In this document: positions 1 to 64,000 of the stretch, piece after piece
Position numbering within the stretch: position 1 is the stretch's first letter
Layout: the number at the start of each line of letters is the position of its first letter
NCBI GenBank assembly: GCA_031284265.1
Contig: JAITAG010000039.1
Span: 2,983-66,982, forward strand
DNA length: 64,000 nt
Source of the DNA: Puniceicoccales bacterium
GTDB lineage: Bacteria > Verrucomicrobiota > Verrucomicrobiia > Opitutales > LL51
Reading direction: 5' to 3'
Notes under the pieces: generated by a model
Seen by the model: the letters and a program-made list of their open reading frames with translations, nothing else
Databases searched by the model: none
What the model was told of the DNA's origin: nothing
Program-made: the position numbers and the translations under genes

Positions 1-66
1 CTTGACTACGCCCGGGCTGGCCACGATAAAAGAATGATAGAGCTTATTCGCGAAAAGGAAGACTAA
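1..66 (+). CDS. 3' end of an unidentified CDS entering from the left edge (...LDYARAGHDKRMIELIREKED*)
   Basis: Frame 1 is open from base 1 to TAA at 64-66. Only 21 codons are visible, with a weak ankyrin-like flavour. A GC hairpin follows. Confidence 0.25.
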   Translation, partial: LDYARAGHDKRMIELIREKED

Positions 67-102
67 AAGAATACACGAAAAGATTTTTATATGATAAAAC
101 TT

Positions 103-129
103 CCCGCCCATGGATGTTAATTGGGCGGG
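103..129 (+). terminator. GC-rich hairpin downstream of the partial CDS (possible terminator, no T-run)
   Basis: CCCGCCCA-n11-TGGGCGGG forms an 8-bp perfect stem. It is followed by ATGTTAT rather than a U-tract. Confidence 0.3.
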
Positions 130-410
130 ATGTTATAGATACCAGTTTTATGAGATCAACGAAAGATGAAAAAGCGACCTGTTCTTGTGTGTGGGCAATA
201 TGGCTTAGATCTAGCTTGGTACCAAAATTCATAAAATTATTGGTACGTATCCATTCATTTGATCCCAATGTATCTGTTTCAGCTCCACAATTGCTTGTAT
301 GCGTGTGCAGCTGAAAATATACCGCCCCAATAGTTTGTTAGAAAATCTTTTTATTTAAGGGAAAATCGATCTAAGAAGAGGAATCGCCAATGCAATGAAT
401 TTCGACCCCA

Positions 411-824
411 CTAATTTGGGGATAGGGGATAGAAAGAATAAATGCTCCGATTCAATGCATGTTTCATGCGAATGGCAAGGAGGATTATTTTTAAAGCTTC
501 CTGGTCTACCGGCTTTTTTATGATACAATCGGCGCCTAGGGTATCTATCTTTTGGATAACGGTTGCATCGACGTAGGCCGAAATAAAAACAAACGGTGGA
601 AGATTCTCCTGAATTCGTTGTAAACGTTGTAAAAACTGGAATCCATCGAGAAGAGGCATATCAACGTCGCAAATAATGATATCTATCGATAAACTTTTTT
701 GATATTGAGCAAAACCATCATCGCCATTATCGGCGATAATTAGCGTGTAACCAAAACATTCCAGTAACTTTTTCAGCGCAAATTGGAACGAAAGATCATC
801 TTCAATAAACAATATTTTGGGCAT
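411..824 (-). CDS. stand-alone response-regulator receiver protein (CheY-like)
   Basis: 137-aa ORF with an N-terminal acidic pair 'IEDD', the phospho-acceptor context 'IIICDVDMPLLDG' and a conserved 'KKP'. No output domain. It overlaps the kinase ORF by 23 nt. Confidence 0.8.
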   Translation of the reverse strand: MPKILFIEDDLSFQFALKKLLECFGYTLIIADNGDDGFAQYQKSLSIDIIICDVDMPLLDGFQFLQRLQRIQENLPPFVFISAYVDATVIQKIDTLGADCIIKKPVDQEALKIILLAIRMKHALNRSIYSFYPLSPN

Positions 825-1710
825 CGAATATGGGTAGAGTTATTTTGAAATGGGTTCCTTGATTTTCTTGGGAACGTATCTGTAGTTTTCCGTGATGTAA
901 TTTTATACAATGCGACACTAGAAACATACCAATACCAATTCCTTTGCGCATCCCTGTATTAGAACAACGGCCAAATAGTTGGGATAACTTTTTAATTTCA
1001 TCCATGGGAATCCCAATACCCTGGTCGATGACATCGAAAATTAAAAAGCTGTTGCTAAAATTGATACAAAGTTTGATCGACCGATCGGAATACTTCAGCG
1101 CATTACTCAAAAGATTGCTCAGTATGAGATCGATAAGCGACGGATCTACTTTAAGCGTTTCCGGTAATTGCGTGCTAACGGTTACTTCAATGCGTTGTTT
1201 TCCCGGTTCCAGTGTTTCACAAATCGTTGTACATAGCGATAGAACATCGATCGCTTCAGGATGACAAAAGATTTGTTTACGTTGAAATCTGCCAATGGTA
1301 ACAATGTCATCCATCATCTTAGTCATACGGTGGATATTTTTCCGAATGTTTTCAAAAAGATGGGCCTTTTCTATATCGGCAAGATTTTGAGGATAATTTT
1401 CTAAGAGGTCGACAGAGGAATAAATAGTTGCCATCGGGTTTCGTAATTCGTGGGAAACGACACTCGTGAAAATCCCTCGCGCCTGGGCAGTTTCATAAAG
1501 CGCATCCAATTGTAATACAAATTTCTCAAGACATTTCCGATGAAAATAATAAAATTTCCATAAAAATAATATCGATACGATAAGCGTAATTACGGGATTC
1601 ACGTTCCATAGTAGTAAAAAACAAATGATCGCACCGTAGGACAGGAAAAATAGGGGATGGATATGATTTATCATGGATGAACTATTAGCAAGGTTCCTTT
1701 GATTAGGCAA
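802..1710 (-). CDS. sensor histidine kinase (two TM helices, HisKA + HATPase_c)
   Basis: H-box 'SHELRNPM', N-box 'LLSNALKYS' and G-boxes 'DQGIGIP' / 'GIGIGM'. The start is TTG at 1710 or, more likely, ATG at 1674. Confidence 0.85.
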   Translation of the reverse strand: MPNQRNLANSSSMINHIHPLFFLSYGAIICFLLLWNVNPVITLIVSILFLWKFYYFHRKCLEKFVLQLDALYETAQARGIFTSVVSHELRNPMATIYSSVDLLENYPQNLADIEKAHLFENIRKNIHRMTKMMDDIVTIGRFQRKQIFCHPEAIDVLSLCTTICETLEPGKQRIEVTVSTQLPETLKVDPSLIDLILSNLLSNALKYSDRSIKLCINFSNSFLIFDVIDQGIGIPMDEIKKLSQLFGRCSNTGMRKGIGIGMFLVSHCIKLHHGKLQIRSQENQGTHFKITLPIFDAQNIVY

Positions 1711-1859
1711 TAATTTTTATGGGTCTGCTTGTTTTTATTTAAATTTTTACAAAAAAACTGCCGTAAAAAATTTTCAAATCCAAGTACCCCTATGTTTTAT
1801 AGGGTTTTTAAAACAAAGCTTGACACGAATATCTAGGCTCATAAATTGCTAGCTCAACT

Positions 1860-1936
1860 GGGGTGGTAGCTCAATTGGTTAGAGCGCCTGCCTGTCACGC
1901 AGGAGGTCGCGGGTTCGAGTCCCGTCCATCCCGCCA
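1860..1936 (+). tRNA. tRNA-Asp (GTC)
   Basis: Hand-folded cloverleaf with acceptor GGGGTGG/CCATCCC, anticodon arm CCTGC-CTGTCAC-GCAGG and T-arm GCGGG-TTCGAGT-CCCGT. CCA is encoded. Confidence 0.9.
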
Positions 1937-1944
1937 TTTTTGGC

Positions 1945-2496
1945 TTGATGTGTTTTTTATTATCGATGTCCTTGTACAATATGAAGGCCATCACTTATAA
2001 AGTGTTGTTGCTAGTACCATTATCTTGTCTTGTTCTTCTTTTCGTATTTATTGGTGACGTTTGGTATGAACAAAAAATATTTGTAATCGTCGGAAACTTT
2101 TTGCAGATTATTATCCCATGCATGGGCTATTATATCAGTTTGGTCAAAAAAGATAAAGTGGGAATTAAACAATTTTTGTGTACTGCTTCGGCAACCGTAG
2201 GAATAACCTATGCCATAAAATGGATGACCTATTATATGGGTATCGGTATTCGCCCATCCGGGGAAACGAAATCTTTTCCTTCCGGACATACGTCCTGCTC
2301 GTTCCAAGGTGCATTTTTTTTACTCAGACGCTACGGTTGGAAATGGGGAGCTCCAATGCTTATACTCGCTGGCTCAACTGCCTATAGCCGCATCTATGGA
2401 TTGTATCACCACTGGCGCGATGTCATTGCTGGATTCTTTATCGCGCTTCTCGTCAGTAAGTTGTTTGTGACTCCCCTAAGGGCTTCTCGCCCTTAG
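1945..2496 (+). CDS. PAP2-family lipid phosphatase (PgpB/LpxE-like)
   Basis: Multi-TM ORF with PAP2 motifs 'RPSGE', 'PSGHTS' and 'SRIYGLYHHWRDV'. ATG at 1948 is a likely start. The last ~7 codons and the TAG stop lie inside repeat module B. Confidence 0.75.
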   Translation: MMCFLLSMSLYNMKAITYKVLLLVPLSCLVLLFVFIGDVWYEQKIFVIVGNFLQIIIPCMGYYISLVKKDKVGIKQFLCTASATVGITYAIKWMTYYMGIGIRPSGETKSFPSGHTSCSFQGAFFLLRRYGWKWGAPMLILAGSTAYSRIYGLYHHWRDVIAGFFIALLVSKLFVTPLRASRP

Positions 2497-2745
2497 AATC
2501 CCCGCCATGGGATCCATCCCCTGGACCTGGATTACGGACCTTCCACCGGACAATGCCCGGTGGGAGGTCCGCAGGGGGGGCCCGGAGGCCCCCCGCGGCT
2601 TCGCCGCGGGGCGGGCTGATGCCGCGCTGCGGCCCAGCCAGGCGAAAGTTTCGCCTGGCTGGGCCGCAAGACAAGGTCAAGGAGTTTGCGACTCCTTGCG
2701 GAAGTCCAGAGGGCATAGCCCTCTGATTTGCAAATTTCGCATTGC
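2476..2745 (+). repeat. GC-rich hairpin-module mosaic, array 1 (order B-A-F-G-C-D-E)
   Basis: Successive palindromes: CTAAGGGCttctcGCCCTTAG; CCATGGGATCCATCCCCTGG; GGACCTTCCACCGG..CCGGTGGGAGGTCC (2536-2570); CCCCGCGGCttcGCCGCGGGG; GGCCCAGCCAGGCG..CGCCTGGCTGGGCC (2631-2665); CAAGGAGTttgcgACTCCTTG; CAGAGGGCataGCCCTCTG. Confidence 0.9.
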
Positions 2746-2777
2746 TATTGGGAAATAGCATTCATGATTTTGTGCAG

Positions 2778-4052
2778 ATGATTTGGATCTATCGATTACT
2801 ATTTCTGCCGATTTTTATCATATTCTTGTTGAAAAATTTACCAAAAATATTCAAACGAGGAGGTTACGGCATTGATTTACGGCATCGGTTTGGATTTTTT
2901 CCGCGGCTACCGAAGATAGAAAAAAAACGCCTATGGATTCAGGCGGTAAGCATGGGAGAAGTGAATGCAATTGTCCAATTAATTGCATTATTAAGTGAGC
3001 GTTACGAAATCGTACTTACCTCAACGACACCAACGGCACGAAAAATTATCATCGAAAAATTAACGAAAAATGTCCTATTCCATGGTTATTTCCCATGGGA
3101 TTTTTGGTTATTCAGTTGGATAGCGTGGCGACGTATTTGTCCCGATGCAGCTATTCTCGTAGAAAGCGAGCTATGGCCAGAACATATTTGGCAGGCGAAG
3201 CGACGTAAAATTCCCGTTTTTTTGATCAATGCGCGTTTATCGAATTGCTCATTTCGACGTTACCAGAAGTTTCCTCGATTAGCTCATTGGATTTTTGAAA
3301 AAATCGATTTCATTATCGCTTCTTCCGAGCAGAATCTCGAAAGAATCGCCGCGTTTCGTGATAAAGTTATTAAATATTTTGGAAATATAAAATTCGATAT
3401 TCCAATACGATCGTTATCGCAGGAAACGCGAAAAAATCTCAAAAAAGAACTTGGATTTTCTGAAGATTCATTTGTGTTACTAGGATGTTCGACTTGGCCC
3501 GGCGAAGAAGCCATACTATTGAAAGCTTTTCGTAAAATAAAAGCAAGAAAAAGTGAGCATATGTCCAAAGATTATAATCTTTTAATCGTACCGCGTCACG
3601 CCGAACGCCGTAAAGAATTGGTTCACTGGTTACAAAGCGAAAATGTTTCGTTCTGGCAGCGTTCAAAAGGCATTGCGGAAGGTAAATTTGACGTTTGCTT
3701 GGCAGATACAACGGGAGAATTAGCATACTTAGTTCAAGTCGCTGATTTAGCCTATATCGGAAAAAGTTTGGCACCGAATGTTGGCGGTCAAAGTCCGTTG
3801 GATGCGGCGATGGCAGGTGTTCCTGTAATTTACGGCAATCGCATGACGAATTTTTGCGATATTTGTGCCCAGCTAGAACAAGAAAACGCAGCGGTTAGGA
3901 TAGAAAGTGAAAAAGATGTGATCAATACCGTCGCTGAATTGGTAGAAAATATCAAAATTCGGCAAATTTTATCGAAAAATATTAGCAATTGGTTTAAAAA
4001 AAATCAGGGTGCATCGACAAAAATTGCTAACTTTATTCGAAAAATAATATAA
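2778..4052 (+). CDS. waaA: 3-deoxy-D-manno-octulosonic acid (Kdo) transferase
   Basis: 'LWIQAVSMGEVNAI' matches the KdtA 'HAVSVGE' motif and the C-terminal glycosyltransferase region 'GGQSPLDAAMAGVPV'. The ORF opens at TTG 2742 inside the repeat, so ATG 2778 is preferred. Confidence 0.85.
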   Translation: MIWIYRLLFLPIFIIFLLKNLPKIFKRGGYGIDLRHRFGFFPRLPKIEKKRLWIQAVSMGEVNAIVQLIALLSERYEIVLTSTTPTARKIIIEKLTKNVLFHGYFPWDFWLFSWIAWRRICPDAAILVESELWPEHIWQAKRRKIPVFLINARLSNCSFRRYQKFPRLAHWIFEKIDFIIASSEQNLERIAAFRDKVIKYFGNIKFDIPIRSLSQETRKNLKKELGFSEDSFVLLGCSTWPGEEAILLKAFRKIKARKSEHMSKDYNLLIVPRHAERRKELVHWLQSENVSFWQRSKGIAEGKFDVCLADTTGELAYLVQVADLAYIGKSLAPNVGGQSPLDAAMAGVPVIYGNRMTNFCDICAQLEQENAAVRIESEKDVINTVAELVENIKIRQILSKNISNWFKKNQGASTKIANFIRKII

Positions 4053-4061
4053 TCTTGTAGG

Positions 4062-4617
4062 GTAACTGCCAGAAGGGTCCGCCCTATGAGCTTATCATGG
4101 GGCTCCGCCCTCTGGACTCCCGCAAGGAGTCGCAGACTTCTTGACCTCATTTTGCGGCCCAGACAGGCGAAAATTTCGCTTGTCTGGGCCGCAGAGGTAA
4201 AATTTATCTTTGCCGAAGCGCTGCGCGATGCGCAGCGCTTCGGCAAAAAAGTCAGCCCGCCCGCGGCGAAGCCGCGGGCGGGGCCATTGGGCCCCCTGCG
4301 GACCTCCCGCCGGGCATTATCCGGTGGGAGGTCCCGTAATCCAGGTCCAGGGGATGGATCCCCTGGCGGGGATCCTAAGGGTGAGGAGCCCTTAAGTAGA
4401 GCTTACCATGGGGCGCTGCCCCATGACCCCGCAAGGAGTCACGGATTCCTTGACCTCATTTTGCGGCCCAGACAGGCGAAAATTTCGCCTGTCTGGGCCG
4501 CAGAGGTAAAAGGCACTTCTGGCCTGCTCCCTGGGCGTTGTCCAGGGAGCAGGCCAGAAATCCCGATCCAGGGGATGGATCCCCTGGATCGGATCCTAAG
4601 GGCGAGGAGCCCTTAGA
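4062..4617 (-). repeat. GC-rich hairpin-module mosaic, array 2 (two tandem units, reverse orientation)
   Basis: Unit 1 runs E/K-D-C(4156-4190)-I-G-F-A-B. Unit 2 runs K-D-C(4465-4499)-H(4521-4555)-A-B. These are the same modules as array 1, reverse-complemented. Confidence 0.9.
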
Positions 4618-5445
4618 AATATCGCAACATGTGAAATATATTTGTAAAAGAATGTTTTCGATAACATGTAAAAAACTACCATTGACGGTCAACAGGGATG
4701 ATGACTTCGAAATGATCTTTATCATACGTTCTGCGACATGGATTGAAATTTTTCCATAAAAAATATTCCAAATTTTTTCCGTTATCGCTTTCAGAAGAAC
4801 GCGTTGAATATCTTTCGTGGACGCATTTTTTATTTCATCGTTGTCGGAGGATAATTTTTCTAGATTTCGGGACAGTTCTTCGAGTATGGAAAAAATTTCT
4901 AACACATGGAGAGGAGGGCAGTTAGGGGATATTTTTTGTAAAAAAACTTCCAACTGGTCGAGCCATTTCGCGAGTTCTGTAGATAGAACTACGACGAAAT
5001 TTTCGGGTAAACGGTGCAATGTGCAGCGGCTGGTAATCGTCGGCAAAAGAAAATTTTTGGAATGGGTCGTTAAAAATAAGGTTGTGTCGGCCGGTGGTTC
5101 TTCCAGTGTTTTGAGCAAGGCATTGGCCGCATTTTTGTTAAGTTGGTGCGCTTCGAAAATTACAAAAACTTTTTGTTTACTCGTGTTTGGTGTTTTTTGG
5201 ACGCGGTCGATGAGCTCTCGAATGGCATCAATTTTTATGACATTTATCTTCCCAATGGGCGAAAGAGTAAAAAAGTCAGGATGATTTTCCAAATGGTCTG
5301 TTTTTAAAATGTTCCGAGCACAACTCGTTACGTAAAATAAAGCGTCGGCCGTACTTTCCGTTTCAACAATAACGGCATGGGGTAACCGGTTTTCGGCAAT
5401 CATTTGAGCCGTTTGCTGGGTGTAGAAGGCGAGATCCATAGCCAT
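4456..5445 (-). CDS. holB: DNA polymerase III delta' subunit; C-terminal ~54 codons read through repeat array 2
   Basis: 'LLKTLEEPP' and 'ITSRCTLHRL' (sensor/SRC) motifs. The start abuts the tmk stop. The tail '...SKGSSPLGSDPGDPSPGSGFLA...RPRQAKFSPVWAAK' is encoded by modules B-A-H-C. Confidence 0.8.
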   Translation of the reverse strand: MAMDLAFYTQQTAQMIAENRLPHAVIVETESTADALFYVTSCARNILKTDHLENHPDFFTLSPIGKINVIKIDAIRELIDRVQKTPNTSKQKVFVIFEAHQLNKNAANALLKTLEEPPADTTLFLTTHSKNFLLPTITSRCTLHRLPENFVVVLSTELAKWLDQLEVFLQKISPNCPPLHVLEIFSILEELSRNLEKLSSDNDEIKNASTKDIQRVLLKAITEKIWNIFYGKISIHVAERMIKIISKSSSLLTVNGSFLHVIENILLQIYFTCCDISKGSSPLGSDPGDPSPGSGFLACSLDNAQGAGQKCLLPLRPRQAKFSPVWAAK

Positions 5446-6111
5446 TCACAGAGCAAAGCGCTTTTGGACATGGGTGCAAATTTTTTCCGCAATCGTTTCC
5501 ACTGGAAGGGTTGCATCAACTGTAAAAAATCTCGCCGGTTCTTCCGCCGCTAATTGCAAATATTTTTCGCGGACACGCCTAAAAAATTCAGTCGGTTCAT
5601 TTTCGATGCGATCTTTTTGTTCCTTTCGCCCCTGGAGTCGTTTGAGGGCAAGATCGACGTCAATATCAAGCAAAATAGTTAGATCCGGAACGCATTCACC
5701 AATGGCAAAATGGTTTAATTGGTGAACAATTTTTTCAAAAAGTTTACGCGCTGCACCCTGGTAAGCCGTAGATGAATCGAAAAAACGGTCGCAAATTACC
5801 CAGATACTATTGTAAATTGTCGGTAAAATAAGCTCGCGGACAAGTTGGGCTCGGCTTGCCTCAAATAGTAAAAGTTCCGTCTCAGCACACATATTACATG
5901 CATCCGGGTCGTGCTGCAAAAGATGGCGAATTTGTTCGCCAATATACGTGTTACCTGGTTCGCGAAAGGTAACGGAATCGATATCTTTTGATGAAAGAAA
6001 TGTCCGTAAATATTGAATTTGCGTTGACTTTCCCGTCCCTTCAATGCCCTCGAAGGATATAATTTTTCCCAGCATGGACCTAGGAAATAGCGATACATCT
6101 AGAGGGAACAA
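5446..6111 (-). CDS. tmk: thymidylate kinase
   Basis: P-loop 'FEGIEGTGKSTQ' and the DRF motif 'CDRFFDSS'. It is adjacent to holB, the classic tmk-holB arrangement. Confidence 0.9.
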   Translation of the reverse strand: MFPLDVSLFPRSMLGKIISFEGIEGTGKSTQIQYLRTFLSSKDIDSVTFREPGNTYIGEQIRHLLQHDPDACNMCAETELLLFEASRAQLVRELILPTIYNSIWVICDRFFDSSTAYQGAARKLFEKIVHQLNHFAIGECVPDLTILLDIDVDLALKRLQGRKEQKDRIENEPTEFFRRVREKYLQLAAEEPARFFTVDATLPVETIAEKICTHVQKRFAL

Positions 6112-6248
6112 GAAAAATTGAAGGCGATAAGTAATTTATTTTACCATTGACTACTTTTCCCTGATCATTGAACTGTCAGCCATGGATAGTGTAAATGTTT
6201 CTTTTTCGAGTTTGAATAGGTTTATTATTATTTTTTCGCAATTAAACC

Positions 6249-7577
6249 ATGATCACAATCGAAACCTTCTCCCTAGCCTTTCCCCACAAAATTTGCTTTG
6301 AAAATTTTTCTACGACGGTCGAGGACGGCGAACGAATTACTGTTATCGGCAAAAATGGCAGTGGAAAGTCGACATTTCTAAAAATGATCGCCGAAACAAA
6401 TGCCAATGTCGGCTATGTTCCCCAAATGATTGAAGATTTTAATACGCTCAGCGGTGGCGAAAGATTTAATCGAGCCCTATCTCGGGTATTGTACACGCAT
6501 CCCAATACTCTCCTCCTAGATGAGCCGACCAATCACCTCGATACAGCCAATCGAAAAAGTTTACTGCGCATGCTAAAGGATTATGACGGAACGCTAATCA
6601 TCGCCACCCACGACGAAGAAATTCTAAGAAAAATTGTGGATAAAATTTGGCACATCGAGGGCGGAAAAATTCATACTTTCTACGGCAAATATGACGATTA
6701 TATGGCCAAAGTACGCATCCAAAGAGAATCCATTATCCAGGAAATGGAAACGCTCAATACTCAGAAAAAGTCAATGCACGAAGCCCTTATGAAAGAACAA
6801 GAGCGCATCGCCAAAAGTAAGGCGAGTGGAAAGAAAAAAGTAGCCAACCGAAAGTGGACTAAATCCGTTGGCGACCTAAAGGCGATGAAAGCTGAAAAAT
6901 CCCAGGGCAGCAAATTAAAATCCATTGACGCAAAAAAACAAGAACTGGTAGAACAACTGGAAAATTTAAAGCTACCCGAAATAATCGTTCCCAAATTTTC
7001 CATTTCTGTCCAGGATATTGGCCGTAAAATGCTCGTTTCAATTCGACAGGCAAGCGTCGCCTACGGCGATGTGGTGATTTTAAAAAATATTAATCTGTCG
7101 CTAATGGCTGGGGAAAGAATTGCCATCGAAGGGAACAACGGTAGCGGCAAAACAACCCTCATCAAAGCAATCTTAAATCATCCTTCCCTGATTAAAACCG
7201 GCAATTGGGATGCCATTCCTCCGGAACAAATTGGCTATCTGGATCAGTTTTACAGTACCCTTGATCCCCAAAAAACAGCTCTCCAAATTATCCCTGATCG
7301 AAAATTGCTTAGTCGTTTTCTCTTCAGGAAAAATGAAGAAGTGAATAATAAAGTTCAAAATATGTCCGGCGGCGAAAAGGCTAGACTTTCACTGGCCCTC
7401 ATAGCCTTCCATACGCCGAAACTCCTAGTTTTAGATGAAATAACCAATAACATCGACCGGGAAACGCGGGAACATGTAACGCAAATTTTAAAAGAATATC
7501 CCGGCGCCATGATTGTCATCGCCCATAATCGACAATTTTTAGACGACATCGCCGTAAATAAATACTATACTGTTTAA
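6249..7577 (+). CDS. ABC-F family ATPase (two ABC domains, no TM domain)
   Basis: Walker A twice ('GKNGSGKST', 'GNNGSGKTT') and signature twice ('LSGGERFN', 'MSGGEKAR'). A K/E-rich linker separates the two domains. Confidence 0.8.
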   Translation: MITIETFSLAFPHKICFENFSTTVEDGERITVIGKNGSGKSTFLKMIAETNANVGYVPQMIEDFNTLSGGERFNRALSRVLYTHPNTLLLDEPTNHLDTANRKSLLRMLKDYDGTLIIATHDEEILRKIVDKIWHIEGGKIHTFYGKYDDYMAKVRIQRESIIQEMETLNTQKKSMHEALMKEQERIAKSKASGKKKVANRKWTKSVGDLKAMKAEKSQGSKLKSIDAKKQELVEQLENLKLPEIIVPKFSISVQDIGRKMLVSIRQASVAYGDVVILKNINLSLMAGERIAIEGNNGSGKTTLIKAILNHPSLIKTGNWDAIPPEQIGYLDQFYSTLDPQKTALQIIPDRKLLSRFLFRKNEEVNNKVQNMSGGEKARLSLALIAFHTPKLLVLDEITNNIDRETREHVTQILKEYPGAMIVIAHNRQFLDDIAVNKYYTV

Positions 7578-7581
7578 ATTT

Positions 7582-7847
7582 CCCAAGGGCTGCGCGCCCT
7601 TGGATCCCCGCCAGGGGATCCATCCCCTGGACCTGGATTTACGGGCCTACCACCGGGCGTTGCCCGGTGGTAGGCCCGAAGGGGCCCTAAAGGCCCCGCC
7701 CGCGGCTTTGCCGCGGGCGGGGCAGGAAAATTATAAATTTTGACCCCTGCGGCCAAAGCATGCAAAGATTTCGCATGCTTTGGCCGTTAGAAGAGGTCAA
7801 GGAGTTCGTGACTCCTTGCGGGAGTCCAAATGGCAGAACCCTTTGGG
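7582..7847 (+). repeat. GC-rich hairpin-module mosaic, array 3 (B-A-F-G-C-D-E)
   Basis: CAAGGGCtgcgcGCCCTTG; CCAGGGGATCCATCCCCTGG; GGGCCTACCACCGG..CCGGTGGTAGGCCC; GCCCCGCCCGCGGCtttGCCGCGGGCGGGGC; GGCCAAAGCATGC..GCATGCTTTGGCC (7751-7785); CAAGGAGTtcgtgACTCCTTG. Confidence 0.9.
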
Positions 7848-8064
7848 TAACCCTTTTTCGAAGTCATGAAACAGAGCCCCGTAATGGTTGGTATTAATTG
7901 AAAAATTTTGACGTGCTCTCCCACTTTTTATCTTCTAGCTTTGAAAGGAAATGGATCGTTGTCAAATTTTTTTAGAAATGTTTTCCGAGAAATAATTTTT
8001 CGGAAAAATAAAAATTTTCTGCGTTTTTCCTTGACACAAATTACAGATTCTTAAAATTCTGAAA

Positions 8065-8894
8065 ATGGCATACAGGCATACAGGCATACAGGAAAAAGTA
8101 AAAGTAAGATCAAATCTTTCACTTTAGTTGAAATTGTCTTTACCATTTCCATCATCGGCATTTTACTGGCCATACTTTTGCCGGCGATGAGTGCCATAAA
8201 GTTGAGCGCACAGAAAGTAAGAGACGTCTCCAATCTCAAAAAAATCGCCGAAGCCTGGCGTGAGTATTCCATCAATCGTAGCTACGGAAAAATGCCTATA
8301 TCAGAAGAAAAATATGGTACACATTTTATACAGCTTTTGTCTGGTTGTGGTGAAAATTTTGACACGGGAGCGAAAGCGGGGCGTGTCGATGGCTGCATCT
8401 TGAATGATCCCTATGTTTATGTTTCTCCTGGCGATAAATATGCGTCACCAATACAAAATGAAACCATCGGGAGATTGACGCAGGATGGTGCCTGGTATTG
8501 GAGCTATCCATTAAAATTAGTTTCCAATGGACTGGGACCTGGATCTGAAATTTTTAGCTATTGTTTGGCCTGGGGTATCGATCCAAGTGCTTCCCTCGAT
8601 ACGACACCGCTAGGCTTTACCCGCGGCCTAAAAGAAAATGGCTACTGGGACGAAAAATATGGCCTCTATGGTTCAAAAGGTGGCTATGTGGTCTTCTGCG
8701 ATGGCCACACAACCTGGTTCGACGGCAGTAAACCGGCGAAATTTCTCAAATGGGACCGGTCGGGATATACCAATAATATCAGGGAAACGCTTGCCAAAGA
8801 TGTACTTATCACCTGTGGATATAACGTCAGAAATAATGTTAGAGGAACCGATAATTCACTCCTCGTAACCCACCATTTCGGCCTCGCAGAATGA
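8065..8894 (+). CDS. prepilin-type N-terminal cleavage/methylation-domain protein (pseudopilin-like, 'FCDGH' C-terminal motif); frame broken between ATG and leader motif
   Basis: The frame open from 8055 encodes '..KSKSKIKSFTLVEIVFTISIIGILLAILLP..' but has no ATG/GTG/TTG before TTG 8178. ATG 8065 is in another frame and stops at 8125. Deleting one 8-nt repeat unit would fuse ATG 8065 to the pilin frame. Confidence 0.7.
8068..8091 (+). repeat. octanucleotide tandem repeat (GCATACAG)x3 directly after ATG 8065
   Basis: Read directly as atg-GCATACAG-GCATACAG-GCATACAG-gaaaaag. Confidence 0.95.
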
Positions 8895-8906
8895 GCGATT
8901 ATTTTT

Positions 8907-9272
8907 CTAAGGGCGGGGGCGACTTTCTTTGATTAGGACTATTTTTAGCCGAGTCGATATGCATCGCACATCGGCTCGGTAAATGGAAAATCTCAGTCAA
9001 GGGAAATATCTCCGGCCAATCCACGGGCATCGTCAGCGGATCGGCCGGGGAAGTCCAAGAAAAATAAAAGTTTACTCCGCACGGCGCGAAGCGCCGGGCG
9101 GGTGTGACTTTTGTTGCTTATTTTTGTTGCTTTTGAGGCCCAGCCGAGCGAAAATTTCGCTTCGGCTGGGCCTCAAAATGAGGTCAAGGAGTCCGTGACT
9201 CCTTGCGGGGTCACGGTGCGGAGCCCCGTGGCAAGCTTCCTTGCGGGAGTCCTGATGGCGGAGCCCTTTGGA
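8907..9272 (+). repeat. GC-rich hairpin-module mosaic, array 4 (partly degenerate: B-I-H-J-C-D-K-E)
   Basis: CCGCACGGCGCgaaGCGCCGGGCGG; TTTTGAGGCCCAGCCGAGCG..CGCTTCGGCTGGGCCTCAAAA (9137-9172 core); CAAGGAGTccgtgACTCCTTG; CACGGtGCggaGCcCCGTG. Confidence 0.8.
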
Positions 9273-9294
9273 CAGAAAACACCATGGTAAATTT

Positions 9295-9384
9295 TGGCGG
9301 AGAGGGAGGGATTTGAACCCTCGGTACCGTTGCCGGTACGCCTGATTTCGAGTCAGGTACAATCAACCGCTCTGCCACCTCTCC
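9295..9384 (-). tRNA. tRNA-Ser (CGA)
   Basis: The reverse complement folds with acceptor GGAGAGG/CCTCTCC, anticodon arm CCTGA-CTCGAAA-TCAGG, a long variable arm and T-arm GAGGG-TTCAAAT-CCCTC. CCA is encoded. Confidence 0.9.
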
Positions 9385-9485
9385 GTGTTTTTAGATCCGA
9401 TTGCCAGGGAAAAATATATTGCCCATTTGTCCACGTTAAAGTTTTCATTGGAGCGGGTAAAACCAGCGAAAATGTTTTATTTTTG

Positions 9486-9575
9486 TGGCGGAGAGAGAGG
9501 GGTTCGAACCCTCGATACCATTGCTGGTATGCCGGTTTTCAAGACCGGTGCAATCAACCACTCTGCCATCTCTCC
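9486..9575 (-). tRNA. tRNA-Ser (TGA)
   Basis: The reverse complement folds with acceptor GGAGAGA/TCTCTCC, anticodon arm CCGGT-CTTGAAA-ACCGG and a long variable arm. CCA is encoded. Confidence 0.9.
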
Positions 9576-9597
9576 TTTGTCGGTTAAAATTATCGAT

Positions 9598-10344
9598 TTA
9601 GAATTCGGGATGCGATTGCAAAAATTTTTCAGCTTCCGCTAAATCTTCCGCCGTATCGATGCCGATGGTAGGTTCCCGTGTTCGGATGCATTGGATGGAA
9701 ATTCCATTTTCGAGCAGGCGCAATTGTTCGAGTTGTTCGGCCTGTTCCAGTATGCCTTTTGTGGGGTATTGCGTTAGGACTTTCCTGTGGTAGCCGTAGA
9801 CACCCACGTGACCCCAAAATTGGTGGCGTAGGGGCCATTGTTCCCGTTCGGAAATATCCCTTAGAAATGGAATGGGACTTCGTGAAAAATAGATTGCGCG
9901 GCCATGGGAATCCAGAACAACTTTGACGCGATGGGGATTGAAGAGCATTTCCGCTGATGCTATGGGGTAGATTGCCGTCCATACGTCCGGGGAAGGATTT
10001 TTGGCTGCGGCAATCATTTGTTCCAATGGATCCAGCGCAATAAAAGGTTCATCCCCTTGAACATTGATTATAAAATCGCCCCGCAATCGATCGATTGCCG
10101 ATGCCGTCCGTTCGGTCCCGGAAGTGCAATCCTTTGGGGTGAGCATTCCCTGAAATCCCCACTGGGAGACGAGTTGTAGGACGTGTTCGTTGTCGACGAG
10201 TGCGACGATTTCATCCACATGCTGAAGTTTCGTTATCCGTTCTAGTACGCGGCGCAAAAGGGGAATTCCGCCTAAATTTTGTAGAATCTTCCCGGGAAAG
10301 CGGGAAGATTGTAATCGTGCCGGAACTGTAATACTAACCCTCAT
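9598..10344 (-). CDS. kdsB: 3-deoxy-manno-octulosonate cytidylyltransferase (CMP-Kdo synthetase)
   Basis: The N-terminal 'VPARLQSSRFPGKIL' and 'NVQGDEPF' motifs are typical of KdsB. Confidence 0.85.
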   Translation of the reverse strand: MRVSITVPARLQSSRFPGKILQNLGGIPLLRRVLERITKLQHVDEIVALVDNEHVLQLVSQWGFQGMLTPKDCTSGTERTASAIDRLRGDFIINVQGDEPFIALDPLEQMIAAAKNPSPDVWTAIYPIASAEMLFNPHRVKVVLDSHGRAIYFSRSPIPFLRDISEREQWPLRHQFWGHVGVYGYHRKVLTQYPTKGILEQAEQLEQLRLLENGISIQCIRTREPTIGIDTAEDLAEAEKFLQSHPEF

Positions 10345-10450
10345 TATAAATAAACGACATTATCCTCCAGACAAAGCTGCGCAGATAGAAATGATAAAAC
10401 CATCATCTAGTCCAGGTTGTGGGGATAAATATTAAAATTTCAAAACACCC

Positions 10451-10552
10451 CTACGCACCCCAGAGGCGTTTTTTATGGCGATTGGCCTTTGAACGCTTGC
10501 TGCGCTTATGCTTATTCATCTTTAACCGACGTTTTTTCTTTAAATTTCCCAT
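10451..10552 (-). CDS. 33-aa highly basic micro-protein (bS22 / AURKAIP1-like small ribosomal-type protein)
   Basis: My own translation of the minus strand gives [33 protein letters not shown]. It is absent from the ORF track (<60 aa) and resembles the 'MGS.KKRR.KM.KHKHRK' family. Confidence 0.5.
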
Positions 10553-10891
10553 AATATGGCAACGTAACAGAGAATAGGGGTAAAGAAGACATGGGCTAAG
10601 TAAAGCTTATTTTTGAAATTTTTCAGAATAATTGGAGCATAAAAATACTCGGCGATAGGGGAAGATGTCTAAGGCTAGGTGATTTTTATGGAAATGCGAT
10701 GCATGGCGGAGAAATGGATGAGTTGGTCAGATTTCGCAATGCGTTGGTTGGATTGGCAAATATATTTAAAAATTTGAAATTTCCAAAAATTAATAGCAAG
10801 AAAAAGTAATGTCTTCCAAATGATCGATGCCATGGAAAAACATGGCTTGAGGCAGCTTTGCCGTTGAACTAAAAGCCATGGAAAAGCGGAA

Positions 10892-10922
10892 TAAAAAAAC
10901 TTCCCAGAAATGGGAAGTTTTT
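10892..10922 (-). terminator. rho-independent terminator downstream of the ATP/ADP translocase gene
   Basis: Minus strand reads GGAAAAACTTCCCAtttcTGGGAAGTTTTTTT, a stem followed by a U-tract, 23 nt after the stop at 10945. Confidence 0.7.
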
Positions 10923-10944
10923 CCAAGAAAAGATAAAAATGAAA

Positions 10945-12468
10945 TTATTTTGCCGATTTTTCGGAGATGGCTTCCACCCGACGGCTCAGGGCTTTGACGG
11001 AAAGTATCCATAGGGCACAAATGCCGATGAAGATGGTAAATGTGTAGGGCGCAATCGTGAAGTAATTGGCTCCGGGAATGAGCAGGAGTAGGGATTGAAT
11101 CCAGGCTCCACCGGCCTTGCCGAAACGTCCACCGACCACTTCCACAACGGCCTTGCCCTTAACTTTCATATCTTCGTCGAGGGGAATGTAAGCCATTTCC
11201 TTCGTTAGATCGAATAGGGCATATTTGACGGCCTTTGAAATGGCGACTACCAGCGCGCCGAATATGACCGCGCAGAATAGGGGAGTCGTCGCGAAGGATT
11301 GTAGCAGTGTGGCCAAATTCTCTCGGAATAGAACAAAAATGAAAAACGAAGAGCCCAGTAGGAATAGCATGAGTGGCGTCGCAAGGGCTGCCGTAAACCA
11401 GCGGCAATTGCGAAGAATGTTACCGCCAATGATGAGCATGACCATTGATGCGATGCCGCCGTAGAAGGTAAATTGATTCATGAACGTATTGTAGGCATTG
11501 GGATCGGAATACTGCATTCCCAATTGCTTTTTCCAAAGGCCTTCCACTAGATTGACACTGATACCATAGCATACGACCAGCGCCACGATGAGACCCAGGT
11601 AGGGGGACGTGAAAATGACTTTAAAACTTTGTAGGAGAGGCATTTTTTTCTTACCCTTTCCCGTATTGCCGGGAAGTTCCGGCTTGTCGTAGAAGCGCTT
11701 ATCGGTGAGCACATATCGATAAATCCAGCGGTAAATGCCCATGGCAATGAGTCCTAGGACAACGACGATCCCCATCATATATTTCAGGGAAATTTCCCAG
11801 GCGTCGACGCCGGCGGGAACTTTCGTACGAATATCGGAACACCATTCGCCGACTTTACCCTCCAATAGAACGGATATTTGGGCCATGAGTGCAAAGAACG
11901 CATACATTCGCTTAGCTTCGGAAGTTTTTGTGATTTGGTTAGCAAATTGCCAAAAGGACAGCGATAGCAGCGCCGATCCCCAGATTTCTGCCAAAATATA
12001 AAAAAGGGAATAGGACCAATTTCCAACGATGGCAATGGGCCAATGGAGGAAACCCGGAGCGGCTTCTCGCCAATTGGCTATGGTTTGGGGAGAGAAATGC
12101 AATAAGTCCAGATGGGGATAGATAAAAAATGCAAAGCAGCCGAAGAAGAGAATAAACGGCGTCAATGTCACATAGAATAGATGTTCATTGGTGAAAATAT
12201 TACTCGCCTTGGCATAGAGGAGCATGAAGATAATTGCCGCCGGCGCAACACAGTACCCTTTCAGAAACGGGATAACCTCCGCATCGGATCCTGGGCCCGT
12301 AACGATAAGCGAATCTTTAATGTTCCTCAAACAGGTGTAGTTAAAAAGAATACAAAAGAACATAAATCCCATGGGGATTGCTTTTTTGAGTTCGTACACA
12401 TAGAGTGGGAAAAAGATGCGTCGCAATTTTCCAAACTCTTGACCATTTCCTTGATTTATATCAGCCAT
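10945..12468 (-). CDS. tlc: ATP/ADP antiporter (nucleotide transport protein, Tlc/Npt family, TC 2.A.12)
   Basis: The N-terminus 'FGKLRRIFFPLYVYELKKAIPMGFMFFCILFNYTCLRNIKDSLIVT' closely mirrors the chlamydial Npt1 / rickettsial Tlc N-terminus. About 12 TM segments, 507 aa. Confidence 0.9.
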   Translation of the reverse strand: MADINQGNGQEFGKLRRIFFPLYVYELKKAIPMGFMFFCILFNYTCLRNIKDSLIVTGPGSDAEVIPFLKGYCVAPAAIIFMLLYAKASNIFTNEHLFYVTLTPFILFFGCFAFFIYPHLDLLHFSPQTIANWREAAPGFLHWPIAIVGNWSYSLFYILAEIWGSALLSLSFWQFANQITKTSEAKRMYAFFALMAQISVLLEGKVGEWCSDIRTKVPAGVDAWEISLKYMMGIVVVLGLIAMGIYRWIYRYVLTDKRFYDKPELPGNTGKGKKKMPLLQSFKVIFTSPYLGLIVALVVCYGISVNLVEGLWKKQLGMQYSDPNAYNTFMNQFTFYGGIASMVMLIIGGNILRNCRWFTAALATPLMLFLLGSSFFIFVLFRENLATLLQSFATTPLFCAVIFGALVVAISKAVKYALFDLTKEMAYIPLDEDMKVKGKAVVEVVGGRFGKAGGAWIQSLLLLIPGANYFTIAPYTFTIFIGICALWILSVKALSRRVEAISEKSAK

Positions 12469-12725
12469 AACTTACCTCTAGTTATTGAATGTTACATTAA
12501 CTCATTAATTAAACGTTAAGAGTCAAATACGTTTCTTTAGTATACAGTACTTCATTATTAGACAAGTTATTTTTTTAATTAATTATAATAGTACCCCCTT
12601 TGGGGTTTGTGTATGGATCAATAAACTAAAAAATATAATAAAAAATAATTATTTTCTTAAAAAATACTTTACATCGTAAAAATAATCAATAATTTATCAA
12701 ACTGTAGTTTAATTAAAATAAGCGT

Positions 12726-14018
12726 ATGAAAAACAGTAATAGAATAAAAATAGTATCGGCAATGATTGCGGGTACTTTGGGTGCTTCTTTCGTGGGACAA
12801 ATGGCGTTGGGGTGGCCCTGGAGTTGGTTCCGGAATAGGCCCCATATCGAAGCTAATCCTAGTCCGGATAATGAACAGCTTGTAGGTGATTCGTCAACGG
12901 AGAAAATTTCGATGTCTACAGACGAAGAAACGGAAGATACTGCATTGACTAGTAAGGAAGAGTATTTGGAAGATGCTTTGAAAGCAGGAAAAGTTCAAAT
13001 ATTTATGGATGGAAAAACGCAAATTTTTGTGTTGCTCAATGATGAAAACAAGCTATGTTTTTTACCTTTAAAAGATAAGGAAAAGTTTATTCAAGAGTTT
13101 GATGCAAATTCAATTAAAGATGATTGTTGCATGATCCTTGGAGGCATAGGGTTCTCATTGATTTTCAGTCGTGTCCAAGCGAGAGAGCAAATGGCATTTT
13201 ATGGATGCGATGTGTATGGAAAGCTTCTTAAACGCATTTTGGAAGCAGGAAATAATTTGCCTCAAAGGGAAAGGTATTTGGAAGATGCTTTGGCTGCAGG
13301 AGAAGTTCACATATTTACAGATGAAAAAGCGCACGCTGTTGTATGGGTCGACAGTGAAGGAAATCCATGTTTTTTACCTTTAAAAGATAAAACAGAATTT
13401 AAAAAGTTTAATAAAGATTTAATTGAAGATTTAATTGAAGATGATTATTGCCATGTCCTTCCCAGCCAACTGCTAGCACACCTTGCAGATAGGGACGAAA
13501 TGCAACAGCAAACGAAATTCTATGGAGCCGATGTGAATGAAAAGTTTTATAAACGCATCGTAAAAAGAAAATCTGATTTGGACAAAAAATTTAGTACAAG
13601 CAAATCGCAATGCCTAATGATTTTGAAGGATGATAAATGGAATGCGGTTTTGGTTGCTTTTAACTGGAATACGGGAAAATTGATGCCGCTTATAAATGGC
13701 ACAATGGGATCAGAATGTGAACGCGCATATGAAGTAAAACTTCCCCATGCAATTTACAACAAAATAGTTCTCCTTTTCAAGGTTATCCCAGATGCTTGTA
13801 TGATATACGATTGGAAAGCAAAGGCATTCAAAGTTGTGAAATGGAGCGTTGGCATAGCAGCAGCAAGTGCCAAGGATTTCGGCGGAAGGGCTTCGGAAAG
13901 TGCTAGAGATCTCGGTGGAAGAGCTTGGGAAGGTGTCAAGAGTCTCGGCGGAAGGGCTTGGAAAAAAGCTTGGGAAACTGCCAGGAATTTTACTGCAGTG
14001 AATCCTATTGCTGATTAA
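12726..14018 (+). CDS. orphan signal-peptide protein with two ~104-aa internal repeats and a C-terminal (D/S)LGGRAW x3 motif
   Basis: N-terminal 'IKIVSAMIAGTLGASFVGQMALG'. A 312-bp periodicity links 12962 to 13274 ('YLEDAL.AG.V.IF.D....CFLPLKDK..F'). No family recognised. Confidence 0.6.
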   Translation: MKNSNRIKIVSAMIAGTLGASFVGQMALGWPWSWFRNRPHIEANPSPDNEQLVGDSSTEKISMSTDEETEDTALTSKEEYLEDALKAGKVQIFMDGKTQIFVLLNDENKLCFLPLKDKEKFIQEFDANSIKDDCCMILGGIGFSLIFSRVQAREQMAFYGCDVYGKLLKRILEAGNNLPQRERYLEDALAAGEVHIFTDEKAHAVVWVDSEGNPCFLPLKDKTEFKKFNKDLIEDLIEDDYCHVLPSQLLAHLADRDEMQQQTKFYGADVNEKFYKRIVKRKSDLDKKFSTSKSQCLMILKDDKWNAVLVAFNWNTGKLMPLINGTMGSECERAYEVKLPHAIYNKIVLLFKVIPDACMIYDWKAKAFKVVKWSVGIAAASAKDFGGRASESARDLGGRAWEGVKSLGGRAWKKAWETARNFTAVNPIAD

Positions 14019-14037
14019 CATAGATGTAATTCGTGGA

Positions 14038-14069
14038 GCGGACCCATATGGTCCGTTTCATCGTTTTTA
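14038..14069 (+). terminator. candidate rho-independent terminator after the orphan repeat protein
   Basis: GCGGACC-catat-GGTCCGT followed by TTCATCGTTTTT. Confidence 0.5.
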
Positions 14070-14126
14070 TGAAGGAAAGCGAACGTGCATAGGCTCTACT
14101 CAAAAATTCGTTCGGCGAAATAAGTC

Positions 14127-16598
14127 TTAGACTTCTTCGGGTTGAAGGAGCTCTTGTATGTGTTCGAGAAAAAATTCTGTGTTGCGTTTGGGTGACTGTA
14201 TGGAATCAATAACATCACTGAATAGGGAACTTTTTCTTTCCTGTAAACGTTGAATGCCGGATTCTATTGAATTTTGGGTAATGAAGCGGTAAACGGTTAC
14301 ATTTTTTTCTTGGCCGATGCGATGCACGCGGTCTATGGCCTGTCTTTCCGTTGCCGGATTCCACCAAGGATCCATTAAAAATACTAATTCGGCTGCAGTC
14401 AAAGTAATACCAGTTCCTCCCGCTTTAAGGGAAACTAGCATAACGGCGTGATTGGCAATATTTTGAAACTCATCTACCACCACATTGCGATTTTTTGTTG
14501 CACCAATAATTTCAAAGCAATCAACGGTGGGAAAATTGTCTATAATTACCCGTTTTACGCGCTGGAGCAGCGTAACAAATTGACTGAAAATGACGATTTT
14601 TTTCTGAGCTCCAGAAAACTCACGGCACAACATGTTGCGGAGTAGCATGAGTTTGCCACTATCTTCAATGGTCGCATTAACGGAGGGAATAATGCCAGGG
14701 TCACATGCGACTTGGCGTAGACGTGTTAGAGCTGATAGAATGCCAAAACGGTGATTTTTTAGGTCAAATTGATGACGTTCGTCACCATAGCGCTTAAGGG
14801 TAATATCGATGAAATTTTTATAGAGCGTCTGCTGTAATTGAGTCATTTCGCAGGGAACATTAATTTCCATTTTTTGTGGCAATTCACGCGCCACGGTTTC
14901 CTTCGTACGGCGCAGCATGAATGGTGCAATTTGTTTTTTGATCTTTTCGACGATGTCCTCCGTTTTACACATGTCGATGAATTGGTTTCTTTCGCCCAAT
15001 AAGCCTGGCATCAGAAAGCGGAAAATACTCCATAAATCCATCAGATTATTTTCAATTGGCGTGCCACTGAGTGCTAATCGCCATTGGGAACGAATTGCCG
15101 TACATGCATGAAAAACCTTCGTCGTTGGATTTTTTATAAATTGTGCCTCATCGAGAACCGCAAGTTGAAAATTTTTCTTTGTAATGGCTGTTTTATGGCG
15201 CCGCATTTGGGTGTAGCTCACTACCCAAACGTGGGTATGGGGATCGTCAAGATCCGCATTGGCTGAGAAAATTTGAACATTTAATTTGGGAAAAAATTTT
15301 TCCGCTTCGCTCTTCCAAACGTAAACCACGCTCGCCGGACAAAAGACAATCGTTTGTTGTTCGGCACTCATTTTAGAAATAAACGTCAGCACCTGTAGCG
15401 TCTTTCCAAGGCCCATATCGTCGGCGATGAGTCCGTGGAAGCCATGCTGTAAAATGTGGTTAATCCACAGGACACCTTCCCGTTGGTAGGAGCGCAAAAT
15501 TTTGGGAAGTATAAAAGATTTTTTAGGTGGAGCCCAAAAGGATTGTTTCCATTCGACAATTTGAGGGCTATTTTCGTAGGGAATATCCGTCTGACTAAAA
15601 ATGGAATACATCATATAGCGAGGGATTTCGCCGTTAAATTTATTCAAAGCCGATTGCTGAGCGCGGGCACTGGCAATTTCCCGATTCGACATTCGGACGG
15701 CACCCAATCCATCGATGAACATCGGACTGCCATCGCTGCGTAAAAGTTTTTTAGCGACGTTCTGGGATGCGGAAAATTCCTGGTTGGAAAGCTTGAGCGA
15801 GCAATCAATTACCTGGTCCCGATGTTCCCGTTCTCGGACCGTAAATGTTGCGTGAACTTCCTTCGTTCCCTGGCGTAATTTTTGCACATTATCATCCATT
15901 TGGATGATAAAATTTTCGCTCCAACGGGAAAGCGTGGAGCGACAAAAATCGATGGCCATGGAGACATTGGCAATGCGGTATTCTTTGCTTTTCTTAAAAA
16001 GAAGGAACCCGGCCTTACGCGTCAAATGGATCAGTTTGACAACGGCACTGCGATCCCGTTCGGAAATGACACCGCTGCAGCGGGATAAATTATCCGGGAA
16101 AACCAGTTTACCACTGGCTGTCCAGTAGGCTTTGAAACACAGGTTTTGTCCGGACATGTAAAACGATAGGCGCAGGGATTTTGGCGCTTGGACACTTTCT
16201 CCATCGCTGCTATCACTTATAACTTTATCCGCAACATTATCCTGATCGGTTTCCGGTGCAAATAAGGCATCCTGTTTATCGAGGATTACTTCGTCGACGG
16301 CAAGGAGCGCGGCCACGGCCGGTTTACTGTTATCGAGGAGCGAAGAGCGCGCCGATAACTGTCCTTCTTCCAGGTCTACTACGGCGAAAAATTGCGACTT
16401 ATTATTGCCGAGATAGCGTACGATCACATCATCGGGACGTATCTCGATTTCCTTGATCGTATGCTTATCCAAAAAGTCTATACCTTCTCGAATGTCGCTG
16501 CGAGAAAAAGATTTTTGCCAATCATTGGTTGCAAAAATATCCATCCATTTCTCAAGCGATTGCCGCTTGAACGTAACTGCTGGTGAACGATTATACAT
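14127..16598 (-). CDS. SNF2/RapA-family helicase-like ATPase
   Basis: Motif I 'ADDMGLGKTLQ', motif II 'LDEAQFIKN', 'LSGTPIENNLMDLWS', and the helicase-C region 'GGTGITLTAAELVFLMDPWWNPATERQAIDRVHRIGQ'. Confidence 0.85.
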   Translation of the reverse strand: MYNRSPAVTFKRQSLEKWMDIFATNDWQKSFSRSDIREGIDFLDKHTIKEIEIRPDDVIVRYLGNNKSQFFAVVDLEEGQLSARSSLLDNSKPAVAALLAVDEVILDKQDALFAPETDQDNVADKVISDSSDGESVQAPKSLRLSFYMSGQNLCFKAYWTASGKLVFPDNLSRCSGVISERDRSAVVKLIHLTRKAGFLLFKKSKEYRIANVSMAIDFCRSTLSRWSENFIIQMDDNVQKLRQGTKEVHATFTVREREHRDQVIDCSLKLSNQEFSASQNVAKKLLRSDGSPMFIDGLGAVRMSNREIASARAQQSALNKFNGEIPRYMMYSIFSQTDIPYENSPQIVEWKQSFWAPPKKSFILPKILRSYQREGVLWINHILQHGFHGLIADDMGLGKTLQVLTFISKMSAEQQTIVFCPASVVYVWKSEAEKFFPKLNVQIFSANADLDDPHTHVWVVSYTQMRRHKTAITKKNFQLAVLDEAQFIKNPTTKVFHACTAIRSQWRLALSGTPIENNLMDLWSIFRFLMPGLLGERNQFIDMCKTEDIVEKIKKQIAPFMLRRTKETVARELPQKMEINVPCEMTQLQQTLYKNFIDITLKRYGDERHQFDLKNHRFGILSALTRLRQVACDPGIIPSVNATIEDSGKLMLLRNMLCREFSGAQKKIVIFSQFVTLLQRVKRVIIDNFPTVDCFEIIGATKNRNVVVDEFQNIANHAVMLVSLKAGGTGITLTAAELVFLMDPWWNPATERQAIDRVHRIGQEKNVTVYRFITQNSIESGIQRLQERKSSLFSDVIDSIQSPKRNTEFFLEHIQELLQPEEV

Positions 16599-16797
16599 AT
16601 TTATCTACTCAAGGATTCTTTTATTCTGCAAAAAAAAAATAAAAATATCAAGTTTTTTCTGAAATTTATTTTTTTGATTGCTTTTTGATTGCTTTGGATT
16701 GCCTAGACGGCTGTAAATTGGAGCGATTGGGAAAGGTTCGTGAGGGAATAAAATTCTTTTGCAATGAAGGACTTGAATTTTAATCAAAAGTTTTTTC

Positions 16798-18615
16798 ATG
16801 GAAAAGCAAATGCTGATTAAACGGGAGTGCATCGAACACATTAAGGCAGTTGCCGATTTGTACGACATCGTTTCGGGATATGTACAGCTCAAGCGTTCCG
16901 GAGCGAGTTGGAAGGGATTGAGTCCCTTTACGGTTGAAAAAACGCCATCTTTTTTCGTCCATCCCGAGAAAAAATTTTTCAAATGTTTTAGTACTGGTTA
17001 CGCTGGAGATGTCTTTCGTTTTCTGGAAATCAAGGAAAATTTTTCGTTTCTCGAGGCTGTCGAATGGCTCGCTAAACGCTATGGCATCGCGGTCGACTAT
17101 GAGCGCGATCCATCGCCTAAAAATTATTCCAAAAATGAATTATTCGCAATCCACGAGGATGCGGCAGCGTATTTTCAGAAAAAATTTCAAGAAGATGCGG
17201 CAATTCAACGCTATTGGACCAAAACTCGCCACTTTTCATTGGATACGGCCCAACGCTATGGCATCGGTTGGGCTCCGAATTTTGATCAGGGATTACTCGC
17301 ATTATTCCGACGAAAAAAATACACCCCGGAGGCGCTGCAGCGGTGCGGATTATTGCGAGGAACTGAATGTGATCCCCAACGGGCTCAGTTGCGCTTTACC
17401 GGACGCCTCATGATTCCGATTTATGATGTGCAGGATCGGATTATTGCCTTTTCCGGGCGCACTATTGAAGGGGAAGGCAACCTTGCCAAATATATCAATT
17501 CCCCTGAAACGCCCCTCTTTCACAAGGGCAGCGTATTATTCGGATTAAATCATGCGCGAAAATTTGTTTCCAATCATTTTATCCTCGTGGAAGGGCCATT
17601 AGACGTATTCCGTTGCTGGGAAAATGGATTGGATGAGGCGGTAGCACCTCAGGGGACGGGGATTACGGAGATACAAATGAATTTATTGCGGCGTTATGTG
17701 CCGAAAGTCCTATGCCTCATGGATGGCGATGGGGCCGGTCAAAAATGTGCTCAACGCGCCGTGGAACTCGCCTTTAAAACGAGTATGGAATGTCAAATTG
17801 CGACCCTGGATGAAACGGACGATCCCGATTCCCTACTCCTACGGGAGGGGAAAAAAGGTTTTGAGCAATTGAAAAAGGAGTCGATGATCCCCTTTTTATT
17901 GCGTACCCTGCTATCCAGGGGAATGGAAGCAACGGCCATCGAAAAGGAAGCTTTTTTAAAAAAAATCTACGAAATGATTCATGGCTGTGATTCGGAGGTG
18001 ACGCGCAGGATTTATTTGGATGAGCTGACGGACCATCTCCATCTCGATCGCCGTGCGATTCTCAAGGATTTTCACAATTTTTGCGGCGATATAAAATTTG
18101 CGTCGTCGTCATTAAAGGTCCAAAATGGGAATGAAAAGTTTTCCTCAAAAACGGAAAAGTTGCGAACGGCGGAATATGATCTCCTATCGCTGATACTCCG
18201 CTGCCAACCATTGGGATTAAAAATTGCAGAAACCATCGATGATTGCTGGATTCGAGACAATAAACATGGCCGTTTATTGCTAAAAGTTTTAGGTGAGGTT
18301 CGAAAACATATGTGGGAAGGGCCACGGAGCGATAGCGTGGCATTTATTCCAGAAGAATTAAATGAATTTTTTTCGATTTTAGCCCTTGACGGTGAAGTAG
18401 AAGATCCTATTGAGATGGCCAATGCGTGTTTGCGATCGATTTGTACCGCTTTTGCGAAGGATCAGTTGGTGGAAATTAATCAAAAGGAGTTGATGCGAAG
18501 AAAATTTGCGAAAGATGAAAATTCACTTGACGATGTGAATTTTTTTCAAAATCTTCAGGATGAACGGACGCGTTTACGTCATCTCCTAGCGGTTTGTCCT
18601 CGGATAGAGGTATAG
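16798..18615 (+). CDS. dnaG: DNA primase (zinc-finger ligands degenerate)
   Basis: 'EKTPSFFVHPEKKFFKCFSTGYAGDVFRFL' is a CHC2-type region. TOPRIM motifs 'ILVEGPLD' and 'LMDGDGAGQKC' are present. It lies directly upstream of rpoD. Confidence 0.85.
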   Translation: MEKQMLIKRECIEHIKAVADLYDIVSGYVQLKRSGASWKGLSPFTVEKTPSFFVHPEKKFFKCFSTGYAGDVFRFLEIKENFSFLEAVEWLAKRYGIAVDYERDPSPKNYSKNELFAIHEDAAAYFQKKFQEDAAIQRYWTKTRHFSLDTAQRYGIGWAPNFDQGLLALFRRKKYTPEALQRCGLLRGTECDPQRAQLRFTGRLMIPIYDVQDRIIAFSGRTIEGEGNLAKYINSPETPLFHKGSVLFGLNHARKFVSNHFILVEGPLDVFRCWENGLDEAVAPQGTGITEIQMNLLRRYVPKVLCLMDGDGAGQKCAQRAVELAFKTSMECQIATLDETDDPDSLLLREGKKGFEQLKKESMIPFLLRTLLSRGMEATAIEKEAFLKKIYEMIHGCDSEVTRRIYLDELTDHLHLDRRAILKDFHNFCGDIKFASSSLKVQNGNEKFSSKTEKLRTAEYDLLSLILRCQPLGLKIAETIDDCWIRDNKHGRLLLKVLGEVRKHMWEGPRSDSVAFIPEELNEFFSILALDGEVEDPIEMANACLRSICTAFAKDQLVEINQKELMRRKFAKDENSLDDVNFFQNLQDERTRLRHLLAVCPRIEV

Positions 18616-18632
18616 TATGAGTTATTAGATAT

Positions 18633-20324
18633 ATGGAAAATAAAAAAACTTTGAAGAGTTCCGGCAATAATGTTAATGAGCGAATGAGGGAACTCATTCG
18701 TTTTGCGCGCGGGAAGGGTTACCTGACTTTACAGGATATTAGTACACACCTTTCTGAGGGTATCGAAAATCCCGAGGATATTGAGAATATTATGAATATT
18801 CTCGATAATCTTGAAATTGAGATTGTCGACAGTGAGGAATCTGAAGTCGAAAAGCGGCGGGCCCTAGCTGCGGCTGCGGCGGATAATCCTTCGGAAAACG
18901 TAGGTGAGGATCCGGTCCGCATGTATCTGCGGCAGATGGGGCAAGTTCCGCTACTGACACGGGATGAGGAGATTACCATTTCCAAACGCATCGAGAAGGC
19001 GGAATTACAGGCACAGGATGAGTTGTTTTCAATTCATTTGACGGCACCTTTTCAAATCGAGCTTGCGGAACGCTTACTGAACCGCGAAGAACGTTTTGAC
19101 CGCATTGTGTTGGATAAGAAGATCGAAAGCCGCGAAGTATACTACCGCATTCTAGAAAGTTCAATTCAGGAGAGCAAGTTATTATTGGAAAAAATCCATG
19201 AAATTTGGGATTATTTGCAGAAGACAACCGATGAAAAGGAACTCAAGAGGGCGTCCATTCGTTTGCATCAATTCCAATCGCAGCTCAAGACTGTGATGAA
19301 GCGTTTTTGCTTTAAAATGAAAATTTTTGAAGATTTTTTGCTGCGCTTGCGTCCCGATTTGAAACAAATTGAGCAGCTATTACATGAGATTGCGAGGGTA
19401 AAGACGGTTGCGGAACGCAAAAAAATTGACGCAAACGATCAGTTGGAGCGCATTCGTCGGGCGCTCGTGAAGTTAGAGGAAAAATACAACGTTGATCCGG
19501 AGCGGCTCCTCGAAATTGTGAAAAATTTTCGCGAGCACATGAAAGAGGCGCATAAGGCAAAGCAGGAAATGGTGGAGGCTAATTTACGCCTTGTGATCAG
19601 TATCGCCAAAAAATATACTAATCGCGGCCTAACCTTTTTGGATCTCATACAGGAGGGCAATATGGGATTGATGAAGGCGGTGGAGAAGTTCGAGCATCGA
19701 CGTGGCTACAAATTTTCGACCTATGCAACCTGGTGGATTCGCCAGGCAATTACGCGGTCCATAGCGGATCAGGCGCGGACAATTCGCATACCAGTTCACA
19801 TGATTGAGGTTTTGAATCGCGTGATGCAGATTCAGCGGCAGTTGCAGCAGGAACTCGGGCACGAAGCAACTGCGGAGGAGGTTTCGAAGGAAATGGATCT
19901 GCCATTGGATCGAGTGAAGGCCATTATGAAAATGGCTCAGCAGCCGATTTCCTTACAGAGTCCAGTGGGCGATAATGAGGATTCGACATTTGGCGATTTT
20001 ATTGAGGATAAATCGGCCGATAATCCCTACGACTTGACGGCATACAGTTTACTGCGCGAGAAAATCGATGATGTTTTGGTCAGTTTAAGTGCTCGGGAGA
20101 AAGAGGTTTTGATGCTACGTTTTGGTTTAAAGGACGGTTACAGTCGGACGCTGGAAGAAGTGGGGCAGATGTTTCAAGTAACGCGGGAGCGAATTCGCCA
20201 AATCGAAGCCAAAGCATTGCGGAAAATGCGGCATCCCACGCGTATTCGTCAGTTGCATGGATTTTTTGAAGGTGAATTTACAACGGATGGTCCTGGATTC
20301 GAAGACTTTGCCCATTCGGGATAG
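18633..20324 (+). CDS. rpoD: primary RNA polymerase sigma factor (sigma-70/66 family)
   Basis: Region 2 '[27 protein letters not shown]', region 3 and region 4 '[30 protein letters not shown]'. Confidence 0.95.
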
Positions 20325-20576
20325 TTTGCCAAATATTTTCGACAGATTTAAGAAAAATCATTTTTTAAAATTTCGCAACGCATATCAGGCGGGGGTGTTT
20401 TCGATGAATTAGGGAAAAACTTGACAAATAAGGCGTTTACTTTTAAAACTTTTAGAGCCTTTTCGATATTTTATTCAATTCATCGGGAAAGTCTGGGTCT
20501 AGTGAAGCGAAAAGATACAATTGTTAGAAAAATTGTTTTGCTTTAAGGAAATTTTTGCTGAAATTGCCTTCTAGCG

Positions 20577-22970
20577 ATGAAAGTAAGTTTAAGTTGGCTA
20601 AGACGATTTGTCGATTTACGGGATGTGCCCGAGGGTATTGGAGAAACATTTGTAAAAGTTGGATTTGAAGTAGAATCGGTTACCCGCAAAGAATTTGCGG
20701 AGAATGATTGGGTCGTTGTGGGGAAAATACTTGACTTTAAAAAACATCCCGATTCGGATTATCTCAATGTTTGCCAGGTTGATGTCGGCGATGGAAGCAT
20801 TCGGCAAATTGTCTGCGGTGCCAAAAATTTCAAACAAAACGATTACGTTCCGGTGGCCCTACCGGGAGCCCTACTGCCCGGCGCCGTAAAAATAAAAAAA
20901 TCAAAACTTCGCGGAGTAGAATCGGAAGGAATGATGTGTAGCAGCCGCGAATTGGGCCTAGGAAATGATCAAGCGGGCTTACTTATTCTGGAAAAAGAAT
21001 GGCCGTTGGGTACGAAAATTCACGATATTTTCAAGGATAGCGATGTTATTTTTGAACTGGAGTTGACGGCCAATCGCGGCGATGCACTCAGTCACTACGG
21101 TGTTGCCCGTGAGCTCGCAGCCTGGTATAATTTGCCATTGCGGCCCATTGCCGTACCGCCAATCGAAGAAAATTTTCCAAAAAATAATTTAGGCGATGAT
21201 TTAGCGATCCGCGTTGAATCCCAAAATTGTGAATTCTATTCGGCGATCGTTCTAAAAAACGTAAAAATTGGAGAGAGCGTAGATTGGATTCGCCGTGATT
21301 TGGAGGCGGTTGGCATTGCCGTGGTGAACAATGTTGTGGACATTACAAATTGGGTGATGTTGGCCTATGGGCAACCGCTCCACGCCTTCGATCGCGCAAA
21401 AATCGGAAAAACAATCATTGTTCGTGGAGCTAGGCGGGGTGAAAAAATCGCCACACTCGATGGTAAGGCGCACGAAGTCGATGAAGAAATGCTATTAATT
21501 TGCGATGAAAATGGTCCCCTAGCGATTGGGGGAGTAATCGGTGGAGAGTCGACAAAAATTACGGAAACAACGGTAGAAATCGTATTGGAAAGTGCCTGTT
21601 TTACTGCCGATAGTGTGCGTAAAACTGCAAAAAAGTTGGCCATTGCCACGGACAGTGCCCATCGCTACGCACGCCACGTCGATGTGGCCCAAACGGAAAA
21701 TTTCGGAAAAATTGCCGCTCAAATGCTCATCGATCTTTGCGGAGCAGAATTGGCAGCGCCGATCAAAAAAATACCGAAACAGCCACCATCTTTAGCCCAA
21801 AAAATTGAATTGGATCCCAATTTTGTTCGAAAAGTTTTAGGCTTTTCGATCGATGACGATGACATCGCGGACCTATTGACGCGCCTACAATACACCGTCA
21901 ACCGCAGCAATCCTAGAATGTGGATTGTCGAATCGCCATCCTACCGCTGGGAAGTAACGCGGCCCATCGATCTCGTCGAAGAATGTTTGCGCATATGCGG
22001 CGTCCATAAAATTCCCGAAACTCCAATTACCGCACGAGTAACGGATCAGGAATCGCTTGCAAGCGTAAAAAAACGAAATTCAATGGTACAATTTTTAGTG
22101 GATAACGGCTTCAGTGAGTGCTACAATTACTCGCTGTGTCGCGAATCGGCTGGAGCGCTGGCGGTAGCCAATCCCCTGCTCGACGACCAAACACACCTGC
22201 GAACATCGCTAATTCCCGGATTGATCGAAAATTTTCGATACAATTTGCAAAACGATAGCCGCCATGGAAGGTTTTTTGAGTTCGGCCATGTCGTCAGAAA
22301 ATTGGATGAATCCTTCGAAGAATTCATCGCCCTCGCATTTCTAATACCCACGGAATCCCGGGATACGCACTGGAATCGTTTTCAAGAACCCACATTTTTC
22401 GACGCTAAAAATCTAATGCGTCAAATTTGGACTATGGCCGGCGACGAGCCCTTTGAACCGATGGTGAACTGTAAAAAATCCCCGTTCGAAGAAAAATATT
22501 CCGCCCAAATAGGTGATCTGGAAACAAAATCCATGGAGGCATGCGTCGGATTTTTAGAAAGTGAACGGGTAAAAGCATTTAAAATGCCACTGATTGCCGG
22601 GGAAATATTGATAAAAATTCCCCCGTTTGAGCGAAAAAACAAAAATAAAAAATATAAATCTTTCAGCCATTTTCCAACGGCAAAGCGGGATATTTCGCTC
22701 ATCGTTGACAATGACCGGCCAGCCCAGGAAATCGTCGACGGAATCAAAATAATGGTGGAAGAAATTTCGAAGGGTATTTTTTCGGGCGTTGAAATTACTA
22801 TTTTTGACATTTACCGGGGCGTAAATTTACCGAAAAATAAAAAAAGTTTGGGCTTGAGTTTGTGCTTTAGGAATGATCAAAAAACACCATCGGATCGGGA
22901 AATCGATCAAGTTTTTGGACAATTAATCGCACAAATTCGACAAAATTCTGCGTTTGAATTGCGCGGATAA
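20577..22970 (+). CDS. pheT: phenylalanine--tRNA ligase beta subunit
   Basis: N-terminal 'MKVSLSWLRRFVDL' and a tRNA-binding OB domain, with B3/4, B5 and C-terminal FDX-ACB-like regions. 797 aa. Confidence 0.9.
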   Translation: MKVSLSWLRRFVDLRDVPEGIGETFVKVGFEVESVTRKEFAENDWVVVGKILDFKKHPDSDYLNVCQVDVGDGSIRQIVCGAKNFKQNDYVPVALPGALLPGAVKIKKSKLRGVESEGMMCSSRELGLGNDQAGLLILEKEWPLGTKIHDIFKDSDVIFELELTANRGDALSHYGVARELAAWYNLPLRPIAVPPIEENFPKNNLGDDLAIRVESQNCEFYSAIVLKNVKIGESVDWIRRDLEAVGIAVVNNVVDITNWVMLAYGQPLHAFDRAKIGKTIIVRGARRGEKIATLDGKAHEVDEEMLLICDENGPLAIGGVIGGESTKITETTVEIVLESACFTADSVRKTAKKLAIATDSAHRYARHVDVAQTENFGKIAAQMLIDLCGAELAAPIKKIPKQPPSLAQKIELDPNFVRKVLGFSIDDDDIADLLTRLQYTVNRSNPRMWIVESPSYRWEVTRPIDLVEECLRICGVHKIPETPITARVTDQESLASVKKRNSMVQFLVDNGFSECYNYSLCRESAGALAVANPLLDDQTHLRTSLIPGLIENFRYNLQNDSRHGRFFEFGHVVRKLDESFEEFIALAFLIPTESRDTHWNRFQEPTFFDAKNLMRQIWTMAGDEPFEPMVNCKKSPFEEKYSAQIGDLETKSMEACVGFLESERVKAFKMPLIAGEILIKIPPFERKNKNKKYKSFSHFPTAKRDISLIVDNDRPAQEIVDGIKIMVEEISKGIFSGVEITIFDIYRGVNLPKNKKSLGLSLCFRNDQKTPSDREIDQVFGQLIAQIRQNSAFELRG

Positions 22971-22987
22971 TTTAACATAGAGGAACG

Positions 22988-23764
22988 ATGACGGCAACTA
23001 TTTTTTCGATCGCGAATCAAAAGGGAGGAGTCGGTAAGACGACGACGGCCATCAATTTATCGGCTTCGCTCGCCCGTAAGGGAATCACAACGCTTTTGAT
23101 CGACCTCGATCCCCAAGGGAATACGACGAGCGGACTTGGATTGGAAAAAGAAAGCGGCGGCAGCTTATACGATGTGCTCCACGGCGAGGCAAATGCGATC
23201 GATCGCGTTAAAGAAACAGTGCAAAAAAATCTCTCCATTATTCCCGCAGAAGTCGATTTGGCGGCCATTGAAGTTGAATTGAGCCAAAAGGGAGACTATC
23301 TGATGCGCCTGCGCCAGTGCCTTTCACCCATAAAAAGCTCCGATCGCTTCCGTGCCATTATCCTAGATTGCCCACCGGCATTGGGATTGATTTCAATGAA
23401 TAGTTTGGCCTGCGCGGATAAGCTCATCGTGACACTCCAATGCGAATACCTAGCGCTCGAAGGCCTTAGCCAAATTTTAAACGTCGTGGAAGATTTGCGT
23501 ACCCGCGGCATCAATCCTTCCCTGGAAGTGGGAGGAATTTTGATGACAATGTTCGATATTCGTACCAATTTATCGCACCAAATTGCCGATGACGTAAAAA
23601 AACATTTTCCGCAACTAGCCTTTGAAACGGTAATTCCACGTTCCATTCGCCTGAGTGAGGCGCCAAGCTTTGGTCAGTCCATTTTTGACTACGACAAAAT
23701 GAGTAGCGGCGCTAAGGCCTATGATCGATTTGGGGATGAAGTGATTCAGCGCTTTAGCCTCTAG
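22988..23764 (+). CDS. parA: ParA/Soj-family partition ATPase
   Basis: Deviant Walker A 'NQKGGVGKTTTAINL', 'IDLDPQGN' and 'IILDCPP'. Confidence 0.9.
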   Translation: MTATIFSIANQKGGVGKTTTAINLSASLARKGITTLLIDLDPQGNTTSGLGLEKESGGSLYDVLHGEANAIDRVKETVQKNLSIIPAEVDLAAIEVELSQKGDYLMRLRQCLSPIKSSDRFRAIILDCPPALGLISMNSLACADKLIVTLQCEYLALEGLSQILNVVEDLRTRGINPSLEVGGILMTMFDIRTNLSHQIADDVKKHFPQLAFETVIPRSIRLSEAPSFGQSIFDYDKMSSGAKAYDRFGDEVIQRFSL

Positions 23765-23944
23765 GTCCAGAACTTGTAAGTAAAAATATTGACAAATTTC
23801 TGAAATTTTATAGAGTGAAATGCTTCAATCTTAAACGCGCCGTTTGTTCCCACCCTCTACCATCCAGCATTGATCCCATTCCTTAATTTGTCAAGCAATT
23901 TTTCCTAATTCATTCTGCAAATCCCCAATCTAAGAAACAATGGG

Positions 23945-24658
23945 CTACCCAAAAAGTTTATCGATATCTCCCTGGGTAAGTAATTTGACATCGCCGACGC
24001 TGAGACTTTTCAATTTTAATTGGCCGATCTGGATACGTTTTAGGCGATGCACGTGGCTGTTGCATTTTTCAATCATGCGGCGAATTTCGCGTTTCCGGCC
24101 TTGCTTCAGGTGAATTTCGAGGACCTGATGGCCATTGCTTTGGGGACATTCCAAAATTTTTTCTGCTCTCAAAAGTTCCCCTTCATCTTCGAAACCCCGT
24201 AACATTTTTGCAATCTGGTCCGAGGTAACCGGTTTTGCAAGTATTACGGAATAAATTTTTATAATATTGGAACTGGGATGGGTAAGTCGGTTAGCAAAAT
24301 CGCCGTCATTGGTAAGAATGAGCATGCCTTGACTTTCCTTGTCGAGGCGGCCACAGTAGAGAAACCGTTCACGGGCAAAGGGACGGGGAATAAAATCGAA
24401 AACCGTTTGTCCGGCATTATATTTACTTGGTGCAGTGCATTCAATACCGCGGGGTTTATTGAGCATGAGAACGATGGTTTTTGGAGGAGCGCTGCGGATG
24501 TGTATCTGGTCGACCCTGACGATATCCCTTGTTTCGTCAATAATTTGGCCGATTGTCGCCGGTTGGCCGTTGACGGTGACGCGAAATTCTGTGACGAGCG
24601 CCTCCGCCTTTCGCCGCGCACAATAGCCACATTGGGACAAAAATTTCTGAATTCGCAT
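23945..24658 (-). CDS. pseudouridine synthase, RsuA/RluB family
   Basis: S4 domain 'MRIQKFLSQCGYCARRKAEALV' and the catalytic 'GRLDKESQGMLILTNDG'. Confidence 0.85.
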   Translation of the reverse strand: MRIQKFLSQCGYCARRKAEALVTEFRVTVNGQPATIGQIIDETRDIVRVDQIHIRSAPPKTIVLMLNKPRGIECTAPSKYNAGQTVFDFIPRPFARERFLYCGRLDKESQGMLILTNDGDFANRLTHPSSNIIKIYSVILAKPVTSDQIAKMLRGFEDEGELLRAEKILECPQSNGHQVLEIHLKQGRKREIRRMIEKCNSHVHRLKRIQIGQLKLKSLSVGDVKLLTQGDIDKLFG

Positions 24659-24662
24659 GGTT

Positions 24663-24917
24663 CTATTTGTTCAAGGTATTTTCATTTGGCAAATCAAATA
24701 CTTCAATAATTTTTTGACGAGACCTTTCGCCGACAATGATTTTGATGCGATTTTTCGAAACCTTAAAATGCTTAGCAAGTAGCTGAATTACGGCTTTATT
24801 GGCTCTACCATCTTCGGGTGGCGTCTGTACTTTGACTTTTAAATCGCCATTTTCTTCGGTGATTAATTCAGAACGGGAAGCATTGGGTATAACTTTCAAA
24901 TTAAAGCGCATGGGCAA
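24663..24917 (-). CDS. DUF167 (YggU-like) protein
   Basis: 'VIPNASRSEL....LKVKVQTPPEDGRANKAVIQLLAKHFKVSKNRIKIIVGERSRQK' matches the YggU pattern. Confidence 0.75.
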   Translation of the reverse strand: MPMRFNLKVIPNASRSELITEENGDLKVKVQTPPEDGRANKAVIQLLAKHFKVSKNRIKIIVGERSRQKIIEVFDLPNENTLNK

Positions 24918-25198
24918 ACGACCAGTAAAAAATAATTGCCGCCAATAAAGATTCTCTCCCCATTATTCCAATATTCCGTCGATGTTGAAACTTTTCCATT
25001 AAAAACACTTGACAACTATTAAAATTCAAGTCAGAGTAAGTGGGATGATTAAAAGGGTGGGGACCGCATTTAACCGCTAAACTCCCGATCCCTTCTAATT
25101 CCGGGGGAAATTTTTTCAAATACCCTTGGAATTCAAAGAGAAAACAAAGGAATCGAAAAATTTGTATTGCCGAAAAGCTTTTTTTTGATGTAAAGGCA

Positions 25199-25618
25199 TT
25201 GACCATGAAGGGTGTCGAAAGTTTTTGGGATAAAGAAAATTTCGGAAAGCTATTTATTCGATTGGCTGTGGGGTTATTTTTCATTGCACTGGGTATCCGT
25301 CATTTTTCGAGTGGCATGCCATCGTTGCAAGCGCTGGGAAATATTTTTAGTGTCATTGGCATTACATTTTGGCCGGGCGCATGGGGAGTTTTTTCCGCGG
25401 TCACTTTAATTCTGTCGGGAATGTGTTTTCTCATTGGATTTTTTTTTCGTACCAACTGCGCCTTACTCCTATTGGTTTTTTTTCTCAAACTTCTAGCGAC
25501 TTGGTTTTTTTCAAAAAATTTCTTTGACGCGGAATTTCTGTTAAGCGCCTCGTTATCCGTGTTACTGTTTTCCTTTCTTTTCATGGGAGCGGGGCGTTTT
25601 AGTTCGGATGGAAAATGA
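25199..25618 (+). CDS. small 4-TM membrane protein, DoxX-like
   Basis: Four hydrophobic segments. 'GKLFIRLAVGLFFIALGIRHF' resembles the DoxX N-terminus. The family call is tentative. Confidence 0.45.
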   Translation: MTMKGVESFWDKENFGKLFIRLAVGLFFIALGIRHFSSGMPSLQALGNIFSVIGITFWPGAWGVFSAVTLILSGMCFLIGFFFRTNCALLLLVFFLKLLATWFFSKNFFDAEFLLSASLSVLLFSFLFMGAGRFSSDGK

Positions 25619-25626
25619 ATAGAAAT

Positions 25627-27414
25627 TTACTCGAACTTCAACCCATTCCAAAGTAATTGTTCATTTATAATTAGACGCTGCAGCCTTCGCTGTTTTTCTT
25701 CCACAATTTTTTCACCCCAAATGCGATTGATGTCGAAAAAACTGATATAAATCGCAAGGCCGAGCAATAGGAACATAAAAATGAATTGGATGCCGGCTAC
25801 CATCCGAATGGCAATTTTTTTGCGCAGGAGTAATTCCAACAGAACCAGGGCAATAATCCCTCCATCGAGAATGGGAAGTGGAAGTAAATTACAAATCGCA
25901 AGATTGACGTTCAGGACGATGACGAACCAAAGGAGTAAGCGAAAATCGTAGGTCGCAAACGTATTTAAAGTTTTTATAATTCCAGGTGGCCCCATGAGAT
26001 TTTTTAAATGAACGTCGGAGGATGGCGAGATTAGGCTACCCAAGGTCAAAAAAGTGAGGTGTGCGCTTTCTATAATTTGTTCCAATGGATTTTTATGGCA
26101 CAGTACCTGGGTTCCCCGCAATTCGACGCCGAATCTGTGATAATTTTCCGGAGAAACAAATTTTACTTTTTTGATAATGAGGTGAAGGTCCATATTATCG
26201 ATGGTAAATTCAATCGGCCTTTCGATCGTGTTTTGACAAATAAATAGGGCATCGGAAAAATTGGAAATCGCCTGTCCATGAATCGATGTCACTTTACTTG
26301 CAGCATGTAACTCCGGATATTTTTTCTGAAATTCCTGGGACAGCGATAATAGCTGCAACTCACAGATATCTTTGCAAGGATCTTTTATGGAATCCCTTCC
26401 ATCGAAGGAGGGAAAAAATTCCCAAACACCGTCCGTTGTTGTCAATTCTATGTAAGGACGAGTGAGGGGAAGGGATAGAGGTTTTAGGGCAGCGTTAATT
26501 TGTTTTCCGAAACGTTCAACCGTCAATCGAATATTTGGCGAATCTTTTAACATATCGTTGAGCTGGGAAGAGGAAAGGAGGGGAACGCCGTTGACGGAAC
26601 ATAATTTATCGCCGACTTGTAACCCGGCCTGTTCTGCGGGAGAATTTTCGTAAATCTTTGAAATGACCAATTCTTGAAAAGTTTCGATACCGATGATGCG
26701 AATGGATTCCTTAGAGCGCACGTTTTGTTCGACGAGTACGGGATGGAGCGTCAGTTCTTTTAATTTTCCTTTGCGTACGATTCTAATGGCCGATAGGGGA
26801 CCTTGTTGATCGCGGTTTGTTCCTAGGGCAATTCCGTGAATAATATCTTCAAAATTACAGGTTTTACGGCCATCGATGGCTATAATTTCGTCGCCAATTT
26901 CAATGCCCGCTACCTTTGCAGGACCGGGAACTGTTATTCCATTGGGAAGTTTGATTTCTGAGTGAACGTAACCCACGATATTATTGGTTGTACTTTGGGC
27001 CTGGCGAATGCCCATTTTCCAGAGAATAGTAGCCAGAATAAGGGCAAAAATAATGTTGAAAATTGCTCCCATTGCCGAGACAATTATTTTATCCATACTG
27101 GAAACGGGTTTAGCTGTTTCGGGAATCTTATATTTTCCCTCGAGACTCTTCGCTTCCATCAGCTGGGGAAGTGCGACGTAGCCCCCCAAGGGCAAAAGTG
27201 AAAGACAAAATTCCGTTTTGCCGATTGTTTTAGAAAAAATTCGTGGTCCAAATCCAATGGAAAAGCGCGGTACAAATAATTTTCTTCGCTTTGCAGCTAG
27301 GAAATGTCCCAGTTCGTGAACGAAAATTGATCCCCCAAAGAATACAATGACCCAGAAAATAGCTTTAAAATTTAAGGATTCTAGACCGGAATAAAATGAC
27401 TGAAAGAAATCCAT
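25627..27414 (-). CDS. rseP: RIP site-2 metalloprotease (M50, RseP/YaeL-like) with PDZ domains
   Basis: 'VHELGHFLAAK' (HExxH), 'NLLPLPILDGG', and PDZ-like 'GIEIGDEIIAIDG' / 'GLQVGDKLCSVNG'. 595 aa. Confidence 0.9.
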   Translation of the reverse strand: MDFFQSFYSGLESLNFKAIFWVIVFFGGSIFVHELGHFLAAKRRKLFVPRFSIGFGPRIFSKTIGKTEFCLSLLPLGGYVALPQLMEAKSLEGKYKIPETAKPVSSMDKIIVSAMGAIFNIIFALILATILWKMGIRQAQSTTNNIVGYVHSEIKLPNGITVPGPAKVAGIEIGDEIIAIDGRKTCNFEDIIHGIALGTNRDQQGPLSAIRIVRKGKLKELTLHPVLVEQNVRSKESIRIIGIETFQELVISKIYENSPAEQAGLQVGDKLCSVNGVPLLSSSQLNDMLKDSPNIRLTVERFGKQINAALKPLSLPLTRPYIELTTTDGVWEFFPSFDGRDSIKDPCKDICELQLLSLSQEFQKKYPELHAASKVTSIHGQAISNFSDALFICQNTIERPIEFTIDNMDLHLIIKKVKFVSPENYHRFGVELRGTQVLCHKNPLEQIIESAHLTFLTLGSLISPSSDVHLKNLMGPPGIIKTLNTFATYDFRLLLWFVIVLNVNLAICNLLPLPILDGGIIALVLLELLLRKKIAIRMVAGIQFIFMFLLLGLAIYISFFDINRIWGEKIVEEKQRRLQRLIINEQLLWNGLKFE

Positions 27415-27736
27415 TTGCGACGCGCTACATACTAAAAAATGACAATATTTTTCGCAATCACAAATTTAAATTTAAAAAATATAAAAAATATTGATTATTA
27501 ATTTATGAAAATTATAATATTATCCGATGTTGAAAAGGAGTGTTAAAATGTTCCAGGTACCCCAATAATTACCGAAGCAATAGGGATTATAAAAAAAGTC
27601 TTTGCGAATACATTAGATTGAATATGTCAATATTTATTCTCTTTTTTGAAAAAATATAAATAAAAAAAGGAAAATAACTTAATAGATGCTTCATATGTAA
27701 AATTTTGTTTAAAAATTAAAAAATATTTGTATATTA

Positions 27737-28723
27737 ATGTTTGCTATGAAAACAAACATTAAAATTCGTCTATTGGTGGCGGCACTGGGAGGAAACGTAT
27801 TTTTCTATAGTGACGCTCGTGCTAGTGATTGGAATGGATTGGGTCCCTGTGAAGAAGTTCCGGTGGGCTTGGAAACGTTTGATTTTAGCGGGTGCGAAGC
27901 AAAGTATCCGGCTCCCTACCGGGGAATCGTACGCATTAGCCAATCTTCGGATCAAGGTCATGGAAAGTTACGGACGTCAACAATGATTTTACATCAACAT
28001 CCTGAGACGGGATCTTTTAGTCGCAGGCCTACGATAACCGGTACTCTAAGTCAATTGGATAGTTCGGATTTGCTACCCATTATGCAACAGGAAAGGGGGT
28101 TAGCACGGATAATACCCATTTTGGTCCAAAAGTATTTTTTCGATGCTTTACCGGCCTTTGTCGACCTAACGGTAACGGGATTCAGGCAGATAATTAGAAA
28201 TGGAAGCATAAGCGAATGTTCTCTGGAAGAGTACTTTACGTTTTCGTTAATTGAGCCCGATACGTTTCAATATGTTACCCGTGACCAGCGTCCTCCACGT
28301 GAATCCGTTGCCATTTACGGCTATGCCACCGATGCCGTTATGGGACGAGATGGCATTATTAACCGGGTAAAACGCAATATTATGGATGAAATTCTTATGA
28401 TTCTCCAATTCTTTATCATGCACAATATTCCCGATGAGTTAATAGCGCAGCTGGAAAATTATGTCGATCATGTCCTTGGGCAAATCGTTCCTGCGTTGAA
28501 ACAGGCTATGTTTGAGATTTTGCGGGACATTGTTGCCGAAATGGCTACGGGCTGTTGCAGCTGGTGTAAAAAGCTCAGCAAAGAGGACAAGAAAAACCTT
28601 ACCCGAGGCATATGCCACATGTTAGGCGGTGTGCTTGGTCGTATTTTTGGAGAGGGCTTCGAACTGGGGGCCGATGAATTAGCGAACGGAATTTGTGGCA
28701 TTATTGCCAATCAAAATGAATAG
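27737..28723 (+). CDS. orphan signal-peptide protein (no recognisable family)
   Basis: N-terminal 'IKIRLLVAALGGNVFFYSDARA', a Cys-rich C-terminus 'CCSWCKK...ICHMLGG...ICGII', and a 320-bp extremely AT-rich leader upstream. Confidence 0.55.
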   Translation: MFAMKTNIKIRLLVAALGGNVFFYSDARASDWNGLGPCEEVPVGLETFDFSGCEAKYPAPYRGIVRISQSSDQGHGKLRTSTMILHQHPETGSFSRRPTITGTLSQLDSSDLLPIMQQERGLARIIPILVQKYFFDALPAFVDLTVTGFRQIIRNGSISECSLEEYFTFSLIEPDTFQYVTRDQRPPRESVAIYGYATDAVMGRDGIINRVKRNIMDEILMILQFFIMHNIPDELIAQLENYVDHVLGQIVPALKQAMFEILRDIVAEMATGCCSWCKKLSKEDKKNLTRGICHMLGGVLGRIFGEGFELGADELANGICGIIANQNE

Positions 28724-28728
28724 GCAAC

Positions 28729-28873
28729 TGCCAGAGGGCTTCTCCGCCCTCTGGTCTCCTTCGCCTGACTGGACCGCAAGGGTAAAACCCCGCCCGGCGC
28801 GAAGCGCCGAGCGGGGTAAACTTTTTATTTCTTATTTTTCTTTGGCCGAGGCGATGAGCATCGCCTCGGCCAA
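28729..28873 (-). repeat. GC-rich hairpin-module mosaic, array 5 (E - C/D remnant - J - I)
   Basis: CCAGAGGGCttctccGCCCTCTGG; CCCCGCCCGGCGCgaaGCGCCGAGCGGGG; TTGGCCGAGGCGATgagcATCGCCTCGGCCAA. Confidence 0.85.
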
Positions 28874-28941
28874 AACTATCTTCTTCCAAGGTAGAAAGAT
28901 TTCAATTGCAAGTTTATATATATTTTTCATAATCAATTGCC

Positions 28942-29739
28942 GTGGAACGATTGGGAAGTAGGACAAGTTTTTCGCTCCTGGAGCTGACGGTAATCATAGG
29001 AATTATGGCGATACTTTTAGGGATAATATATCCAGGGATAGACATGATTATCGAGCGGTCGCAGCGGGCAAAAGCGGCGAGGAATTTACGGACCATTGCC
29101 CTAGCGCACGCGAATTTCATCAATGATTTTGGTCGAGCCATTCAATATAAAGATGTTTGTATAATGAAGGGTAGCGCTCCCACGATCTGCGACGTCAACT
29201 TATTTGCAGCGGTTCTAGCGAAATACGGCTACGTTAAAGATGTTTCCGTATGGGCCTGGGATTTCGATTATTTGGTAAAGCAATATAAGCAAAGCAATAC
29301 TTTACCAACTAAAATGTATAATGCTTCCAACGATCGCATTGCCCCTGAATTTGCCGGGAAACAAAGTGGCGGCAATTTCCCACTCAGTGTGCTATGCTGC
29401 GTCGTTCAATCCCCTGATTTTGACTACGCCCAATTGTTGAGTCCTAAATTTCCTGCGGCCATCAGCCGAGGACTTGGAGAGGATGGAATATGGCGAAAAA
29501 AATCGGGAAATTCGGGAGGCATTTGGGGAAATAAAGGTGGGTTAATTGCATTTTTTGATGGCCATGTGGAATGGTACAAAGACATAAAAGATATTTTTAA
29601 GCAATACGGAACGACAACTAAAGCATCGGTAATATGTGCGACACTTCCCCATTTTCATAATGCCTCCAATGGAAGTCATACCGATTCCTGTTTTCTAAGT
29701 TGGGAGGGCAATGGCAGTCACGGCAGCGTACACAATTAA
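28942..29739 (+). CDS. prepilin-type N-terminal cleavage/methylation-domain protein (pseudopilin-like, 'FFDGHVEWY')
   Basis: GTG start. 'RTSFSLLELTVIIGIMAILLGIIYP' leader and helix. Roughly half of residues are identical by eye to the next ORF. Confidence 0.8.
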   Translation: MERLGSRTSFSLLELTVIIGIMAILLGIIYPGIDMIIERSQRAKAARNLRTIALAHANFINDFGRAIQYKDVCIMKGSAPTICDVNLFAAVLAKYGYVKDVSVWAWDFDYLVKQYKQSNTLPTKMYNASNDRIAPEFAGKQSGGNFPLSVLCCVVQSPDFDYAQLLSPKFPAAISRGLGEDGIWRKKSGNSGGIWGNKGGLIAFFDGHVEWYKDIKDIFKQYGTTTKASVICATLPHFHNASNGSHTDSCFLSWEGNGSHGSVHN

Positions 29740-29796
29740 CATTCCAAAACACAATGATTAAATGGATATTTTTATTTTATTAGTTATAATTTCTCC

Positions 29797-30570
29797 ATGG
29801 AAAGTTTTAGAGAACGAAAAAGTTTTACACTGGTTGAATTAATGGCGGTAATTGCGATTCTGACGATTTTGATAGCCCTTACTTATCCTGCCGCTCAAGC
29901 CGTTATGGATCGTATCCACCGGGTAAAAGCAGCCAATCATTTGCGAACCATTGCCCTTGCCCATGTTCAGTTTATTACCGATTTCGGCCGCGCCATTACT
30001 TTTTCAGATGTAGAGAATATTTCCGGCAATAATACCTATAATGCCAATAACTTTGCCGCCGTACTGGCCAAATACGGCTACATTGAAGACGTTTCCGTCT
30101 GGGCTTGGGATTTTGATCATAAGGTCAAAGCCTATAAAAAGGATAGCTCCAAGACCTTCCCTTCCGAAATTTATAACCGGTCTACTGAAAAAACTCACAC
30201 CAATTTTAAAGGAGGAGTTTTTCCATTAAGCGTTGTTTGTGGCATCGTACAGTGCCCTAACTTTGATTACAAAACACTGCTCAAAGGAAAATACCCCGCC
30301 GCCTATAGCCGCGGGCTTAAATCCAATGGCTCTTGGATGGAATCTTCTTCCAATGTCAATGGCGGTGTTTTTGGAACGAAGGGTGGCCTTGTCGCCTACT
30401 ACGACGGATCCGTTGAGTGGTATACGAATACTGCTAATAAATTTATAAAATATTCCGACCAAACTAAAGTATCCAAAATTTGTGATGCCATACCCAATAG
30501 CCACACTGGCAGTTTTGTTGATTCTAATTTTTTAAATTGGGACGGTTTCAATGTCTGCCATAGTATTTGA
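29797..30570 (+). CDS. prepilin-type N-terminal cleavage/methylation-domain protein (paralog, 'YYDGSVEWY')
   Basis: 'RKSFTLVELMAVIAILTILIALTYP'. Shared blocks 'NLRTIALAH', 'FAAVLAKYGY..DVSVWAWDFD' and 'FPLSV' link it to 28942-29739. Confidence 0.85.
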   Translation: MESFRERKSFTLVELMAVIAILTILIALTYPAAQAVMDRIHRVKAANHLRTIALAHVQFITDFGRAITFSDVENISGNNTYNANNFAAVLAKYGYIEDVSVWAWDFDHKVKAYKKDSSKTFPSEIYNRSTEKTHTNFKGGVFPLSVVCGIVQCPNFDYKTLLKGKYPAAYSRGLKSNGSWMESSSNVNGGVFGTKGGLVAYYDGSVEWYTNTANKFIKYSDQTKVSKICDAIPNSHTGSFVDSNFLNWDGFNVCHSI

Positions 30571-30587
30571 AAACAATTTTAAAAAAT

Positions 30588-30832
30588 CATGAGGCTCAGC
30601 CCCATACCCCACAAGGAGGTTACCCAGAGGGCTCCGCCCTCTGGACTCCCGCAAGGAGTCGCAGACTCCTTGACCTCTTTTAACGGCCAAACTATGCGAA
30701 AATTTCGCATAGTTTGGCCGTTAAGATTAAACCCAAGCCCGGCGCGCTTCGCATCGTGTGAGGGTAGTCCCCGAATCTCAGGTCCAGAAGATGGATCTCC
30801 TGGCTGGGATCCAAGAGTGAGCAGCCCTTAGG
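30588..30832 (-). repeat. GC-rich hairpin-module mosaic, array 6 (K-E-D-C-J-A-B)
   Basis: CCAGAGGGCtccGCCCTCTGG; CAAGGAGTcgcagACTCCTTG; GGCCAAACTATGCG..CGCATAGTTTGGCC (30685-30719). A degenerate A and B follow. The pheS stop codon lies in the terminal CCCTTAGG. Confidence 0.9.
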
Positions 30833-31868
30833 CAAATTGTTCTAAGAAGCGCAGATCATTTTGATAAAACAGGCGCACGTCATCGATTCCATAGAGTAGC
30901 ATGGTCAAACGTTCTAGGCCTAAACCGGCGGCAAAACCGCTATGGCGATTAGGATCGATCTCAACCGCTTCCAGCACATTGGGATCGACCATGCCACAAC
31001 CTAGAATTTCTATCCATTGGCTGCTCAATTTGCCAAGGCCTGTCGAGCGGAAATCGACTTCGAAGCTAGGTTCTGTAAAAGGGAAAAAACTTGGGCGCAA
31101 GCGCGTCTCCGTTTTCGGCCCGAACAGGGCTTTCAAAAAGTAATCGAGGGTTGCTTTCAGATCACTAACGGTTACATTTTCATCGACGTAGAGGGCTTCG
31201 AATTGGTGAAAATTAGCGCTATGGGTAGCATCAGTTGTATCGCGACGAAACGTCCGTCCTGGAGAGATAATCCGAATAGGTGGCCGTTCTTTGAGCATGG
31301 TTCGAATTTGGACGGTTGAGGTATGGGAACGGAGGAGGTAGCGTTCCGTGCCGTATTTTGAGGTTGTTGCCACGCGAATATCCTGGGGCATAAAAAAGGT
31401 ATCCATCACATCCCGGGCTGGGTGACTTAGCGGTGTATTTAAAGCGTCAAAGCAGTACCATTCGGTTTCAATTTCTGGGCCATCGACGGTACAAAATCCT
31501 AGTCCATTGAAAATTTCTTCCACCCGTTGGCGTGTTTTTGTCAGAGGATGAAGATTTCCCGAAAAATATTTCCGCGTATCCAATGAAATATCGATGGGAT
31601 CGCCCATTTTTTGTCGGAGTGCCTGCGCTTCAAGTTCTTCCAACTTTTCCACCAATAAAGTTTCGATTTCATTTTTGAGGTAGTTGACTTTTTTCCCCAA
31701 TTCTGCCCGTTCTTCCGGGACGAGATCTTTCATTTGTTTCATCATATCGCGCAGGATACCATGGGGACCGAGATAGGTCGCCTTTAACTCTTCCAGCGCG
31801 GGAAATGTTCCGATTGTTGCAATTTTTTCCCTAATTTCTTCGATTAAATGGTCATTCAATACCGGCAT
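30828..31868 (-). CDS. pheS: phenylalanine--tRNA ligase alpha subunit
   Basis: Class II motifs 'HPLTKT', 'FRRDTTDATHSANFHQFEALYV' and 'FPFTEPSFEVD'. Confidence 0.95.
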   Translation of the reverse strand: MPVLNDHLIEEIREKIATIGTFPALEELKATYLGPHGILRDMMKQMKDLVPEERAELGKKVNYLKNEIETLLVEKLEELEAQALRQKMGDPIDISLDTRKYFSGNLHPLTKTRQRVEEIFNGLGFCTVDGPEIETEWYCFDALNTPLSHPARDVMDTFFMPQDIRVATTSKYGTERYLLRSHTSTVQIRTMLKERPPIRIISPGRTFRRDTTDATHSANFHQFEALYVDENVTVSDLKATLDYFLKALFGPKTETRLRPSFFPFTEPSFEVDFRSTGLGKLSSQWIEILGCGMVDPNVLEAVEIDPNRHSGFAAGLGLERLTMLLYGIDDVRLFYQNDLRFLEQFA

Positions 31869-31983
31869 ATTGCTTGCAATTCATAGACATTTTTATGAAA
31901 ATTCAAGAAAGACCTAACGAAAAAGTAGGATCATATTTTTTCTTGAAAAGATACGTTTCATAGGAATAATCGATTCCGATATT

Positions 31984-32619
31984 TTGATGAATAAGGGATT
32001 TGTCATTATTGTTTTTCGAATTTTTTTACTGCTTACTGTCCAAGCAGCTGAAATGTCCGTACCTGATGCTTTATCTATTTCGCCCGACGATGCGATTCCG
32101 CCGGTTTTATTACCGCCTCTTGCCCCTGTCGAAATTGGGAATTATTGGAGGATAACATCGTTTTGGCTATTTGTTATTGGTCTTTTAGTTTTACTTTTGG
32201 GTTTATTTTTCCGGCATCGGCGTTCCCTTCTTTCTGCTAAGTCCCTTTCTCCATTTCAGCAATTTCTCCGGGATCTACACCAAGCCAAATTGCACGTCGA
32301 CACAAAAGATACGAAGGAATTTTGTTCTGCGCTTTGTTTTGCTTTAAAATCCTATATACAACAGGAGTATCAATTACCCATAACCTGTCGAACAACGGAA
32401 GAATTTTTAAAAATTGTTCAGAATTCATCTAATTTTTCCTGGGAAATTGCAAGCGATTTGACAGATATTTTAATCTATTCCGATCAAGCTAAATTTGCGG
32501 GCATAAAATTTCAGAACGATTTCCATAGGGACTTGTTCCTCAAAACCTGCCGTTTCGTCCGCGAAGTAAAGCGCATTCGCCATTCGACTAAAACCGTAAC
32601 TAAACCTATTCAAAAATGA
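31984..32619 (+). CDS. single-TM protein preceding batA (DUF4381-like)
   Basis: Pro-rich segment, then the TM helix 'FWLFVIGLLVLLLGLFF'. It overlaps batA by 4 nt. The position matches the DUF4381 gene of Bat operons. Start uncertain. Confidence 0.45.
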   Translation: MMNKGFVIIVFRIFLLLTVQAAEMSVPDALSISPDDAIPPVLLPPLAPVEIGNYWRITSFWLFVIGLLVLLLGLFFRHRRSLLSAKSLSPFQQFLRDLHQAKLHVDTKDTKEFCSALCFALKSYIQQEYQLPITCRTTEEFLKIVQNSSNFSWEIASDLTDILIYSDQAKFAGIKFQNDFHRDLFLKTCRFVREVKRIRHSTKTVTKPIQK

Positions 32620-33653
32620 TCGACGCCTTTGAGTTTCACAGTAAAGAGTTTTTATGGCTATTCCTTCTTTTGCCCGTCGTTGCCTATATTTGTAAGCATT
32701 ACAAAAAACAGGCTACACTTTTCTTTCCCCATATCGAAACTTTAAAAAAAGCAATGGAGTTCCACCGTTCGAAAGCACAACATATTTTAAATGTTCTGCG
32801 TTTCTTAGCGCTCACCGCATTGATTTTTGCCCTAGCTCGCCCCCAAATTATCCACCGTTTTACGGAATCTCGTTCGAGCGGCATCGATATTATGCTTGCG
32901 GTGGACATTTCATCTTCAATGATGGGGCTTGACTTTCAAGAGCGGGATGAACGCAAAATAACGACGCGGTTGGATATTGCTAAACAGGTAACCAATGAAT
33001 TTATTCAAAATCGCCCCAATGATCGCATCGGCATGTGTGCCTTTGCGAGGGATGCTTATCTCGTCAGCCCCGTTACAATGAATCACAATTGGTTGGAAGA
33101 CAATTTGAAATGCTTACATGTCGGATTGGTCGAAGATGGGACGGCAATCGGAAATGCCCTTGCCATGTGCGCCAATCGCCTCAAAAATTCAGAATCTAAG
33201 ACGAAACTTATCGTCCTACTGACAGACGGCAGTAATACGGCAGGAAATATCGCTCCCCTCATGGCTACAGAAATGGCAGCGGCCCTAAATATTAAAATTT
33301 ACACCGTCGGGATCGGTAAAAAAGGGATCATCCCTTTTGCCTACCCTGACGAAAAGGGTAATGTTATGATAGATCCGTTCGGTCGGCCCATAGTCATTCA
33401 AGGACAAGCCGATCTCGATGAAACCCTACTCGAAACCATTGCCCAAAAAACGGAGGGACAATTTTTCCGCGCAGAAAATAAAAAACAACTGAGCGATATC
33501 TATACAACAATCGATCGGTTGGAAAAAACTGATGTAAAATTTAAACAGTTTGCCACCGTAAAAGACCTTTTTATTGGGTTTATCGGATGTGCATTGCTCC
33601 TCCTCCTCTTGGAGTGTTTTTTACGCCATTCAAAATTCCAGAAAATACCATGA
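32616..33653 (+). CDS. batA: VWA-domain membrane protein BatA
   Basis: MIDAS 'DIMLAVDISSSM', 'LLTDGSNTAG', and TM helices at both ends. Confidence 0.8.
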   Translation: MIDAFEFHSKEFLWLFLLLPVVAYICKHYKKQATLFFPHIETLKKAMEFHRSKAQHILNVLRFLALTALIFALARPQIIHRFTESRSSGIDIMLAVDISSSMMGLDFQERDERKITTRLDIAKQVTNEFIQNRPNDRIGMCAFARDAYLVSPVTMNHNWLEDNLKCLHVGLVEDGTAIGNALAMCANRLKNSESKTKLIVLLTDGSNTAGNIAPLMATEMAAALNIKIYTVGIGKKGIIPFAYPDEKGNVMIDPFGRPIVIQGQADLDETLLETIAQKTEGQFFRAENKKQLSDIYTTIDRLEKTDVKFKQFATVKDLFIGFIGCALLLLLLECFLRHSKFQKIP

Positions 33654-35689
33654 AATTTGGAAATACACTATTTTTGTTTCTATTGCCCCTATGGGTCACC
33701 TTGGGATTATCTATGGTCGTATGGGGACAAAGACGTCGATCGCGGCACCTCAAACAAATGGTTGCCCAACGCCTCTCCCCCCTATTGCTTTCGAACTACA
33801 GTACGGGGAGACAAAACTTAAAAAATTTGCTTTTCCTCGGCGCCATTGCATTCATTGGATTCGCCTTAGCCGCACCTAAATGGGGCCATAGACAAGAGGA
33901 ACGCTACGTGAAAGGCGTCGACCTACTGATTGCGGTAGATGTTTCCAAGAGTATGCTGGCAGAAGATATTAAGCCCAATCGCTTGGAACGGACAAAACTG
34001 ACCATTTTAGATCTTCTCAAATCTTTTAGCGGACATCGCGTCGGTCTCATCGCATTTGCTGGGAATTCATTTTTACAATGTCCCCTTACCCTTGATCACA
34101 ATGCCTTTGTTCAAAGCTTAAATGCCATTGATACGGATACAATCCCATTACCGGGTACGGCCATTAATGCGGCAATTGAATTAGCCGAAAAGGTCTATGA
34201 CCAAACGCAAAATCAAAAATTACTTTTTCTCTTTTCCGATGGTGAAGAACTGGCCGATAGCGCTATCGAAGGAGCTAGACAGGCAAAGAAACAAAATATT
34301 TGTATTTATACAATCGGCATCGGTTCGACGGAAGGCACTACGATTCTCATCGCGGATCCTACAACGGGAAAAATAAGTCCGCTATGTGACCGAAATGGAC
34401 AGGTGGTTAAAACTTCCCTCGATGAAAAGACGTTGCAAGAAGTTGCTGAAATGACCGATGGCCAATATTATCACCTATCCCCTGCAGCCCTATCACATTT
34501 ACAAAAAGATATACTCACTCGCTTTCCATTCATAAGAGAAACCGCCAATAAATATACCGAAAAAGTTTACCAGGAACGTTACCAATTATTTTTGTTTTTA
34601 GGATTTCTGCTGCTGCTGCTTGAAATGCTTATGGGCAATTATAAAAGACCGGAACAGTATTCCGTTTCCATTTATTACAAACTTTCGTCATTCCTTTTAG
34701 TTTTCCTATTCGCATTGAATAGCCTCTCTGCGAAGGAAAGCCAAGGGGAAATCTACTACAAAAATAAGGAATTTGAAAAGGCATTGGAATTTTATAATCA
34801 ACAATTGAAAAAAAAACCGGAAGATCGGGAGCTGCTTTACAATAAAGGAACGACTTGTCTCGCCCTAAAACAATACGAAGAGGCAATCGATTACCTCAAG
34901 AAATCGGCATCCGATGCACCCATAGCGCTACAGAAAAAAGCATTTTATAATTTAGGAAATACACTCTTTGAACAGGGACAGGGCTCACCTGAGCCTCAAA
35001 AAACATTGGAAAAATGGAAGGAAAGTTTGCGCCATTTTCAATCGACCGTAGATCTAGATGGACAATTTGAGGAAGCTAAGAAAAATACAAAATATGTCGA
35101 AGAGGCGATTAGAAAACTAGAGGAACAGCAAAGGTCTAAAAATCAGCAACAATCCAATGAGCCAAACAATCGACAGCAAAATTCCGACGATCGACAAAAC
35201 TCAGATCAGCAGAAGGACTCCAATGGGCAACAAAATTCCGACGATCAAAGAAATGAGGATAATCGGCAGCACTCCGATCAACAGCAAAACCCAGACGATC
35301 GACAAAACTCGGATCAACAGGACTCCAACGGACAACAAAATTCCGACGATCAAAGAAATGAAGATAATCGGCAGCACTCCAATCAACAGCAAAATCCAGA
35401 CGATCGACAAAACTCGGATCGGCAAAAGGACCCCAACGGGCAGCAAAATTCAGATGATCAAAGAAAATCTAAAAAGCAATCCCCAAATCAACGGCTTCCC
35501 GATAATCGCAACAAACCTAAAAATAGCGAATACCGGCAAAGTACGGCCCCAGATATATCGCAAGATCAAAAAATGTCCACCAGTGATGCCCTCCAAATAC
35601 TTGATGCTTTAGAAAATGAAGAAAAAAAATTGCTTTTAGAAAAGACTTATGGTAACATTAGAAACCGCAATCCTGAAAAATTTTGGTAA
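33650..35689 (+). CDS. batB: BatB-like VWA protein fused to a TPR (BatC-like) region and a Q/N/D-rich repeat tail
   Basis: ATGA overlap with batA. 'DLLIAVDVSKSM' and 'LFSDGEE'. TPR-like 'GEIYYKNKEFEKALEFYNQQLKK..'. The tail is a (DDRQNSDQQKDSNGQQNSDDQRNEDNRQHSDQQQNP) repeat. Confidence 0.75.
   Translation: MKFGNTLFLFLLPLWVTLGLSMVVWGQRRRSRHLKQMVAQRLSPLLLSNYSTGRQNLKNLLFLGAIAFIGFALAAPKWGHRQEERYVKGVDLLIAVDVSKSMLAEDIKPNRLERTKLTILDLLKSFSGHRVGLIAFAGNSFLQCPLTLDHNAFVQSLNAIDTDTIPLPGTAINAAIELAEKVYDQTQNQKLLFLFSDGEELADSAIEGARQAKKQNICIYTIGIGSTEGTTILIADPTTGKISPLCDRNGQVVKTSLDEKTLQEVAEMTDGQYYHLSPAALSHLQKDILTRFPFIRETANKYTEKVYQERYQLFLFLGFLLLLLEMLMGNYKRPEQYSVSIYYKLSSFLLVFLFALNSLSAKESQGEIYYKNKEFEKALEFYNQQLKKKPEDRELLYNKGTTCLALKQYEEAIDYLKKSASDAPIALQKKAFYNLGNTLFEQGQGSPEPQKTLEKWKESLRHFQSTVDLDGQFEEAKKNTKYVEEAIRKLEEQQRSKNQQQSNEPNNRQQNSDDRQNSDQQKDSNGQQNSDDQRNEDNRQHSDQQQNPDDRQNSDQQDSNGQQNSDDQRNEDNRQHSNQQQNPDDRQNSDRQKDPNGQQNSDDQRKSKKQSPNQRLPDNRNKPKNSEYRQSTAPDISQDQKMSTSDALQILDALENEEKKLLLEKTYGNIRNRNPEKFW
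35186..35470 (+). repeat. 108/105-bp in-frame tandem repeat (~2.7 copies) inside the batB-like gene
   Basis: Units start at 35186, 35294 and 35399 (GACGATCGACAAAACTC...). The second unit lacks one codon. Confidence 0.9.
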
Positions 35690-35690
35690 A

Positions 35691-37346
35691 ATGAGAGTGC
35701 AATTTTTTACAGTATTGATAGCGTTTTTGCAAATTTTAACTCTAGATGCTCAATCCCCTAGCATTAGCATTAATGCGCGATTTGAGCCGGTAGAAGCTAG
35801 TCTCTATAAAGAAATACGCTATATCATTGATATTACCAACGGCTTTCCCCGAGGTTTTTCTCCTCCTTCCGTTCCGGGTCTACGCAAGCGCGGCGAGAGT
35901 ATCTATCAATCATCGACTATGATTAATGGTATTAGTACACAAAAAGTATCGTTTATCTTTTCCTATATTCCCGAACAAACGGGTACCATTGAAATGCCGA
36001 AGTATGATATCGAAATCAATGGGGAACGTTATCCCGTTATGCCAGCTAAGGTAAAAATTTTAAATGATTCGAATGCAGTCGTTCACCAACGAAAACAGGG
36101 AGTTACCATTGATGCTGCCATTGATAGCGATCAAGCTTACGTCGGCCAAAATATTCCCGTTACGATTACCGTGCGTCTCAACGAAGTACAATTATTGGGG
36201 GCCATCAACCCCAAGATTTTAAACGATACCTTTCTCCTGTCTCCCCTCTCGAAGCAGCCAAAGGTACAGTTGAATGGGGATTATGAAACTTATTCCTGGA
36301 ACACTTTTATTACCCCGCTGAAAAGTGGAAATCACCAGGTTACATTTGAGGCATTCTGCCCGATTCAGTTCATCCATACGGTAGGATTTTTCTCATTGGC
36401 AGAGGAAGAATTGGTTCACGTGATTTCCCAACCCGTTGCCCTTGAAGTTCAATCACTGCCCGAAGCACCGGTAAATTTTTGCGGCGGTATTGGACAATTT
36501 GCACTCAAAAATCTCCGCCTATCATCGGATCGCACATTGATCGGCGAACCGATTACGCTATCCATGGATATCGTCGGAGAAGGTAATTTTTCTCGCCTGC
36601 AACCTCCAGAAATTGCGAGCGATGAACGATGGAAAGTTTTCTCGCCTAGGATTACATCTGTCGCCCAGGATACAAAAACAATAGAATACGTCATTGTGCC
36701 CCAAAAAACGGGAGAAATTGCCATTCCCGATATCGCATTTACCTATTTCAATCCTCAAACGGAGTGCTTTGAGACTGCAAGTATCGATAATGCTAAAAAA
36801 ATTGTCCTCGTATCCCGCTCCGCGGAAGCGTTCCCCAATTATGCCGAAACCGAAAATAAAACCAATGACAAAAATAAACCGAAAATTTCCCCATTCCATA
36901 TCCTCTCTGAGGATACATTTCACCATGGGACGTTGATGCCGATTTATTTCCAATCTTGGTTTTGGATCCTTCAAGGATGCTTGGCGGTAGTTGCCCTACT
37001 GTTTGGAATAGGAACTTGGAAACCACGCATAAAAGAAAAAACGCCGAAATGGAACATAAAAAAAATAGAAAAATCTCTCATACAAGCCGCTAGGGGAACG
37101 GATGTGAGCATATTTTATAGCCTAGCTACACAATTTATTCGCCAAAAATTGGCCACCTATTCCATCGTCACTGAACAGCGATCGGAACAAATTAAACAGC
37201 TACAGAAAATGGGCGTTAAGCATTTGAAATGGTTTGAATCCTTTTTAAATGAGGCAGATGCCATTGCTTTTGGCCAGTCCCAGGTCAATAAAAAACACAT
37301 CGATCAACAATTGGAAAAATTACTGATGTTCCTTAAACAACCCTAA
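35691..37346 (+). CDS. batD: BatD-like protein
   Basis: ATG 35691 lies 1 nt after the upstream stop. Signal peptide 'FFTVLIAFLQILTLDAQS', a large beta-rich ectodomain and one C-terminal TM helix. The position in the operon fits BatD. Confidence 0.6.
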   Translation: MRVQFFTVLIAFLQILTLDAQSPSISINARFEPVEASLYKEIRYIIDITNGFPRGFSPPSVPGLRKRGESIYQSSTMINGISTQKVSFIFSYIPEQTGTIEMPKYDIEINGERYPVMPAKVKILNDSNAVVHQRKQGVTIDAAIDSDQAYVGQNIPVTITVRLNEVQLLGAINPKILNDTFLLSPLSKQPKVQLNGDYETYSWNTFITPLKSGNHQVTFEAFCPIQFIHTVGFFSLAEEELVHVISQPVALEVQSLPEAPVNFCGGIGQFALKNLRLSSDRTLIGEPITLSMDIVGEGNFSRLQPPEIASDERWKVFSPRITSVAQDTKTIEYVIVPQKTGEIAIPDIAFTYFNPQTECFETASIDNAKKIVLVSRSAEAFPNYAETENKTNDKNKPKISPFHILSEDTFHHGTLMPIYFQSWFWILQGCLAVVALLFGIGTWKPRIKEKTPKWNIKKIEKSLIQAARGTDVSIFYSLATQFIRQKLATYSIVTEQRSEQIKQLQKMGVKHLKWFESFLNEADAIAFGQSQVNKKHIDQQLEKLLMFLKQP

Positions 37347-37367
37347 CTCAAAAATTATTTCGAGATC

Positions 37368-38063
37368 ATGAAAAGTTTATACCTATATTTTCTTTTGTTT
37401 TTCCATACGTTACTAGTCAATGCCCAAGACCATCGTCCTTTCTATGATGCCAATGAAGCCTATGGCAACCAGGACTACGGAAAGGCCATCTCATTATTGG
37501 AAGCGGAACCGATACATTCCTTTGCTCGGTATTTTAATTTGGGGTGCGCCTATCAAAAAAATAACGATGTGAGCAATGCCTGGATTGCCTTCGAAAAGGC
37601 AAAACAGATCAAGCCCTATGATAAAAAGATCTGGCATGCGCTCCAGGCCCTTCCCCTAACCCGAGAACAAAAAAAATTTATTCCTTTTTACCAAACATCC
37701 TTTGTAATAAATATTTTGACCCTATTGGTATGCTTTTTCTTTTGGCTAATAGTTCTCCTGTGGATCCGTCGACGGATGAAGAAAGTAACGTCTAGGCGTG
37801 CGTTTTATCTCTGTTTCGCGGGCTGCTTGGGATGCGGAAGTCTTTTATATGCATCTAGCCATATTTTTCAGAAAGGTACCATAATCCATGAAGAAGCCCC
37901 ACTTCATATTTCACCCACATCGCAATCGGAAGTTCTCAAAAATCTCCCTTCGGGAACTCCACTAACGATAGCGTCAAAACATGAAAATTTTTTGCACGTC
38001 AACCTGAAAAACGGCCCAAATGGTTGGATTGATTGCAAAAATGTGAAGTATATTTTAGATTAA
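37368..38063 (+). CDS. BatE-like TPR + SH3b protein
   Basis: Signal peptide, TPR-like 'YGNQDYGKAISLLE..' / 'AWIAFEKAKQIKP', a TM helix, and a C-terminal SH3-like 'GTPLTIASKHENFLHVNLKNGPNGWIDCKNV'. Confidence 0.55.
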   Translation: MKSLYLYFLLFFHTLLVNAQDHRPFYDANEAYGNQDYGKAISLLEAEPIHSFARYFNLGCAYQKNNDVSNAWIAFEKAKQIKPYDKKIWHALQALPLTREQKKFIPFYQTSFVINILTLLVCFFFWLIVLLWIRRRMKKVTSRRAFYLCFAGCLGCGSLLYASSHIFQKGTIIHEEAPLHISPTSQSEVLKNLPSGTPLTIASKHENFLHVNLKNGPNGWIDCKNVKYILD

Positions 38064-38067
38064 TTTT

Positions 38068-38823
38068 GTGTTAAGAGTTTTTCATCCAGGAATCCCAAAA
38101 ACGGGATCCGTCATCCATTTGGATCGGGAGGAAGCACATCATTTGTTCCACGTCTTGCGTGCAAGAAAAGATGAAAAAATTATCGTCCTCAATGGATATG
38201 GGTACTACGCCGAAGGTCATATCCTTAATGGCACAACCCAAGAAGTTATAATTGATAGTGTTCATTTTGCAGAAAGTAGTAAAATTACGCTATGCTCCGC
38301 TCTTTTGAAAAATAAAGCTATGGACTTTCTCATTCGCGAAGCAACGGCAATCGGTGTCGCAGGCATTATTCCTTTATATACTCAAAATTCGGAGGTCAAA
38401 ATTCAAAATGTCTCCGAAAAACAAATGCATTGGCACCGTATCGCTCGAGAAGCCTGTAAGCAATCAGGCAATCCGTACCTTCCTACCATCGAAATACCTC
38501 GAAAATTGAAAGATTTTCAATTCTCCGTGCCGACGTTTGTCGCCGCACTTCGAAAAGATGCAAAAAATATCTTTCACTACCAATCGGAAGTTAAAAATAA
38601 TCCCGTTGCCATTTTGATAGGGCCAGAAGGTGACTTTTCCGAACAGGAATATCAATATTTCATTCAAAATAATTTTCATTTTATTTATTTAGGAAAACAT
38701 ATCCTCCGCGCTGAAACCGCGGCACTCTATCTATTGAGCGTCATTGACCACATTTGCCTAAGGACGCGCGCCCCTAAATCCCCGCCAGGAGATCCATCCC
38801 CTGGACTTGGATTTCCGGCCTGA
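38068..38823 (+). CDS. rsmE: 16S rRNA (uracil1498-N3)-methyltransferase; last ~20 codons encoded by repeat array 7
   Basis: 'EEAHHLFHVLRARKDEKIIVLNGYG' and 'ILIGPEGDFSEQE'. The tail '..RTRAPKSPPGDPSPGLGFPA*' reads modules B-A, with the TGA stop in module H. Confidence 0.8.
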   Translation: MLRVFHPGIPKTGSVIHLDREEAHHLFHVLRARKDEKIIVLNGYGYYAEGHILNGTTQEVIIDSVHFAESSKITLCSALLKNKAMDFLIREATAIGVAGIIPLYTQNSEVKIQNVSEKQMHWHRIAREACKQSGNPYLPTIEIPRKLKDFQFSVPTFVAALRKDAKNIFHYQSEVKNNPVAILIGPEGDFSEQEYQYFIQNNFHFIYLGKHILRAETAALYLLSVIDHICLRTRAPKSPPGDPSPGLGFPA

Positions 38824-38940
38824 GCCCAGCGGACATTGTCCGGGGCTCAGGCCGGAAGGATCCAAATGTCTGTCATTTTACCCCAGCCCGGCGAGAATCA
38901 TTCGCCTGGTTAGAGGCCGCAAAACGAGGTCAAGGAGTCT
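38757..38940 (+). repeat. GC-rich hairpin-module mosaic, array 7 (B-A-H-C-D, D truncated)
   Basis: CCAGGAGATCCATCCCCTGG; CCGGCCTGAGCCC..GGGCTCAGGCCGG (38815-38855); a degenerate C; GGTCAAGGAGTC ends at the mcsB stop. Confidence 0.85.
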
Positions 38941-40002
38941 TTAAGTGTCAAATTGAAAGTCTTGAATTTTTCTGAAAAATATGCGCATATTTTCTGCCCG
39001 AAGACAGTCTCTTTCTTCGGTGGATAAGTCCTTATCGTACAAAACGACGAGATTACCCGGCTGTGATTCTACCATATAGCGATCAATTCCTGCACGATTT
39101 TTTTCGTCTATGAAGCCGCAATCGGTTGCCAGGCGCATCCATGCCAACATTTCGAATGCTTCCTCACTCGTCAAGGTATAGCAGGAACGCAGTATACCGT
39201 AAATCCGTCCAATTTTATCTAAAAATTGCGCATGATTGTATTTTAGAAGTCCTTCTCGAGCAGCTATTTCCTGATCTATAATCGTTCGAATGATATGTTC
39301 CAAACGTTGAATTTCATCTACTTCGCTGATCCCTAACGTCTGCTGATTCGAAATTTGGTAGATATGTCCTAACGCTTTAGTCCCTTCTCCATGCATACCG
39401 CGGACCACAATCCCAATCTGTTGAACTGCCTCGACGAGATGCCGAACCTGTTCCGCCATACTGAGTCCGGGAAGATGAAGCATTACAGAAGCTCGCATTC
39501 CCGTTCCAAGATTACTCGGGCACGTCGTTAAATACCCCATAGTGGGTGAAAAAGCATAGTGACCATCGTCAATCACATCGTCAATATCATTAATCTTTTT
39601 CCAGGAATCGCGCAACTGTAACCCATTATTGATGACCTGAATTCTAAGGTGATCCTCCTCATTAACCATGATTGACGCTGAGGATCGATCGCTGCAAATA
39701 ACGCCCGTTCCCGACTTTCTTTCAAGTAGTTCCTTACTGATTACGCGACGTTCCTGAAGTGCCAATTGTTCAGGTTGCGTCAATACCGATAAATCGATAA
39801 AAATTTTAAAATCTTTTAATTTTTCGATGTAACGTTTTGCAAAATCGAGAATCTCGACGCGCTCCCTATCTCCGGCATGGGCGGGAAATTTAAATTGGGT
39901 AAAATTGCGCGCCAAACGTACACGGGAACTCAATACAATGGCTTGACTGCGTTCCTCAAAACGCTTGCTATATTCCAAAAGAAGTGCTTTAATCATTCCC
40001 AT
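38941..40002 (-). CDS. mcsB: protein arginine kinase (ATP:guanido phosphotransferase)
   Basis: 'NEEDHLRIQ' and 'CPSNLGTGMRASVMLHLPGL' are phosphagen-kinase signatures. The start is taken at Met29 of the ORF (40002). The ORF opens at 40086, inside mcsA. Confidence 0.85.
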   Translation of the reverse strand: MGMIKALLLEYSKRFEERSQAIVLSSRVRLARNFTQFKFPAHAGDRERVEILDFAKRYIEKLKDFKIFIDLSVLTQPEQLALQERRVISKELLERKSGTGVICSDRSSASIMVNEEDHLRIQVINNGLQLRDSWKKINDIDDVIDDGHYAFSPTMGYLTTCPSNLGTGMRASVMLHLPGLSMAEQVRHLVEAVQQIGIVVRGMHGEGTKALGHIYQISNQQTLGISEVDEIQRLEHIIRTIIDQEIAAREGLLKYNHAQFLDKIGRIYGILRSCYTLTSEEAFEMLAWMRLATDCGFIDEKNRAGIDRYMVESQPGNLVVLYDKDLSTEERDCLRAENMRIFFRKIQDFQFDT

Positions 40003-40489
40003 TTTGCAGTAAACGAAGTTGGTCCCTAATTTTTGCAGCTTCTTCAAAATGTTCCGCTTTAATCGCCTGCCATAATTGTTCTTCAAGCGATTCCTTTGTT
40101 AAATTTTTATCCCCATGAATAGTAAAGCCTTTAGGTCGCTTTCCTATATGATGTAAACCTTTTTGCATATTTTCAATCAAATGTAAAAGCTGTCTACTTA
40201 AATGTTCATAGCACTGGAAACAACCCAGGCATCCTGTTTTTTTGAAAAATTCCATTGTGTAACCGCAATGTTTGCAACTACCCTGAGCAGCAATCGATAA
40301 ACTGAGATCACCAAAAAGTGCAGTACCAATATTTTGGGCTACCGTAAGGGGTACCATTTTACTGACTAAAACCCCGTAACCGCGCGCACAAGCTTCGCAT
40401 AGACCAATTGACTGCTTTATTCCCTTCACAACCTGTTCGATATGAACAGCTGCTGGCTTTCCACAAATACTGCATTTCAGTAGTTCCAT
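39989..40489 (-). CDS. mcsA: McsA-like activator of protein arginine kinase (Cys-rich zinc fingers + UVR motif)
   Basis: 'CSICGK..CEAC', 'CKHCG..CLGCFQC', and a C-terminal UVR-like 'LEEQLWQAIKAEHFEEAAKIRDQLRLL'. Confidence 0.75.
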   Translation of the reverse strand: MELLKCSICGKPAAVHIEQVVKGIKQSIGLCEACARGYGVLVSKMVPLTVAQNIGTALFGDLSLSIAAQGSCKHCGYTMEFFKKTGCLGCFQCYEHLSRQLLHLIENMQKGLHHIGKRPKGFTIHGDKNLTKESLEEQLWQAIKAEHFEEAAKIRDQLRLLQNGND

Positions 40490-40497
40490 AGAGCAAC

Positions 40498-41289
40498 TTA
40501 CATCGTCATCCCACCGTCAACTGTTAGAACGGTTCCCGTTATGTACCGAGCTTCCTCTGAACATAGGAAACTCACTGCATGGGCAACGTCATCCGGAATT
40601 CCCATACGTTTCATTGGAACATTTTTCTTGATTTCTTCCATAACCTTTTCAGGTAGCCCAGCTGTCATATCGCTTTCGATAAAGCCCGGAGCAACCACAT
40701 TGACACATATTCCCCGTGAAGCCACTTCCTTGGCAACCGATTTTGTAAACCCGACCATTCCTGCTTTAGCCGCCGCATAATTTGCCTGACCAAAATTCCC
40801 TATCTTTCCAACAACGGAAGAAATATTCACTATCCGCCCCCAACGATTCTGTACCATCCCGCGGAGTAAATGCTTCGTCCAATAAAAGCAACTGCTCAAA
40901 TTCGTCCGGATCACGTCATCCCAATCGCCTTCGTCCATCCGTATCAATAAAGCATCGCGCGCAATGCCGGCATTATTGACCAGAATATCAATCGTACCAT
41001 GTCTTTCTAAAAGCTTCTCACATGCCAATTCAACAGTTTTTCCATCGGATACATCTACCATTATCGCTTCTGCTGTACCACCTGTCATAGTAATCTCCTT
41101 TGAAATTTTCTCGCAATTCTGCGAACGGCTGACACAAACTACATGAATTGTCCTTTGCGCTAATTCTTTTGCAATCGCTGCGCCCAAACCACGCCCCGCT
41201 CCCGTCACCAATGCAACTCGCCTTTTTTCAATTTCTATCACGCTTAAATTATGTCTTTGCTTACCCTGGACGTCAATAGGGTTTTTCAA
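40498..41289 (-). CDS. fabG: 3-oxoacyl-[ACP] reductase (SDR)
   Basis: 'VALVTGAGRGLGAAIA', 'NNAGI' and the catalytic 'YAAAKAGMVGFTKS'. Confidence 0.85.
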   Translation of the reverse strand: MKNPIDVQGKQRHNLSVIEIEKRRVALVTGAGRGLGAAIAKELAQRTIHVVCVSRSQNCEKISKEITMTGGTAEAIMVDVSDGKTVELACEKLLERHGTIDILVNNAGIARDALLIRMDEGDWDDVIRTNLSSCFYWTKHLLRGMVQNRWGRIVNISSVVGKIGNFGQANYAAAKAGMVGFTKSVAKEVASRGICVNVVAPGFIESDMTAGLPEKVMEEIKKNVPMKRMGIPDDVAHAVSFLCSEEARYITGTVLTVDGGMTM

Positions 41290-41310
41290 ATTATTTTTCT
41301 ATAAAATTCC

Positions 41311-41364
41311 TCAGTCCAGGGATGGATCCCCTGGCGAGGATTCTAAGAGCGGAGAGCCCTTAGA
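41311..41364 (-). repeat. GC-rich hairpin-module mosaic, array 8 (A-B only)
   Basis: CCAGGGATGGATCCCCTGG followed by CTAAGAGCggagaGCCCTTAG. Confidence 0.85.
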
Positions 41365-41402
41365 GATAAAAGTCTCCAAAGGTGATCCCGGCAAAATACG
41401 TT

Positions 41403-42185
41403 TCAAATACAGGAGTAGCTAATACCGGCCGCATCGTTGGGGTTGACTACGGTAATATCAAATCTTTGCAGTATATTTTCGCCGAAAAGCGTTTCTAAAA
41501 GTCGCGAATCATTGCAATCGCGACTCAAATGCGCTAAAAAAATTTTCTGCCATTCCGCATCCGCCGCATTTACGACTAGATCGAACGCCGATTCATTCGA
41601 TAAATGACCATAGCGACCGCGGATCCGATTTTTAATTGCTGGCGGACGCTTTTCATCATTTTCCAACATAATATTATCGTAATTGGCTTCTAAAATAAGG
41701 ATGTCTGACTTTTTTACACGCTCGCGAATATTTTGAGGAACATAGCCGAGATCCGTCATCCAACATAGACTTTTTCCGCCGTCGCGACTACGAAAGATGT
41801 AACCTACGGGTTCGATCGCATCGTGAGGAATCGGAAAAGTCTCAATCTTAAAGCCTTGATAGTGAATAGTTTCACCGGTTACAAAGTAATTCCAAGAAAA
41901 TGATTTTCCGAATTTACTATCGATTGCCACTGCCGTCGCCCGGTTTGCAAAACATTGAAAATGTACATGTTTAGCCAATCCACGAAAGCCCTGGGAATGA
42001 TCCAAATGTTCATGTGTTATAAAAATTGCTCCAATATCTTGGATCGTAATTCCGAATGTCGGTAGGCGCATCTCAATTTGCCGCCCCGTCAAACCGACAT
42101 CGATCAAAAAATTTCCCGTCGTCGATTTTACTAATAAACAATTCCCCTGACTACTGCTTCCCAAAAAGTGACAACTTGTGATCAC
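41403..42185 (-). CDS. MBL-fold metallo-hydrolase
   Basis: 'FITHEHLDHSQG' (HxHxDH) and a typical beta-lactamase-fold N-terminus 'GSSSQGNCLLV'. Confidence 0.8.
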   Translation of the reverse strand: MITSCHFLGSSSQGNCLLVKSTTGNFLIDVGLTGRQIEMRLPTFGITIQDIGAIFITHEHLDHSQGFRGLAKHVHFQCFANRATAVAIDSKFGKSFSWNYFVTGETIHYQGFKIETFPIPHDAIEPVGYIFRSRDGGKSLCWMTDLGYVPQNIRERVKKSDILILEANYDNIMLENDEKRPPAIKNRIRGRYGHLSNESAFDLVVNAADAEWQKIFLAHLSRDCNDSRLLETLFGENILQRFDITVVNPNDAAGISYSCI

Positions 42186-42226
42186 ATTTCAAGCTATGTA
42201 ACCCACAGAATTAAATCAATTAAAAA

Positions 42227-42283
42227 ATCCCCGCTAGGGGATGAATTCCCTGGCGGGGATTTTAAAGGTGAGGAGCCCTTAAG
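42227..42283 (-). repeat. GC-rich hairpin-module mosaic, array 9 (A-B only, in a divergent promoter region)
   Basis: ATCCCCGCtAGGGGATgaATtCCCTGGCGGGGAT followed by TTAAAGGtgaggagCCCTTAAG. Confidence 0.8.
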
Positions 42284-42350
42284 ATTCGGATTTGCTAATC
42301 GACTACGAATAAAGTTTTGACTATTTTTTATCTGTGCGTTCACTTTTATT

Positions 42351-43427
42351 ATGCTATTGTCGGTGATCGTTCCTATCTACTGTAAACCGCCTCAATTTTT
42401 GCAGGAATGCATTGAAAGCATTCTTGCACAAACTTTAAGTGATTTTGAATTAATTTTAATCGATGACGCATCGCCGGATAATCCCATGGATGTATTGCGA
42501 GGATATGCACTTAGAGATCGGCGAATCAAATTGATTCATTTTCACAAAAATCGAGGTGTTGCCGCCGCGCGTAACACCGGCTTACGCATGGCACAGGGAA
42601 AATATATTGCATTTATTGATGCAGACGATAGTGTAGATGTATTATACTTTGAAACTTTAATTACAATTGCCGAGCAATTCTCTTTGGATATTGTTGTGGC
42701 CAATACCAACGATTTTTGTACAGTAGAGCAGCTGAAACCCATTCATCCTTTTTATTTGAATAAAAAAATTGAAAATATTCCGCTGCGCACCCTCAATGTT
42801 CAGCATTTTATCTGTCGGCTTTTTCGCCGTTCTACAGTTGGGTTGATTGCCTTTGACGAACACTTACATATGGGTGAAGATATTCTATTTATTCATCGAG
42901 CGATGCTTGTTGCGACGAGGTGCATGGAGATTCGGTACCGTGGCTATTGTTATCGTCATGCACCGGAAAATTTGATGCGGGACTATTGTAAAAAATTTAC
43001 TTCCACAAAATGTGAATCGCTGTCGTTACAGCAAAGAATTTCAGAAATGCTGTACCTGGTCGATCAACTGAATGAGTTAAAAAACTTTTCAAAGGCCGAG
43101 GAAGATATGAAGTTTATTTACTATTTTTCGCTACGTCGATTGCTGCGTTACTCCAATTTTATTTGGAAATTGGAAGAAAATAGAAATCGAGAAATTTATT
43201 GGCAGAAGTTTTGCGCTTTATTTCAGAAAAAATTTTCAAAAAAAGTACTGCAAATGCCATGTTTTAACGTTTATATGAGTTGGATATTTTCACAGCCTAA
43301 ACCTTTTTTCGGCATACGTTTTTTCCTTTATTGGGCACGTGTTCTTTGGGAAGTACGCCATATAAAGCAGAATTTTTACCGTTTTACACGTATTTTCAAA
43401 CTCACCTGGAAGGGATATATATGCTAA
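42351..43427 (+). CDS. family 2 glycosyltransferase
   Basis: 'LSVIVPIY', 'LILIDDASPDN' and 'IAFIDADDSV' (DxD). Confidence 0.85.
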   Translation: MLLSVIVPIYCKPPQFLQECIESILAQTLSDFELILIDDASPDNPMDVLRGYALRDRRIKLIHFHKNRGVAAARNTGLRMAQGKYIAFIDADDSVDVLYFETLITIAEQFSLDIVVANTNDFCTVEQLKPIHPFYLNKKIENIPLRTLNVQHFICRLFRRSTVGLIAFDEHLHMGEDILFIHRAMLVATRCMEIRYRGYCYRHAPENLMRDYCKKFTSTKCESLSLQQRISEMLYLVDQLNELKNFSKAEEDMKFIYYFSLRRLLRYSNFIWKLEENRNREIYWQKFCALFQKKFSKKVLQMPCFNVYMSWIFSQPKPFFGIRFFLYWARVLWEVRHIKQNFYRFTRIFKLTWKGYIC

Positions 43428-44188
43428 AAATTATCATCAATGCGGATGATCTCGGTGGTTTTCAAATGTGTAATGATGCGGTTTTTAGATTGATGGCGTT
43501 ACATAAAATTTCGAGCAGCACACTCATGGCAAATGGTCCATTTCTTATGGATGCGATAGCGCGAGCGAAGAATTTTCCCCAGTATTCCTTCGGTGTACAC
43601 CTCAACATTTCACAATTTTTTCCACTTATTTTCGATATTGCCTTTTGGCAATCCGACATGCTTGATTCACAGGGTGCCTTTCGCTACCGAAAATTAATTG
43701 TCCCGACGCCGAAATTAATCGGCGCCATTCAACGGGAATGGGCCGCCCAAATTGCTAAAATCTGCGATTTTGGAATTCCAGTTAGCCATATCGATTCCCA
43801 TCAACATGTCCACACACGCCTGTGGATGTATCCCATTTTGAAATTTATTTGCAAAAAATTTAATATCAAAAAAATTCGCTCTAAATTCGGATGCCATGAG
43901 TACTCACGAAACGGCCATTTTTTAAGGCGTATTATTCGCCAACTTCGCGGAATGCCTCATCGCGTTATTCAAACAAAAATGCTGGGTCTACGTTCTCCTG
44001 ATCACTTCGCCTGCCTCGGCGACGGATTAGACTTCCTTTCTTTCCAAAAAATCGATACCGATCTAATCATCGAACTCATGTGCCATCCCGGCGTTCCTCA
44101 CTTTGAAGGCGATTTACCCACCTTGCTTGATGACTACGAAGAAAAAATATGTTCTCCTTTCCGACATATTTCCTATCACGAATTATAA
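43421..44188 (+). CDS. YdjC/ChbG-family carbohydrate deacetylase
   Basis: 'IINADDLG' and 'HIDSHQHVH'. ATG 43421 overlaps the upstream stop. The ORF opens at 43331. Confidence 0.75.
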   Translation: MLKIIINADDLGGFQMCNDAVFRLMALHKISSSTLMANGPFLMDAIARAKNFPQYSFGVHLNISQFFPLIFDIAFWQSDMLDSQGAFRYRKLIVPTPKLIGAIQREWAAQIAKICDFGIPVSHIDSHQHVHTRLWMYPILKFICKKFNIKKIRSKFGCHEYSRNGHFLRRIIRQLRGMPHRVIQTKMLGLRSPDHFACLGDGLDFLSFQKIDTDLIIELMCHPGVPHFEGDLPTLLDDYEEKICSPFRHISYHEL

Positions 44189-44207
44189 ATTCTTAACGAG
44201 CTGCAAA

Positions 44208-44561
44208 ATAAAGGCTCCTCGCCTTTATAATCCTCGCCAGAGAATCCATCTCCTGGACCTGGATTTTCCGGCCAGAGCCCCGCGCAACGCCGGGGGCTCT
44301 GGCCGGAAGAATCTGTGAAGCCCACTAGGACAACTTTTTGGCCGAGGCGATGCGCGCGATGCGCATAGCCTCGGCCAAGGAAGATAAAAGTTTAAACTAG
44401 CCCGGCGCAAAGCGCCGGGCTGGGCCGTAAGGAAAAATCCCAAAAAATAAAACTTTTGACCTTACGAAAAGGTCAAGGAACCATGTTCCTTGCGGGAGTC
44501 CAGAGGGTGGAGCCCTTTGGGCAAGTCTCCTTGCGGGGCATGGGGCAGGAACCCCATGGGG
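44208..44561 (+). repeat. GC-rich hairpin-module mosaic, array 10 (near full length: B-A-H-L-I-J-D-E-K)
   Basis: CCGGCCAGAGCCCC..GGGGCTCTGGCCGG (44268-44306); spacer ATCTGTGAAGCCCACTAGGACAACTTT; TTGGCCGAGGC...GCCTCGGCCAA; CCCGGCGCaaaGCGCCGGG; CAAGGAAccatgTTCCTTG; CATGGGGCaggaaCCCCATG. Confidence 0.9.
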
Positions 44562-44566
44562 CAATC

Positions 44567-45340
44567 TTAAATGAGTGGAATTCCAGTGGTGGCGATAATA
44601 TCCATAAAACTTTCTGCGACCAAGGAGGCGCCACCGATGAGGCCACCGTTAATATCGGGTTGACTGAAAAGATCCGCTGCGTTATCCGGCTTCATAGAAC
44701 CGCCGTACAAAATATGCACTTCCTGTCCTTTCTCATTAAATTGTTTTTGTAATAGCTTACGGATAAATTGATGGATTTCTTGTGCCATTTCTGGAGTAGC
44801 CGTTTTGCCCGTTCCAATTGCCCAAATAGGTTCATAGGCAATCACCAAATTGCTGTCCACGATACTATTCAATGCGCGCGAAATTTGTTTTTCAATGGTC
44901 ACCAATGTTTGATCGGATTCGCGTTCGTTAAGGGTTTCTCCTACACATAAAATCGGCGTCAGTTGAAGGGCCTGTGCTGCCCTAACCTTTTGATGAATCT
45001 GCTCATCGGTTTCGTGAAAAATCGTCCGTCGTTCGCTGTGACCGATGATCACATAGCTTAAACCTAAGTCCTTGAGCATCGATGCCGAAACTTCTCCCGT
45101 AAATGCGCCTTCATTCTCAAAGTATAGATTCTGGGCACCAATTGCAATATCCGTACCTTTTAACGTTGTTGCACAGCGATCCAAACTAGTAAAAGGCGGA
45201 CAGATTGCAATGGCAACATTCGGTGAAATATCCTGTTTAGCCTTCAGATCTATGATTCTTTTTACCCAATCTACCGATTGTGATGGCGTCTTATTCATTT
45301 TCCAATTCCCAACAATTAAATATTTTCTTTTCATGATCAC
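44567..45340 (-). CDS. tpiA: triose-phosphate isomerase
   Basis: 'VGNWKMN', 'IIGHSERR' and 'AYEPIWAIGTG'. Confidence 0.95.
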   Translation of the reverse strand: MIMKRKYLIVGNWKMNKTPSQSVDWVKRIIDLKAKQDISPNVAIAICPPFTSLDRCATTLKGTDIAIGAQNLYFENEGAFTGEVSASMLKDLGLSYVIIGHSERRTIFHETDEQIHQKVRAAQALQLTPILCVGETLNERESDQTLVTIEKQISRALNSIVDSNLVIAYEPIWAIGTGKTATPEMAQEIHQFIRKLLQKQFNEKGQEVHILYGGSMKPDNAADLFSQPDINGGLIGGASLVAESFMDIIATTGIPLI

Positions 45341-45346
45341 AAAAAA

Positions 45347-45826
45347 TTAGATAAATTTTCTTAAATTTTCCCAGAGGTGTTCCAGCGCTACCGGCAGTGT
45401 TTTGGTATCCGCGATAATGGGCATAAAATTTGTATCGCCGGTCCAACGGGGCACTAAATGACAATGTAAATGTCGGGGAATACCGGCACCGGCTGCAGCG
45501 CCAAGGTTAATTCCAATGTTAATGCCGTCCGGATTTAAAGCCTCTTTCAAAATACGTTCGGCACGCACAACCGTCTGAAAAAAATCCGTATGTTCTTCGG
45601 CCGTTAATTGATGTAGCCCTTGAATTTCGCGGCATGGCAAAGCAAGTAGGTGTCCTGCATTGTAAGGATATTTGTTCAAAATGACAAAACTCAATGGCGT
45701 TCTAAAAAGTAGAAGCGACTTTTTTTCATCCGGATTATTTAAAATCTCTAAAAAAGGGTTATAGCTTTTCGGATCTTTTGGTGCATCAATATAGTCGACG
45801 CGCCAATGAGCATACAAAAATTTCAT
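45347..45826 (-). CDS. HIT-family nucleotide hydrolase/transferase
   Basis: Histidine triad 'HLHCHLVPRW' and 'NKYPYNAGHLLALP'. The start is taken at 'MKFLYAHW'. The ORF opens at 45892. Confidence 0.75.
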   Translation of the reverse strand: MKFLYAHWRVDYIDAPKDPKSYNPFLEILNNPDEKKSLLLFRTPLSFVILNKYPYNAGHLLALPCREIQGLHQLTAEEHTDFFQTVVRAERILKEALNPDGINIGINLGAAAGAGIPRHLHCHLVPRWTGDTNFMPIIADTKTLPVALEHLWENLRKFI

Positions 45827-45919
45827 GGACCTGTTATAAAGAGAGTTTTTAAAAAAGCCAACATATATCTTGACACAATAGAAACTTTTCAAAGAAACCC
45901 AATCAGTTAATTTGTAGCC

Positions 45920-46171
45920 ATGGCCAAGACAAAGGAAGAAGTTCGAGAACTCGTACGTGAAATTATCGCTGAAATTGCCCCTGACGAGGATATCAGTAAT
46001 TTGCAGGCTGGCGTTCCCTTGCGCGAACAGTTGGATTTGGATTCCATGGATTTTTTAGATATTGTCATGGAACTGCGCAAACAGTATTCCATCGATATTC
46101 CAGAGGCGGACTATCACCATTTGGAATCGCTCGATAGTTGTGCTGATTACTTGGTTGATAAATTTAAATAG
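45920..46171 (+). CDS. acyl-carrier-protein-like protein
   Basis: 83 aa with a phosphopantetheine-attachment context 'LDLDSMDFLDIVMEL'. Confidence 0.6.
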   Translation: MAKTKEEVRELVREIIAEIAPDEDISNLQAGVPLREQLDLDSMDFLDIVMELRKQYSIDIPEADYHHLESLDSCADYLVDKFK

Positions 46172-46366
46172 ATTTTTTGTTTTGCCTTTTGCAAATGAAC
46201 GCAATCGAAAGATAATAGACTTTATTTACCTTTTCAAATACTCCCCTCGAAGTTTGATATTTTTTTAATATATTTTTGATGAATTTTCGTCCCAAGTCAT
46301 AAAAATAGATCGCGCATTCGATTAATCTTTATCTAAATCAGCTATTTATTTTATTACGGTAGGTCT

Positions 46367-47554
46367 GTGTTATATCCCCATTTTAAATTTGAGATTACCC
46401 ATCGCGATGGATTAACGAAGGCGCGTTGTGGCCTATTGACGACACCCCATGGCGTTTTAGAAACACCAGCCTTTGTATTCTGTGCGACAAAGGGGGCGAT
46501 GAAATCGGTTACGATGCAGCAAATGGAAGAGGCCGGTGCAGAAATCATTTTATCCAATACCTATCACCTCCTCCTACAACCCGGTCCCAATCGCATCGCC
46601 ACACTCGGTGGACTTCATAAAATGCTACATTGGAATCGCCCAATGCTGACCGATTCCGGTGGATTTCAAATTTTTAGCCTCGGCCACGGTGGCATAACCA
46701 ACGAGATTAAGGGCAAACGCAATTGTATTATCCCCAAAACATTGCTCAATATCGACGAAATGGGAGCTCGTTTTCGCTCCTATGTCGATGGCCGCATATA
46801 CGATTTAATTCCGGAAAAATCCATTGAAGCTCAACAAAAATTAGGTGCAGATCTCATCCTTGTCTTGGATGAGTGTACGCCATTTCATAGTTCCAAACAA
46901 TATACAGAATGTTCCATGGAACGTAGCCATCGTTGGGCACTGCGCAGCTTTAACCAATTTGTCCAAAACAATGATCACCGCCAGGCACTTTATGGCATTG
47001 TTCAAGGTGGGATTTATGAGGATTTGCGCAAACGTAGCGGAAATTTTGTCGCTGAACAGGATTTTTTCGGGCAAGCTATAGGGGGGAGTTTGGGCGGAAA
47101 TAGGACACAAATGCACGATATTGTTGCCGTGACTTGCCAGCATATTCGTGAAGACCGGCCTACCCATTTACTGGGGATTGGTGGAATTTTTGACATTTGG
47201 AATGGCATTGCGAATGGAGTTGATACTTTTGATTGCGTCCATCCAACACGGTTAGCGCGGCACGGCGGCGCTCTGGTTTATCCAGAAAAAAACAATGGGA
47301 AAGAGTTTTTTAATCTTAAAAATGCGCGTTTTGCAGATGATTCGGAACCTATTGATCAAAATTGTTCATGTTATTGTTGCCAAAATTTTTCTCGCGCCTA
47401 TATTCATTATCTCTTTAAGGCGCATGAAATGCTCAGCGGGCAACTCTTAACGATCCATAACGTGGTATTCATGGTGCGTCTAGCAAGGGAAATTCGAAAT
47501 TTAATTAAGGATGGGTGTTTTAAAAAAGTGGTACATTTTTGTGGAAGATCCTAG
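46367..47554 (+). CDS. tgt: queuine tRNA-ribosyltransferase
   Basis: 'TDSGGFQIFSL', 'VLDECT' and the zinc site 'CSCYCCQNFSRAYIHYL'. GTG start. Confidence 0.9.
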   Translation: MLYPHFKFEITHRDGLTKARCGLLTTPHGVLETPAFVFCATKGAMKSVTMQQMEEAGAEIILSNTYHLLLQPGPNRIATLGGLHKMLHWNRPMLTDSGGFQIFSLGHGGITNEIKGKRNCIIPKTLLNIDEMGARFRSYVDGRIYDLIPEKSIEAQQKLGADLILVLDECTPFHSSKQYTECSMERSHRWALRSFNQFVQNNDHRQALYGIVQGGIYEDLRKRSGNFVAEQDFFGQAIGGSLGGNRTQMHDIVAVTCQHIREDRPTHLLGIGGIFDIWNGIANGVDTFDCVHPTRLARHGGALVYPEKNNGKEFFNLKNARFADDSEPIDQNCSCYCCQNFSRAYIHYLFKAHEMLSGQLLTIHNVVFMVRLAREIRNLIKDGCFKKVVHFCGRS

Positions 47555-48305
47555 ACTTAGGAAGGTCTGGAAACAGTTACGTTTGAAGCTAGCTGAAAGC
47601 TTCTCGTTTTTTCGTGTATTGTTAAGAGCTCGGCTCTTTCGCTGCATCGATTACTGCGGTGTTATTTTTAAATTTTATGTCAGAAACCGCAATTTTGCAC
47701 GGATAGACCTCGCCATCAGGGGTGAATATTGGCTGAATTCTCCATTCACAATTAGTAAACGTTATTTGCAACTTAAAGTAGAACCCGATGTGTATCAGTA
47801 CGGCGAAACGCCCCTGTTAACTATCGAAAAAATAGCCAAACAAATCCATACTACGGAACAGGATTGCATTTTCGAACTCGGCTGCGGAACGGGACGCTGC
47901 GCGTTTTGGCTTGCCTATTTTACGAAATGTCGCATCGTCGGTATTGAACAAATTCCTGATTTTGTTGATTTTTCTAATCAACTTGTCGAAAAAGATAGTT
48001 TTTTAGAAGGAAAGATTAATTTCATTCGGAACGATTTTCTCTCGACTGATCTCAATCCAGCAACGATCATCTATTGTTATGGAACTAAATTGACGAATGC
48101 ACAGATCGAGGCATTAATTCTTAATCTCGGTAAAACACAACCCGGAACAATCGTGATTACGGTTAGCTATTCCCTCAATGAAATCATTTCTACGAGTGAA
48201 AATCAGGCCGTTTTAGATAAATATTTCCCCATTATTTCAAAATTTGATGCCGAATTTTTCTGGGGGAAAACTACCGTATTTATTCAGAAAGTTCCATCCA
48301 TTTAA
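47511..48305 (+). CDS. class I SAM-dependent methyltransferase
   Basis: Motif I 'IFELGCGTGRCAFWLA'. It overlaps the tgt 3' end by 44 nt, and no later Met is available upstream of motif I. Confidence 0.65.
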   Translation: MGVLKKWYIFVEDPRLRKVWKQLRLKLAESFSFFRVLLRARLFRCIDYCGVIFKFYVRNRNFARIDLAIRGEYWLNSPFTISKRYLQLKVEPDVYQYGETPLLTIEKIAKQIHTTEQDCIFELGCGTGRCAFWLAYFTKCRIVGIEQIPDFVDFSNQLVEKDSFLEGKINFIRNDFLSTDLNPATIIYCYGTKLTNAQIEALILNLGKTQPGTIVITVSYSLNEIISTSENQAVLDKYFPIISKFDAEFFWGKTTVFIQKVPSI

Positions 48306-48310
48306 GATTG

Positions 48311-48602
48311 CCAAAGGGCTCCGCCCTCTGGACTCCCGCAAGGAGTCGTAGACTCCTTGACCTCCTTTTGCGGCCCAGCCCGGCGAAGTTTTCGCCAGGC
48401 TGGGCCGCAGGGGTAAACTTTTTTATCTTTTATTTTCCTTGGCCGAGGCTCATCGCGTATCGCCTCGGCCAAAAAGTTGTCCTAGTGGGCCTCAGATCCT
48501 TTTTCGGCCTGAGCCCTGGGCGTTTGCGGGGCTCAGGCCGAAAATCCAGGTCCAGGGGATGGATCCCTTGGCGGGGATTCTAAGGATACGTAGTCCTTAA
48601 GG
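48311..48602 (-). repeat. GC-rich hairpin-module mosaic, array 11 (near full length, reverse: E-D-C-I-L-H-A-B)
   Basis: CAAAGGGCtccGCCCTCTG; CAAGGAGTcgtagACTCCTTG; GGCCCAGCCCGGCG..CGCCAGGCTGGGCC (48372-48406); TTGGCCGAGGC..GCCTCGGCCAA; AAAGTTGTCCTAGTGGGCCTCAGAT; CGGCCTGAGCCC..GGGCTCAGGCCG (48505-48540); CCAGGGGATGGATCCCTTGG; CTAAGGAtacgtaGTCCTTAAG. Confidence 0.9.
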
Positions 48603-49085
48603 AATTTTCCAAGGAGTAAGGCGCGGGATCCAACGTGGGACGTTACGTTTGTAAGTATAGTAATCGTTTCCGAAACGTTTTTCCAGGCTCTTTTCTTCAA
48701 ATAGAAGAAAATAGAGCATATTACCCAATAAGAACAGCCCAAATAAGCCAAAGATAAGCCACGAATTGAGAAGTAAGGCTTCTGCAATTTGCATTATAAA
48801 CACACTTGTAATCATTGGATTTCGGACATAGGCATAGGGACCTTCAACGACTAATTTTTTAGGAGGATTCCAAGGAGCAGCCGTACCTTTACCCCGATGG
48901 GCAAAAAGCCACATGGTCCAAGCTGCCAACATCAGTCCTACCAGAAGGAGGAAAAAACCTAAAAGTGTCAAGAAAAAATGATTAGGGTTCCAGGAATAAT
49001 CTACGAAATAGAGGACAAGTGCAGGAATTGTTAGCAAAACATTGAGTGGCAGTATGACGATCGTTTTAATCCATTCTAAAATCAT
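48597..49085 (-). CDS. isoprenylcysteine carboxyl / phospholipid methyltransferase-family membrane protein
   Basis: Four or five TM helices. 'GPYAYVRNPMITSVFIMQIAEALLL' resembles the ICMT/PEMT family core. The TAA stop lies within module B of array 11. Confidence 0.6.
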   Translation of the reverse strand: MILEWIKTIVILPLNVLLTIPALVLYFVDYSWNPNHFFLTLLGFFLLLVGLMLAAWTMWLFAHRGKGTAAPWNPPKKLVVEGPYAYVRNPMITSVFIMQIAEALLLNSWLIFGLFGLFLLGNMLYFLLFEEKSLEKRFGNDYYTYKRNVPRWIPRLTPWKIP

Positions 49086-49199
49086 TTTGGAGCAAACGGA
49101 GGTATTATTAGTGGATTTTAAAAGTAAATCAAGTTTTTAGTGAACTTGAAGAAAAGTAAATTTATTTCCCTGGTAACGTTGGCAACGAATGAATAGTGC

Positions 49200-50066
49200 C
49201 TACTTTTCTAAAAAATACTGTCTTTGTTTTTCAGTAATTGGTAAACCAATCCGCTCCATTACCTTTAGCATATCTTCCCAAACCACTCGCTTCATCGCAT
49301 TTGTACTGTTACGCAGAAGATAGGAGGGGTGAAACGTAATCATTAGCGGAATGCCACAAAATTTGTGCCATTGGCCACGTACCGTTGACATTTTTCGGGT
49401 TTTATCGTAGCCTAATAAGCCGCTAACAGCCGTTGCTCCCAGCGCTACAATAACTTTTGGCCGAACGATTTCGACTTGTTCCATTAAATAGGGTAGGCAA
49501 AATTGCATTTCTTCCTGGGTCGGTGGACGATTGCCCGTTTCGCCATTCATTTCTGGACGCCAGTTCATAATATTGCCGATGTAAACCGTTTCCCGTGAAA
49601 GGCCCATCGCTCCGATAATTTTTGTCAGCAGCTGTCCTGCCCGGCCGACGAAGGGAATACCTTGGATTTCCTCATCGGCACCGGGAGCCTCACCGCAAAA
49701 GAAAATTTCCGCTTCCAGATTGCCTACGCCAAAAACTAAATTTTTTCCCGGTCGAACATGCTTTTTTAAATCCTCATTACCTAAGACACGTTCGCGTAAA
49801 TCTTCCCAATGTTCCCGTTTACTGGCAAAAACTTTTTTTGAAATAGAGAATTGTTCCAAATTTTCCATTTTACCATTTTCTTTGCCTAAGACATTAGGTA
49901 CCGGATCAAGAATAGTGAGAGACGTATTCCTTTTAATGGCAATTTTTTCGCATATAATCGGACCTTTTTCTAGGAACGCGAAATTTTCCACACCAATGGG
50001 AATGGTCATTTGGCCCTGATTTTGGAACTCTTCCAAAGCTTTGATCAATACATCTACGAGACGCAT
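49200..50066 (-). CDS. uracil-DNA glycosylase, family 4, with N-terminal extension
   Basis: 'GEAPGADEE', '[10 protein letters not shown]' and 'HPSYLLRN'. The ORF opens at 50402 but that would overlap yraN, so the start is set at 'MRLVDVL' (50066). The true start is uncertain. Confidence 0.7.
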
Positions 50067-50127
50067 CACCTTTTTTGGAATAGGATAAAAGTTATGGCTG
50101 TAAATGCATTTTATTATATTATAGAAA

Positions 50128-50520
50128 TCAAAAAAACGGGATATTCTCATAGTGAAAAATTTCAAAATTTTTTTCATCATAGGCGATTTCGATGATGTCA
50201 AAACGAAAATATTGCAAATAATTCTGACTAATATATGCTTGTAGAACAGGTTTGAGGGCATTTTTTTTCTTCTTTGTAACCGAAAAATAACCGGAAACGA
50301 GAGCGTCTTTTTGTCGCGTGCGTACCTCAACGAACACGGTAACCTCACCATCCTGAGCGATGACATCGATTTCGCCATTTTTATGGTGCCAATTTTTCTC
50401 AAGAATTTTATATTTTTTCTTTTTCTTTAAAAAATTTACCGCCAATTTTTCTCCCTCACTCCCAGTTTCCTGTTTTTGTGTCGACATTGCTTTTGGGAAA
50501 AATTCTACAAAAAAACCCAT
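50128..50520 (-). CDS. yraN: YraN-family (UPF0102) endonuclease-like protein
   Basis: 'GEKLAVNFLKKK.YKILEKNW....GEIDVIAQDGEVTVFVEVRTR' matches the YraN pattern. Confidence 0.75.
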   Translation of the reverse strand: MGFFVEFFPKAMSTQKQETGSEGEKLAVNFLKKKKKYKILEKNWHHKNGEIDVIAQDGEVTVFVEVRTRQKDALVSGYFSVTKKKKNALKPVLQAYISQNYLQYFRFDIIEIAYDEKNFEIFHYENIPFF

Positions 50521-50917
50521 AATTTAAAATTTAAAAATATGATCGATTCTATAATTTATGATAAAAACTTTTCATTATATCTTCGTCTTTTTAAATTCAT
50601 AAGTCATGTCAATACCCAAGATATATAAAATCTTCCCCGCAATATTGGAGTCTTATCGTGTAAAACTATTTTTGCTGTATTTACATGTCATTCATAATTT
50701 ATCGAAAGCAATTACTTGTATCATAGTCTTCCACGCATGGGTTAGCTTATGAAATAAACATTCATTAGACCATTTAGAGAAAAGGCATAATATTTCAATC
50801 CATGGCTTTTAAGCCATAGAATAGTAAATTGAGTATCCCAATTGTTACGACAAATTCAACAGTGGGTGTTGAGGTATCTTACTACTCGGAATGATAAATA
50901 TTTAATTTTTTTCATTC

Positions 50918-51014
50918 GGAGCCGGGGATGAGATTCGAACTCACGACCCACGCATTACGAATGCGTTGCTCTACCAGCTGAGCTACCCCGGCAAAATTTA
51001 TCGGAATTTATATT
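50918..51014 (-). repeat. 97-bp perfect direct repeat, copy 1 (entire tRNA-Thr-CGT plus 22 nt of its 5' flank)
   Basis: Identical base for base to 53641-53737 (GGAGCCGGGGATGAG...GGCAAAATTTATCGGAATTTATATT). Confidence 0.95.
50920..50992 (-). tRNA. tRNA-Thr (CGT), copy 1
   Basis: The reverse complement folds with acceptor GCCGGGG/CCCCGGC, anticodon arm ACGCA-TTCGTAA-TGCGT and T-arm GTGAG-TTCGAAT-CTCAT. CCA is not encoded. Confidence 0.9.
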
Positions 51015-51381
51015 GGCCAATAAAGCAAAATCTTTTATGGAATATGCGGTTATTCCGATGGTGAAGAGTGCGGTCTGTTCTAAATTATTGGAATTGGTTC
51101 CGGATAATAAAGTGTGCGACGAATTTTTGGAAGCGCTGGAAAATAGGAATTCAAACATCTGGAAATGCTTAGAATTTATAGTTGCATACAACATAAATAA
51201 TTTTATAAAAGATTGCCTTAAAGCAAAGTTGAATCCTGATTCGCCTATTGAAAAATTTACGGAAGGTCTAACAGGAATTCTAACGAAACCTGTATTCGAT
51301 GCATTCAACGTAGGAGACGATAAATGGTTGGAGCTGGATTTCTTATTATGTGATTATATCCAGGAGAGTCCCCATCTCTAA
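51013..51381 (+). CDS. hypothetical protein (no recognisable family)
   Basis: 122-aa ORF starting at TTG 51013 or ATG 51037, at the edge of the tRNA repeat. No motif recognised. Confidence 0.35.
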   Translation: MANKAKSFMEYAVIPMVKSAVCSKLLELVPDNKVCDEFLEALENRNSNIWKCLEFIVAYNINNFIKDCLKAKLNPDSPIEKFTEGLTGILTKPVFDAFNVGDDKWLELDFLLCDYIQESPHL

Positions 51382-51668
51382 TATCAGCAGGCAAAGTTAG
51401 AGATTTGAGGGGTTTTTGCGCAATAGTACTCAAAGTTTTGTATGATAGAAACGTACGAGAATTGCTTTCTAATTTTTATGATAGGACTTTGTCAGTTGTT
51501 TTGAATATGGCCGCTAAAATACGTAATTCTCTAAAAATGAAAAACCAGCGTTAAAGGAAATCTTTAGGAAAATACCATAAATATAGCTTTTCGGTAGCGG
51601 AAATTATGTAAAAGTAGTAAAAATTTTGACGTAATTAAAAAAATTGATAAAATGGCCAACTAAACTGC

Positions 51669-53048
51669 TTATTCGCCTTGTTTTCCATTGAAAAATAACG
51701 CCGTTTCTTCCACAATTACTTTCCTCAAGCCGATCAATCCGGTAAGATTGGCAATGGCCATTAATCCCGTTGCAATATCCGCTATGGTAAATATGATATC
51801 AATTTTAAAAAATGGACCGATAATGACAAAAAAAAGAAACAGAATTTTGTATGCGGCAATTGCTCCCGTTCCCCAAAGATACTGGACACACTTTTCGCCA
51901 TAATAATTCCATCCGATAATTGTAGTAAAGGCAAAAAATAGGATACCCAAATCGACGACATACTTTCCCAATGTGGCATTTTTCAGTCCCAATCCGAAGG
52001 CATGGGAAGTAATAAGCGCCCCATCGATGGTATATTGGGGTGTAAAAATAGCGGTTTCTTTCGATGTAATGATGAGCACAAGGGCAGTCATCGTACAAAC
52101 GATAATGGAAAAAAATGCCCCTATCATGGAAACTAATCCCTGTTTTACGGGGGAATCGGTTTTGGCCGCTGCGGCAGCGATGGCAGCGCTACCCAAGCCC
52201 GATTCATGGGAAAATATGCCGCGGCTTATTCCCAATTTCATCGTCGTCATAAATGTGATGCCCATGCTGCCACCGAGAATAGCTTCCGGAGAAAATGCTC
52301 CGCGTACGATGAGATAGATCGCGTGGGGGATTAAATTTGCTTTCATGATGAGTAAAACGATGGCTGCGCCGATATAAAAAATACTCATGAATGGGACTAT
52401 TTTTTCCGAAACGTAGGCGATCCGCTGTATGCCGCCAATGGTAACCACGGCAACAATGATCCCCAAAAGTATGGCCGTTAAAACTAGGGGAATGCCTAGG
52501 GAATTGGCGGCAGCGGCGGCTATGGAATTACTTTGTGTCCACGTACCAATGCCGATGAGGGCCGTACCCATTCCGAAGAATGCAAATAATTTAGCCAGCC
52601 ATTTGTTTCCCAATCCCATTTCGATGTAGTACATGGGGCCACCGGCGATTTTGCCATCGCTACCCATTTGGCGGTACTTGATCGCCAGCAAGCCTTCGGC
52701 GTATTTCGCAGCCATTCCGAAGAAAGCGGCTATCCACATCCAAAATATGGCTCCCGGTCCTCCCGTTGTGACGGCCAACGCGACACCGACGATATTTCCC
52801 GTTCCCAGCGTTGCCGATAGGGCCGCACAAAAGGAAGCAAAATTAGAAATATCGCCTTTGCCATCCTGGTATTTTTTGCCATCAATGACATATTTTATAG
52901 CCAATTTCAAGCGGGAAATTTGTAAAAATTTCAATTTAAAGGAAAAATAGATACTGATGCCGAGAAGAGCCGTAATCAGAGGGAGCCCCCAAATGGTACG
53001 ATTGATGGCCATCACAAGGTCATGGATTATTTCTGAGTAGTTGTTCAT
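51669..53048 (-). CDS. alanine/glycine:cation symporter (AGCS family)
   Basis: About 11 TM helices. 'GPGAIFWMWIAAFFGMAAKYAEGLLAIKYR' and 'GISRGIFSHESGLGSAAIAAAAAKT' are typical AGCS blocks. Confidence 0.85.
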   Translation of the reverse strand: MNNYSEIIHDLVMAINRTIWGLPLITALLGISIYFSFKLKFLQISRLKLAIKYVIDGKKYQDGKGDISNFASFCAALSATLGTGNIVGVALAVTTGGPGAIFWMWIAAFFGMAAKYAEGLLAIKYRQMGSDGKIAGGPMYYIEMGLGNKWLAKLFAFFGMGTALIGIGTWTQSNSIAAAAANSLGIPLVLTAILLGIIVAVVTIGGIQRIAYVSEKIVPFMSIFYIGAAIVLLIMKANLIPHAIYLIVRGAFSPEAILGGSMGITFMTTMKLGISRGIFSHESGLGSAAIAAAAAKTDSPVKQGLVSMIGAFFSIIVCTMTALVLIITSKETAIFTPQYTIDGALITSHAFGLGLKNATLGKYVVDLGILFFAFTTIIGWNYYGEKCVQYLWGTGAIAAYKILFLFFVIIGPFFKIDIIFTIADIATGLMAIANLTGLIGLRKVIVEETALFFNGKQGE

Positions 53049-53243
53049 CTATTTATTTCACCTTCCGGCTGAACCTTTAAGTATTTTTATAAAAAAACAA
53101 GTATTTTTCGGGATAGATTCGGAGTTCACGGAAGATTGCGAATCGGGCATAACCATTGGAAACGGACCGCTTCCAAACTTTTTTTTGTACTAAAACAAAA
53201 TTGGAAGCAACAATGAAACATCAAAACAAGTAAATTATCGCCA

Positions 53244-53609
53244 TTGCGGACGAATGATCAAAAGAACAAATTAAGAGGTATAGATATACTCATCTGTCCC
53301 CATCACAGCAGTATGAGTGAAAACTCCTACCGCTGGCGAGGAGAATTAAATCGCCTAAGAACGATTTCCATTACTTCAAGTGATCCTCGAAGTGGTGAAA
53401 GCAATATTCCAGAACGATCGTTTATGTTTGATGCAATGGCGTTGTTCGATAATAATAGGAGATACCCACACCGAGTCACCTGGTATTCAAAATTGCGTAA
53501 AAGGGTTTGGGAGTACCAAACGGATACCTGGATGTTTTGTAATGTCCTGTACGGATATAGCCTATCACGTAAAGATAGACGAGGGTGGCGACATTTATAT
53601 GATTCCTAG
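53244..53609 (+). CDS. hypothetical ORF of doubtful coding status
   Basis: 121-aa ORF that is W/R-rich with no motif and no obvious RBS. It ends 34 nt before the second tRNA-Thr copy. Confidence 0.2.
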   Translation: MRTNDQKNKLRGIDILICPHHSSMSENSYRWRGELNRLRTISITSSDPRSGESNIPERSFMFDAMALFDNNRRYPHRVTWYSKLRKRVWEYQTDTWMFCNVLYGYSLSRKDRRGWRHLYDS

Positions 53610-53640
53610 AGGTGGGTCTTGGCGATAATTGACGTTATCT

Positions 53641-53737
53641 GGAGCCGGGGATGAGATTCGAACTCACGACCCACGCATTACGAATGCGTTGCTCTACCAG
53701 CTGAGCTACCCCGGCAAAATTTATCGGAATTTATATT
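53641..53737 (-). repeat. 97-bp perfect direct repeat, copy 2
   Basis: Identical to 50918-51014. Confidence 0.95.
53643..53715 (-). tRNA. tRNA-Thr (CGT), copy 2
   Basis: Sequence identical to 50920-50992. Confidence 0.9.
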
Positions 53738-53814
53738 TCCTAAAAAATTGCAAAATTCCCAATCTCGTGGACAATTTTCATCTAAAAAAATCCAAATTCA
53801 CTGTAAAATAACGG

Positions 53815-53887
53815 AGCCGACTGTCAGACTTGAACTGACGACCGTCCGCTTACAAGGCGGGTGCTCTACCAGCTGAGCTAAGTCGGC
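53815..53887 (-). tRNA. tRNA-Thr (TGT)
   Basis: The reverse complement GCCGACTTAGCTCAGCTGGTAGAGCACCCGCCTTGTAAGCGGACGGTCGTCAGTTCAAGTCTGACAGTCGGCT has the anticodon loop CTTGTAA. Confidence 0.85.
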
Positions 53888-53889
53888 AA

Positions 53890-53964
53890 TGGTGGGTCGA
53901 CTGGGATTCGAACCCAGAACCAATGGCTTAAAAGGCCACTGCTCTACCGTTGAGCTACCAACCC
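53890..53964 (-). tRNA. tRNA-Lys (TTT)
   Basis: The reverse complement folds with acceptor GGGTTGG/TCGACCC (two G-U pairs), anticodon arm GTGGC-CTTTTAA-GCCAT and T-arm CTGGG-TTCGAAT-CCCAG. CCA is encoded. Confidence 0.85.
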
Positions 53965-54144
53965 CAACCCGTCCTAGCACGCTAATCGGCCAAATCTGTC
54001 TGTCAACTTCCTTCTCAATGAATTTTAGCAGTAATATGCTAAAGATCCTCCTTTATCGGACATTTTCTGATTCGATCCAGTTCTCCGAAATGACCTTTGA
54101 ATTTCAAATTTTTGAATTTTTAATTTGAAAATCTTCCCTACCCA

Positions 54145-54921
54145 TCACTTTCTCAGCCGATCGCCGTAGATCGTCAGTGCCAGCATAATTAAAATAAATA
54201 CTCCCGAAGGAAAAATGACCTGCCAAGGCGAGGTTGTCATAAAATTCGCACCCTCCGCAATTAAAATCCCTAACGAACTCTTCGGCGGCTGTATGCCAAT
54301 TCCCAAAAAACTCAAAAATGATTCCAATGCAATTACCCCCGGTAATGTGATGATAAAACAAACAGTAATTATTCCCATAATATTAGGTAATACGTGCTTC
54401 CACATAATCTTTGCTTCCTCTTCCCCTAATCCTCTCGCTACTTGAATATAGCCGCTCTCTTTTATCTTTAATACCTCCGCACGGATAATCCGTGCCGTTG
54501 TCATCCATTCCACGATGCTGATCGCAAAAAATAAGACACAAACATGTTTCCCAAAAACCATCATGAGTAAAATAACGATGAGTGTCAAAGGAATGGGATA
54601 TAAAATATCTACCATGCGCATCAGTATTGAATCAATCTTACCTCCATAATATCCTGCAGTCATCCCGTAAATAACCCCAAAGCTGACTGTCAATAATGTC
54701 GTCAAAAGGCCAATCGATAGCGAAATGTAACAGGCATAAATGACGCGGGAAAACAAGTCCCTACCCAATCGATCCGTGCCAAACCAATGATCCCAATTGG
54801 GCGCCGTAGTCCCCAATGTGATATTTTGTTGATAGTAAGGATAGCGATAAGCCCCTACAAATGCCATTAACATAACGAAAATAAAACAAAAAATATACCT
54901 TAAGAAGTGTTCCCTTTTCAC
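54145..54921 (-). CDS. ABC transporter permease, OppC/DppC family (no partner genes adjacent)
   Basis: 'WFGTDRLGRDLFSRVIYA' and the EAA-like loop 'YIQVARGLGEEEAKIMWKHVLPN'. Six TM helices. Confidence 0.8.
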   Translation of the reverse strand: MKREHFLRYIFCFIFVMLMAFVGAYRYPYYQQNITLGTTAPNWDHWFGTDRLGRDLFSRVIYACYISLSIGLLTTLLTVSFGVIYGMTAGYYGGKIDSILMRMVDILYPIPLTLIVILLMMVFGKHVCVLFFAISIVEWMTTARIIRAEVLKIKESGYIQVARGLGEEEAKIMWKHVLPNIMGIITVCFIITLPGVIALESFLSFLGIGIQPPKSSLGILIAEGANFMTTSPWQVIFPSGVFILIMLALTIYGDRLRK

Positions 54922-54971
54922 AAAAAAAGAGTTTAACTTCCTAAAAGTTTCATGATTACTGTCAACTTCAA

Positions 54972-55166
54972 AGTCAGGTGAAGAATTCGCCTGACTGGGC
55001 CGCAGAGGTAAGAACTTTTATTTTTCTTGGCCGAGGCTTTGCCACAGGCGGGGCCTCCGGACCATGTTCTGGCCTTGTCCCCGGGCGTTACCCAAGGACA
55101 AGGCCAGAACCCCAGGTCCAGGGGATGGATCCTCTGGCGGGGATCCAAGGGCGAGAAGCCCTTGGG
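54972..55166 (-). repeat. GC-rich hairpin-module mosaic, array 12 (C-I-H-A-B, partly degenerate)
   Basis: GTCAGGtGaagaattCGCCTGAC; TTGGCCGAGGC...; GGCCTTGTCC..GGACAAGGCC (55071-55105); CCAGGGGATGGATCCTCTGG; CCAAGGGCgagaaGCCCTTGG. Confidence 0.85.
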
Positions 55167-55268
55167 CAGGAATCTCATGGCTGAGGACGAATGGAGAAGG
55201 ATTCTTCCTTTCCCAGACCATCATTAAAATAATGCTTTACGGTATACCAATTTTGTTAGCATCGTCAC

Positions 55269-63712: not shown

Positions 63713-63713
63713 A

Positions 63714-64000
63714 TTATTCCACGATTCGGGGGACTACAATTTGGTTATTTTTCTGTTCTGGAGCATTCATTAATGCCATTTCGGCGGAAAAATTTTCCCC
63801 CGGGTTATCCGCACGCAAAGCATTATTCCATTCCAATGCATGGAGAGTCGGTTCCACACCTTGGATATTCACCGTCTTCAATTGTTGCACGTAGGCAAGC
63901 ATGGTGTCGATTGGACCGGGAAGCGTTCTACGCTCTTCATCGGAAAGGGCAATTCGGCATAACATCGCAATATGATCGATATCGATATGTTCAGCTGTCA
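63714..64000 (-). CDS. gatC: Asp/Glu-tRNA amidotransferase subunit C (5' end beyond the window)
   Basis: '...IAMLCRIALSDEERRTL.....MLAYVQQLKTVNIQGVEPT' matches the GatC pattern. The frame stays open to base 64000. Its stop is 1 nt from the gatA start. Confidence 0.8.
   Translation of the reverse strand, partial: TAEHIDIDHIAMLCRIALSDEERRTLPGPIDTMLAYVQQLKTVNIQGVEPTLHALEWNNALRADNPGENFSAEMALMNAPEQKNNQIVVPRIVE

Follow-up and report, generated by a model that had tools for sequence, protein, structure and literature searches.

REP/BIME sequences of enterobacteria and pseudomonads are extragenic, GC-rich palindromes in mosaic arrangements, clustered 3′ of genes as well as between convergent ones, frequently very near stop codons. 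Their sequences are genome-specific and evolve in concert, and BIMEs alternate the orientation of their REPs. To our knowledge, REPs carry no built-in TAA and TAG at their tips. The Correia elements of Neisseria and TA-target MITEs possess inverted terminal repeats flanked by TA, lie near gene ends, and can alter 3′ UTRs or termini. In Rickettsia, palindromic repeats termed RPEs become part of annotated proteins (PMC10969869). In Coxiella burnetii, QMITE1 and QMITE2 extend 1–50 bp into functional genes at their 3′ ends, and an indel in one strain joins enhC to a QMITE2 copy with a gain of 33 aa, while the gene of the other strain stops just before the element (PMC5896051).

The composite repeat described here occurs in a 64-kb window (the whole stretch of DNA that was analyzed) from a Puniceicoccales MAG (Verrucomicrobiota). 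By analogy, the Coxiella QMITEs are a direct precedent for the gene-end remodelling at this locus. In both cases, small non-coding hairpin repeats are situated at gene ends, and the enhC contrast between strains resembles that of holB between the window and the related locus L002. However, each QMITE is one element bounded by defined inverted and direct terminal repeats, in a host of another phylum, whereas the Puniceicoccales unit is a chain of about eight hairpins, often in head-to-tail tandem, with optional modules and no defined duplication. The repeat resembles REP/BIME in its genome-specific, mosaic, GC-rich palindromes at gene ends close to stop codons, but differs from BIMEs in its head-to-tail units of eight distinct modules, and no conserved tetranucleotide was found to flank it. 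As in Rickettsia, palindromic repeats of an AT-rich host are found inside annotated proteins; RPEs, however, sit in-frame within ORFs whose protein continues, whereas each Puniceicoccales overlap affects the C-terminus of a protein, whose ORF terminates within the repeat. A further parallel with Rickettsia is that the host, which is probably intracellular, encodes a TLC ATP/ADP transporter. Like the Correia elements, the repeat lies near gene ends and alters termini, but it differs in internal architecture, and no consistent TA duplication was seen among its copies.

Architecture and distribution of the repeat

The window contains 13 arrays of the composite repeat, with a unit of 230–320 nt, and the repeat accounts for approximately 5% of the sequence. 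The unit consists of about eight different hairpins in a fixed chain, M1 to M8, an order kept across 11 copies. M8 corresponds to the module B of a preliminary description of this DNA and is called B below; the A end is M1/M2. The hairpins at the two ends, M1 and B, resemble inverted copies of each other: M1 and the reverse complement of B are alike at approximately 16–17 of 21 positions, with the core GGGCTCC-CGCCCT. Each of the two is a hairpin in its own right, and the unit has no fixed outer boundary. The arrays are as follows.

2476..2732, minus strand: array 1; B forms the end of PAP2, and the A end is just upstream of kdtA
4060..4618, plus strand: array 2; two head-to-tail units (~4082-4396 and 4391-4617) between the convergent kdtA and holB, with the A end ~21 nt past the kdtA stop
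7581..7850, minus strand: array 3; stop-less B variant (CCAAGGG..CCCTTGG), 5 nt past the own TAA of an ABC-ATPase gene
9009..9290, minus strand: array 4; lacks M7 and B and is flanked by gene 8178..8894 and tRNA-Ser
28731..28874, plus strand: array 5; partial (M1-like, M5, M4), 7 nt past the stop of gene 27737..28723
30589..30831, plus strand: array 6; A end 18 nt past the stop of gene 29797..30570, B end giving the pheS TAA
38758..38940, minus strand: array 7; the RsmE tail is encoded by B, M7, and the first part of M6 (38758-38823), and the A end, which is truncated, directly adjoins the stop codon of a McsB-like kinase gene at 38941
41316..41364, plus strand: array 8; consists solely of M7 and B, the latter separated by 38 nt from the stop codon of 41403..42185 (minus strand), an MBL-fold gene
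42224..42283, plus strand: array 9; consists of M7 and B alone and lies in a divergent promoter region
44208..44558, minus strand: array 10; decayed B 19 nt past the own TAA of a YdjC gene, A end 7 nt past the tpiA TAA within the 13-mer ATTTAAGATTGCC
48311..48601, plus strand: array 11; A end 7 nt past the TAA of methyltransferase gene 47511..48305 (13-mer ATTTAAGATTGCC), B end supplying the TAA of the ICMT/PEMT-like gene (48597-48599)
54972..55165, plus strand: array 12; divergent region, B variant without stops
61976..62257, minus strand: array 13; B 14 nt past the own TAG of a SpoU methylase gene, with the gatA TAA contained in a B-like hairpin (62237-62257) that stands alone on the A side

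Tandem units run head-to-tail with a period of approximately 220–310 nt (array 2 and locus L041), and successive palindromes do not alternate in orientation. The units are short (<~500 bp), non-coding, multi-copy, and dispersed, as is typical of MITEs; M7 has about 120 matches across loci from the window's genome and related MAGs, and partial and decayed copies are common. Hairpin stems are 93% Watson–Crick paired although the stem sequences are genome-specific, which suggests ongoing amplification or gene conversion. No transposase was present among the approximately 55 genes of the window, nor did the window contain a RAYT (Y1 transposase) or an integrase. A search of the A-end flanks for a tip motif or a target-site duplication returned heterogeneous sequences. 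Array 11 has TTAAG at both borders, but no duplication was consistent across copies or at the empty and filled ogt sites described below.

The array ORF had no Pfam match. At the gathering score, tRNAs were the only Rfam matches in the window, with no family for the arrays, and a scan of 4040-4640 by E-value yielded nothing beyond miRNA-like hairpins below the threshold. A literature search on the 20-mer CCAGGGGATGGATCCCCTGG and on Puniceicoccales repeats returned nothing relevant, and the repeat family itself appears to be undescribed. Integron attC sites or gene cassettes were rejected as an identity, given the housekeeping genes flanking the arrays on both strands, the multi-hairpin units, and the missing integrase in the window; a CRISPR-like reading was ruled out on gene content and unit architecture. 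An M4-like match at 14304 is a chance similarity inside a SNF2-type helicase motif.

The copies are extragenic, mosaic, imperfect palindromes biased to gene 3′ ends. For 8 of the 12 M7-anchored B ends in the window, the stop of the incoming gene lies within 22 nt or overlaps the element, compared with 6.3% for random intergenic points and orientations within the window (p = 1e-7); the enrichment of B near stop codons proposed previously is thus borne out within the window. Arrays occupy 7 of 11 convergent intergenic regions as opposed to 6 of 49 others (Fisher p = 0.001, window), and the convergent spacers without an array measure 8–180 nt. A crude genome-wide count of 3′ versus 5′ neighbours gave 111 versus 82; since loose module matching made this count noisy, the curated window counts are preferred.

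Stop codons and C-terminal tails at module B

B has the form CTAAGGG-loop-CCCTTAG and, because TAA and TAG are present on both strands, closes two of the three reading frames. An ORF entering in frame 1 stops at the tip TAA with zero or one added residue, and one entering in frame 2 stops at TAG after adding LRAxRP. In the third frame, or where the stop of B has decayed, the ORF continues through M7 and M6, which would give Gly/Pro/Ser-rich, probably disordered tails. The TAA or TAG of B serves as the stop codon of many genes in the window's genome and six related MAGs. Internal B copies of tandem arrays bear the same TAA and TAG, indicating that these stops are intrinsic to B and not an adaptation at gene ends.

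The preliminary description had assigned the stops of three genes to the TAA of B and that of PAP2 to its TAG, and all four assignments are correct. The pheS stop (30828-30830) is the TAA of GCCTAAGGG, that of the ICMT/PEMT-like gene is the TAA of CCTTAAGG, and the gatA stop (62252-62254) lies inside the hairpin CTAAGG-tgtat-CCTTAG. PAP2 ends in ...PLRASRP-TAG within the B hairpin at 2476-2496, from which its last six residues (LRASRP) and TAG are derived; a PAP2 orthologue without an array (L043) has a different end. The PheS C-terminus is full-length, the Pfam profile being matched through its last position, and therefore at least the pheS junction is base-precise.

At the end of holB, the following features were delineated.

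4456..5445, minus strand: holB ORF, 329 aa
4618..5445, minus strand: native holB core (DNA polymerase III delta′), based on PF13177 and the orthologue alignment
4456..4617, minus strand: repeat-encoded HolB tail, 53 codons and TGA, based on orthologue ends and pLDDT
4596-4616: module B hairpin CTAAGGGCGAGGAGCCCTTAG adjoining holB, with TAA and TAG both out of frame

The gene crosses B in its single stop-free frame (TCT AAG GGC ...), and the tail, SKGSS...VWAAK, covers B, M7, and M6 of array unit 2b and half of its M3; a tail of about 54 residues had been predicted. HolB orthologues (54–76% identity) end 3–15 aa past ...ILLQ.Y, near residues 271–284. In the AlphaFold model of HolB, the core is folded to residue 278, while residues 279–329 have pLDDT values below 30. 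The public HolB record (P0001, 327 aa) includes the tail; an exact-protein look-up with the 329-aa HolB returned no record because the public gene call begins two codons later. Across genomes, the TAA of B is the holB stop in L002 and L065, while holB reads through in the window and in L003.

The rsmE ORF (38068..38823, plus strand) continues as CTA AGG ACG ... across B and M7 into the beginning of M6, since the TAG of B has decayed in array 7. The resulting tail, LRTRAPKSPPGDPSPGLGFPA, comprises 21 aa, close to the previous estimate of about 20, and is included in the public RsmE record (P0121, 251 aa). RsmE orthologues end 3–10 aa past ...LLSVIDHI; among the relatives, P0125 and P0129 stop at the TAG of B, and P0128 has a long tail. 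Judging from sequence comparison, the annotated C-termini of HolB, RsmE, and PAP2 are repeat-derived, as had been proposed: HolB and RsmE orthologues end soon after the conserved core, and their alignment indicates that the tails are lineage-specific and not ancestral. Analogous tails are found elsewhere, in HolB of L003, RsmE P0128, Ogt of L002, and a histidine kinase of L004.

Counted by gene family, ORFs entering B use the TAA frame in eight cases, the TAG frame in two, and the read-through frame in one, where 1:1:1 is expected. At 16 of approximately 29 B ends with an incoming gene, the gene keeps its own stop 4–45 nt upstream, at no fixed distance. The A end likewise lies 0–25 nt from stop codons and makes tails in relatives. 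Of the special relationship originally suggested between B and stop codons, stop donation is thus specific to B, while the abutting itself is common to both ends. All ORF–repeat overlaps in the window and in loci of related MAGs are terminal, with the ORF ending within the repeat, and no internal in-frame insertion with a resuming host ORF was found there. These overlaps speak against the in-frame invasion like that of rickettsial RPEs considered in the preliminary description.

Variation and origin of the junctions

Orthologous junctions vary between related MAGs in spacer length (approximately −2 to 90 nt), orientation, and presence. The SpoU gene has its own stop and a 14-nt spacer in the window and its own TGA and 7 nt in L063; it ends at the TAA of B in L097, and in L089 this TAA is mutated to TAG. 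The spacers of the ABC gene are approximately 5, 32, 0, and 90 nt. An A end faces kdtA in the window and a B end in L065, and L017 has no array there; the ICMT-like gene is without an array in L087. The ogt site is empty in L003 and filled in L002; in the latter, the native TGA, some 20 nt before the array, no longer exists, and the ORF takes 38 aa from the A end. Presence/absence polymorphism, as expected of a MITE, is observed at the kdtA, ICMT-like, tpiA, McsB-like, PAP2, and ogt sites. Arrays are also kept at orthologous sites between genomes with only 65–84% protein identity.

We favor, with a probability of roughly 0.55, the interpretation that the arrays are a MITE/BIME-like selfish non-coding repeat that colonised very short 3′ spacers and whose built-in stops make overlap tolerable. 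The repeat would have spread within a clade of termite-gut Puniceicoccales that are AT-rich and probably intracellular. Copies would persist mostly in the few bases 3′ of genes, above all between convergent genes, because elsewhere coding or promoter sequence would be broken. A junction could arise when the element inserts at or just inside a gene end, or when later small deletions remove the spacer and the native stop; by either route the cost would be low because B supplies a stop. Mobility of the element, and its mechanism, are inferred from the polymorphism and the copy number. The tails may be translated and would be neutral or slightly harmful, and selection has presumably removed most read-through junctions. 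This interpretation has to accommodate several observations: no transposase, target-site duplication, or clean-bordered empty/filled pair was found, the pheS junction is base-precise, the TAA-frame excess must be attributed to selection where TAA targeting could explain it instead, and persistence at orthologous sites could mean function and not mere tolerance.

The TAA-frame excess would follow directly if the element inserted into a TA/TAA/TTAA/CTAG-type target, as IS630/Tc1-mariner and IS5/PIF-type MITEs do, so that the tip plus the duplicated TA regenerates TAA or TAG. Copies in the TA of a native stop would then be preferentially retained because the insertion is silent for the protein. 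Consistent with this possibility, the tip TAA lies at the native stop position of pheS without truncation and 1–3 codons from the native stop in holB, the SpoU gene, and the ICMT-like gene. The 13-mer that ends both tpiA and gene 47511..48305 directly before M1, the TTAAG borders of array 11, and the right border of the empty ogt site in L003, which falls between TTTTTAA and TAAT, point in the same direction, as does a related alphaproteobacterial element with TIR tips C-TA-AGG, of which 2 of about 7 copies provide the host's stop codon through the TAA or TAG at the tip. We nevertheless regard such targeting as doubtful. Over half of the B junctions counted above leave the gene its own stop at a variable distance, the A-end flanks are heterogeneous, tip-stopped C-termini differ by 1–3 residues from array-free orthologues, and neither lineage has a consistent target-site duplication, the right-end flanks in Hyphomicrobiaceae being TC, GG, TG, and TA. 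Targeting alone is also insufficient for the 3′ bias, since TA sites are everywhere in an AT-rich genome. The retained stops, the A ends abutting stop codons, and the variation of orthologous junctions speak against insertion at stop codons as a general rule, which had been suggested at the outset; the over-represented TAA frame might reflect a TA/TAA-containing target.

Selection might alternatively keep the hairpin chains as bidirectional terminators, 3′-exonuclease barriers, or translation-termination regulators. An effect of this kind is reported for REPs of E. coli within 15 nt of a stop, in work attributed to Liang and Deutscher (2015). Hairpins close enough to a stop codon to fall under the terminating ribosome might behave likewise, which would make the contact with the stop functional. 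The strong preference for convergent intergenic regions agrees with such a role, as does the finding that divergent genomes keep arrays at the ends of orthologous genes and show compensatory changes in the stems. Terminator-like signals are present as well: the GC stem of M5 is followed by TTTTTT on the B-to-A strand, and M2 by ACCTCATTTT on the A-to-B strand. M5, M4, and M2 each fit a GC stem with a T-run on one strand, whereas B and M7 do not. However, terminator-like sites are only modestly enriched (34 versus 24.7 ± 4.9 in shuffles), and G–T and A–C mismatches occur at similar frequencies (92 versus 73, p = 0.16, 528 stems), a lack of strand bias that gives no sign of selection on one transcript. 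Given also that B has no T-run, that orientation relative to the gene flips between genomes, that many orthologous sites have no array, and that so many copies are partial or decayed, an adaptive role seems unlikely. It is highly improbable that the tails are errors of MAG assembly or consensus, such as an indel of 1 nt or a chimeric join where unique sequence meets the repeat. The window does come from a short-read MAG, related MAG contigs often break inside arrays, and a single base decides the frame at B; but a separate Logan assembly of SRR14710909 (L001), possibly the read source of the MAG itself, contains the identical holB–B junction and tail, and analogous tails exist in other genomes and genes.

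A related element and implications for gene ends

A hairpin-chain MITE of Hyphomicrobiaceae MAGs (L039, L042, L056, L070, L081, L082, and L088) shares the identical 20-mer CCAGGGGATGGATCCCCTGG and the same linkers with the Puniceicoccales repeat. It comprises an M1-like hairpin, CCAAAGGGC..GCCCTTTGG, and a B-like hairpin, TTAAGGGC..GCCCTTAAC; its tips read CTAAG, and in L042 and L082 the host gene uses the tip triplet as its stop codon. The element is approximately 190 nt long with clear 24-nt inverted terminal repeats, CCTAAGGATCCTCTGATCAAGTC, which the Puniceicoccales units lack, and its host is GC-rich and belongs to another phylum. As far as the literature search reached, this MITE is undescribed, and a search of PLSDB plasmids with the alphaproteobacterial unit gave no match. 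One could imagine mobile "3′-end cassettes" shared by Verrucomicrobiota and Alphaproteobacteria, whose tips regenerate a stop (TA plus A or G), so that insertion exactly on stop codons would be harmless, and which the host would retain as a combined stop/terminator module; we consider this quite improbable. The common module is a hint of a wider, undescribed element family.

Mobile repeats that supply stops or tails at gene ends are already known from other intracellular bacteria. The Puniceicoccales repeat adds another independent case, after Rickettsia and Coxiella, in which GC-rich palindromic repeats remodel gene termini in a probably intracellular, AT-rich bacterium. For annotation, several "hypothetical proteins" of 72–176 aa are repeat-derived in addition to the HolB, RsmE, and PAP2 C-termini, and repeat sequences are carried over into the annotation pipelines and protein-family alignments made for these MAGs. 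The arrays are also our explanation for the short contigs of these MAGs. With stop triplets at its tip, the element lowers the cost of sitting on a gene end.

Architecture of the composite repeat

The window contains 13 arrays, picked out as GC-rich islands, which sum to ~3.2 kb, or 5% of its length. Alignment of 11 copies revealed a single composite unit of 230–320 nt with a fixed module order, which occurs singly, in a truncated form (M7 and B only) or head-to-tail.

M1, A end: CCAGAGGG or CATGGGG hairpin
M2, A end: CAAGGAGTCnnnGACTCCTTG
M3: long hairpin, TGCGGCCCAGCCAGGCGAAA/TTTCGCCTGGCTGGGCCGCA
M4 and M5: optional modules
M6: long hairpin with variable stems
M7: the 20-mer CCAGGGGATGGATCCCCTGG
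M8 (module B), B end: CTAAGGG-loop-CCCTTAG

The reverse complement of B resembles M1. TAA and TAG occur in two frames of B on both strands; internal B copies also bear them, and the stops are therefore intrinsic to this module. The arrays matched no family in Rfam, no transposase was found in the 64-kb window, and the repeat family seems undescribed. Stop-free stretches in the arrays form ORFs of 72–176 aa (2453–2761, 4004–4246, 4086–4616, 28695–28961, 30589–30831, 44225–44443, 48308–48583, 55064–55324 and 61978–62196), which are likely annotated as hypothetical proteins; the one tested had no Pfam match. The related sequences derive from the termite-gut MAGs Pcl387_bin18, Cc175_bin33, Gsp477_bin70, Ct408_bin149, Nc350_bin186 and Po218_bin25. 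Their contigs (L004–L098) often start or finish within an array, M7 lying at position 1–150 or in the last bases, and the arrays evidently fragment short-read assemblies.

Gene termini at the B end

The preliminary description had placed the B end at the stop codons, or within repeat-encoded C-terminal tails, of six genes, and all six statements hold on the sequence. The tip TAA of B is the stop of pheS and of the ICMT/PEMT-like gene, while gatA stops at the TAA in a solitary B-like hairpin adjoining the A end of array 13 (61976..62257, minus strand). The PAP2 C-terminus, LRASRP-TAG, lies inside the hairpin at 2476–2496. The holB frame crosses B as TCT AAG GGC ..., the sole stop-free frame, and gains 53 residues before the TGA at 4456–4458. 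The rsmE frame (CTA AGG ACG ...) adds 21 residues up to a TGA in M6; the ORF continues into the array because the B TAG has decayed in that copy (CCCCTAAA in place of CCCTTAG). These tails are present in public annotations, whose C-termini are repeat-derived, as had been proposed; the best match for HolB, at 100% identity, is a record of 327 aa (locus tag LBB05_02525, 'MAG: Puniceicoccales bacterium') from a 72.8-kb contig.

Orthologues locate the ancestral ends upstream of the tails. Nineteen HolB orthologues (54–76% identity) share the core to ...ILLQ.Y and then stop within 3–15 residues, and a few have shorter tails translated from the same repeat. In an AlphaFold2 prediction with the HolB orthologue alignment, the core is folded to residue 278, and residues 279–329 lack secondary structure, with pLDDT below 30. 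Similarly, 20 RsmE orthologues finish 3–10 residues past ...LLSVIDHI. Two RsmE orthologues, P0125 and P0129, end in LRTAHP* and LRGSAP*, corresponding to the B TAG frame, and another, P0128, has a long repeat-like tail.

The suggested comparison of B-to-stop distances with random expectation revealed an excess: an incoming stop lies within 22 nt of, or overlaps, 8 of the 12 B ends in the window, against 6.3% for random intergenic points (p = 1e-7). Arrays occupy 7/11 convergent intergenic regions in the window versus 6/49 others (Fisher p = 0.001), and the array-free convergent gaps measure 8–180 nt. A census pooling the window with ~75 loci of related MAGs provided ~29 B ends that had AT-rich flanking sequence and were approached by an ORF of 150 codons or more. 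The stop was B's TAA in nine cases (eight gene families) and B's TAG in two; two genes read through, and 16 kept their own stop 4–45 nt upstream (median ~11 nt).

The A end and turnover among genomes

Abutment to stops is not B-specific, since A ends also lie 0–25 nt past stops, among them those of kdtA, tpiA, gene 47511..48305 and genes at the related loci L010, L054 and L065. Read-through from the A end is seen in relatives. Ogt comprises 198 aa in L002 (7167–7763), where an array follows, versus 157 aa in L003 (11100–11573), where the orthologous site lacks an array; in this filled/empty pair, the native TGA is lost and 38 residues are translated from M1/M2. A histidine kinase ORF (L004, 6270–7535) runs into M1 and M2, which encode its C-terminus PRGLRPLDSRKESQTP*, and terminates at the TGA of CTCCTTGACC, past M2; a frame-specific stop is therefore built into the A end as well. 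Moreover, the 13-mer ATTTAAGATTGCC ends both tpiA and the unrelated methyltransferase gene 47511..48305 (window 44559–44571 and 48298–48310), including the TAA of each, with M1 directly after. Given this shared sequence, the A-side tip may donate the stop and the last codon.

The junctions drift between genomes. B's TAA stops holB in L002 (…MYTARS*) and L065, and read-through occurs in the window and also in L003, whose array has decayed. The SpoU gene has its own TAG and a 14-nt spacer in the window, its own TGA and 7 nt in L063, B's TAA in L097, and that TAA mutated to TAG in L089. The ABC gene spacers measure ~5, 32, 0 and 90 nt between genomes. The gene kdtA faces an A end in the window, a B end 1 nt past its native TAA in L065, and no array in L017, while the MBL gene faces the B end in the window and the A end in L054. 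Array-free orthologues were found for each of the ICMT-like, tpiA, McsB-like and PAP2 genes. The M3 and M6 stems are genome-specific yet complementary, with a distinct variant in each MAG and at least five in the window; 69 distinct M6 copies contain 1103 Watson–Crick pairs versus 80 mismatches. Between the window and L058, the orthologous arrays on the ICMT side exhibit paired changes in M3 and M6 but share a derived B variant. Such complementarity and paired changes point to ongoing amplification, concerted evolution or gene conversion among copies rather than static relics.

Origin of the junctions and biological setting

The simplest reading is a selfish MITE/BIME-like repeat that would be tolerated chiefly in very short 3' spacers. 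The element would insert at the extreme gene end, or the spacer and native stop would erode later; because B offers stops in two frames on both strands, either event would, in two of the three frames, cost only a few residues at most. The third frame, or a decayed B stop, would yield long low-complexity tails. The preliminary observation is confirmed, and its interpretation, insertion targeted at or next to stop codons or tolerated in-frame invasion, is partly right. Strict stop-codon targeting is not supported. A TA/TAA-type insertion target is possible, considering the TAA-frame excess at B, the base-precise pheS junction, the 13-mer that two unrelated genes have in common at their ends, and the TTAA found at the empty ogt site. 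The arrays might possibly function as terminators or stabilisers, since, with a T-run after M5 and ACCTCATTTT after M2, both modules are terminator-like; however, strand bias is absent among G–T and A–C mismatches (92 vs 73), and array orientation and presence differ between genomes. Assembly artefacts are unlikely to explain the junctions, as that of holB is reproduced in a separate Logan assembly of SRR14710909, possibly the same run that supplied the MAG reads, and tails of the same kind occur in other genomes.

The window has a GC content of 38–48% and ordinary housekeeping genes. A segment of ~122 nt is duplicated (91% identity; 50903–51024 and 53626–53747) and carries identical tRNA-Thr(CGT) genes; the two lie 2.7 kb apart, on either side of a sodium:alanine symporter gene. 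A paralogous family of ~240–265 aa proteins (8178–8894, 28942–29739 and 29797–30570; also L094, L005 and L063), tandemly copied in related MAGs, has one member with an N-terminal prepilin-type methylation motif and otherwise no Pfam match. The BatB-like VWA/TPR gene 33587..35689 contains a tandem 54-nt (18-codon) periodic repeat (35160–35474). TLC ATP/ADP transporters are a hallmark of obligate intracellular bacteria. The one encoded at 10945–12468 on the minus strand (PF03219, E = 1.7e-178) suggests an intracellular lifestyle, which makes the MAG a probable endosymbiont, perhaps hosted by protists of the termite gut.

An alphaproteobacterial MAG of the Hyphomicrobiaceae (5 Mb; CBDCWE010000003.1) has a ~190-nt hairpin-chain MITE (L039, L042, L056, L070, L081, L082 and L088) with the M7 20-mer and linkers identical to those of the Puniceicoccales repeat, M1-like and B-like modules, and 24-nt inverted terminal repeats whose tips are CTAAG; in two of ~7 copies (L042 and L082), the host gene stops at the tip TAA or TAG. 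BIMEs are nearest in architecture, but the Puniceicoccales units are arranged head-to-tail, and no RAYT transposase turned up in the window. Rickettsia RPEs differ in being inserted internally and in frame (PMC10969869). The phenomenon itself matches Coxiella QMITE1 and QMITE2, which overlap gene 3' ends by 1–50 bp; in enhC, an indel joins the gene to a QMITE2 copy, adding 33 aa (PMC5896051).

What the first reader, a model, noticed from the sequence alone, without database searches (positions are those of the whole stretch)
10945..12468. ATP/ADP translocase (Tlc/Npt): marker of energy parasitism and an intracellular lifestyle
The 507-aa protein has the diagnostic N-terminus of nucleotide transport proteins (FGKLRR.FFP....ELKK..PM.FMFFCILFNYT.LR..KD.LIVT) and about 12 TM helices. 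The gene has its own clean terminator (10892-10922) and a very AT-rich 250-bp upstream region. This family (TC 2.A.12) is essentially restricted to obligate intracellular bacteria (Chlamydiae, Rickettsiales and some other endosymbionts), plastids and microsporidia. Its co-occurrence here with an SctC secretin, PVC-style pilin-like proteins and a Bat operon suggests a host-dependent PVC-lineage organism that is not a typical chlamydia.
Basis: partly seen in the sequence, partly recalled or inferred. Interest (0 to 1): 0.55.

Follow-up and report, generated by a model that had tools for sequence, protein, structure and literature searches.

The report
Nucleotide (ATP/ADP) transporter of termite-gut Verrucomicrobia
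The gene is a genuine, intact nucleotide transporter of the kind intracellular bacteria use to take ATP from host cells, but it belongs to a termite-gut lineage of Verrucomicrobia where such transporters were already reported in 2024, so it is a solid new example and not a discovery.

Summary
Window 10945..12468 (-) encodes an intact 507-aa protein that matches Pfam TLC end to end (595 bits) and NCBIfam TIGR00769 (550 bits; cut-off 387). It is 44-49% identical in a global alignment to two structurally solved ADP/ATP carriers. It has 12 hydrophobic segments and the four charged transmembrane residues critical in Arabidopsis NTT1. It also has a conserved Shine-Dalgarno site, a 21% GC upstream region and a strong terminator hairpin.

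The organism is not a chlamydia. The closest relatives (84-94% aa) are Puniceicoccales/Opitutales (Verrucomicrobiota) MAGs from lower-termite guts. They share gene order with the window, and their housekeeping flanks are as diverged as the transporter gene. dN/dS is 0.03-0.07. All 60 sampled verrucomicrobial NTTs form one clade (bootstrap 100) inside the group holding chlamydial Npt1, plant NTT1 and Rickettsia Tlc1.

Best reading: an ATP/ADP exchanger of a putative flagellate symbiont. Transport activity, substrate range and host dependence are inferred, not shown. Mies et al. 2024 already reported NTTs in these Opitutales, so this is a new member of a known kind. The premise that the family is restricted to intracellular organisms is outdated. 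One useful by-product: a 2025 paper proposing that family UBA9783 may be free-living overlooked this gene in its own MAG.

The parts
10945..12468 (-). Coding sequence of a 507-aa single-domain nucleotide transport protein (NTT/Tlc/Npt; AAA family, TC 2.A.12), 12 predicted TM segments
   Evidence: ORF. PF03219 594.9 bits. TIGR00769 549.7 bits. PDB 9J3N E=2e-148 and 9J3J E=1.3e-120. 12 hydropathy peaks. K70/E161/E309/K451 conserved. dN/dS 0.03-0.07 against orthologs.
10892..10925 (-). Intrinsic-terminator-like hairpin (GC core CUUCCCA/UGGGAAG, loop UUUC) with a U-run, starting 20 nt after the stop codon
   Evidence: Sequence. Fold -17.7 kcal/mol, z = -5.48, 0 of 200 shuffles as stable.
12469..12725 (-). 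AT-rich (21.4% GC) intergenic region between the NTT gene and the divergent ORF 12726..14018, presumed to hold the promoter and 5' leader. It contains a conserved A-tract followed by CTTGTCT (12566..12560) and TATACT (12544..12539), and a small CCCC-AAA-GGGG hairpin at 12593..12606.
   Evidence: GC content. Alignment of 9 orthologous upstream regions. The count of promoter-like hits is NOT above the shuffle expectation (8 vs 6.7 +/- 2.8), so the promoter assignment is an inference. No Rfam family was found in the leader.
12475..12479 (-). Shine-Dalgarno AGAGG, 6 nt upstream of the ATG at 12468
   Evidence: Sequence. Conserved as AGAGG/AAAGG in most of the aligned orthologous loci.

Best explanation
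The gene encodes an inner-membrane nucleotide transport protein of the canonical single-domain, 12-helix NTT type. It most probably works as a counter-exchanger, importing ATP from a eukaryotic host compartment and exporting ADP (with phosphate, as described for chlamydial and plastid NTT1; this point is from my own knowledge). It looks like a single-gene transcription unit, with its own AT-rich promoter region, Shine-Dalgarno site and intrinsic terminator. The organism is a Puniceicoccales/Opitutales verrucomicrobium of a sub-clade so far recovered only from lower (flagellate-bearing) termites. The gene was inherited vertically in that sub-clade and is under strong purifying selection. Shown: family membership, intactness, conservation, taxonomic placement, synteny. 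Inferred: ATP/ADP specificity, direction of net flux, and the host-associated (flagellate endosymbiont) lifestyle. A further inference concerns the F0F1 ATPase reported in the related family UBA9783, which lacks a respiratory chain. It could run in reverse on imported ATP to build a proton-motive force.
For: Family: searches give full-length matches far above the curated cut-offs, and 44-49% global identity to two solved 'ADP,ATP carrier protein 1' structures. Topology: 12 hydrophobic segments. Residues: the spacing of AtNTT1 K155/E245/E385/K527 maps to one unique position set, and K70/E161/E309/K451 are invariant in all 83 aligned sequences. Phylogeny: in a bootstrapped NJ tree all 60 verrucomicrobial NTTs are monophyletic (100). 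They lie inside the clade containing chlamydial Npt1 (9J3N), AtNTT1 (9J3J) and Rickettsia Tlc1, separated from two Parachlamydiales out-paralogs (100). The window protein is 49/44/45% identical to those three but only 36% identical to the out-paralogs. Vertical inheritance: the order rpoD-dnaG-SNF2 ... NTT-small basic ORF-kdsB-tRNA-Ser is conserved. Flanks are 75-81% nt identical against 82% for the NTT gene. RpoD is 93-94% and SNF2 84% aa identical in L002/L004. Function retained: dN/dS 0.025-0.074 with dS above 1. Lifestyle: the closest MAGs come only from Kalotermitidae and Porotermes guts. Mies et al. 2024 list NTT-bearing Opitutales families LL51/UBA9783 as putative flagellate endosymbionts with genomes under 1.5 Mb, and place the intranuclear Ca. 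Nucleococcus among these putatively endosymbiotic Opitutales. A true SctC secretin and a weak CesT-like chaperone lie in the same window. None of about 45 annotated genes in the window is for de novo amino-acid, nucleotide or cofactor synthesis.
Against: There are no transport data. The four charged residues are also conserved in the out-paralogs, so they mark the family and not ATP/ADP specificity. The tree is NJ with only two non-class-I paralogs, and deep nodes are weakly supported (33-63). The related family UBA9783 reportedly lacks nucleotide biosynthesis. I found only one NTT per locus, so a broader substrate range is plausible. The Opitutales NTT clade also includes MAGs from groundwater, marine and mammalian-gut samples. 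One of these is on contigs up to 677 kb, beside a fused 2-oxoacid dehydrogenase and a fatty-acid desaturase. The gene alone therefore does not prove an intracellular life. The window has ordinary gene content (LPS genes, pilins, Bat operon, a histidine kinase) and at least 82% of it is covered by the ORFs of 150 aa or more plus tRNA genes that I counted. That shows no sign of extreme reduction.
Confidence: 0.7

Rival explanations
1. The protein is a broad-specificity nucleotide importer (NTP/NDP exchanger or H+ symporter, possibly also NAD+). Its main role would be to supply nucleotides to a bacterium that cannot synthesise them, and not to provide energy.
For: The related family UBA9783 reportedly lacks nucleotide biosynthesis pathways. 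Only one NTT gene was seen per verrucomicrobial locus. NCBI names the family generically as 'NTP/NDP exchange transporter'. The conserved charged residues do not discriminate classes. From my own knowledge, C. trachomatis Npt1 also carries NAD and microsporidian NTTs carry several purine nucleotides.
Against: The protein groups with the three characterised ATP/ADP exchangers and away from the chlamydial out-paralogs (bootstrap 100). Identity is 44-49% to the exchangers and 36% to the paralogs. Whole genomes were not searched, so further paralogs elsewhere cannot be excluded.
Confidence: 0.17
2. The bacterium lives free in the gut lumen, or attached to the outside of other cells. It would use the transporter to scavenge extracellular nucleotides released by lysis, so the gene would not mark an intracellular lifestyle.
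For: NTTs occur in free-living bacteria (Major et al. 2017). The Opitutales NTT clade includes groundwater, marine and mammalian-gut MAGs. The mSphere 2025 paper argues that UBA9783 could be free-living scavengers. The window retains LPS, pilin and Bat genes.
Against: A counter-exchanger gives no net adenylate gain. It pays off only where the external ATP/ADP ratio is high, as in cytoplasm or nucleoplasm (general knowledge). The window's sub-clade was recovered only from flagellate-bearing lower termites. An SctC secretin is present. The mSphere paper did not consider the NTT at all. Most free-living examples in Major et al. are NTT-HEAT fusions, which this protein is not.
Confidence: 0.1
3. 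The gene is foreign to this genome: a recent horizontal acquisition from Chlamydiae or Rickettsiales, or a chimeric or mis-binned contig.
For: NTT genes are frequently transferred among termite flagellate endosymbionts (Mies et al. 2024). The gene's GC (47%) is slightly above the window mean (42.6%).
Against: The same gene sits in the same neighbourhood in at least 10 independent MAGs. Flank divergence equals gene divergence. All verrucomicrobial NTTs are monophyletic. The best chlamydial match is only 52% identical. Mies et al. also infer ancestral presence in Opitutales.
Confidence: 0.02

Closest known systems
NTTs of termite-gut Opitutales/Puniceicoccales MAGs (GTDB families LL51 and UBA9783; Mies et al. 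2024, mBio, PMC11257099), e.g. Gsp477_bin70, Cc175_bin33, Ct408_bin149
   Same: 84-94% aa identity over the full length, the same gene neighbourhood, and the same lower-termite habitat of the relatives. The paper already reports NTTs in these putatively endosymbiotic Opitutales and infers that the gene is ancestral in the order.
   Different: No identical protein is on record. Nucleotide identity to the nearest GTDB species representatives is only about 80-83%, which suggests a different species. I could not tell which GTDB family the window belongs to, because it has no rRNA and the supplement table is truncated.
ADP,ATP carrier protein 1 of PDB 9J3N/9J3O (by my reading of the sequence, a chlamydial Npt1)
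   Same: The alignment runs end to end (query 10-497 against chain 7-493, E=2e-148). Global identity is 49%. The 12-TM single-domain architecture is the same and all family-invariant charged residues are shared.
   Different: It comes from a different phylum. The verrucomicrobial clade is separate from the chlamydial sequences in the tree. The activity of the window protein is untested.
Arabidopsis plastid ATP/ADP transporter AtNTT1 (PDB 9J3J) and Rickettsia Tlc1
   Same: 44% and 45% identity. K155/E245/E385/K527 equivalents are conserved. Both fall in the same class-I-like clade against the out-paralogs.
   Different: The window protein has no transit peptide. Loop lengths differ (for example a longer 268-277 loop than AtNTT1). 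The branching order among these groups is unresolved (bootstrap 33-94).
NTT-HEAT and NTT-HEAT-cNBD fusion proteins of free-living bacteria (Major et al. 2017, PMC5381601)
   Same: They share the Pfam TLC domain.
   Different: The window protein is 507 aa with only the TLC domain and no HEAT or cNBD module. It clusters with the canonical parasite/plastid transporters.

Membership tests
NTT / AAA family (TC 2.A.12; Pfam PF03219 TLC; TIGR00769) | Full-length match to the family profiles above the curated cut-offs | tested here: met
   PF03219: 594.9 bits (cut-off 21), profile positions 5-489 of 491. TIGR00769: 549.7 bits (cut-off 387.2).
NTT / AAA family (TC 2.A.12; Pfam PF03219 TLC; TIGR00769) | About 12 transmembrane helices in a single-domain protein of about 500 aa | tested here: met
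   12 hydropathy peaks. End-to-end alignment to the solved structures 9J3N and 9J3J. No additional Pfam domain. No 3D model was built.
NTT / AAA family (TC 2.A.12; Pfam PF03219 TLC; TIGR00769) | Charged intramembrane residues essential in AtNTT1 (K155, E245, E385, K527; Trentmann et al. 2000, numbering from memory, checked by unique spacing) | tested here: met
   The K/E/E/K spacing has one unique solution in the 9J3J sequence. The equivalents K70, E161, E309 and K451 are invariant in all 83 aligned sequences.
Class I ATP/ADP counter-exchangers (Npt1 / NTT1 / Tlc1 type) | Phylogenetic placement with characterised ATP/ADP exchangers and not with the nucleotide/H+ symporter or NAD+ carrier paralogs | tested here: inconclusive
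   The NJ tree groups it with 9J3N, 9J3J and Rickettsia Tlc1 against two Parachlamydiales paralogs (bootstrap 100). Identity is 44-49% against 36%. However, only two uncharacterised out-paralogs were available, and no ML analysis with NTT2-5, Tlc2-5 or Npt2 was possible.
Class I ATP/ADP counter-exchangers (Npt1 / NTT1 / Tlc1 type) | Measured ATP/ADP counter-exchange | not testable with these tools
   Requires heterologous expression and radiolabelled uptake and back-exchange assays.
Putatively endosymbiotic termite-gut Opitutales (LL51/UBA9783; 'Nucleococcus cluster') | Orthology and synteny with MAGs of that lineage | tested here: met
   NTT 84-94%, RpoD 87-94%, SNF2 65-84% and KdsB 52-76% aa identity, in conserved order, with Puniceicoccales MAGs from lower termites.
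Putatively endosymbiotic termite-gut Opitutales (LL51/UBA9783; 'Nucleococcus cluster') | Reduced genome (under 1.5 Mb) and loss of biosynthetic pathways | not testable with these tools
   Only 64 kb is available. No de novo biosynthesis genes are among about 45 annotated genes, which is weak support at best. The genome sizes come from the literature.
Putatively endosymbiotic termite-gut Opitutales (LL51/UBA9783; 'Nucleococcus cluster') | 16S rRNA affiliation and intracellular or intranuclear localisation in flagellates | not testable with these tools
   The window has no rRNA gene. Localisation needs FISH.

The most novel reading that the evidence does not exclude
The canonical ATP-importing NTT, together with a type III secretion secretin, may be ancestral to a whole radiation of small-genome Opitutales (LL51, UBA9783 and relatives). 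That radiation is found in termites and also in ruminant, horse and human guts. If so, these bacteria would be a second PVC lineage, besides Chlamydiae, living as energy parasites or symbionts of eukaryotic cells (gut protists). One of them, MAG 101_22-192, was recently interpreted as a possible free-living scavenger, and that MAG carries an overlooked intact NTT. Imported ATP would explain its otherwise puzzling F0F1 ATPase without a respiratory chain.
Probability: 0.3. Interest if true: 0.6.

Novelty: new member of a known kind. Interest (0 to 1): 0.3.

Why it matters
As a single gene it matters little. It is a well-conserved ortholog of transporters that NCBI already annotates as 'NTP/NDP exchange transporter' in dozens of Puniceicoccales MAGs, and Mies et al. 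2024 discussed them.

Its value lies in the context. It supports the view that a sizeable clade of Verrucomicrobia shares with Chlamydiae two genes regarded as hallmarks of the endosymbiont lifestyle, an NTT and a T3SS secretin. It also gives a clean, full-length, strongly constrained candidate for a biochemical test of nucleotide transport outside Chlamydiae, Rickettsiales and plastids.

In addition, it exposes a gap in a recent metabolic reconstruction of family UBA9783 in farm animals. The NTT was not considered there, and including it changes the most plausible lifestyle and energy budget for that family.

Tried and rejected
- **Exact-sequence look-up of the protein.** It is not on record, so the source sample could not be identified directly.
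- **Two literature searches for the paper behind the 9J3N/9J3J structures.** Nothing is held. Nucleotide-contacting residues from the structure could therefore not be checked. Only the four mutagenesis-defined charged residues were tested, and they do not discriminate substrate class.
- **Simple promoter/terminator scan.** Promoter-like hits are not above the shuffle expectation, so I make no statistical claim for a promoter. The scanner also missed the terminator, which folding then confirmed.
- **Rfam scan.** Only tRNAs were found. There is no riboswitch or leader family upstream of the gene and no rRNA for taxonomy.
- **Supplement look-ups for GTDB family and genome size of the closest MAGs.** The stored table is truncated before the Verrucomicrobiota rows. 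Only sample codes and host termites could be recovered.
- **Recent HGT or contamination.** Considered and rejected on synteny and equal flank divergence.
- **Pseudogene.** Considered and rejected on the intact ORF and dN/dS of 0.03-0.07.
- **Tandem NTT paralogs.** Sought in the window and in all 80 loci. Only a Parachlamydiales locus has them. Whole genomes could not be searched.

Full report
**1. Observation**

Window 10945..12468 on the minus strand is an uninterrupted ATG-to-TAA ORF of 507 aa.

- Pfam TLC (PF03219) matches at 594.9 bits, E=1.7e-178, over profile positions 5-489 of 491. No other credible domain is present.
- NCBIfam TIGR00769 ('NTP/NDP exchange transporter') scores 549.7 bits against a cut-off of 387.2.
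- Two solved structures match end to end. 9J3N 'ADP,ATP carrier protein 1' gives E=2e-148, query 10-497 against chain 7-493. 9J3J 'ADP,ATP carrier protein 1, chloroplastic' gives E=1.3e-120.
- A hydropathy scan gives exactly 12 hydrophobic segments.
- The hairpin 20 nt after the stop codon (10925..10892) folds at -17.7 kcal/mol, with z = -5.5 and no shuffle out of 200 as stable. It ends in a U-run.
- The 257-nt upstream spacer is 21.4% GC, against 42.6% for the window.
- An AGAGG Shine-Dalgarno lies 6 nt before the ATG and is conserved in most orthologous loci. So is an A-tract/CTTG...TATACT block further upstream.
- The promoter assignment remains an inference. The count of promoter-like sites is not above shuffles.

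**2. Whose gene is it?**

The nearest proteins are not chlamydial. Every source-named protein among the 120 best hits (54-92% identity) is labelled Puniceicoccales or Opitutales.

In the species-representative genome collection, the top loci (84-94% aa) are Puniceicoccales MAGs. Their sample codes belong to the lower-termite gut metagenomes of Mies et al. 2024. The hosts are Glyptotermes, Cryptotermes, Calcaritermes, Procryptotermes, Neotermes and Incisitermes (Kalotermitidae), plus Porotermes.

These loci share the window's gene order: rpoD-dnaG-SNF2 helicase ... NTT-33-aa basic ORF-kdsB-tRNA-Ser. The flanks are 75-81% nt identical and the NTT gene is about 82%. RpoD is 93-94% and SNF2 84% aa identical in L002 and L004.

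The gene is therefore native and vertically inherited. The window probably represents a species not identical to any representative, and no identical protein is on record. Contamination or recent transfer is excluded.

**3. Is it functional, and what class is it?**

Against nine orthologs, dN/dS is 0.025-0.074 wherever dS could be estimated, and dS exceeds 1. That is strong purifying selection.

I built a bootstrapped NJ tree of 83 sequences. It comprised the window protein, 78 loci, the two PDB sequences, and two extra NTT paralogs found beside the Parachlamydiales NTT in L060.

- All 60 verrucomicrobial sequences form one clade (bootstrap 100).
- The window lies in a termite-only sub-clade (100).
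- The whole clade sits inside a group with 9J3N, AtNTT1 (9J3J) and Rickettsia Tlc1. That group is separated from the two out-paralogs (100).

Global identities are 49%, 44% and 45% to those three, against 36% to the out-paralogs.

The spacing of the four charged residues shown by mutagenesis to be critical in AtNTT1 (K155, E245, E385, K527; numbering from memory) has one unique solution in the 9J3J sequence. The equivalents K70, E161, E309 and K451 are invariant. They are also invariant in the out-paralogs, so they confirm family membership and not substrate class.

ATP/ADP exchange is my best-supported inference (about 0.7), not a demonstrated property. Deep nodes of the tree are weak (33-63), so the origin of the Opitutales clade is unresolved.

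**4. Lifestyle**

Mies et al. 2024 (PMC11257099) state that Opitutales families LL51 and UBA9783 from lower termites have genomes under 1.5 Mb and lower GC than related MAGs. They also state that an NTT is present in these putatively endosymbiotic Opitutales. They place the intranuclear Ca. Nucleococcus among these Opitutales. [quoted passage not shown] Williams et al. 2021 report about 1 Mb for the unpublished Nucleococcus MAG.

My data agree with both halves of that picture.

- The window's sub-clade is known only from lower termites.
- The larger clade contains MAGs from horse faeces, yak rumen, Hadza human gut and groundwater.
- It also contains a deep-branching UBA3534-type member that occurs in Tara data. 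It lies on contigs up to 677 kb, next to a fused 2-oxoacid dehydrogenase and a fatty-acid desaturase.

The gene by itself is thus not proof of an intracellular life.

In the window, the secretin at 57979..60597 passes the SctC equivalog threshold (318 vs 238 bits). It is followed by a weak CesT-like ORF. None of about 45 annotated genes is for de novo biosynthesis. These points fit host interaction but are not decisive. At least 82% of the window is covered by the ORFs of 150 aa or more plus tRNA genes that I counted. LPS, pilin, Bat and histidine-kinase genes are present. Together these show no extreme erosion.

**5. A by-product worth noting**

Locus L022 is contig JBKSMP010000021.1 of MAG 101_22-192. 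This is the 984-kb UBA9783 genome described in mSphere 2025 (PMC12306168). It encodes an intact 507-aa NTT that is 63% identical to the window protein.

That paper never mentions an NTT, translocase, exchange, protist or ciliate. It suggests that UBA9783 may be free-living scavengers. It calls the F0F1 ATP synthase 'unexpected', because no respiratory chain is present.

An ATP importer offers a simple alternative: imported ATP hydrolysed by F0F1 could energise the membrane. This is an inference, but it is testable.

**6. Verdict**

The finding is a new member of a known kind. NTTs in exactly this lineage are annotated in public MAGs and were discussed in 2024. Interest is modest (0.3).

The most novel reading still open (about 0.3) is that NTT plus T3SS is ancestral to a broad radiation of small-genome gut Opitutales. 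That would make them a second PVC lineage of energy parasites or symbionts of eukaryotic cells, including members in farm animals and humans.

Noticed in passing
window 10451..10552 (-): An unannotatable-looking 33-aa, extremely basic ORF ([33 protein letters not shown]) lies between the NTT gene and kdsB. It just passes Pfam COX24_C (23.1 bits, cut-off 23). It is 94-100% identical at the same position in 8 related MAG loci. It is probably a bS22/AURKAIP1-type small ribosomal protein (name from memory).
   Followed up: partly
window 12726..14018 (+): A 430-aa ORF is transcribed divergently from the NTT gene and has no family match. It has a hydrophobic signal-like N-terminus and two internal ~45-aa repeats (YLEDAL.AG.V.IF.D...CFLPLKDK). 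Positional counterparts in relatives are only 24-34% identical, while flanking genes are 65-94%. It is a fast-evolving candidate secreted or effector protein.
   Followed up: partly
window 57979..61128 (-): The secretin is a bona fide T3SS SctC (TIGR02516 318 bits vs cut-off 238, plus a SPI-1-type N0 domain). Immediately upstream of it on the coding strand (60598..61128) is a weak CesT-like chaperone ORF (20.9 bits, below the cut-off of 22). No other T3SS genes are adjacent. A CesT gene also lies near the NTT in a related gut contig, L083. T3SS is not mentioned for these bacteria in Mies et al. 2024.
   Followed up: partly
L022 9995..11518 (JBKSMP010000021.1, MAG 101_22-192): The UBA9783 MAG that mSphere 2025 described as a possible free-living scavenger encodes an intact 507-aa NTT (63% identical to the window protein). 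The paper does not mention it. This could explain its 'unexpected' F0F1 ATPase without a respiratory chain.
   Followed up: partly
window 50903..51024 and 53626..53747: tRNA-Thr(CGT) is duplicated within a 122-nt direct repeat (91% identical). The copies flank a Na+:alanine symporter gene (51669..53048, -) and a low-GC (34%) stretch. This may be a local duplication or the remnant of a tRNA-targeted insertion.
   Followed up: no
window 32616..37346 (+) and 38941..40489 (-): There is a complete-looking BatA/BatB(VWA-TPR)/BatD operon. There is also a McsB (protein arginine kinase)/McsA-like pair, which is more familiar from Firmicutes (that last point is from my own knowledge).
   Followed up: no
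L081/L082 (P0101, UBA3534-type Opitutia; contigs up to 677 kb; Tara and other samples): A deep-branching verrucomicrobial NTT (57% identical) sits next to a fused E1/E2 2-oxoacid dehydrogenase, a fatty-acid desaturase and an SSF symporter. This suggests a larger, aerobic genome that still keeps a canonical NTT.
   Followed up: partly
L003 87..386 (upstream of the NTT ortholog in Gsp477_bin70): The otherwise AT-rich promoter region is interrupted here by GC-rich repeated sequence (GGGGATTCTAAGGGCG... twice). This looks like a small repeat-element insertion.
   Followed up: no

Follow-up and report, generated by a model that had tools for sequence, protein, structure and literature searches.

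Why do two identical tRNA-Thr(CGT) genes stand 2.7 kb apart in one bacterial genome, flanking one intact transporter gene and two broken gene remnants? The DNA analysed here, a stretch of 64,000 nucleotides hereafter called the window, comes from an uncultured, endosymbiont-like Puniceicoccales metagenome-assembled genome (MAG) of the Verrucomicrobiota. The original prediction, made from the letters alone, saw in this arrangement a recent insertion-duplication or recombination event that had delivered a nutrient transporter. The comparison with related genomes presented below keeps the class of event and revises its age and its cargo. Overall, the locus is a modest, explainable rearrangement of a broadly familiar type, with no new system.

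Structure of the repeat pair

The two copies of the repeat occupy positions 50918-51014 (copy 1) and 53641-53737 (copy 2), both read on the minus strand. Extended base by base, they are identical at 97 of 97 positions, and mismatches follow directly beyond both ends, which gives exactly the borders that had been predicted. An exact repeat of 97 nt within 64 kb cannot have originated by chance. The repeated unit is composed of a 22-nt leader, the 73-nt tRNA-Thr(CGT) and the two bases CC. In copy 1, these consist of segments 50993-51014, 50920-50992 and 50918-50919, respectively, and the next base is a G. In copy 2, they consist of segments 53716-53737, 53643-53715 and 53641-53642, and base 53640 completes a CCA. 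The two terminal bases had been taken for 2 nt of 3' flank; they are indeed present, but they are the first two bases of the CCA. The 3' end reads TCCA both in copy 2 and in four of the five relatives described below, and TCCG both in copy 1 and in the relative L034.

Both tRNA genes were called on the minus strand by ARAGORN and Infernal (50918/50920-50992 and 53640/53643-53715), and each scores 69.6 bits with RF00005, against a gathering score of 29. Both have a canonical cloverleaf and the anticodon CGT, and both are identical over 75 of 75 nt to the single-copy orthologues of five related MAGs (L030-L034). Because they are identical and canonical, both copies are predicted to be functional. 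A -10-like element, GATAAAT, had been proposed in the leader. The leader is conserved, yet the promoter scan gives no site within these 22 nt; across the region, promoter-like sites and terminators are found in no excess over shuffled sequence.

The locus in related genomes

Each copy of the repeat has kept one half of the ancestral surroundings. Copy 2 has the upstream context: tRNA-Thr(TGT) (53813-53887, minus strand) lies 97 nt upstream, and the spacer that separates them aligns over its full length with the Thr(TGT)-Thr(CGT) spacers of the five relatives. It is followed by tRNA-Lys(TTT) (53890-53964, minus strand); these two conserved members of the upstream array had been read correctly in the original prediction. 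Copy 1 has the downstream context, with the gene of YraN/UPF0102 (50128-50520, minus strand), the conserved left-hand neighbour of the locus, 397 nt downstream. UDG (49200-50066) is located beyond YraN, and PEMT (48597-49085) beyond UDG. The conserved right-hand neighbour is an OppC-type ABC permease (54145-54921, minus strand; annotated as 242 aa, MDR2812681.1). Elsewhere, a YraN sequence of at least 90% identity, P0245, is encoded on a contig of 3,168 bp, and a contig of 18,301 bp, to judge from the agreement in length, bears a permease (P0131) together with a metallo-beta-lactamase-like protein (P0268).

The frame of permease, tRNA-Lys, Thr(TGT) and Thr(CGT) is kept in all five relatives. 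YraN and then UDG are found at the locus in four of them (L030, L031, L033 and L034), and PEMT follows UDG only in L031 and L033. Each relative has a single full tRNA-Thr(CGT), and none has an AGCS symporter gene at the site; this comparison had been proposed with the original prediction, and its outcome agrees with an insertion-duplication or recombination. The sequence just 3' of Thr(CGT) differs in every genome compared. There is no gene content at this position in L030 and L034, where YraN follows after 243 and 299 nt, respectively. L033 has genes of 407 and 177 aa, L031 has genes of 401, 539 and 54 aa, and L032 has a metallo-beta-lactamase-like (MBL-like) gene and a gene of 215 aa. The differing 3' DNA and the single tRNA of the relatives indicate that the duplication of tRNA-Thr(CGT) and its leader is lineage-specific and situated at a recombination-prone, variable site 3' of the tRNA. 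The intergenic DNA 3' of copy 1 could not be aligned to the gene-free sites in L030 or L034; that the recipient site was once empty is thus an assumption, which counts against the preferred origin given below.

A scan of genome contigs anchored on HisRS gave 11 related MAGs. In all of these, the synteny upstream of HisRS breaks at about position 55224 of the window, and no Thr or Lys tRNAs were found near HisRS. The host genome has many dispersed repeats. Relatives of the host carry genes of ATP/ADP translocases and of ankyrin proteins.

The zero divergence between the copies had been taken as a sign of a recent event. However, 75 of the 97 nt, the tRNA and CC, are invariant in six genomes, although the genes flanking them share 75-81% identity, and the leader is conserved at 20, 20 and 19 of its 22 positions in three relatives (14-20 over all relatives). 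The age is not datable from the identity of the copies, since the repeated unit is the part that purifying selection keeps unchanged. Judged from these sequences, zero divergence would be no evidence of a recent event and cannot date the duplication.

The interval between the repeats

The interval begins 1 nt past the CCA of copy 2. Its sole intact gene (51669-53048, minus strand), which has the same strand as the tRNA array, encodes an AGCS alanine/glycine:cation symporter of 459 aa (MDR2812680.1), as had been predicted. The protein matches PF01235 over profile positions 5-383 of 392 with 409.5 bits, above the gathering score, and by family membership its predicted substrate is alanine or glycine. 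Its length and full-length match are those of the AGCS family of sodium/proton:alanine/glycine symporters (TC 2.A.25); an Rfam scan found neither a glycine riboswitch nor any other element upstream of the gene.

That this transporter was delivered from a foreign source, as the original prediction implied, is unsupported by the phylogeny and the codon and GC analysis that it proposed as checks. The GC content of the gene is 0.451, its GC3 0.491 and its codon score 0.086, all inside the range of the window genes (0.426±0.028, 0.419±0.048 and 0.076±0.023, respectively). A homologue, P0002, has 76% nucleotide identity and is found at another locus in a clade contig, L023, which bears the clade's own dispersed repeats. 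In a neighbour-joining tree, the window AGCS pairs with P0002 and the pair is placed beside other Puniceicoccales sequences. The AGCS gene has the appearance of a relocated gene that had long belonged to the clade. A recent transfer from Holosporaceae or other Alphaproteobacteria, a candidate raised by the ranking of identities, was rejected as the immediate origin on the tree, the composition and L023. An older transfer between Puniceicoccales and Holosporaceae is possible, because the wider AGCS clade of the tree intermixes the two groups. The AGCS homologues in Alphaproteobacteria MAGs adjoin TLC ATP/ADP translocases. Another AGCS sequence, P0241, is 96% identical and is located on a contig of 14,581 bp, to which no member of the protein clusters of TGT, YraN, UDG, PEMT, permease, HisRS and ORF122 is attributable; this suggests indirectly that P0241 sits in a different context. 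A scan of metagenome contigs with the AGCS protein gave matches of at most 58% identity.

The two other reading frames of the interval, which had been called an orphan of 122 aa and a doubtful frame of 121 aa, are both truncated relics of longer genes. The first (ORF122; 51010-51545, plus strand) represents, with a frameshift, the C-terminal part of a protein of 432 aa that resembles P0277. Residues 240-369 of P0277 correspond to 51010-51369 and, after the frameshift, residues 370-423 correspond to 51384-51545; PGAP calls this relic as 114 aa from the ATG at 51037 (MDR2812679.1). The N-terminal segment of about 240 residues is gone, and the truncation coincides with the edge of the repeat at 51014/51015. 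As the homology to P0277 starts at 51010-51015, the repeat edge is a true breakpoint. A longer duplicated unit, reaching about 25 nt past the leader, had been considered on the basis of an 11-mer in common with the L031 spacer (p=0.0025); it was rejected because this stretch is P0277-homologous coding sequence (codons A-K-S-F) up to the repeat edge.

The second relic (53238-53579, plus strand; ORF121, 53244-53609), at which PGAP annotates no protein, is an internal piece of the clade-specific MBL-like family. It covers approximately residues 180-375 of proteins that have 368-485 aa, and both the N- and C-terminal parts are missing. It is 81.6% identical to the L032 gene over 103 nt, and its position and orientation beside Thr(CGT) are those of the full-length gene in L032. 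Because the gene of this relic is native to the same tRNA site in a relative, the 2.6-kb interval is best described, from its gene content, as a mosaic and not as a delivered or self-contained mobile cassette.

An independent Logan assembly of SRR14710909 contains a contig of 2,582 bp that is identical to window 50985-53668 except for a deletion of 102 bp (51358-51459). The deletion removes the stop codon of the P0277-like relic and a hairpin-plus-T-run, and produces a fused ORF of 121 aa (P0253). This contig breaks off within both repeat copies, 30 nt deep in one and 28 nt deep in the other, as expected of a short-k graph when a repeat has two different continuations on each side. The same ends also fit a graph of L-R-D plus a circle R-I. 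In that case, an assembly artefact or a mixed population, the chromosome would have one tRNA-Thr(CGT), and the 2.6-kb segment would be located elsewhere, be present in part of the population, or form a small circle that shares the tRNA. The source of the window is a metagenome-assembled contig and the 102-bp variant shows a population that is not clonal, and both points speak for such an artefact or mixture. We nevertheless find this explanation very improbable: the 72.8-kb contig passes through both copies, each copy retains one ancestral neighbour as a real insertion predicts, the MBL-like relic lies beside copy 2 in an L032-like position, and a circle of 2.7 kb is not plausible as a separate replicon, since it would have no replication gene.

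Origin of the duplication

Several features of the interval bear on how it came to lie between two tRNA copies. We give about even chances to a model in which a circular fragment of same-clade DNA was integrated by recombination, either illegitimate or through a single crossover, with the invariant tRNA as its anchor. The donor would be a DNA fragment with its own copy of tRNA-Thr(CGT), and a circle would have formed when its end at position -22 relative to the tRNA met its other end, which lay inside the 432-aa gene. One Campbell-type crossover would then have inserted the circle; it would have taken place within the tRNA, which is the only stretch that is 100% identical between genomes otherwise diverged by about 20-25%. 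The product would have the order Thr(TGT), spacer, tRNA, insert, leader, tRNA and YraN, which matches the order observed, and no integrase of its own would be needed. The novel junction inside the insert, at 51014/51015, would be the closure point of the circle. We infer the circular intermediate and the crossover. Because the leaders are identical at 22 of 22 positions, the model requires either a donor leader equal to that of the recipient or a later gene conversion. The donor arrangement itself, tRNA, MBL-like, AGCS and P0277-like, was seen in no genome.

The truncated genes could also be explained by a rearrangement in situ, with no circle. The first step would have been either a tandem or segmental duplication that began 22 nt before the tRNA (position -22) or the insertion of the 97-bp unit by templated repair. 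Later deletions would have eliminated the duplicate of the interval and shortened the adjacent genes. Deletions are certain at this site, where the MBL-like relic has lost both ends, and both non-AGCS genes between the repeats are truncated; moreover, the 102-bp deletion variant is segregating, and dispersed repeats are abundant in the genome, whose synteny with its relatives is lost at about 55224. However, at least two events would be needed, one of them ending exactly at the 3' end of the tRNA. Only the ends of the unit are doubled and the interval is single-copy, with no second copy of any of its parts in the 64-kb window, and the N-terminal part of the P0277-like gene is absent from the far side of copy 1. 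These points make an origin in situ distinctly improbable.

An analogous structure elsewhere in the clade supports the circle model. L032 has a direct repeat of 64 nt (63 of 64 identical), in which the 40 nt at the 3' end of the tRNA-Thr(CGT) are joined to 24 nt of flank; it brackets 2.3 kb that include the MBL-like gene. Insertion with a duplicated tRNA anchor therefore recurs in the clade. The L032 repeat begins in the anticodon loop and runs to the 3' end of the tRNA. The anticodon loop is the classical crossover site of tRNA-targeting integrases, and this starting point makes a trans-acting enzyme conceivable.

The locus could, on this evidence, be a decayed islet that entered by site-specific recombination, through an attP carrying the full tRNA-Thr(CGT), perhaps after an aberrant excision, with the integrase since lost or supplied in trans. 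The insert lies 3' of a tRNA gene, at a site where the relatives differ in gene content. The att-like repeat of L032 brackets an MBL-like gene, a relic of which is found in the window. The MBL-like family matches defence models (PADLOC LmuA at 8e-14, and RTasMBL), the only match of the defence, phage and integrase searches, and defence genes are typical cargo of islands. On the other side, scans with Pfam and PHROGs found no integrase, recombinase, excisionase or phage family in the interval or in window 40.5-63.7 kb, nor in the variable segments scanned in L031, L032 and L033, in agreement with the absence of an integrase in the original prediction. The repeat spans the whole tRNA and the 5' leader and not a 3' segment alone, as had also been recognised; the P0277-like cargo gene is cut exactly at the repeat edge; the composition of AGCS is native-like; and scans of viral contigs found no viral relatives of the locus. 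We regard the islet as a possible origin, but somewhat unlikely.

Comparison with known systems

Genomic islands of the tyrosine-integrase type at tRNA genes have attL and attR sites formed from the 3' part of the tRNA gene, and an integrase gene that is usually located beside the tRNA. The window locus resembles them in having its insertion directly 3' of a tRNA gene, direct repeats that contain tRNA sequence, and an interval that is absent from five relatives, with the same tRNA being a variable hot spot across the clade. It differs from them in that its repeat is an entire tRNA with 22 nt of 5' leader, in its composition, which is not atypical, in that no integrase was found, and in its interval of 2.6 kb with one intact gene and two relics, one of which is cut at the repeat edge. 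The classical att geometry, from the anticodon loop to the 3' end, is found only in L032.

Campbell-type integration, on which the circle model is built, has been described chiefly for plasmids and laboratory constructs. The window locus is similar in its product, an insert between two copies of the target with the shared homology duplicated, and in that the stretch of homology is as long as the duplication (97 bp, and 64 bp in L032). It is unlike the known cases in its anchor, which we infer to be an invariant tRNA acting naturally between diverged endosymbiont lineages.

The microcin H47 island of Escherichia coli is described as a small island flanked by direct repeats, which moves or is deleted by recombination between them (PMC3191183, PMC5426353), and, in the account of one of these reports, it encodes no site-specific recombinase (PMC5426353). 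The window islet is likewise small and bounded by direct repeats, and recombination between them is its expected route of loss. The mobility of the microcin H47 island was shown experimentally, whereas the window islet is known from sequence alone; and, in the descriptions cited, the repeats of the microcin H47 island are not presented as whole tRNA genes, unlike those of the window.

Implications

When a perfect repeat consists of a tRNA with its conserved leader, it says almost nothing about age: these 75 nt do not change between species in which genes differ at one fifth of their bases. For the biology of these little-known, symbiont-like Verrucomicrobiota, the finding means that there is turnover of the sequence 3' of tRNA-Thr(CGT), and that in one lineage this turnover has put an amino-acid importer between two tRNA copies, both predicted to be functional. 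A broader conjecture, which we hold to be doubtful, is that the invariant tRNA-Thr(CGT) serves as a portable homology anchor, such that fragments carrying it circularise and integrate without an integrase, the 97-bp repeat of the window and the 64-bp repeat of L032 being independent products. If true, this route would move genes such as AGCS or the MBL-like defence genes inside a lineage and also across lineages whose divergence (20-25%) otherwise prevents recombination, and it would provide a simple means of gene shuffling for reduced genomes that are poor in the enzymes of mobile elements.

Results

The 97 bp at 50918-51014 (copy 1) and 53641-53737 (copy 2) are identical at 97/97 positions, and base-by-base extension finds mismatches flanking both ends. 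Each copy contains a canonical tRNA-Thr(CGT) on the minus strand (ARAGORN; RF00005, 69.6 bits). On the tRNA strand, the repeat is composed of a 22-nt leader, the 73-nt tRNA and CC. The perfect direct repeat with a complete tRNA, described in the original prediction, is therefore exact, and its unit, the whole tRNA with its leader, is not a 3' att fragment, as had also been stated. The base following CC is A in copy 2, giving a full CCA, and G in copy 1. CCG follows Thr(TGT) (53813-53887), Thr(CGT) copy 1 (50918-50992) and the single Thr(CGT) of the related locus L034; CCA is encoded by Lys(TTT), by copy 2 of Thr(CGT) and by the Thr(CGT) of the other four relatives. Encoded CCA is thus not uniform in this genome.

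The alanine/glycine:cation symporter (AGCS) has the protein record MDR2812680.1 ('MAG: Puniceicoccales bacterium', 72,769-bp contig). Along the locus, PEMT (48597-49085), UDG (49200-50066) and YraN (50128-50520) are followed by copy 1, a P0277-like relic, AGCS (51669-53048), a relic of a metallo-beta-lactamase-like (MBL-like) gene, copy 2, tRNA-Thr(TGT) and tRNA-Lys(TTT) (53890-53964), both upstream of copy 2, and an OppC-type permease (54145-54921). All are on the minus strand except the two relics, which are on the plus strand. Beyond the permease lies a plus-strand HisRS-like gene (55269-56552), annotated as ATP phosphoribosyltransferase regulatory subunit (HisZ) by NCBI and as histidyl-tRNA synthetase by JGI. 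Loci L008 and L010, from more distant relatives, have this gene next to a tRNA-Ser pair, which lies at 9.3-9.6 kb in the window, indicating large-scale rearrangement.

A 2,582-bp Logan contig, from an independent assembly of run SRR14710909, is identical to window 50985-53668 save for a 102-bp deletion (51358-51459). Its ends lie 30 and 28 nt inside the two repeat copies, where a short-k graph would be expected to break if the repeat truly has two contexts. The locus could alternatively be an assembly or population artefact, but a separate 2.7-kb circular replicon lacking a replication gene is not credible. The 102-bp segment, present in the MAG contig, contains a hairpin with a trailing T-run as well as the stop codon of the P0277-like relic, and the deletion variant is a further sign of decay.

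The interval between the copies is a mosaic of relics. ORF122, formerly regarded as an orphan, has only two homologues in an exhaustive HMMER search, the better being P0277 (432 aa). Residues 240-369 of P0277 match 51010-51369 and, beyond a frameshift, residues 370-423 match 51384-51545; ORF122 is thus the C-terminal 40%, in disrupted form, of a longer gene. The truncation point of this relic is the repeat edge (51014/51015), which is hence a genuine breakpoint. The same truncation rules out spacer homology continuing past -22. ORF121, previously considered doubtful, is also a relic of a longer gene: segment 53238-53579 aligns to the mid-part of all eight members of an MBL-like family (P0266-P0273) that is confined to Puniceicoccales MAGs. 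Missing from the relic are ~180-290 residues at the N-terminus and ~75-120 at the C-terminus, and no protein is called there by PGAP. In the related locus L032, the family member is on the strand opposite to the tRNA and 22 nt from the tRNA's 3' end, in the position and orientation of the window relic, and shares 81.6% nucleotide identity over 103 nt with the ORF121 region, an orthologue-like level. The family has weak metallo-beta-lactamase matches at the N-terminus and matches the PADLOC LmuA (8e-14) and RTasMBL models; it may be a lone defence-type effector. It also matches a PHROG 'tail protein' family (2.8e-8).

Related loci were found by permease anchoring followed by context retrieval, which gave five informative MAG loci (L030-L034); related MAGs found by a HisRS-anchored scan showed no synteny across the tRNA array. 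The permease, Lys, Thr(TGT) and one full Thr(CGT) are present in all five, and AGCS is at the site in none (0/5), so only the window's lineage has the AGCS interval and a second full copy of the tRNA. Only L030 and L034 are 'empty' 3' of Thr(CGT), with YraN 243 and 299 nt on, respectively. Genes of 401, 539 and 54 aa precede YraN in L031 and genes of 407 and 177 aa in L033, while L032 has the 463-aa MBL-like gene, a 215-aa gene and more. The position 3' of Thr(CGT) is a turnover hot spot. Variation extends to the opposite side of the tRNA array, as L030 has extra genes between the permease and tRNA-Lys (10874-12766), including near-tandem duplicates of a prepilin-type (N_methyl) gene (300 nt at 92%, 192 nt at 88%) with a homologue at window 8106-8882.

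L032 has a direct repeat of its own (64 nt, 63/64; 3488-3551 and 5813-5876), made of the 3' 40 nt of tRNA-Thr(CGT), from the anticodon loop on, and 24 nt of 3' flank. It brackets a full-length MBL-like gene (3550-4941, minus strand) and the 215-aa orphan over 2,325 bp, with no integrase in this islet. Taken with the window repeat, insertion with partial duplication of this tRNA has occurred more than once in the clade, with differing boundaries. The predicted lack of an integrase holds, with no recombinase in window 40.5-63.7 kb and no integrase or phage family match among the variable genes scanned in L031, L032 and L033. The L032 boundary in the anticodon loop favours a decayed integrase-type islet, its enzyme lost or acting in trans, but the absence of an integrase and a repeat spanning the whole tRNA argue against this origin.

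The event had been called recent because of the zero divergence of the repeat. However, the 75-nt tRNA (including CC) is identical in the window and all five relatives, despite adjacent coding DNA that is only 75-81% identical. Leader identity to the window is 20/22 in L031 and L033, 19/22 in L032, 15/22 in L030 and 14/22 in L034, and in every comparison orthologue conservation goes no further than the tRNA 3' end. The 97 bp are therefore the part preserved by selection, and zero divergence does not date the event. At L031-like leader divergence, 22/22 identity is still expected about 1 in 8 times (our calculation, 0.91^22). The two copies resemble each other somewhat more closely than any orthologue pair does, and this extra likeness suggests an origin after the split from L030-L034, which is old.

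An intergenic repeat family of modular, partly palindromic build is spread over at least a dozen sites of the 64 kb: at 48306-48610 and 54925-55268, and near 2.5, 2.7, 4.1-4.6, 7.6-7.8, 9.1-9.3, 28.8, 30.6-30.8, 38.8-38.9, 41.3, 42.2, 44.2-44.5 and 62.0-62.2 kb. The 6.6-kb tRNA/AGCS region as a whole lies between two diverged copies; beside one of them (~55224), synteny with relatives is lost. The repeat is also found in L030-L034, in L023 (the contig of the AGCS homologue P0002) and at the ends of several short related-MAG contigs (L002-L005); it is absent from the Alphaproteobacteria loci, and Rfam has no family for the two copies in the scanned stretch 46000-58000.

Ranked by identity, the closest named AGCS homologues come from Alphaproteobacteria and Holosporaceae MAGs (71-74%). 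In both looked-up Alphaproteobacteria loci, AGCS directly follows a TLC ATP/ADP translocase, with a gap of 10 nt (L024 312-3149, L025 6597-8940). TLC translocases and ankyrin-repeat genes are hallmarks of an intracellular lifestyle; among the Puniceicoccales relatives, L030 has a TLC gene (start 20780-20789, running off the locus) and L031 has five ankyrin-repeat genes in a row (585-7272). In an NJ tree without support values, the window AGCS pairs with P0002, and the pair sits next to other Puniceicoccales sequences within a clade that mixes Puniceicoccales and Holosporaceae. In L023, AGCS has 76% nucleotide identity to the window gene, its neighbour is TsaD and not a tRNA, and four copies of the clade-typical intergenic repeat are present. 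GC, GC3 and codon usage of the window gene are within the window's range. A 96%-identical AGCS, P0241, is on a 14.6-kb contig with none of the window's flanking genes, as judged indirectly by cluster membership.

Discussion

One ancestral neighbour has stayed with each tRNA copy, a single novel junction is present in the interval, at the repeat edge, there is no recombinase, and the tRNA is the only sequence staying identical between these lineages. Based on these features, the simplest account would be a circularised fragment from the same clade, containing leader-tRNA-MBL...AGCS...part of the P0277-like gene and closed at the -22/P0277 junction, which would have integrated by one crossover in the tRNA. 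A rival account is an in situ duplication followed by deletions.

The window locus works like a tRNA-linked genomic islet. However, it lacks three defining features of integrase-type islands: an att repeat restricted to the tRNA 3' part, an integrase and atypical composition. It resembles Campbell-type integration products and small islands that lack an integrase and are bounded by direct repeats (PMC3191183, PMC5426353). We would rate it as a variation on a known theme, not a new class.

The original prediction saw the delivery of a nutrient transporter. Given the NJ tree, the repeats and TsaD context of L023, the native-like composition and the P0241 context, AGCS looks instead like a clade resident changing location, not a fresh foreign import.
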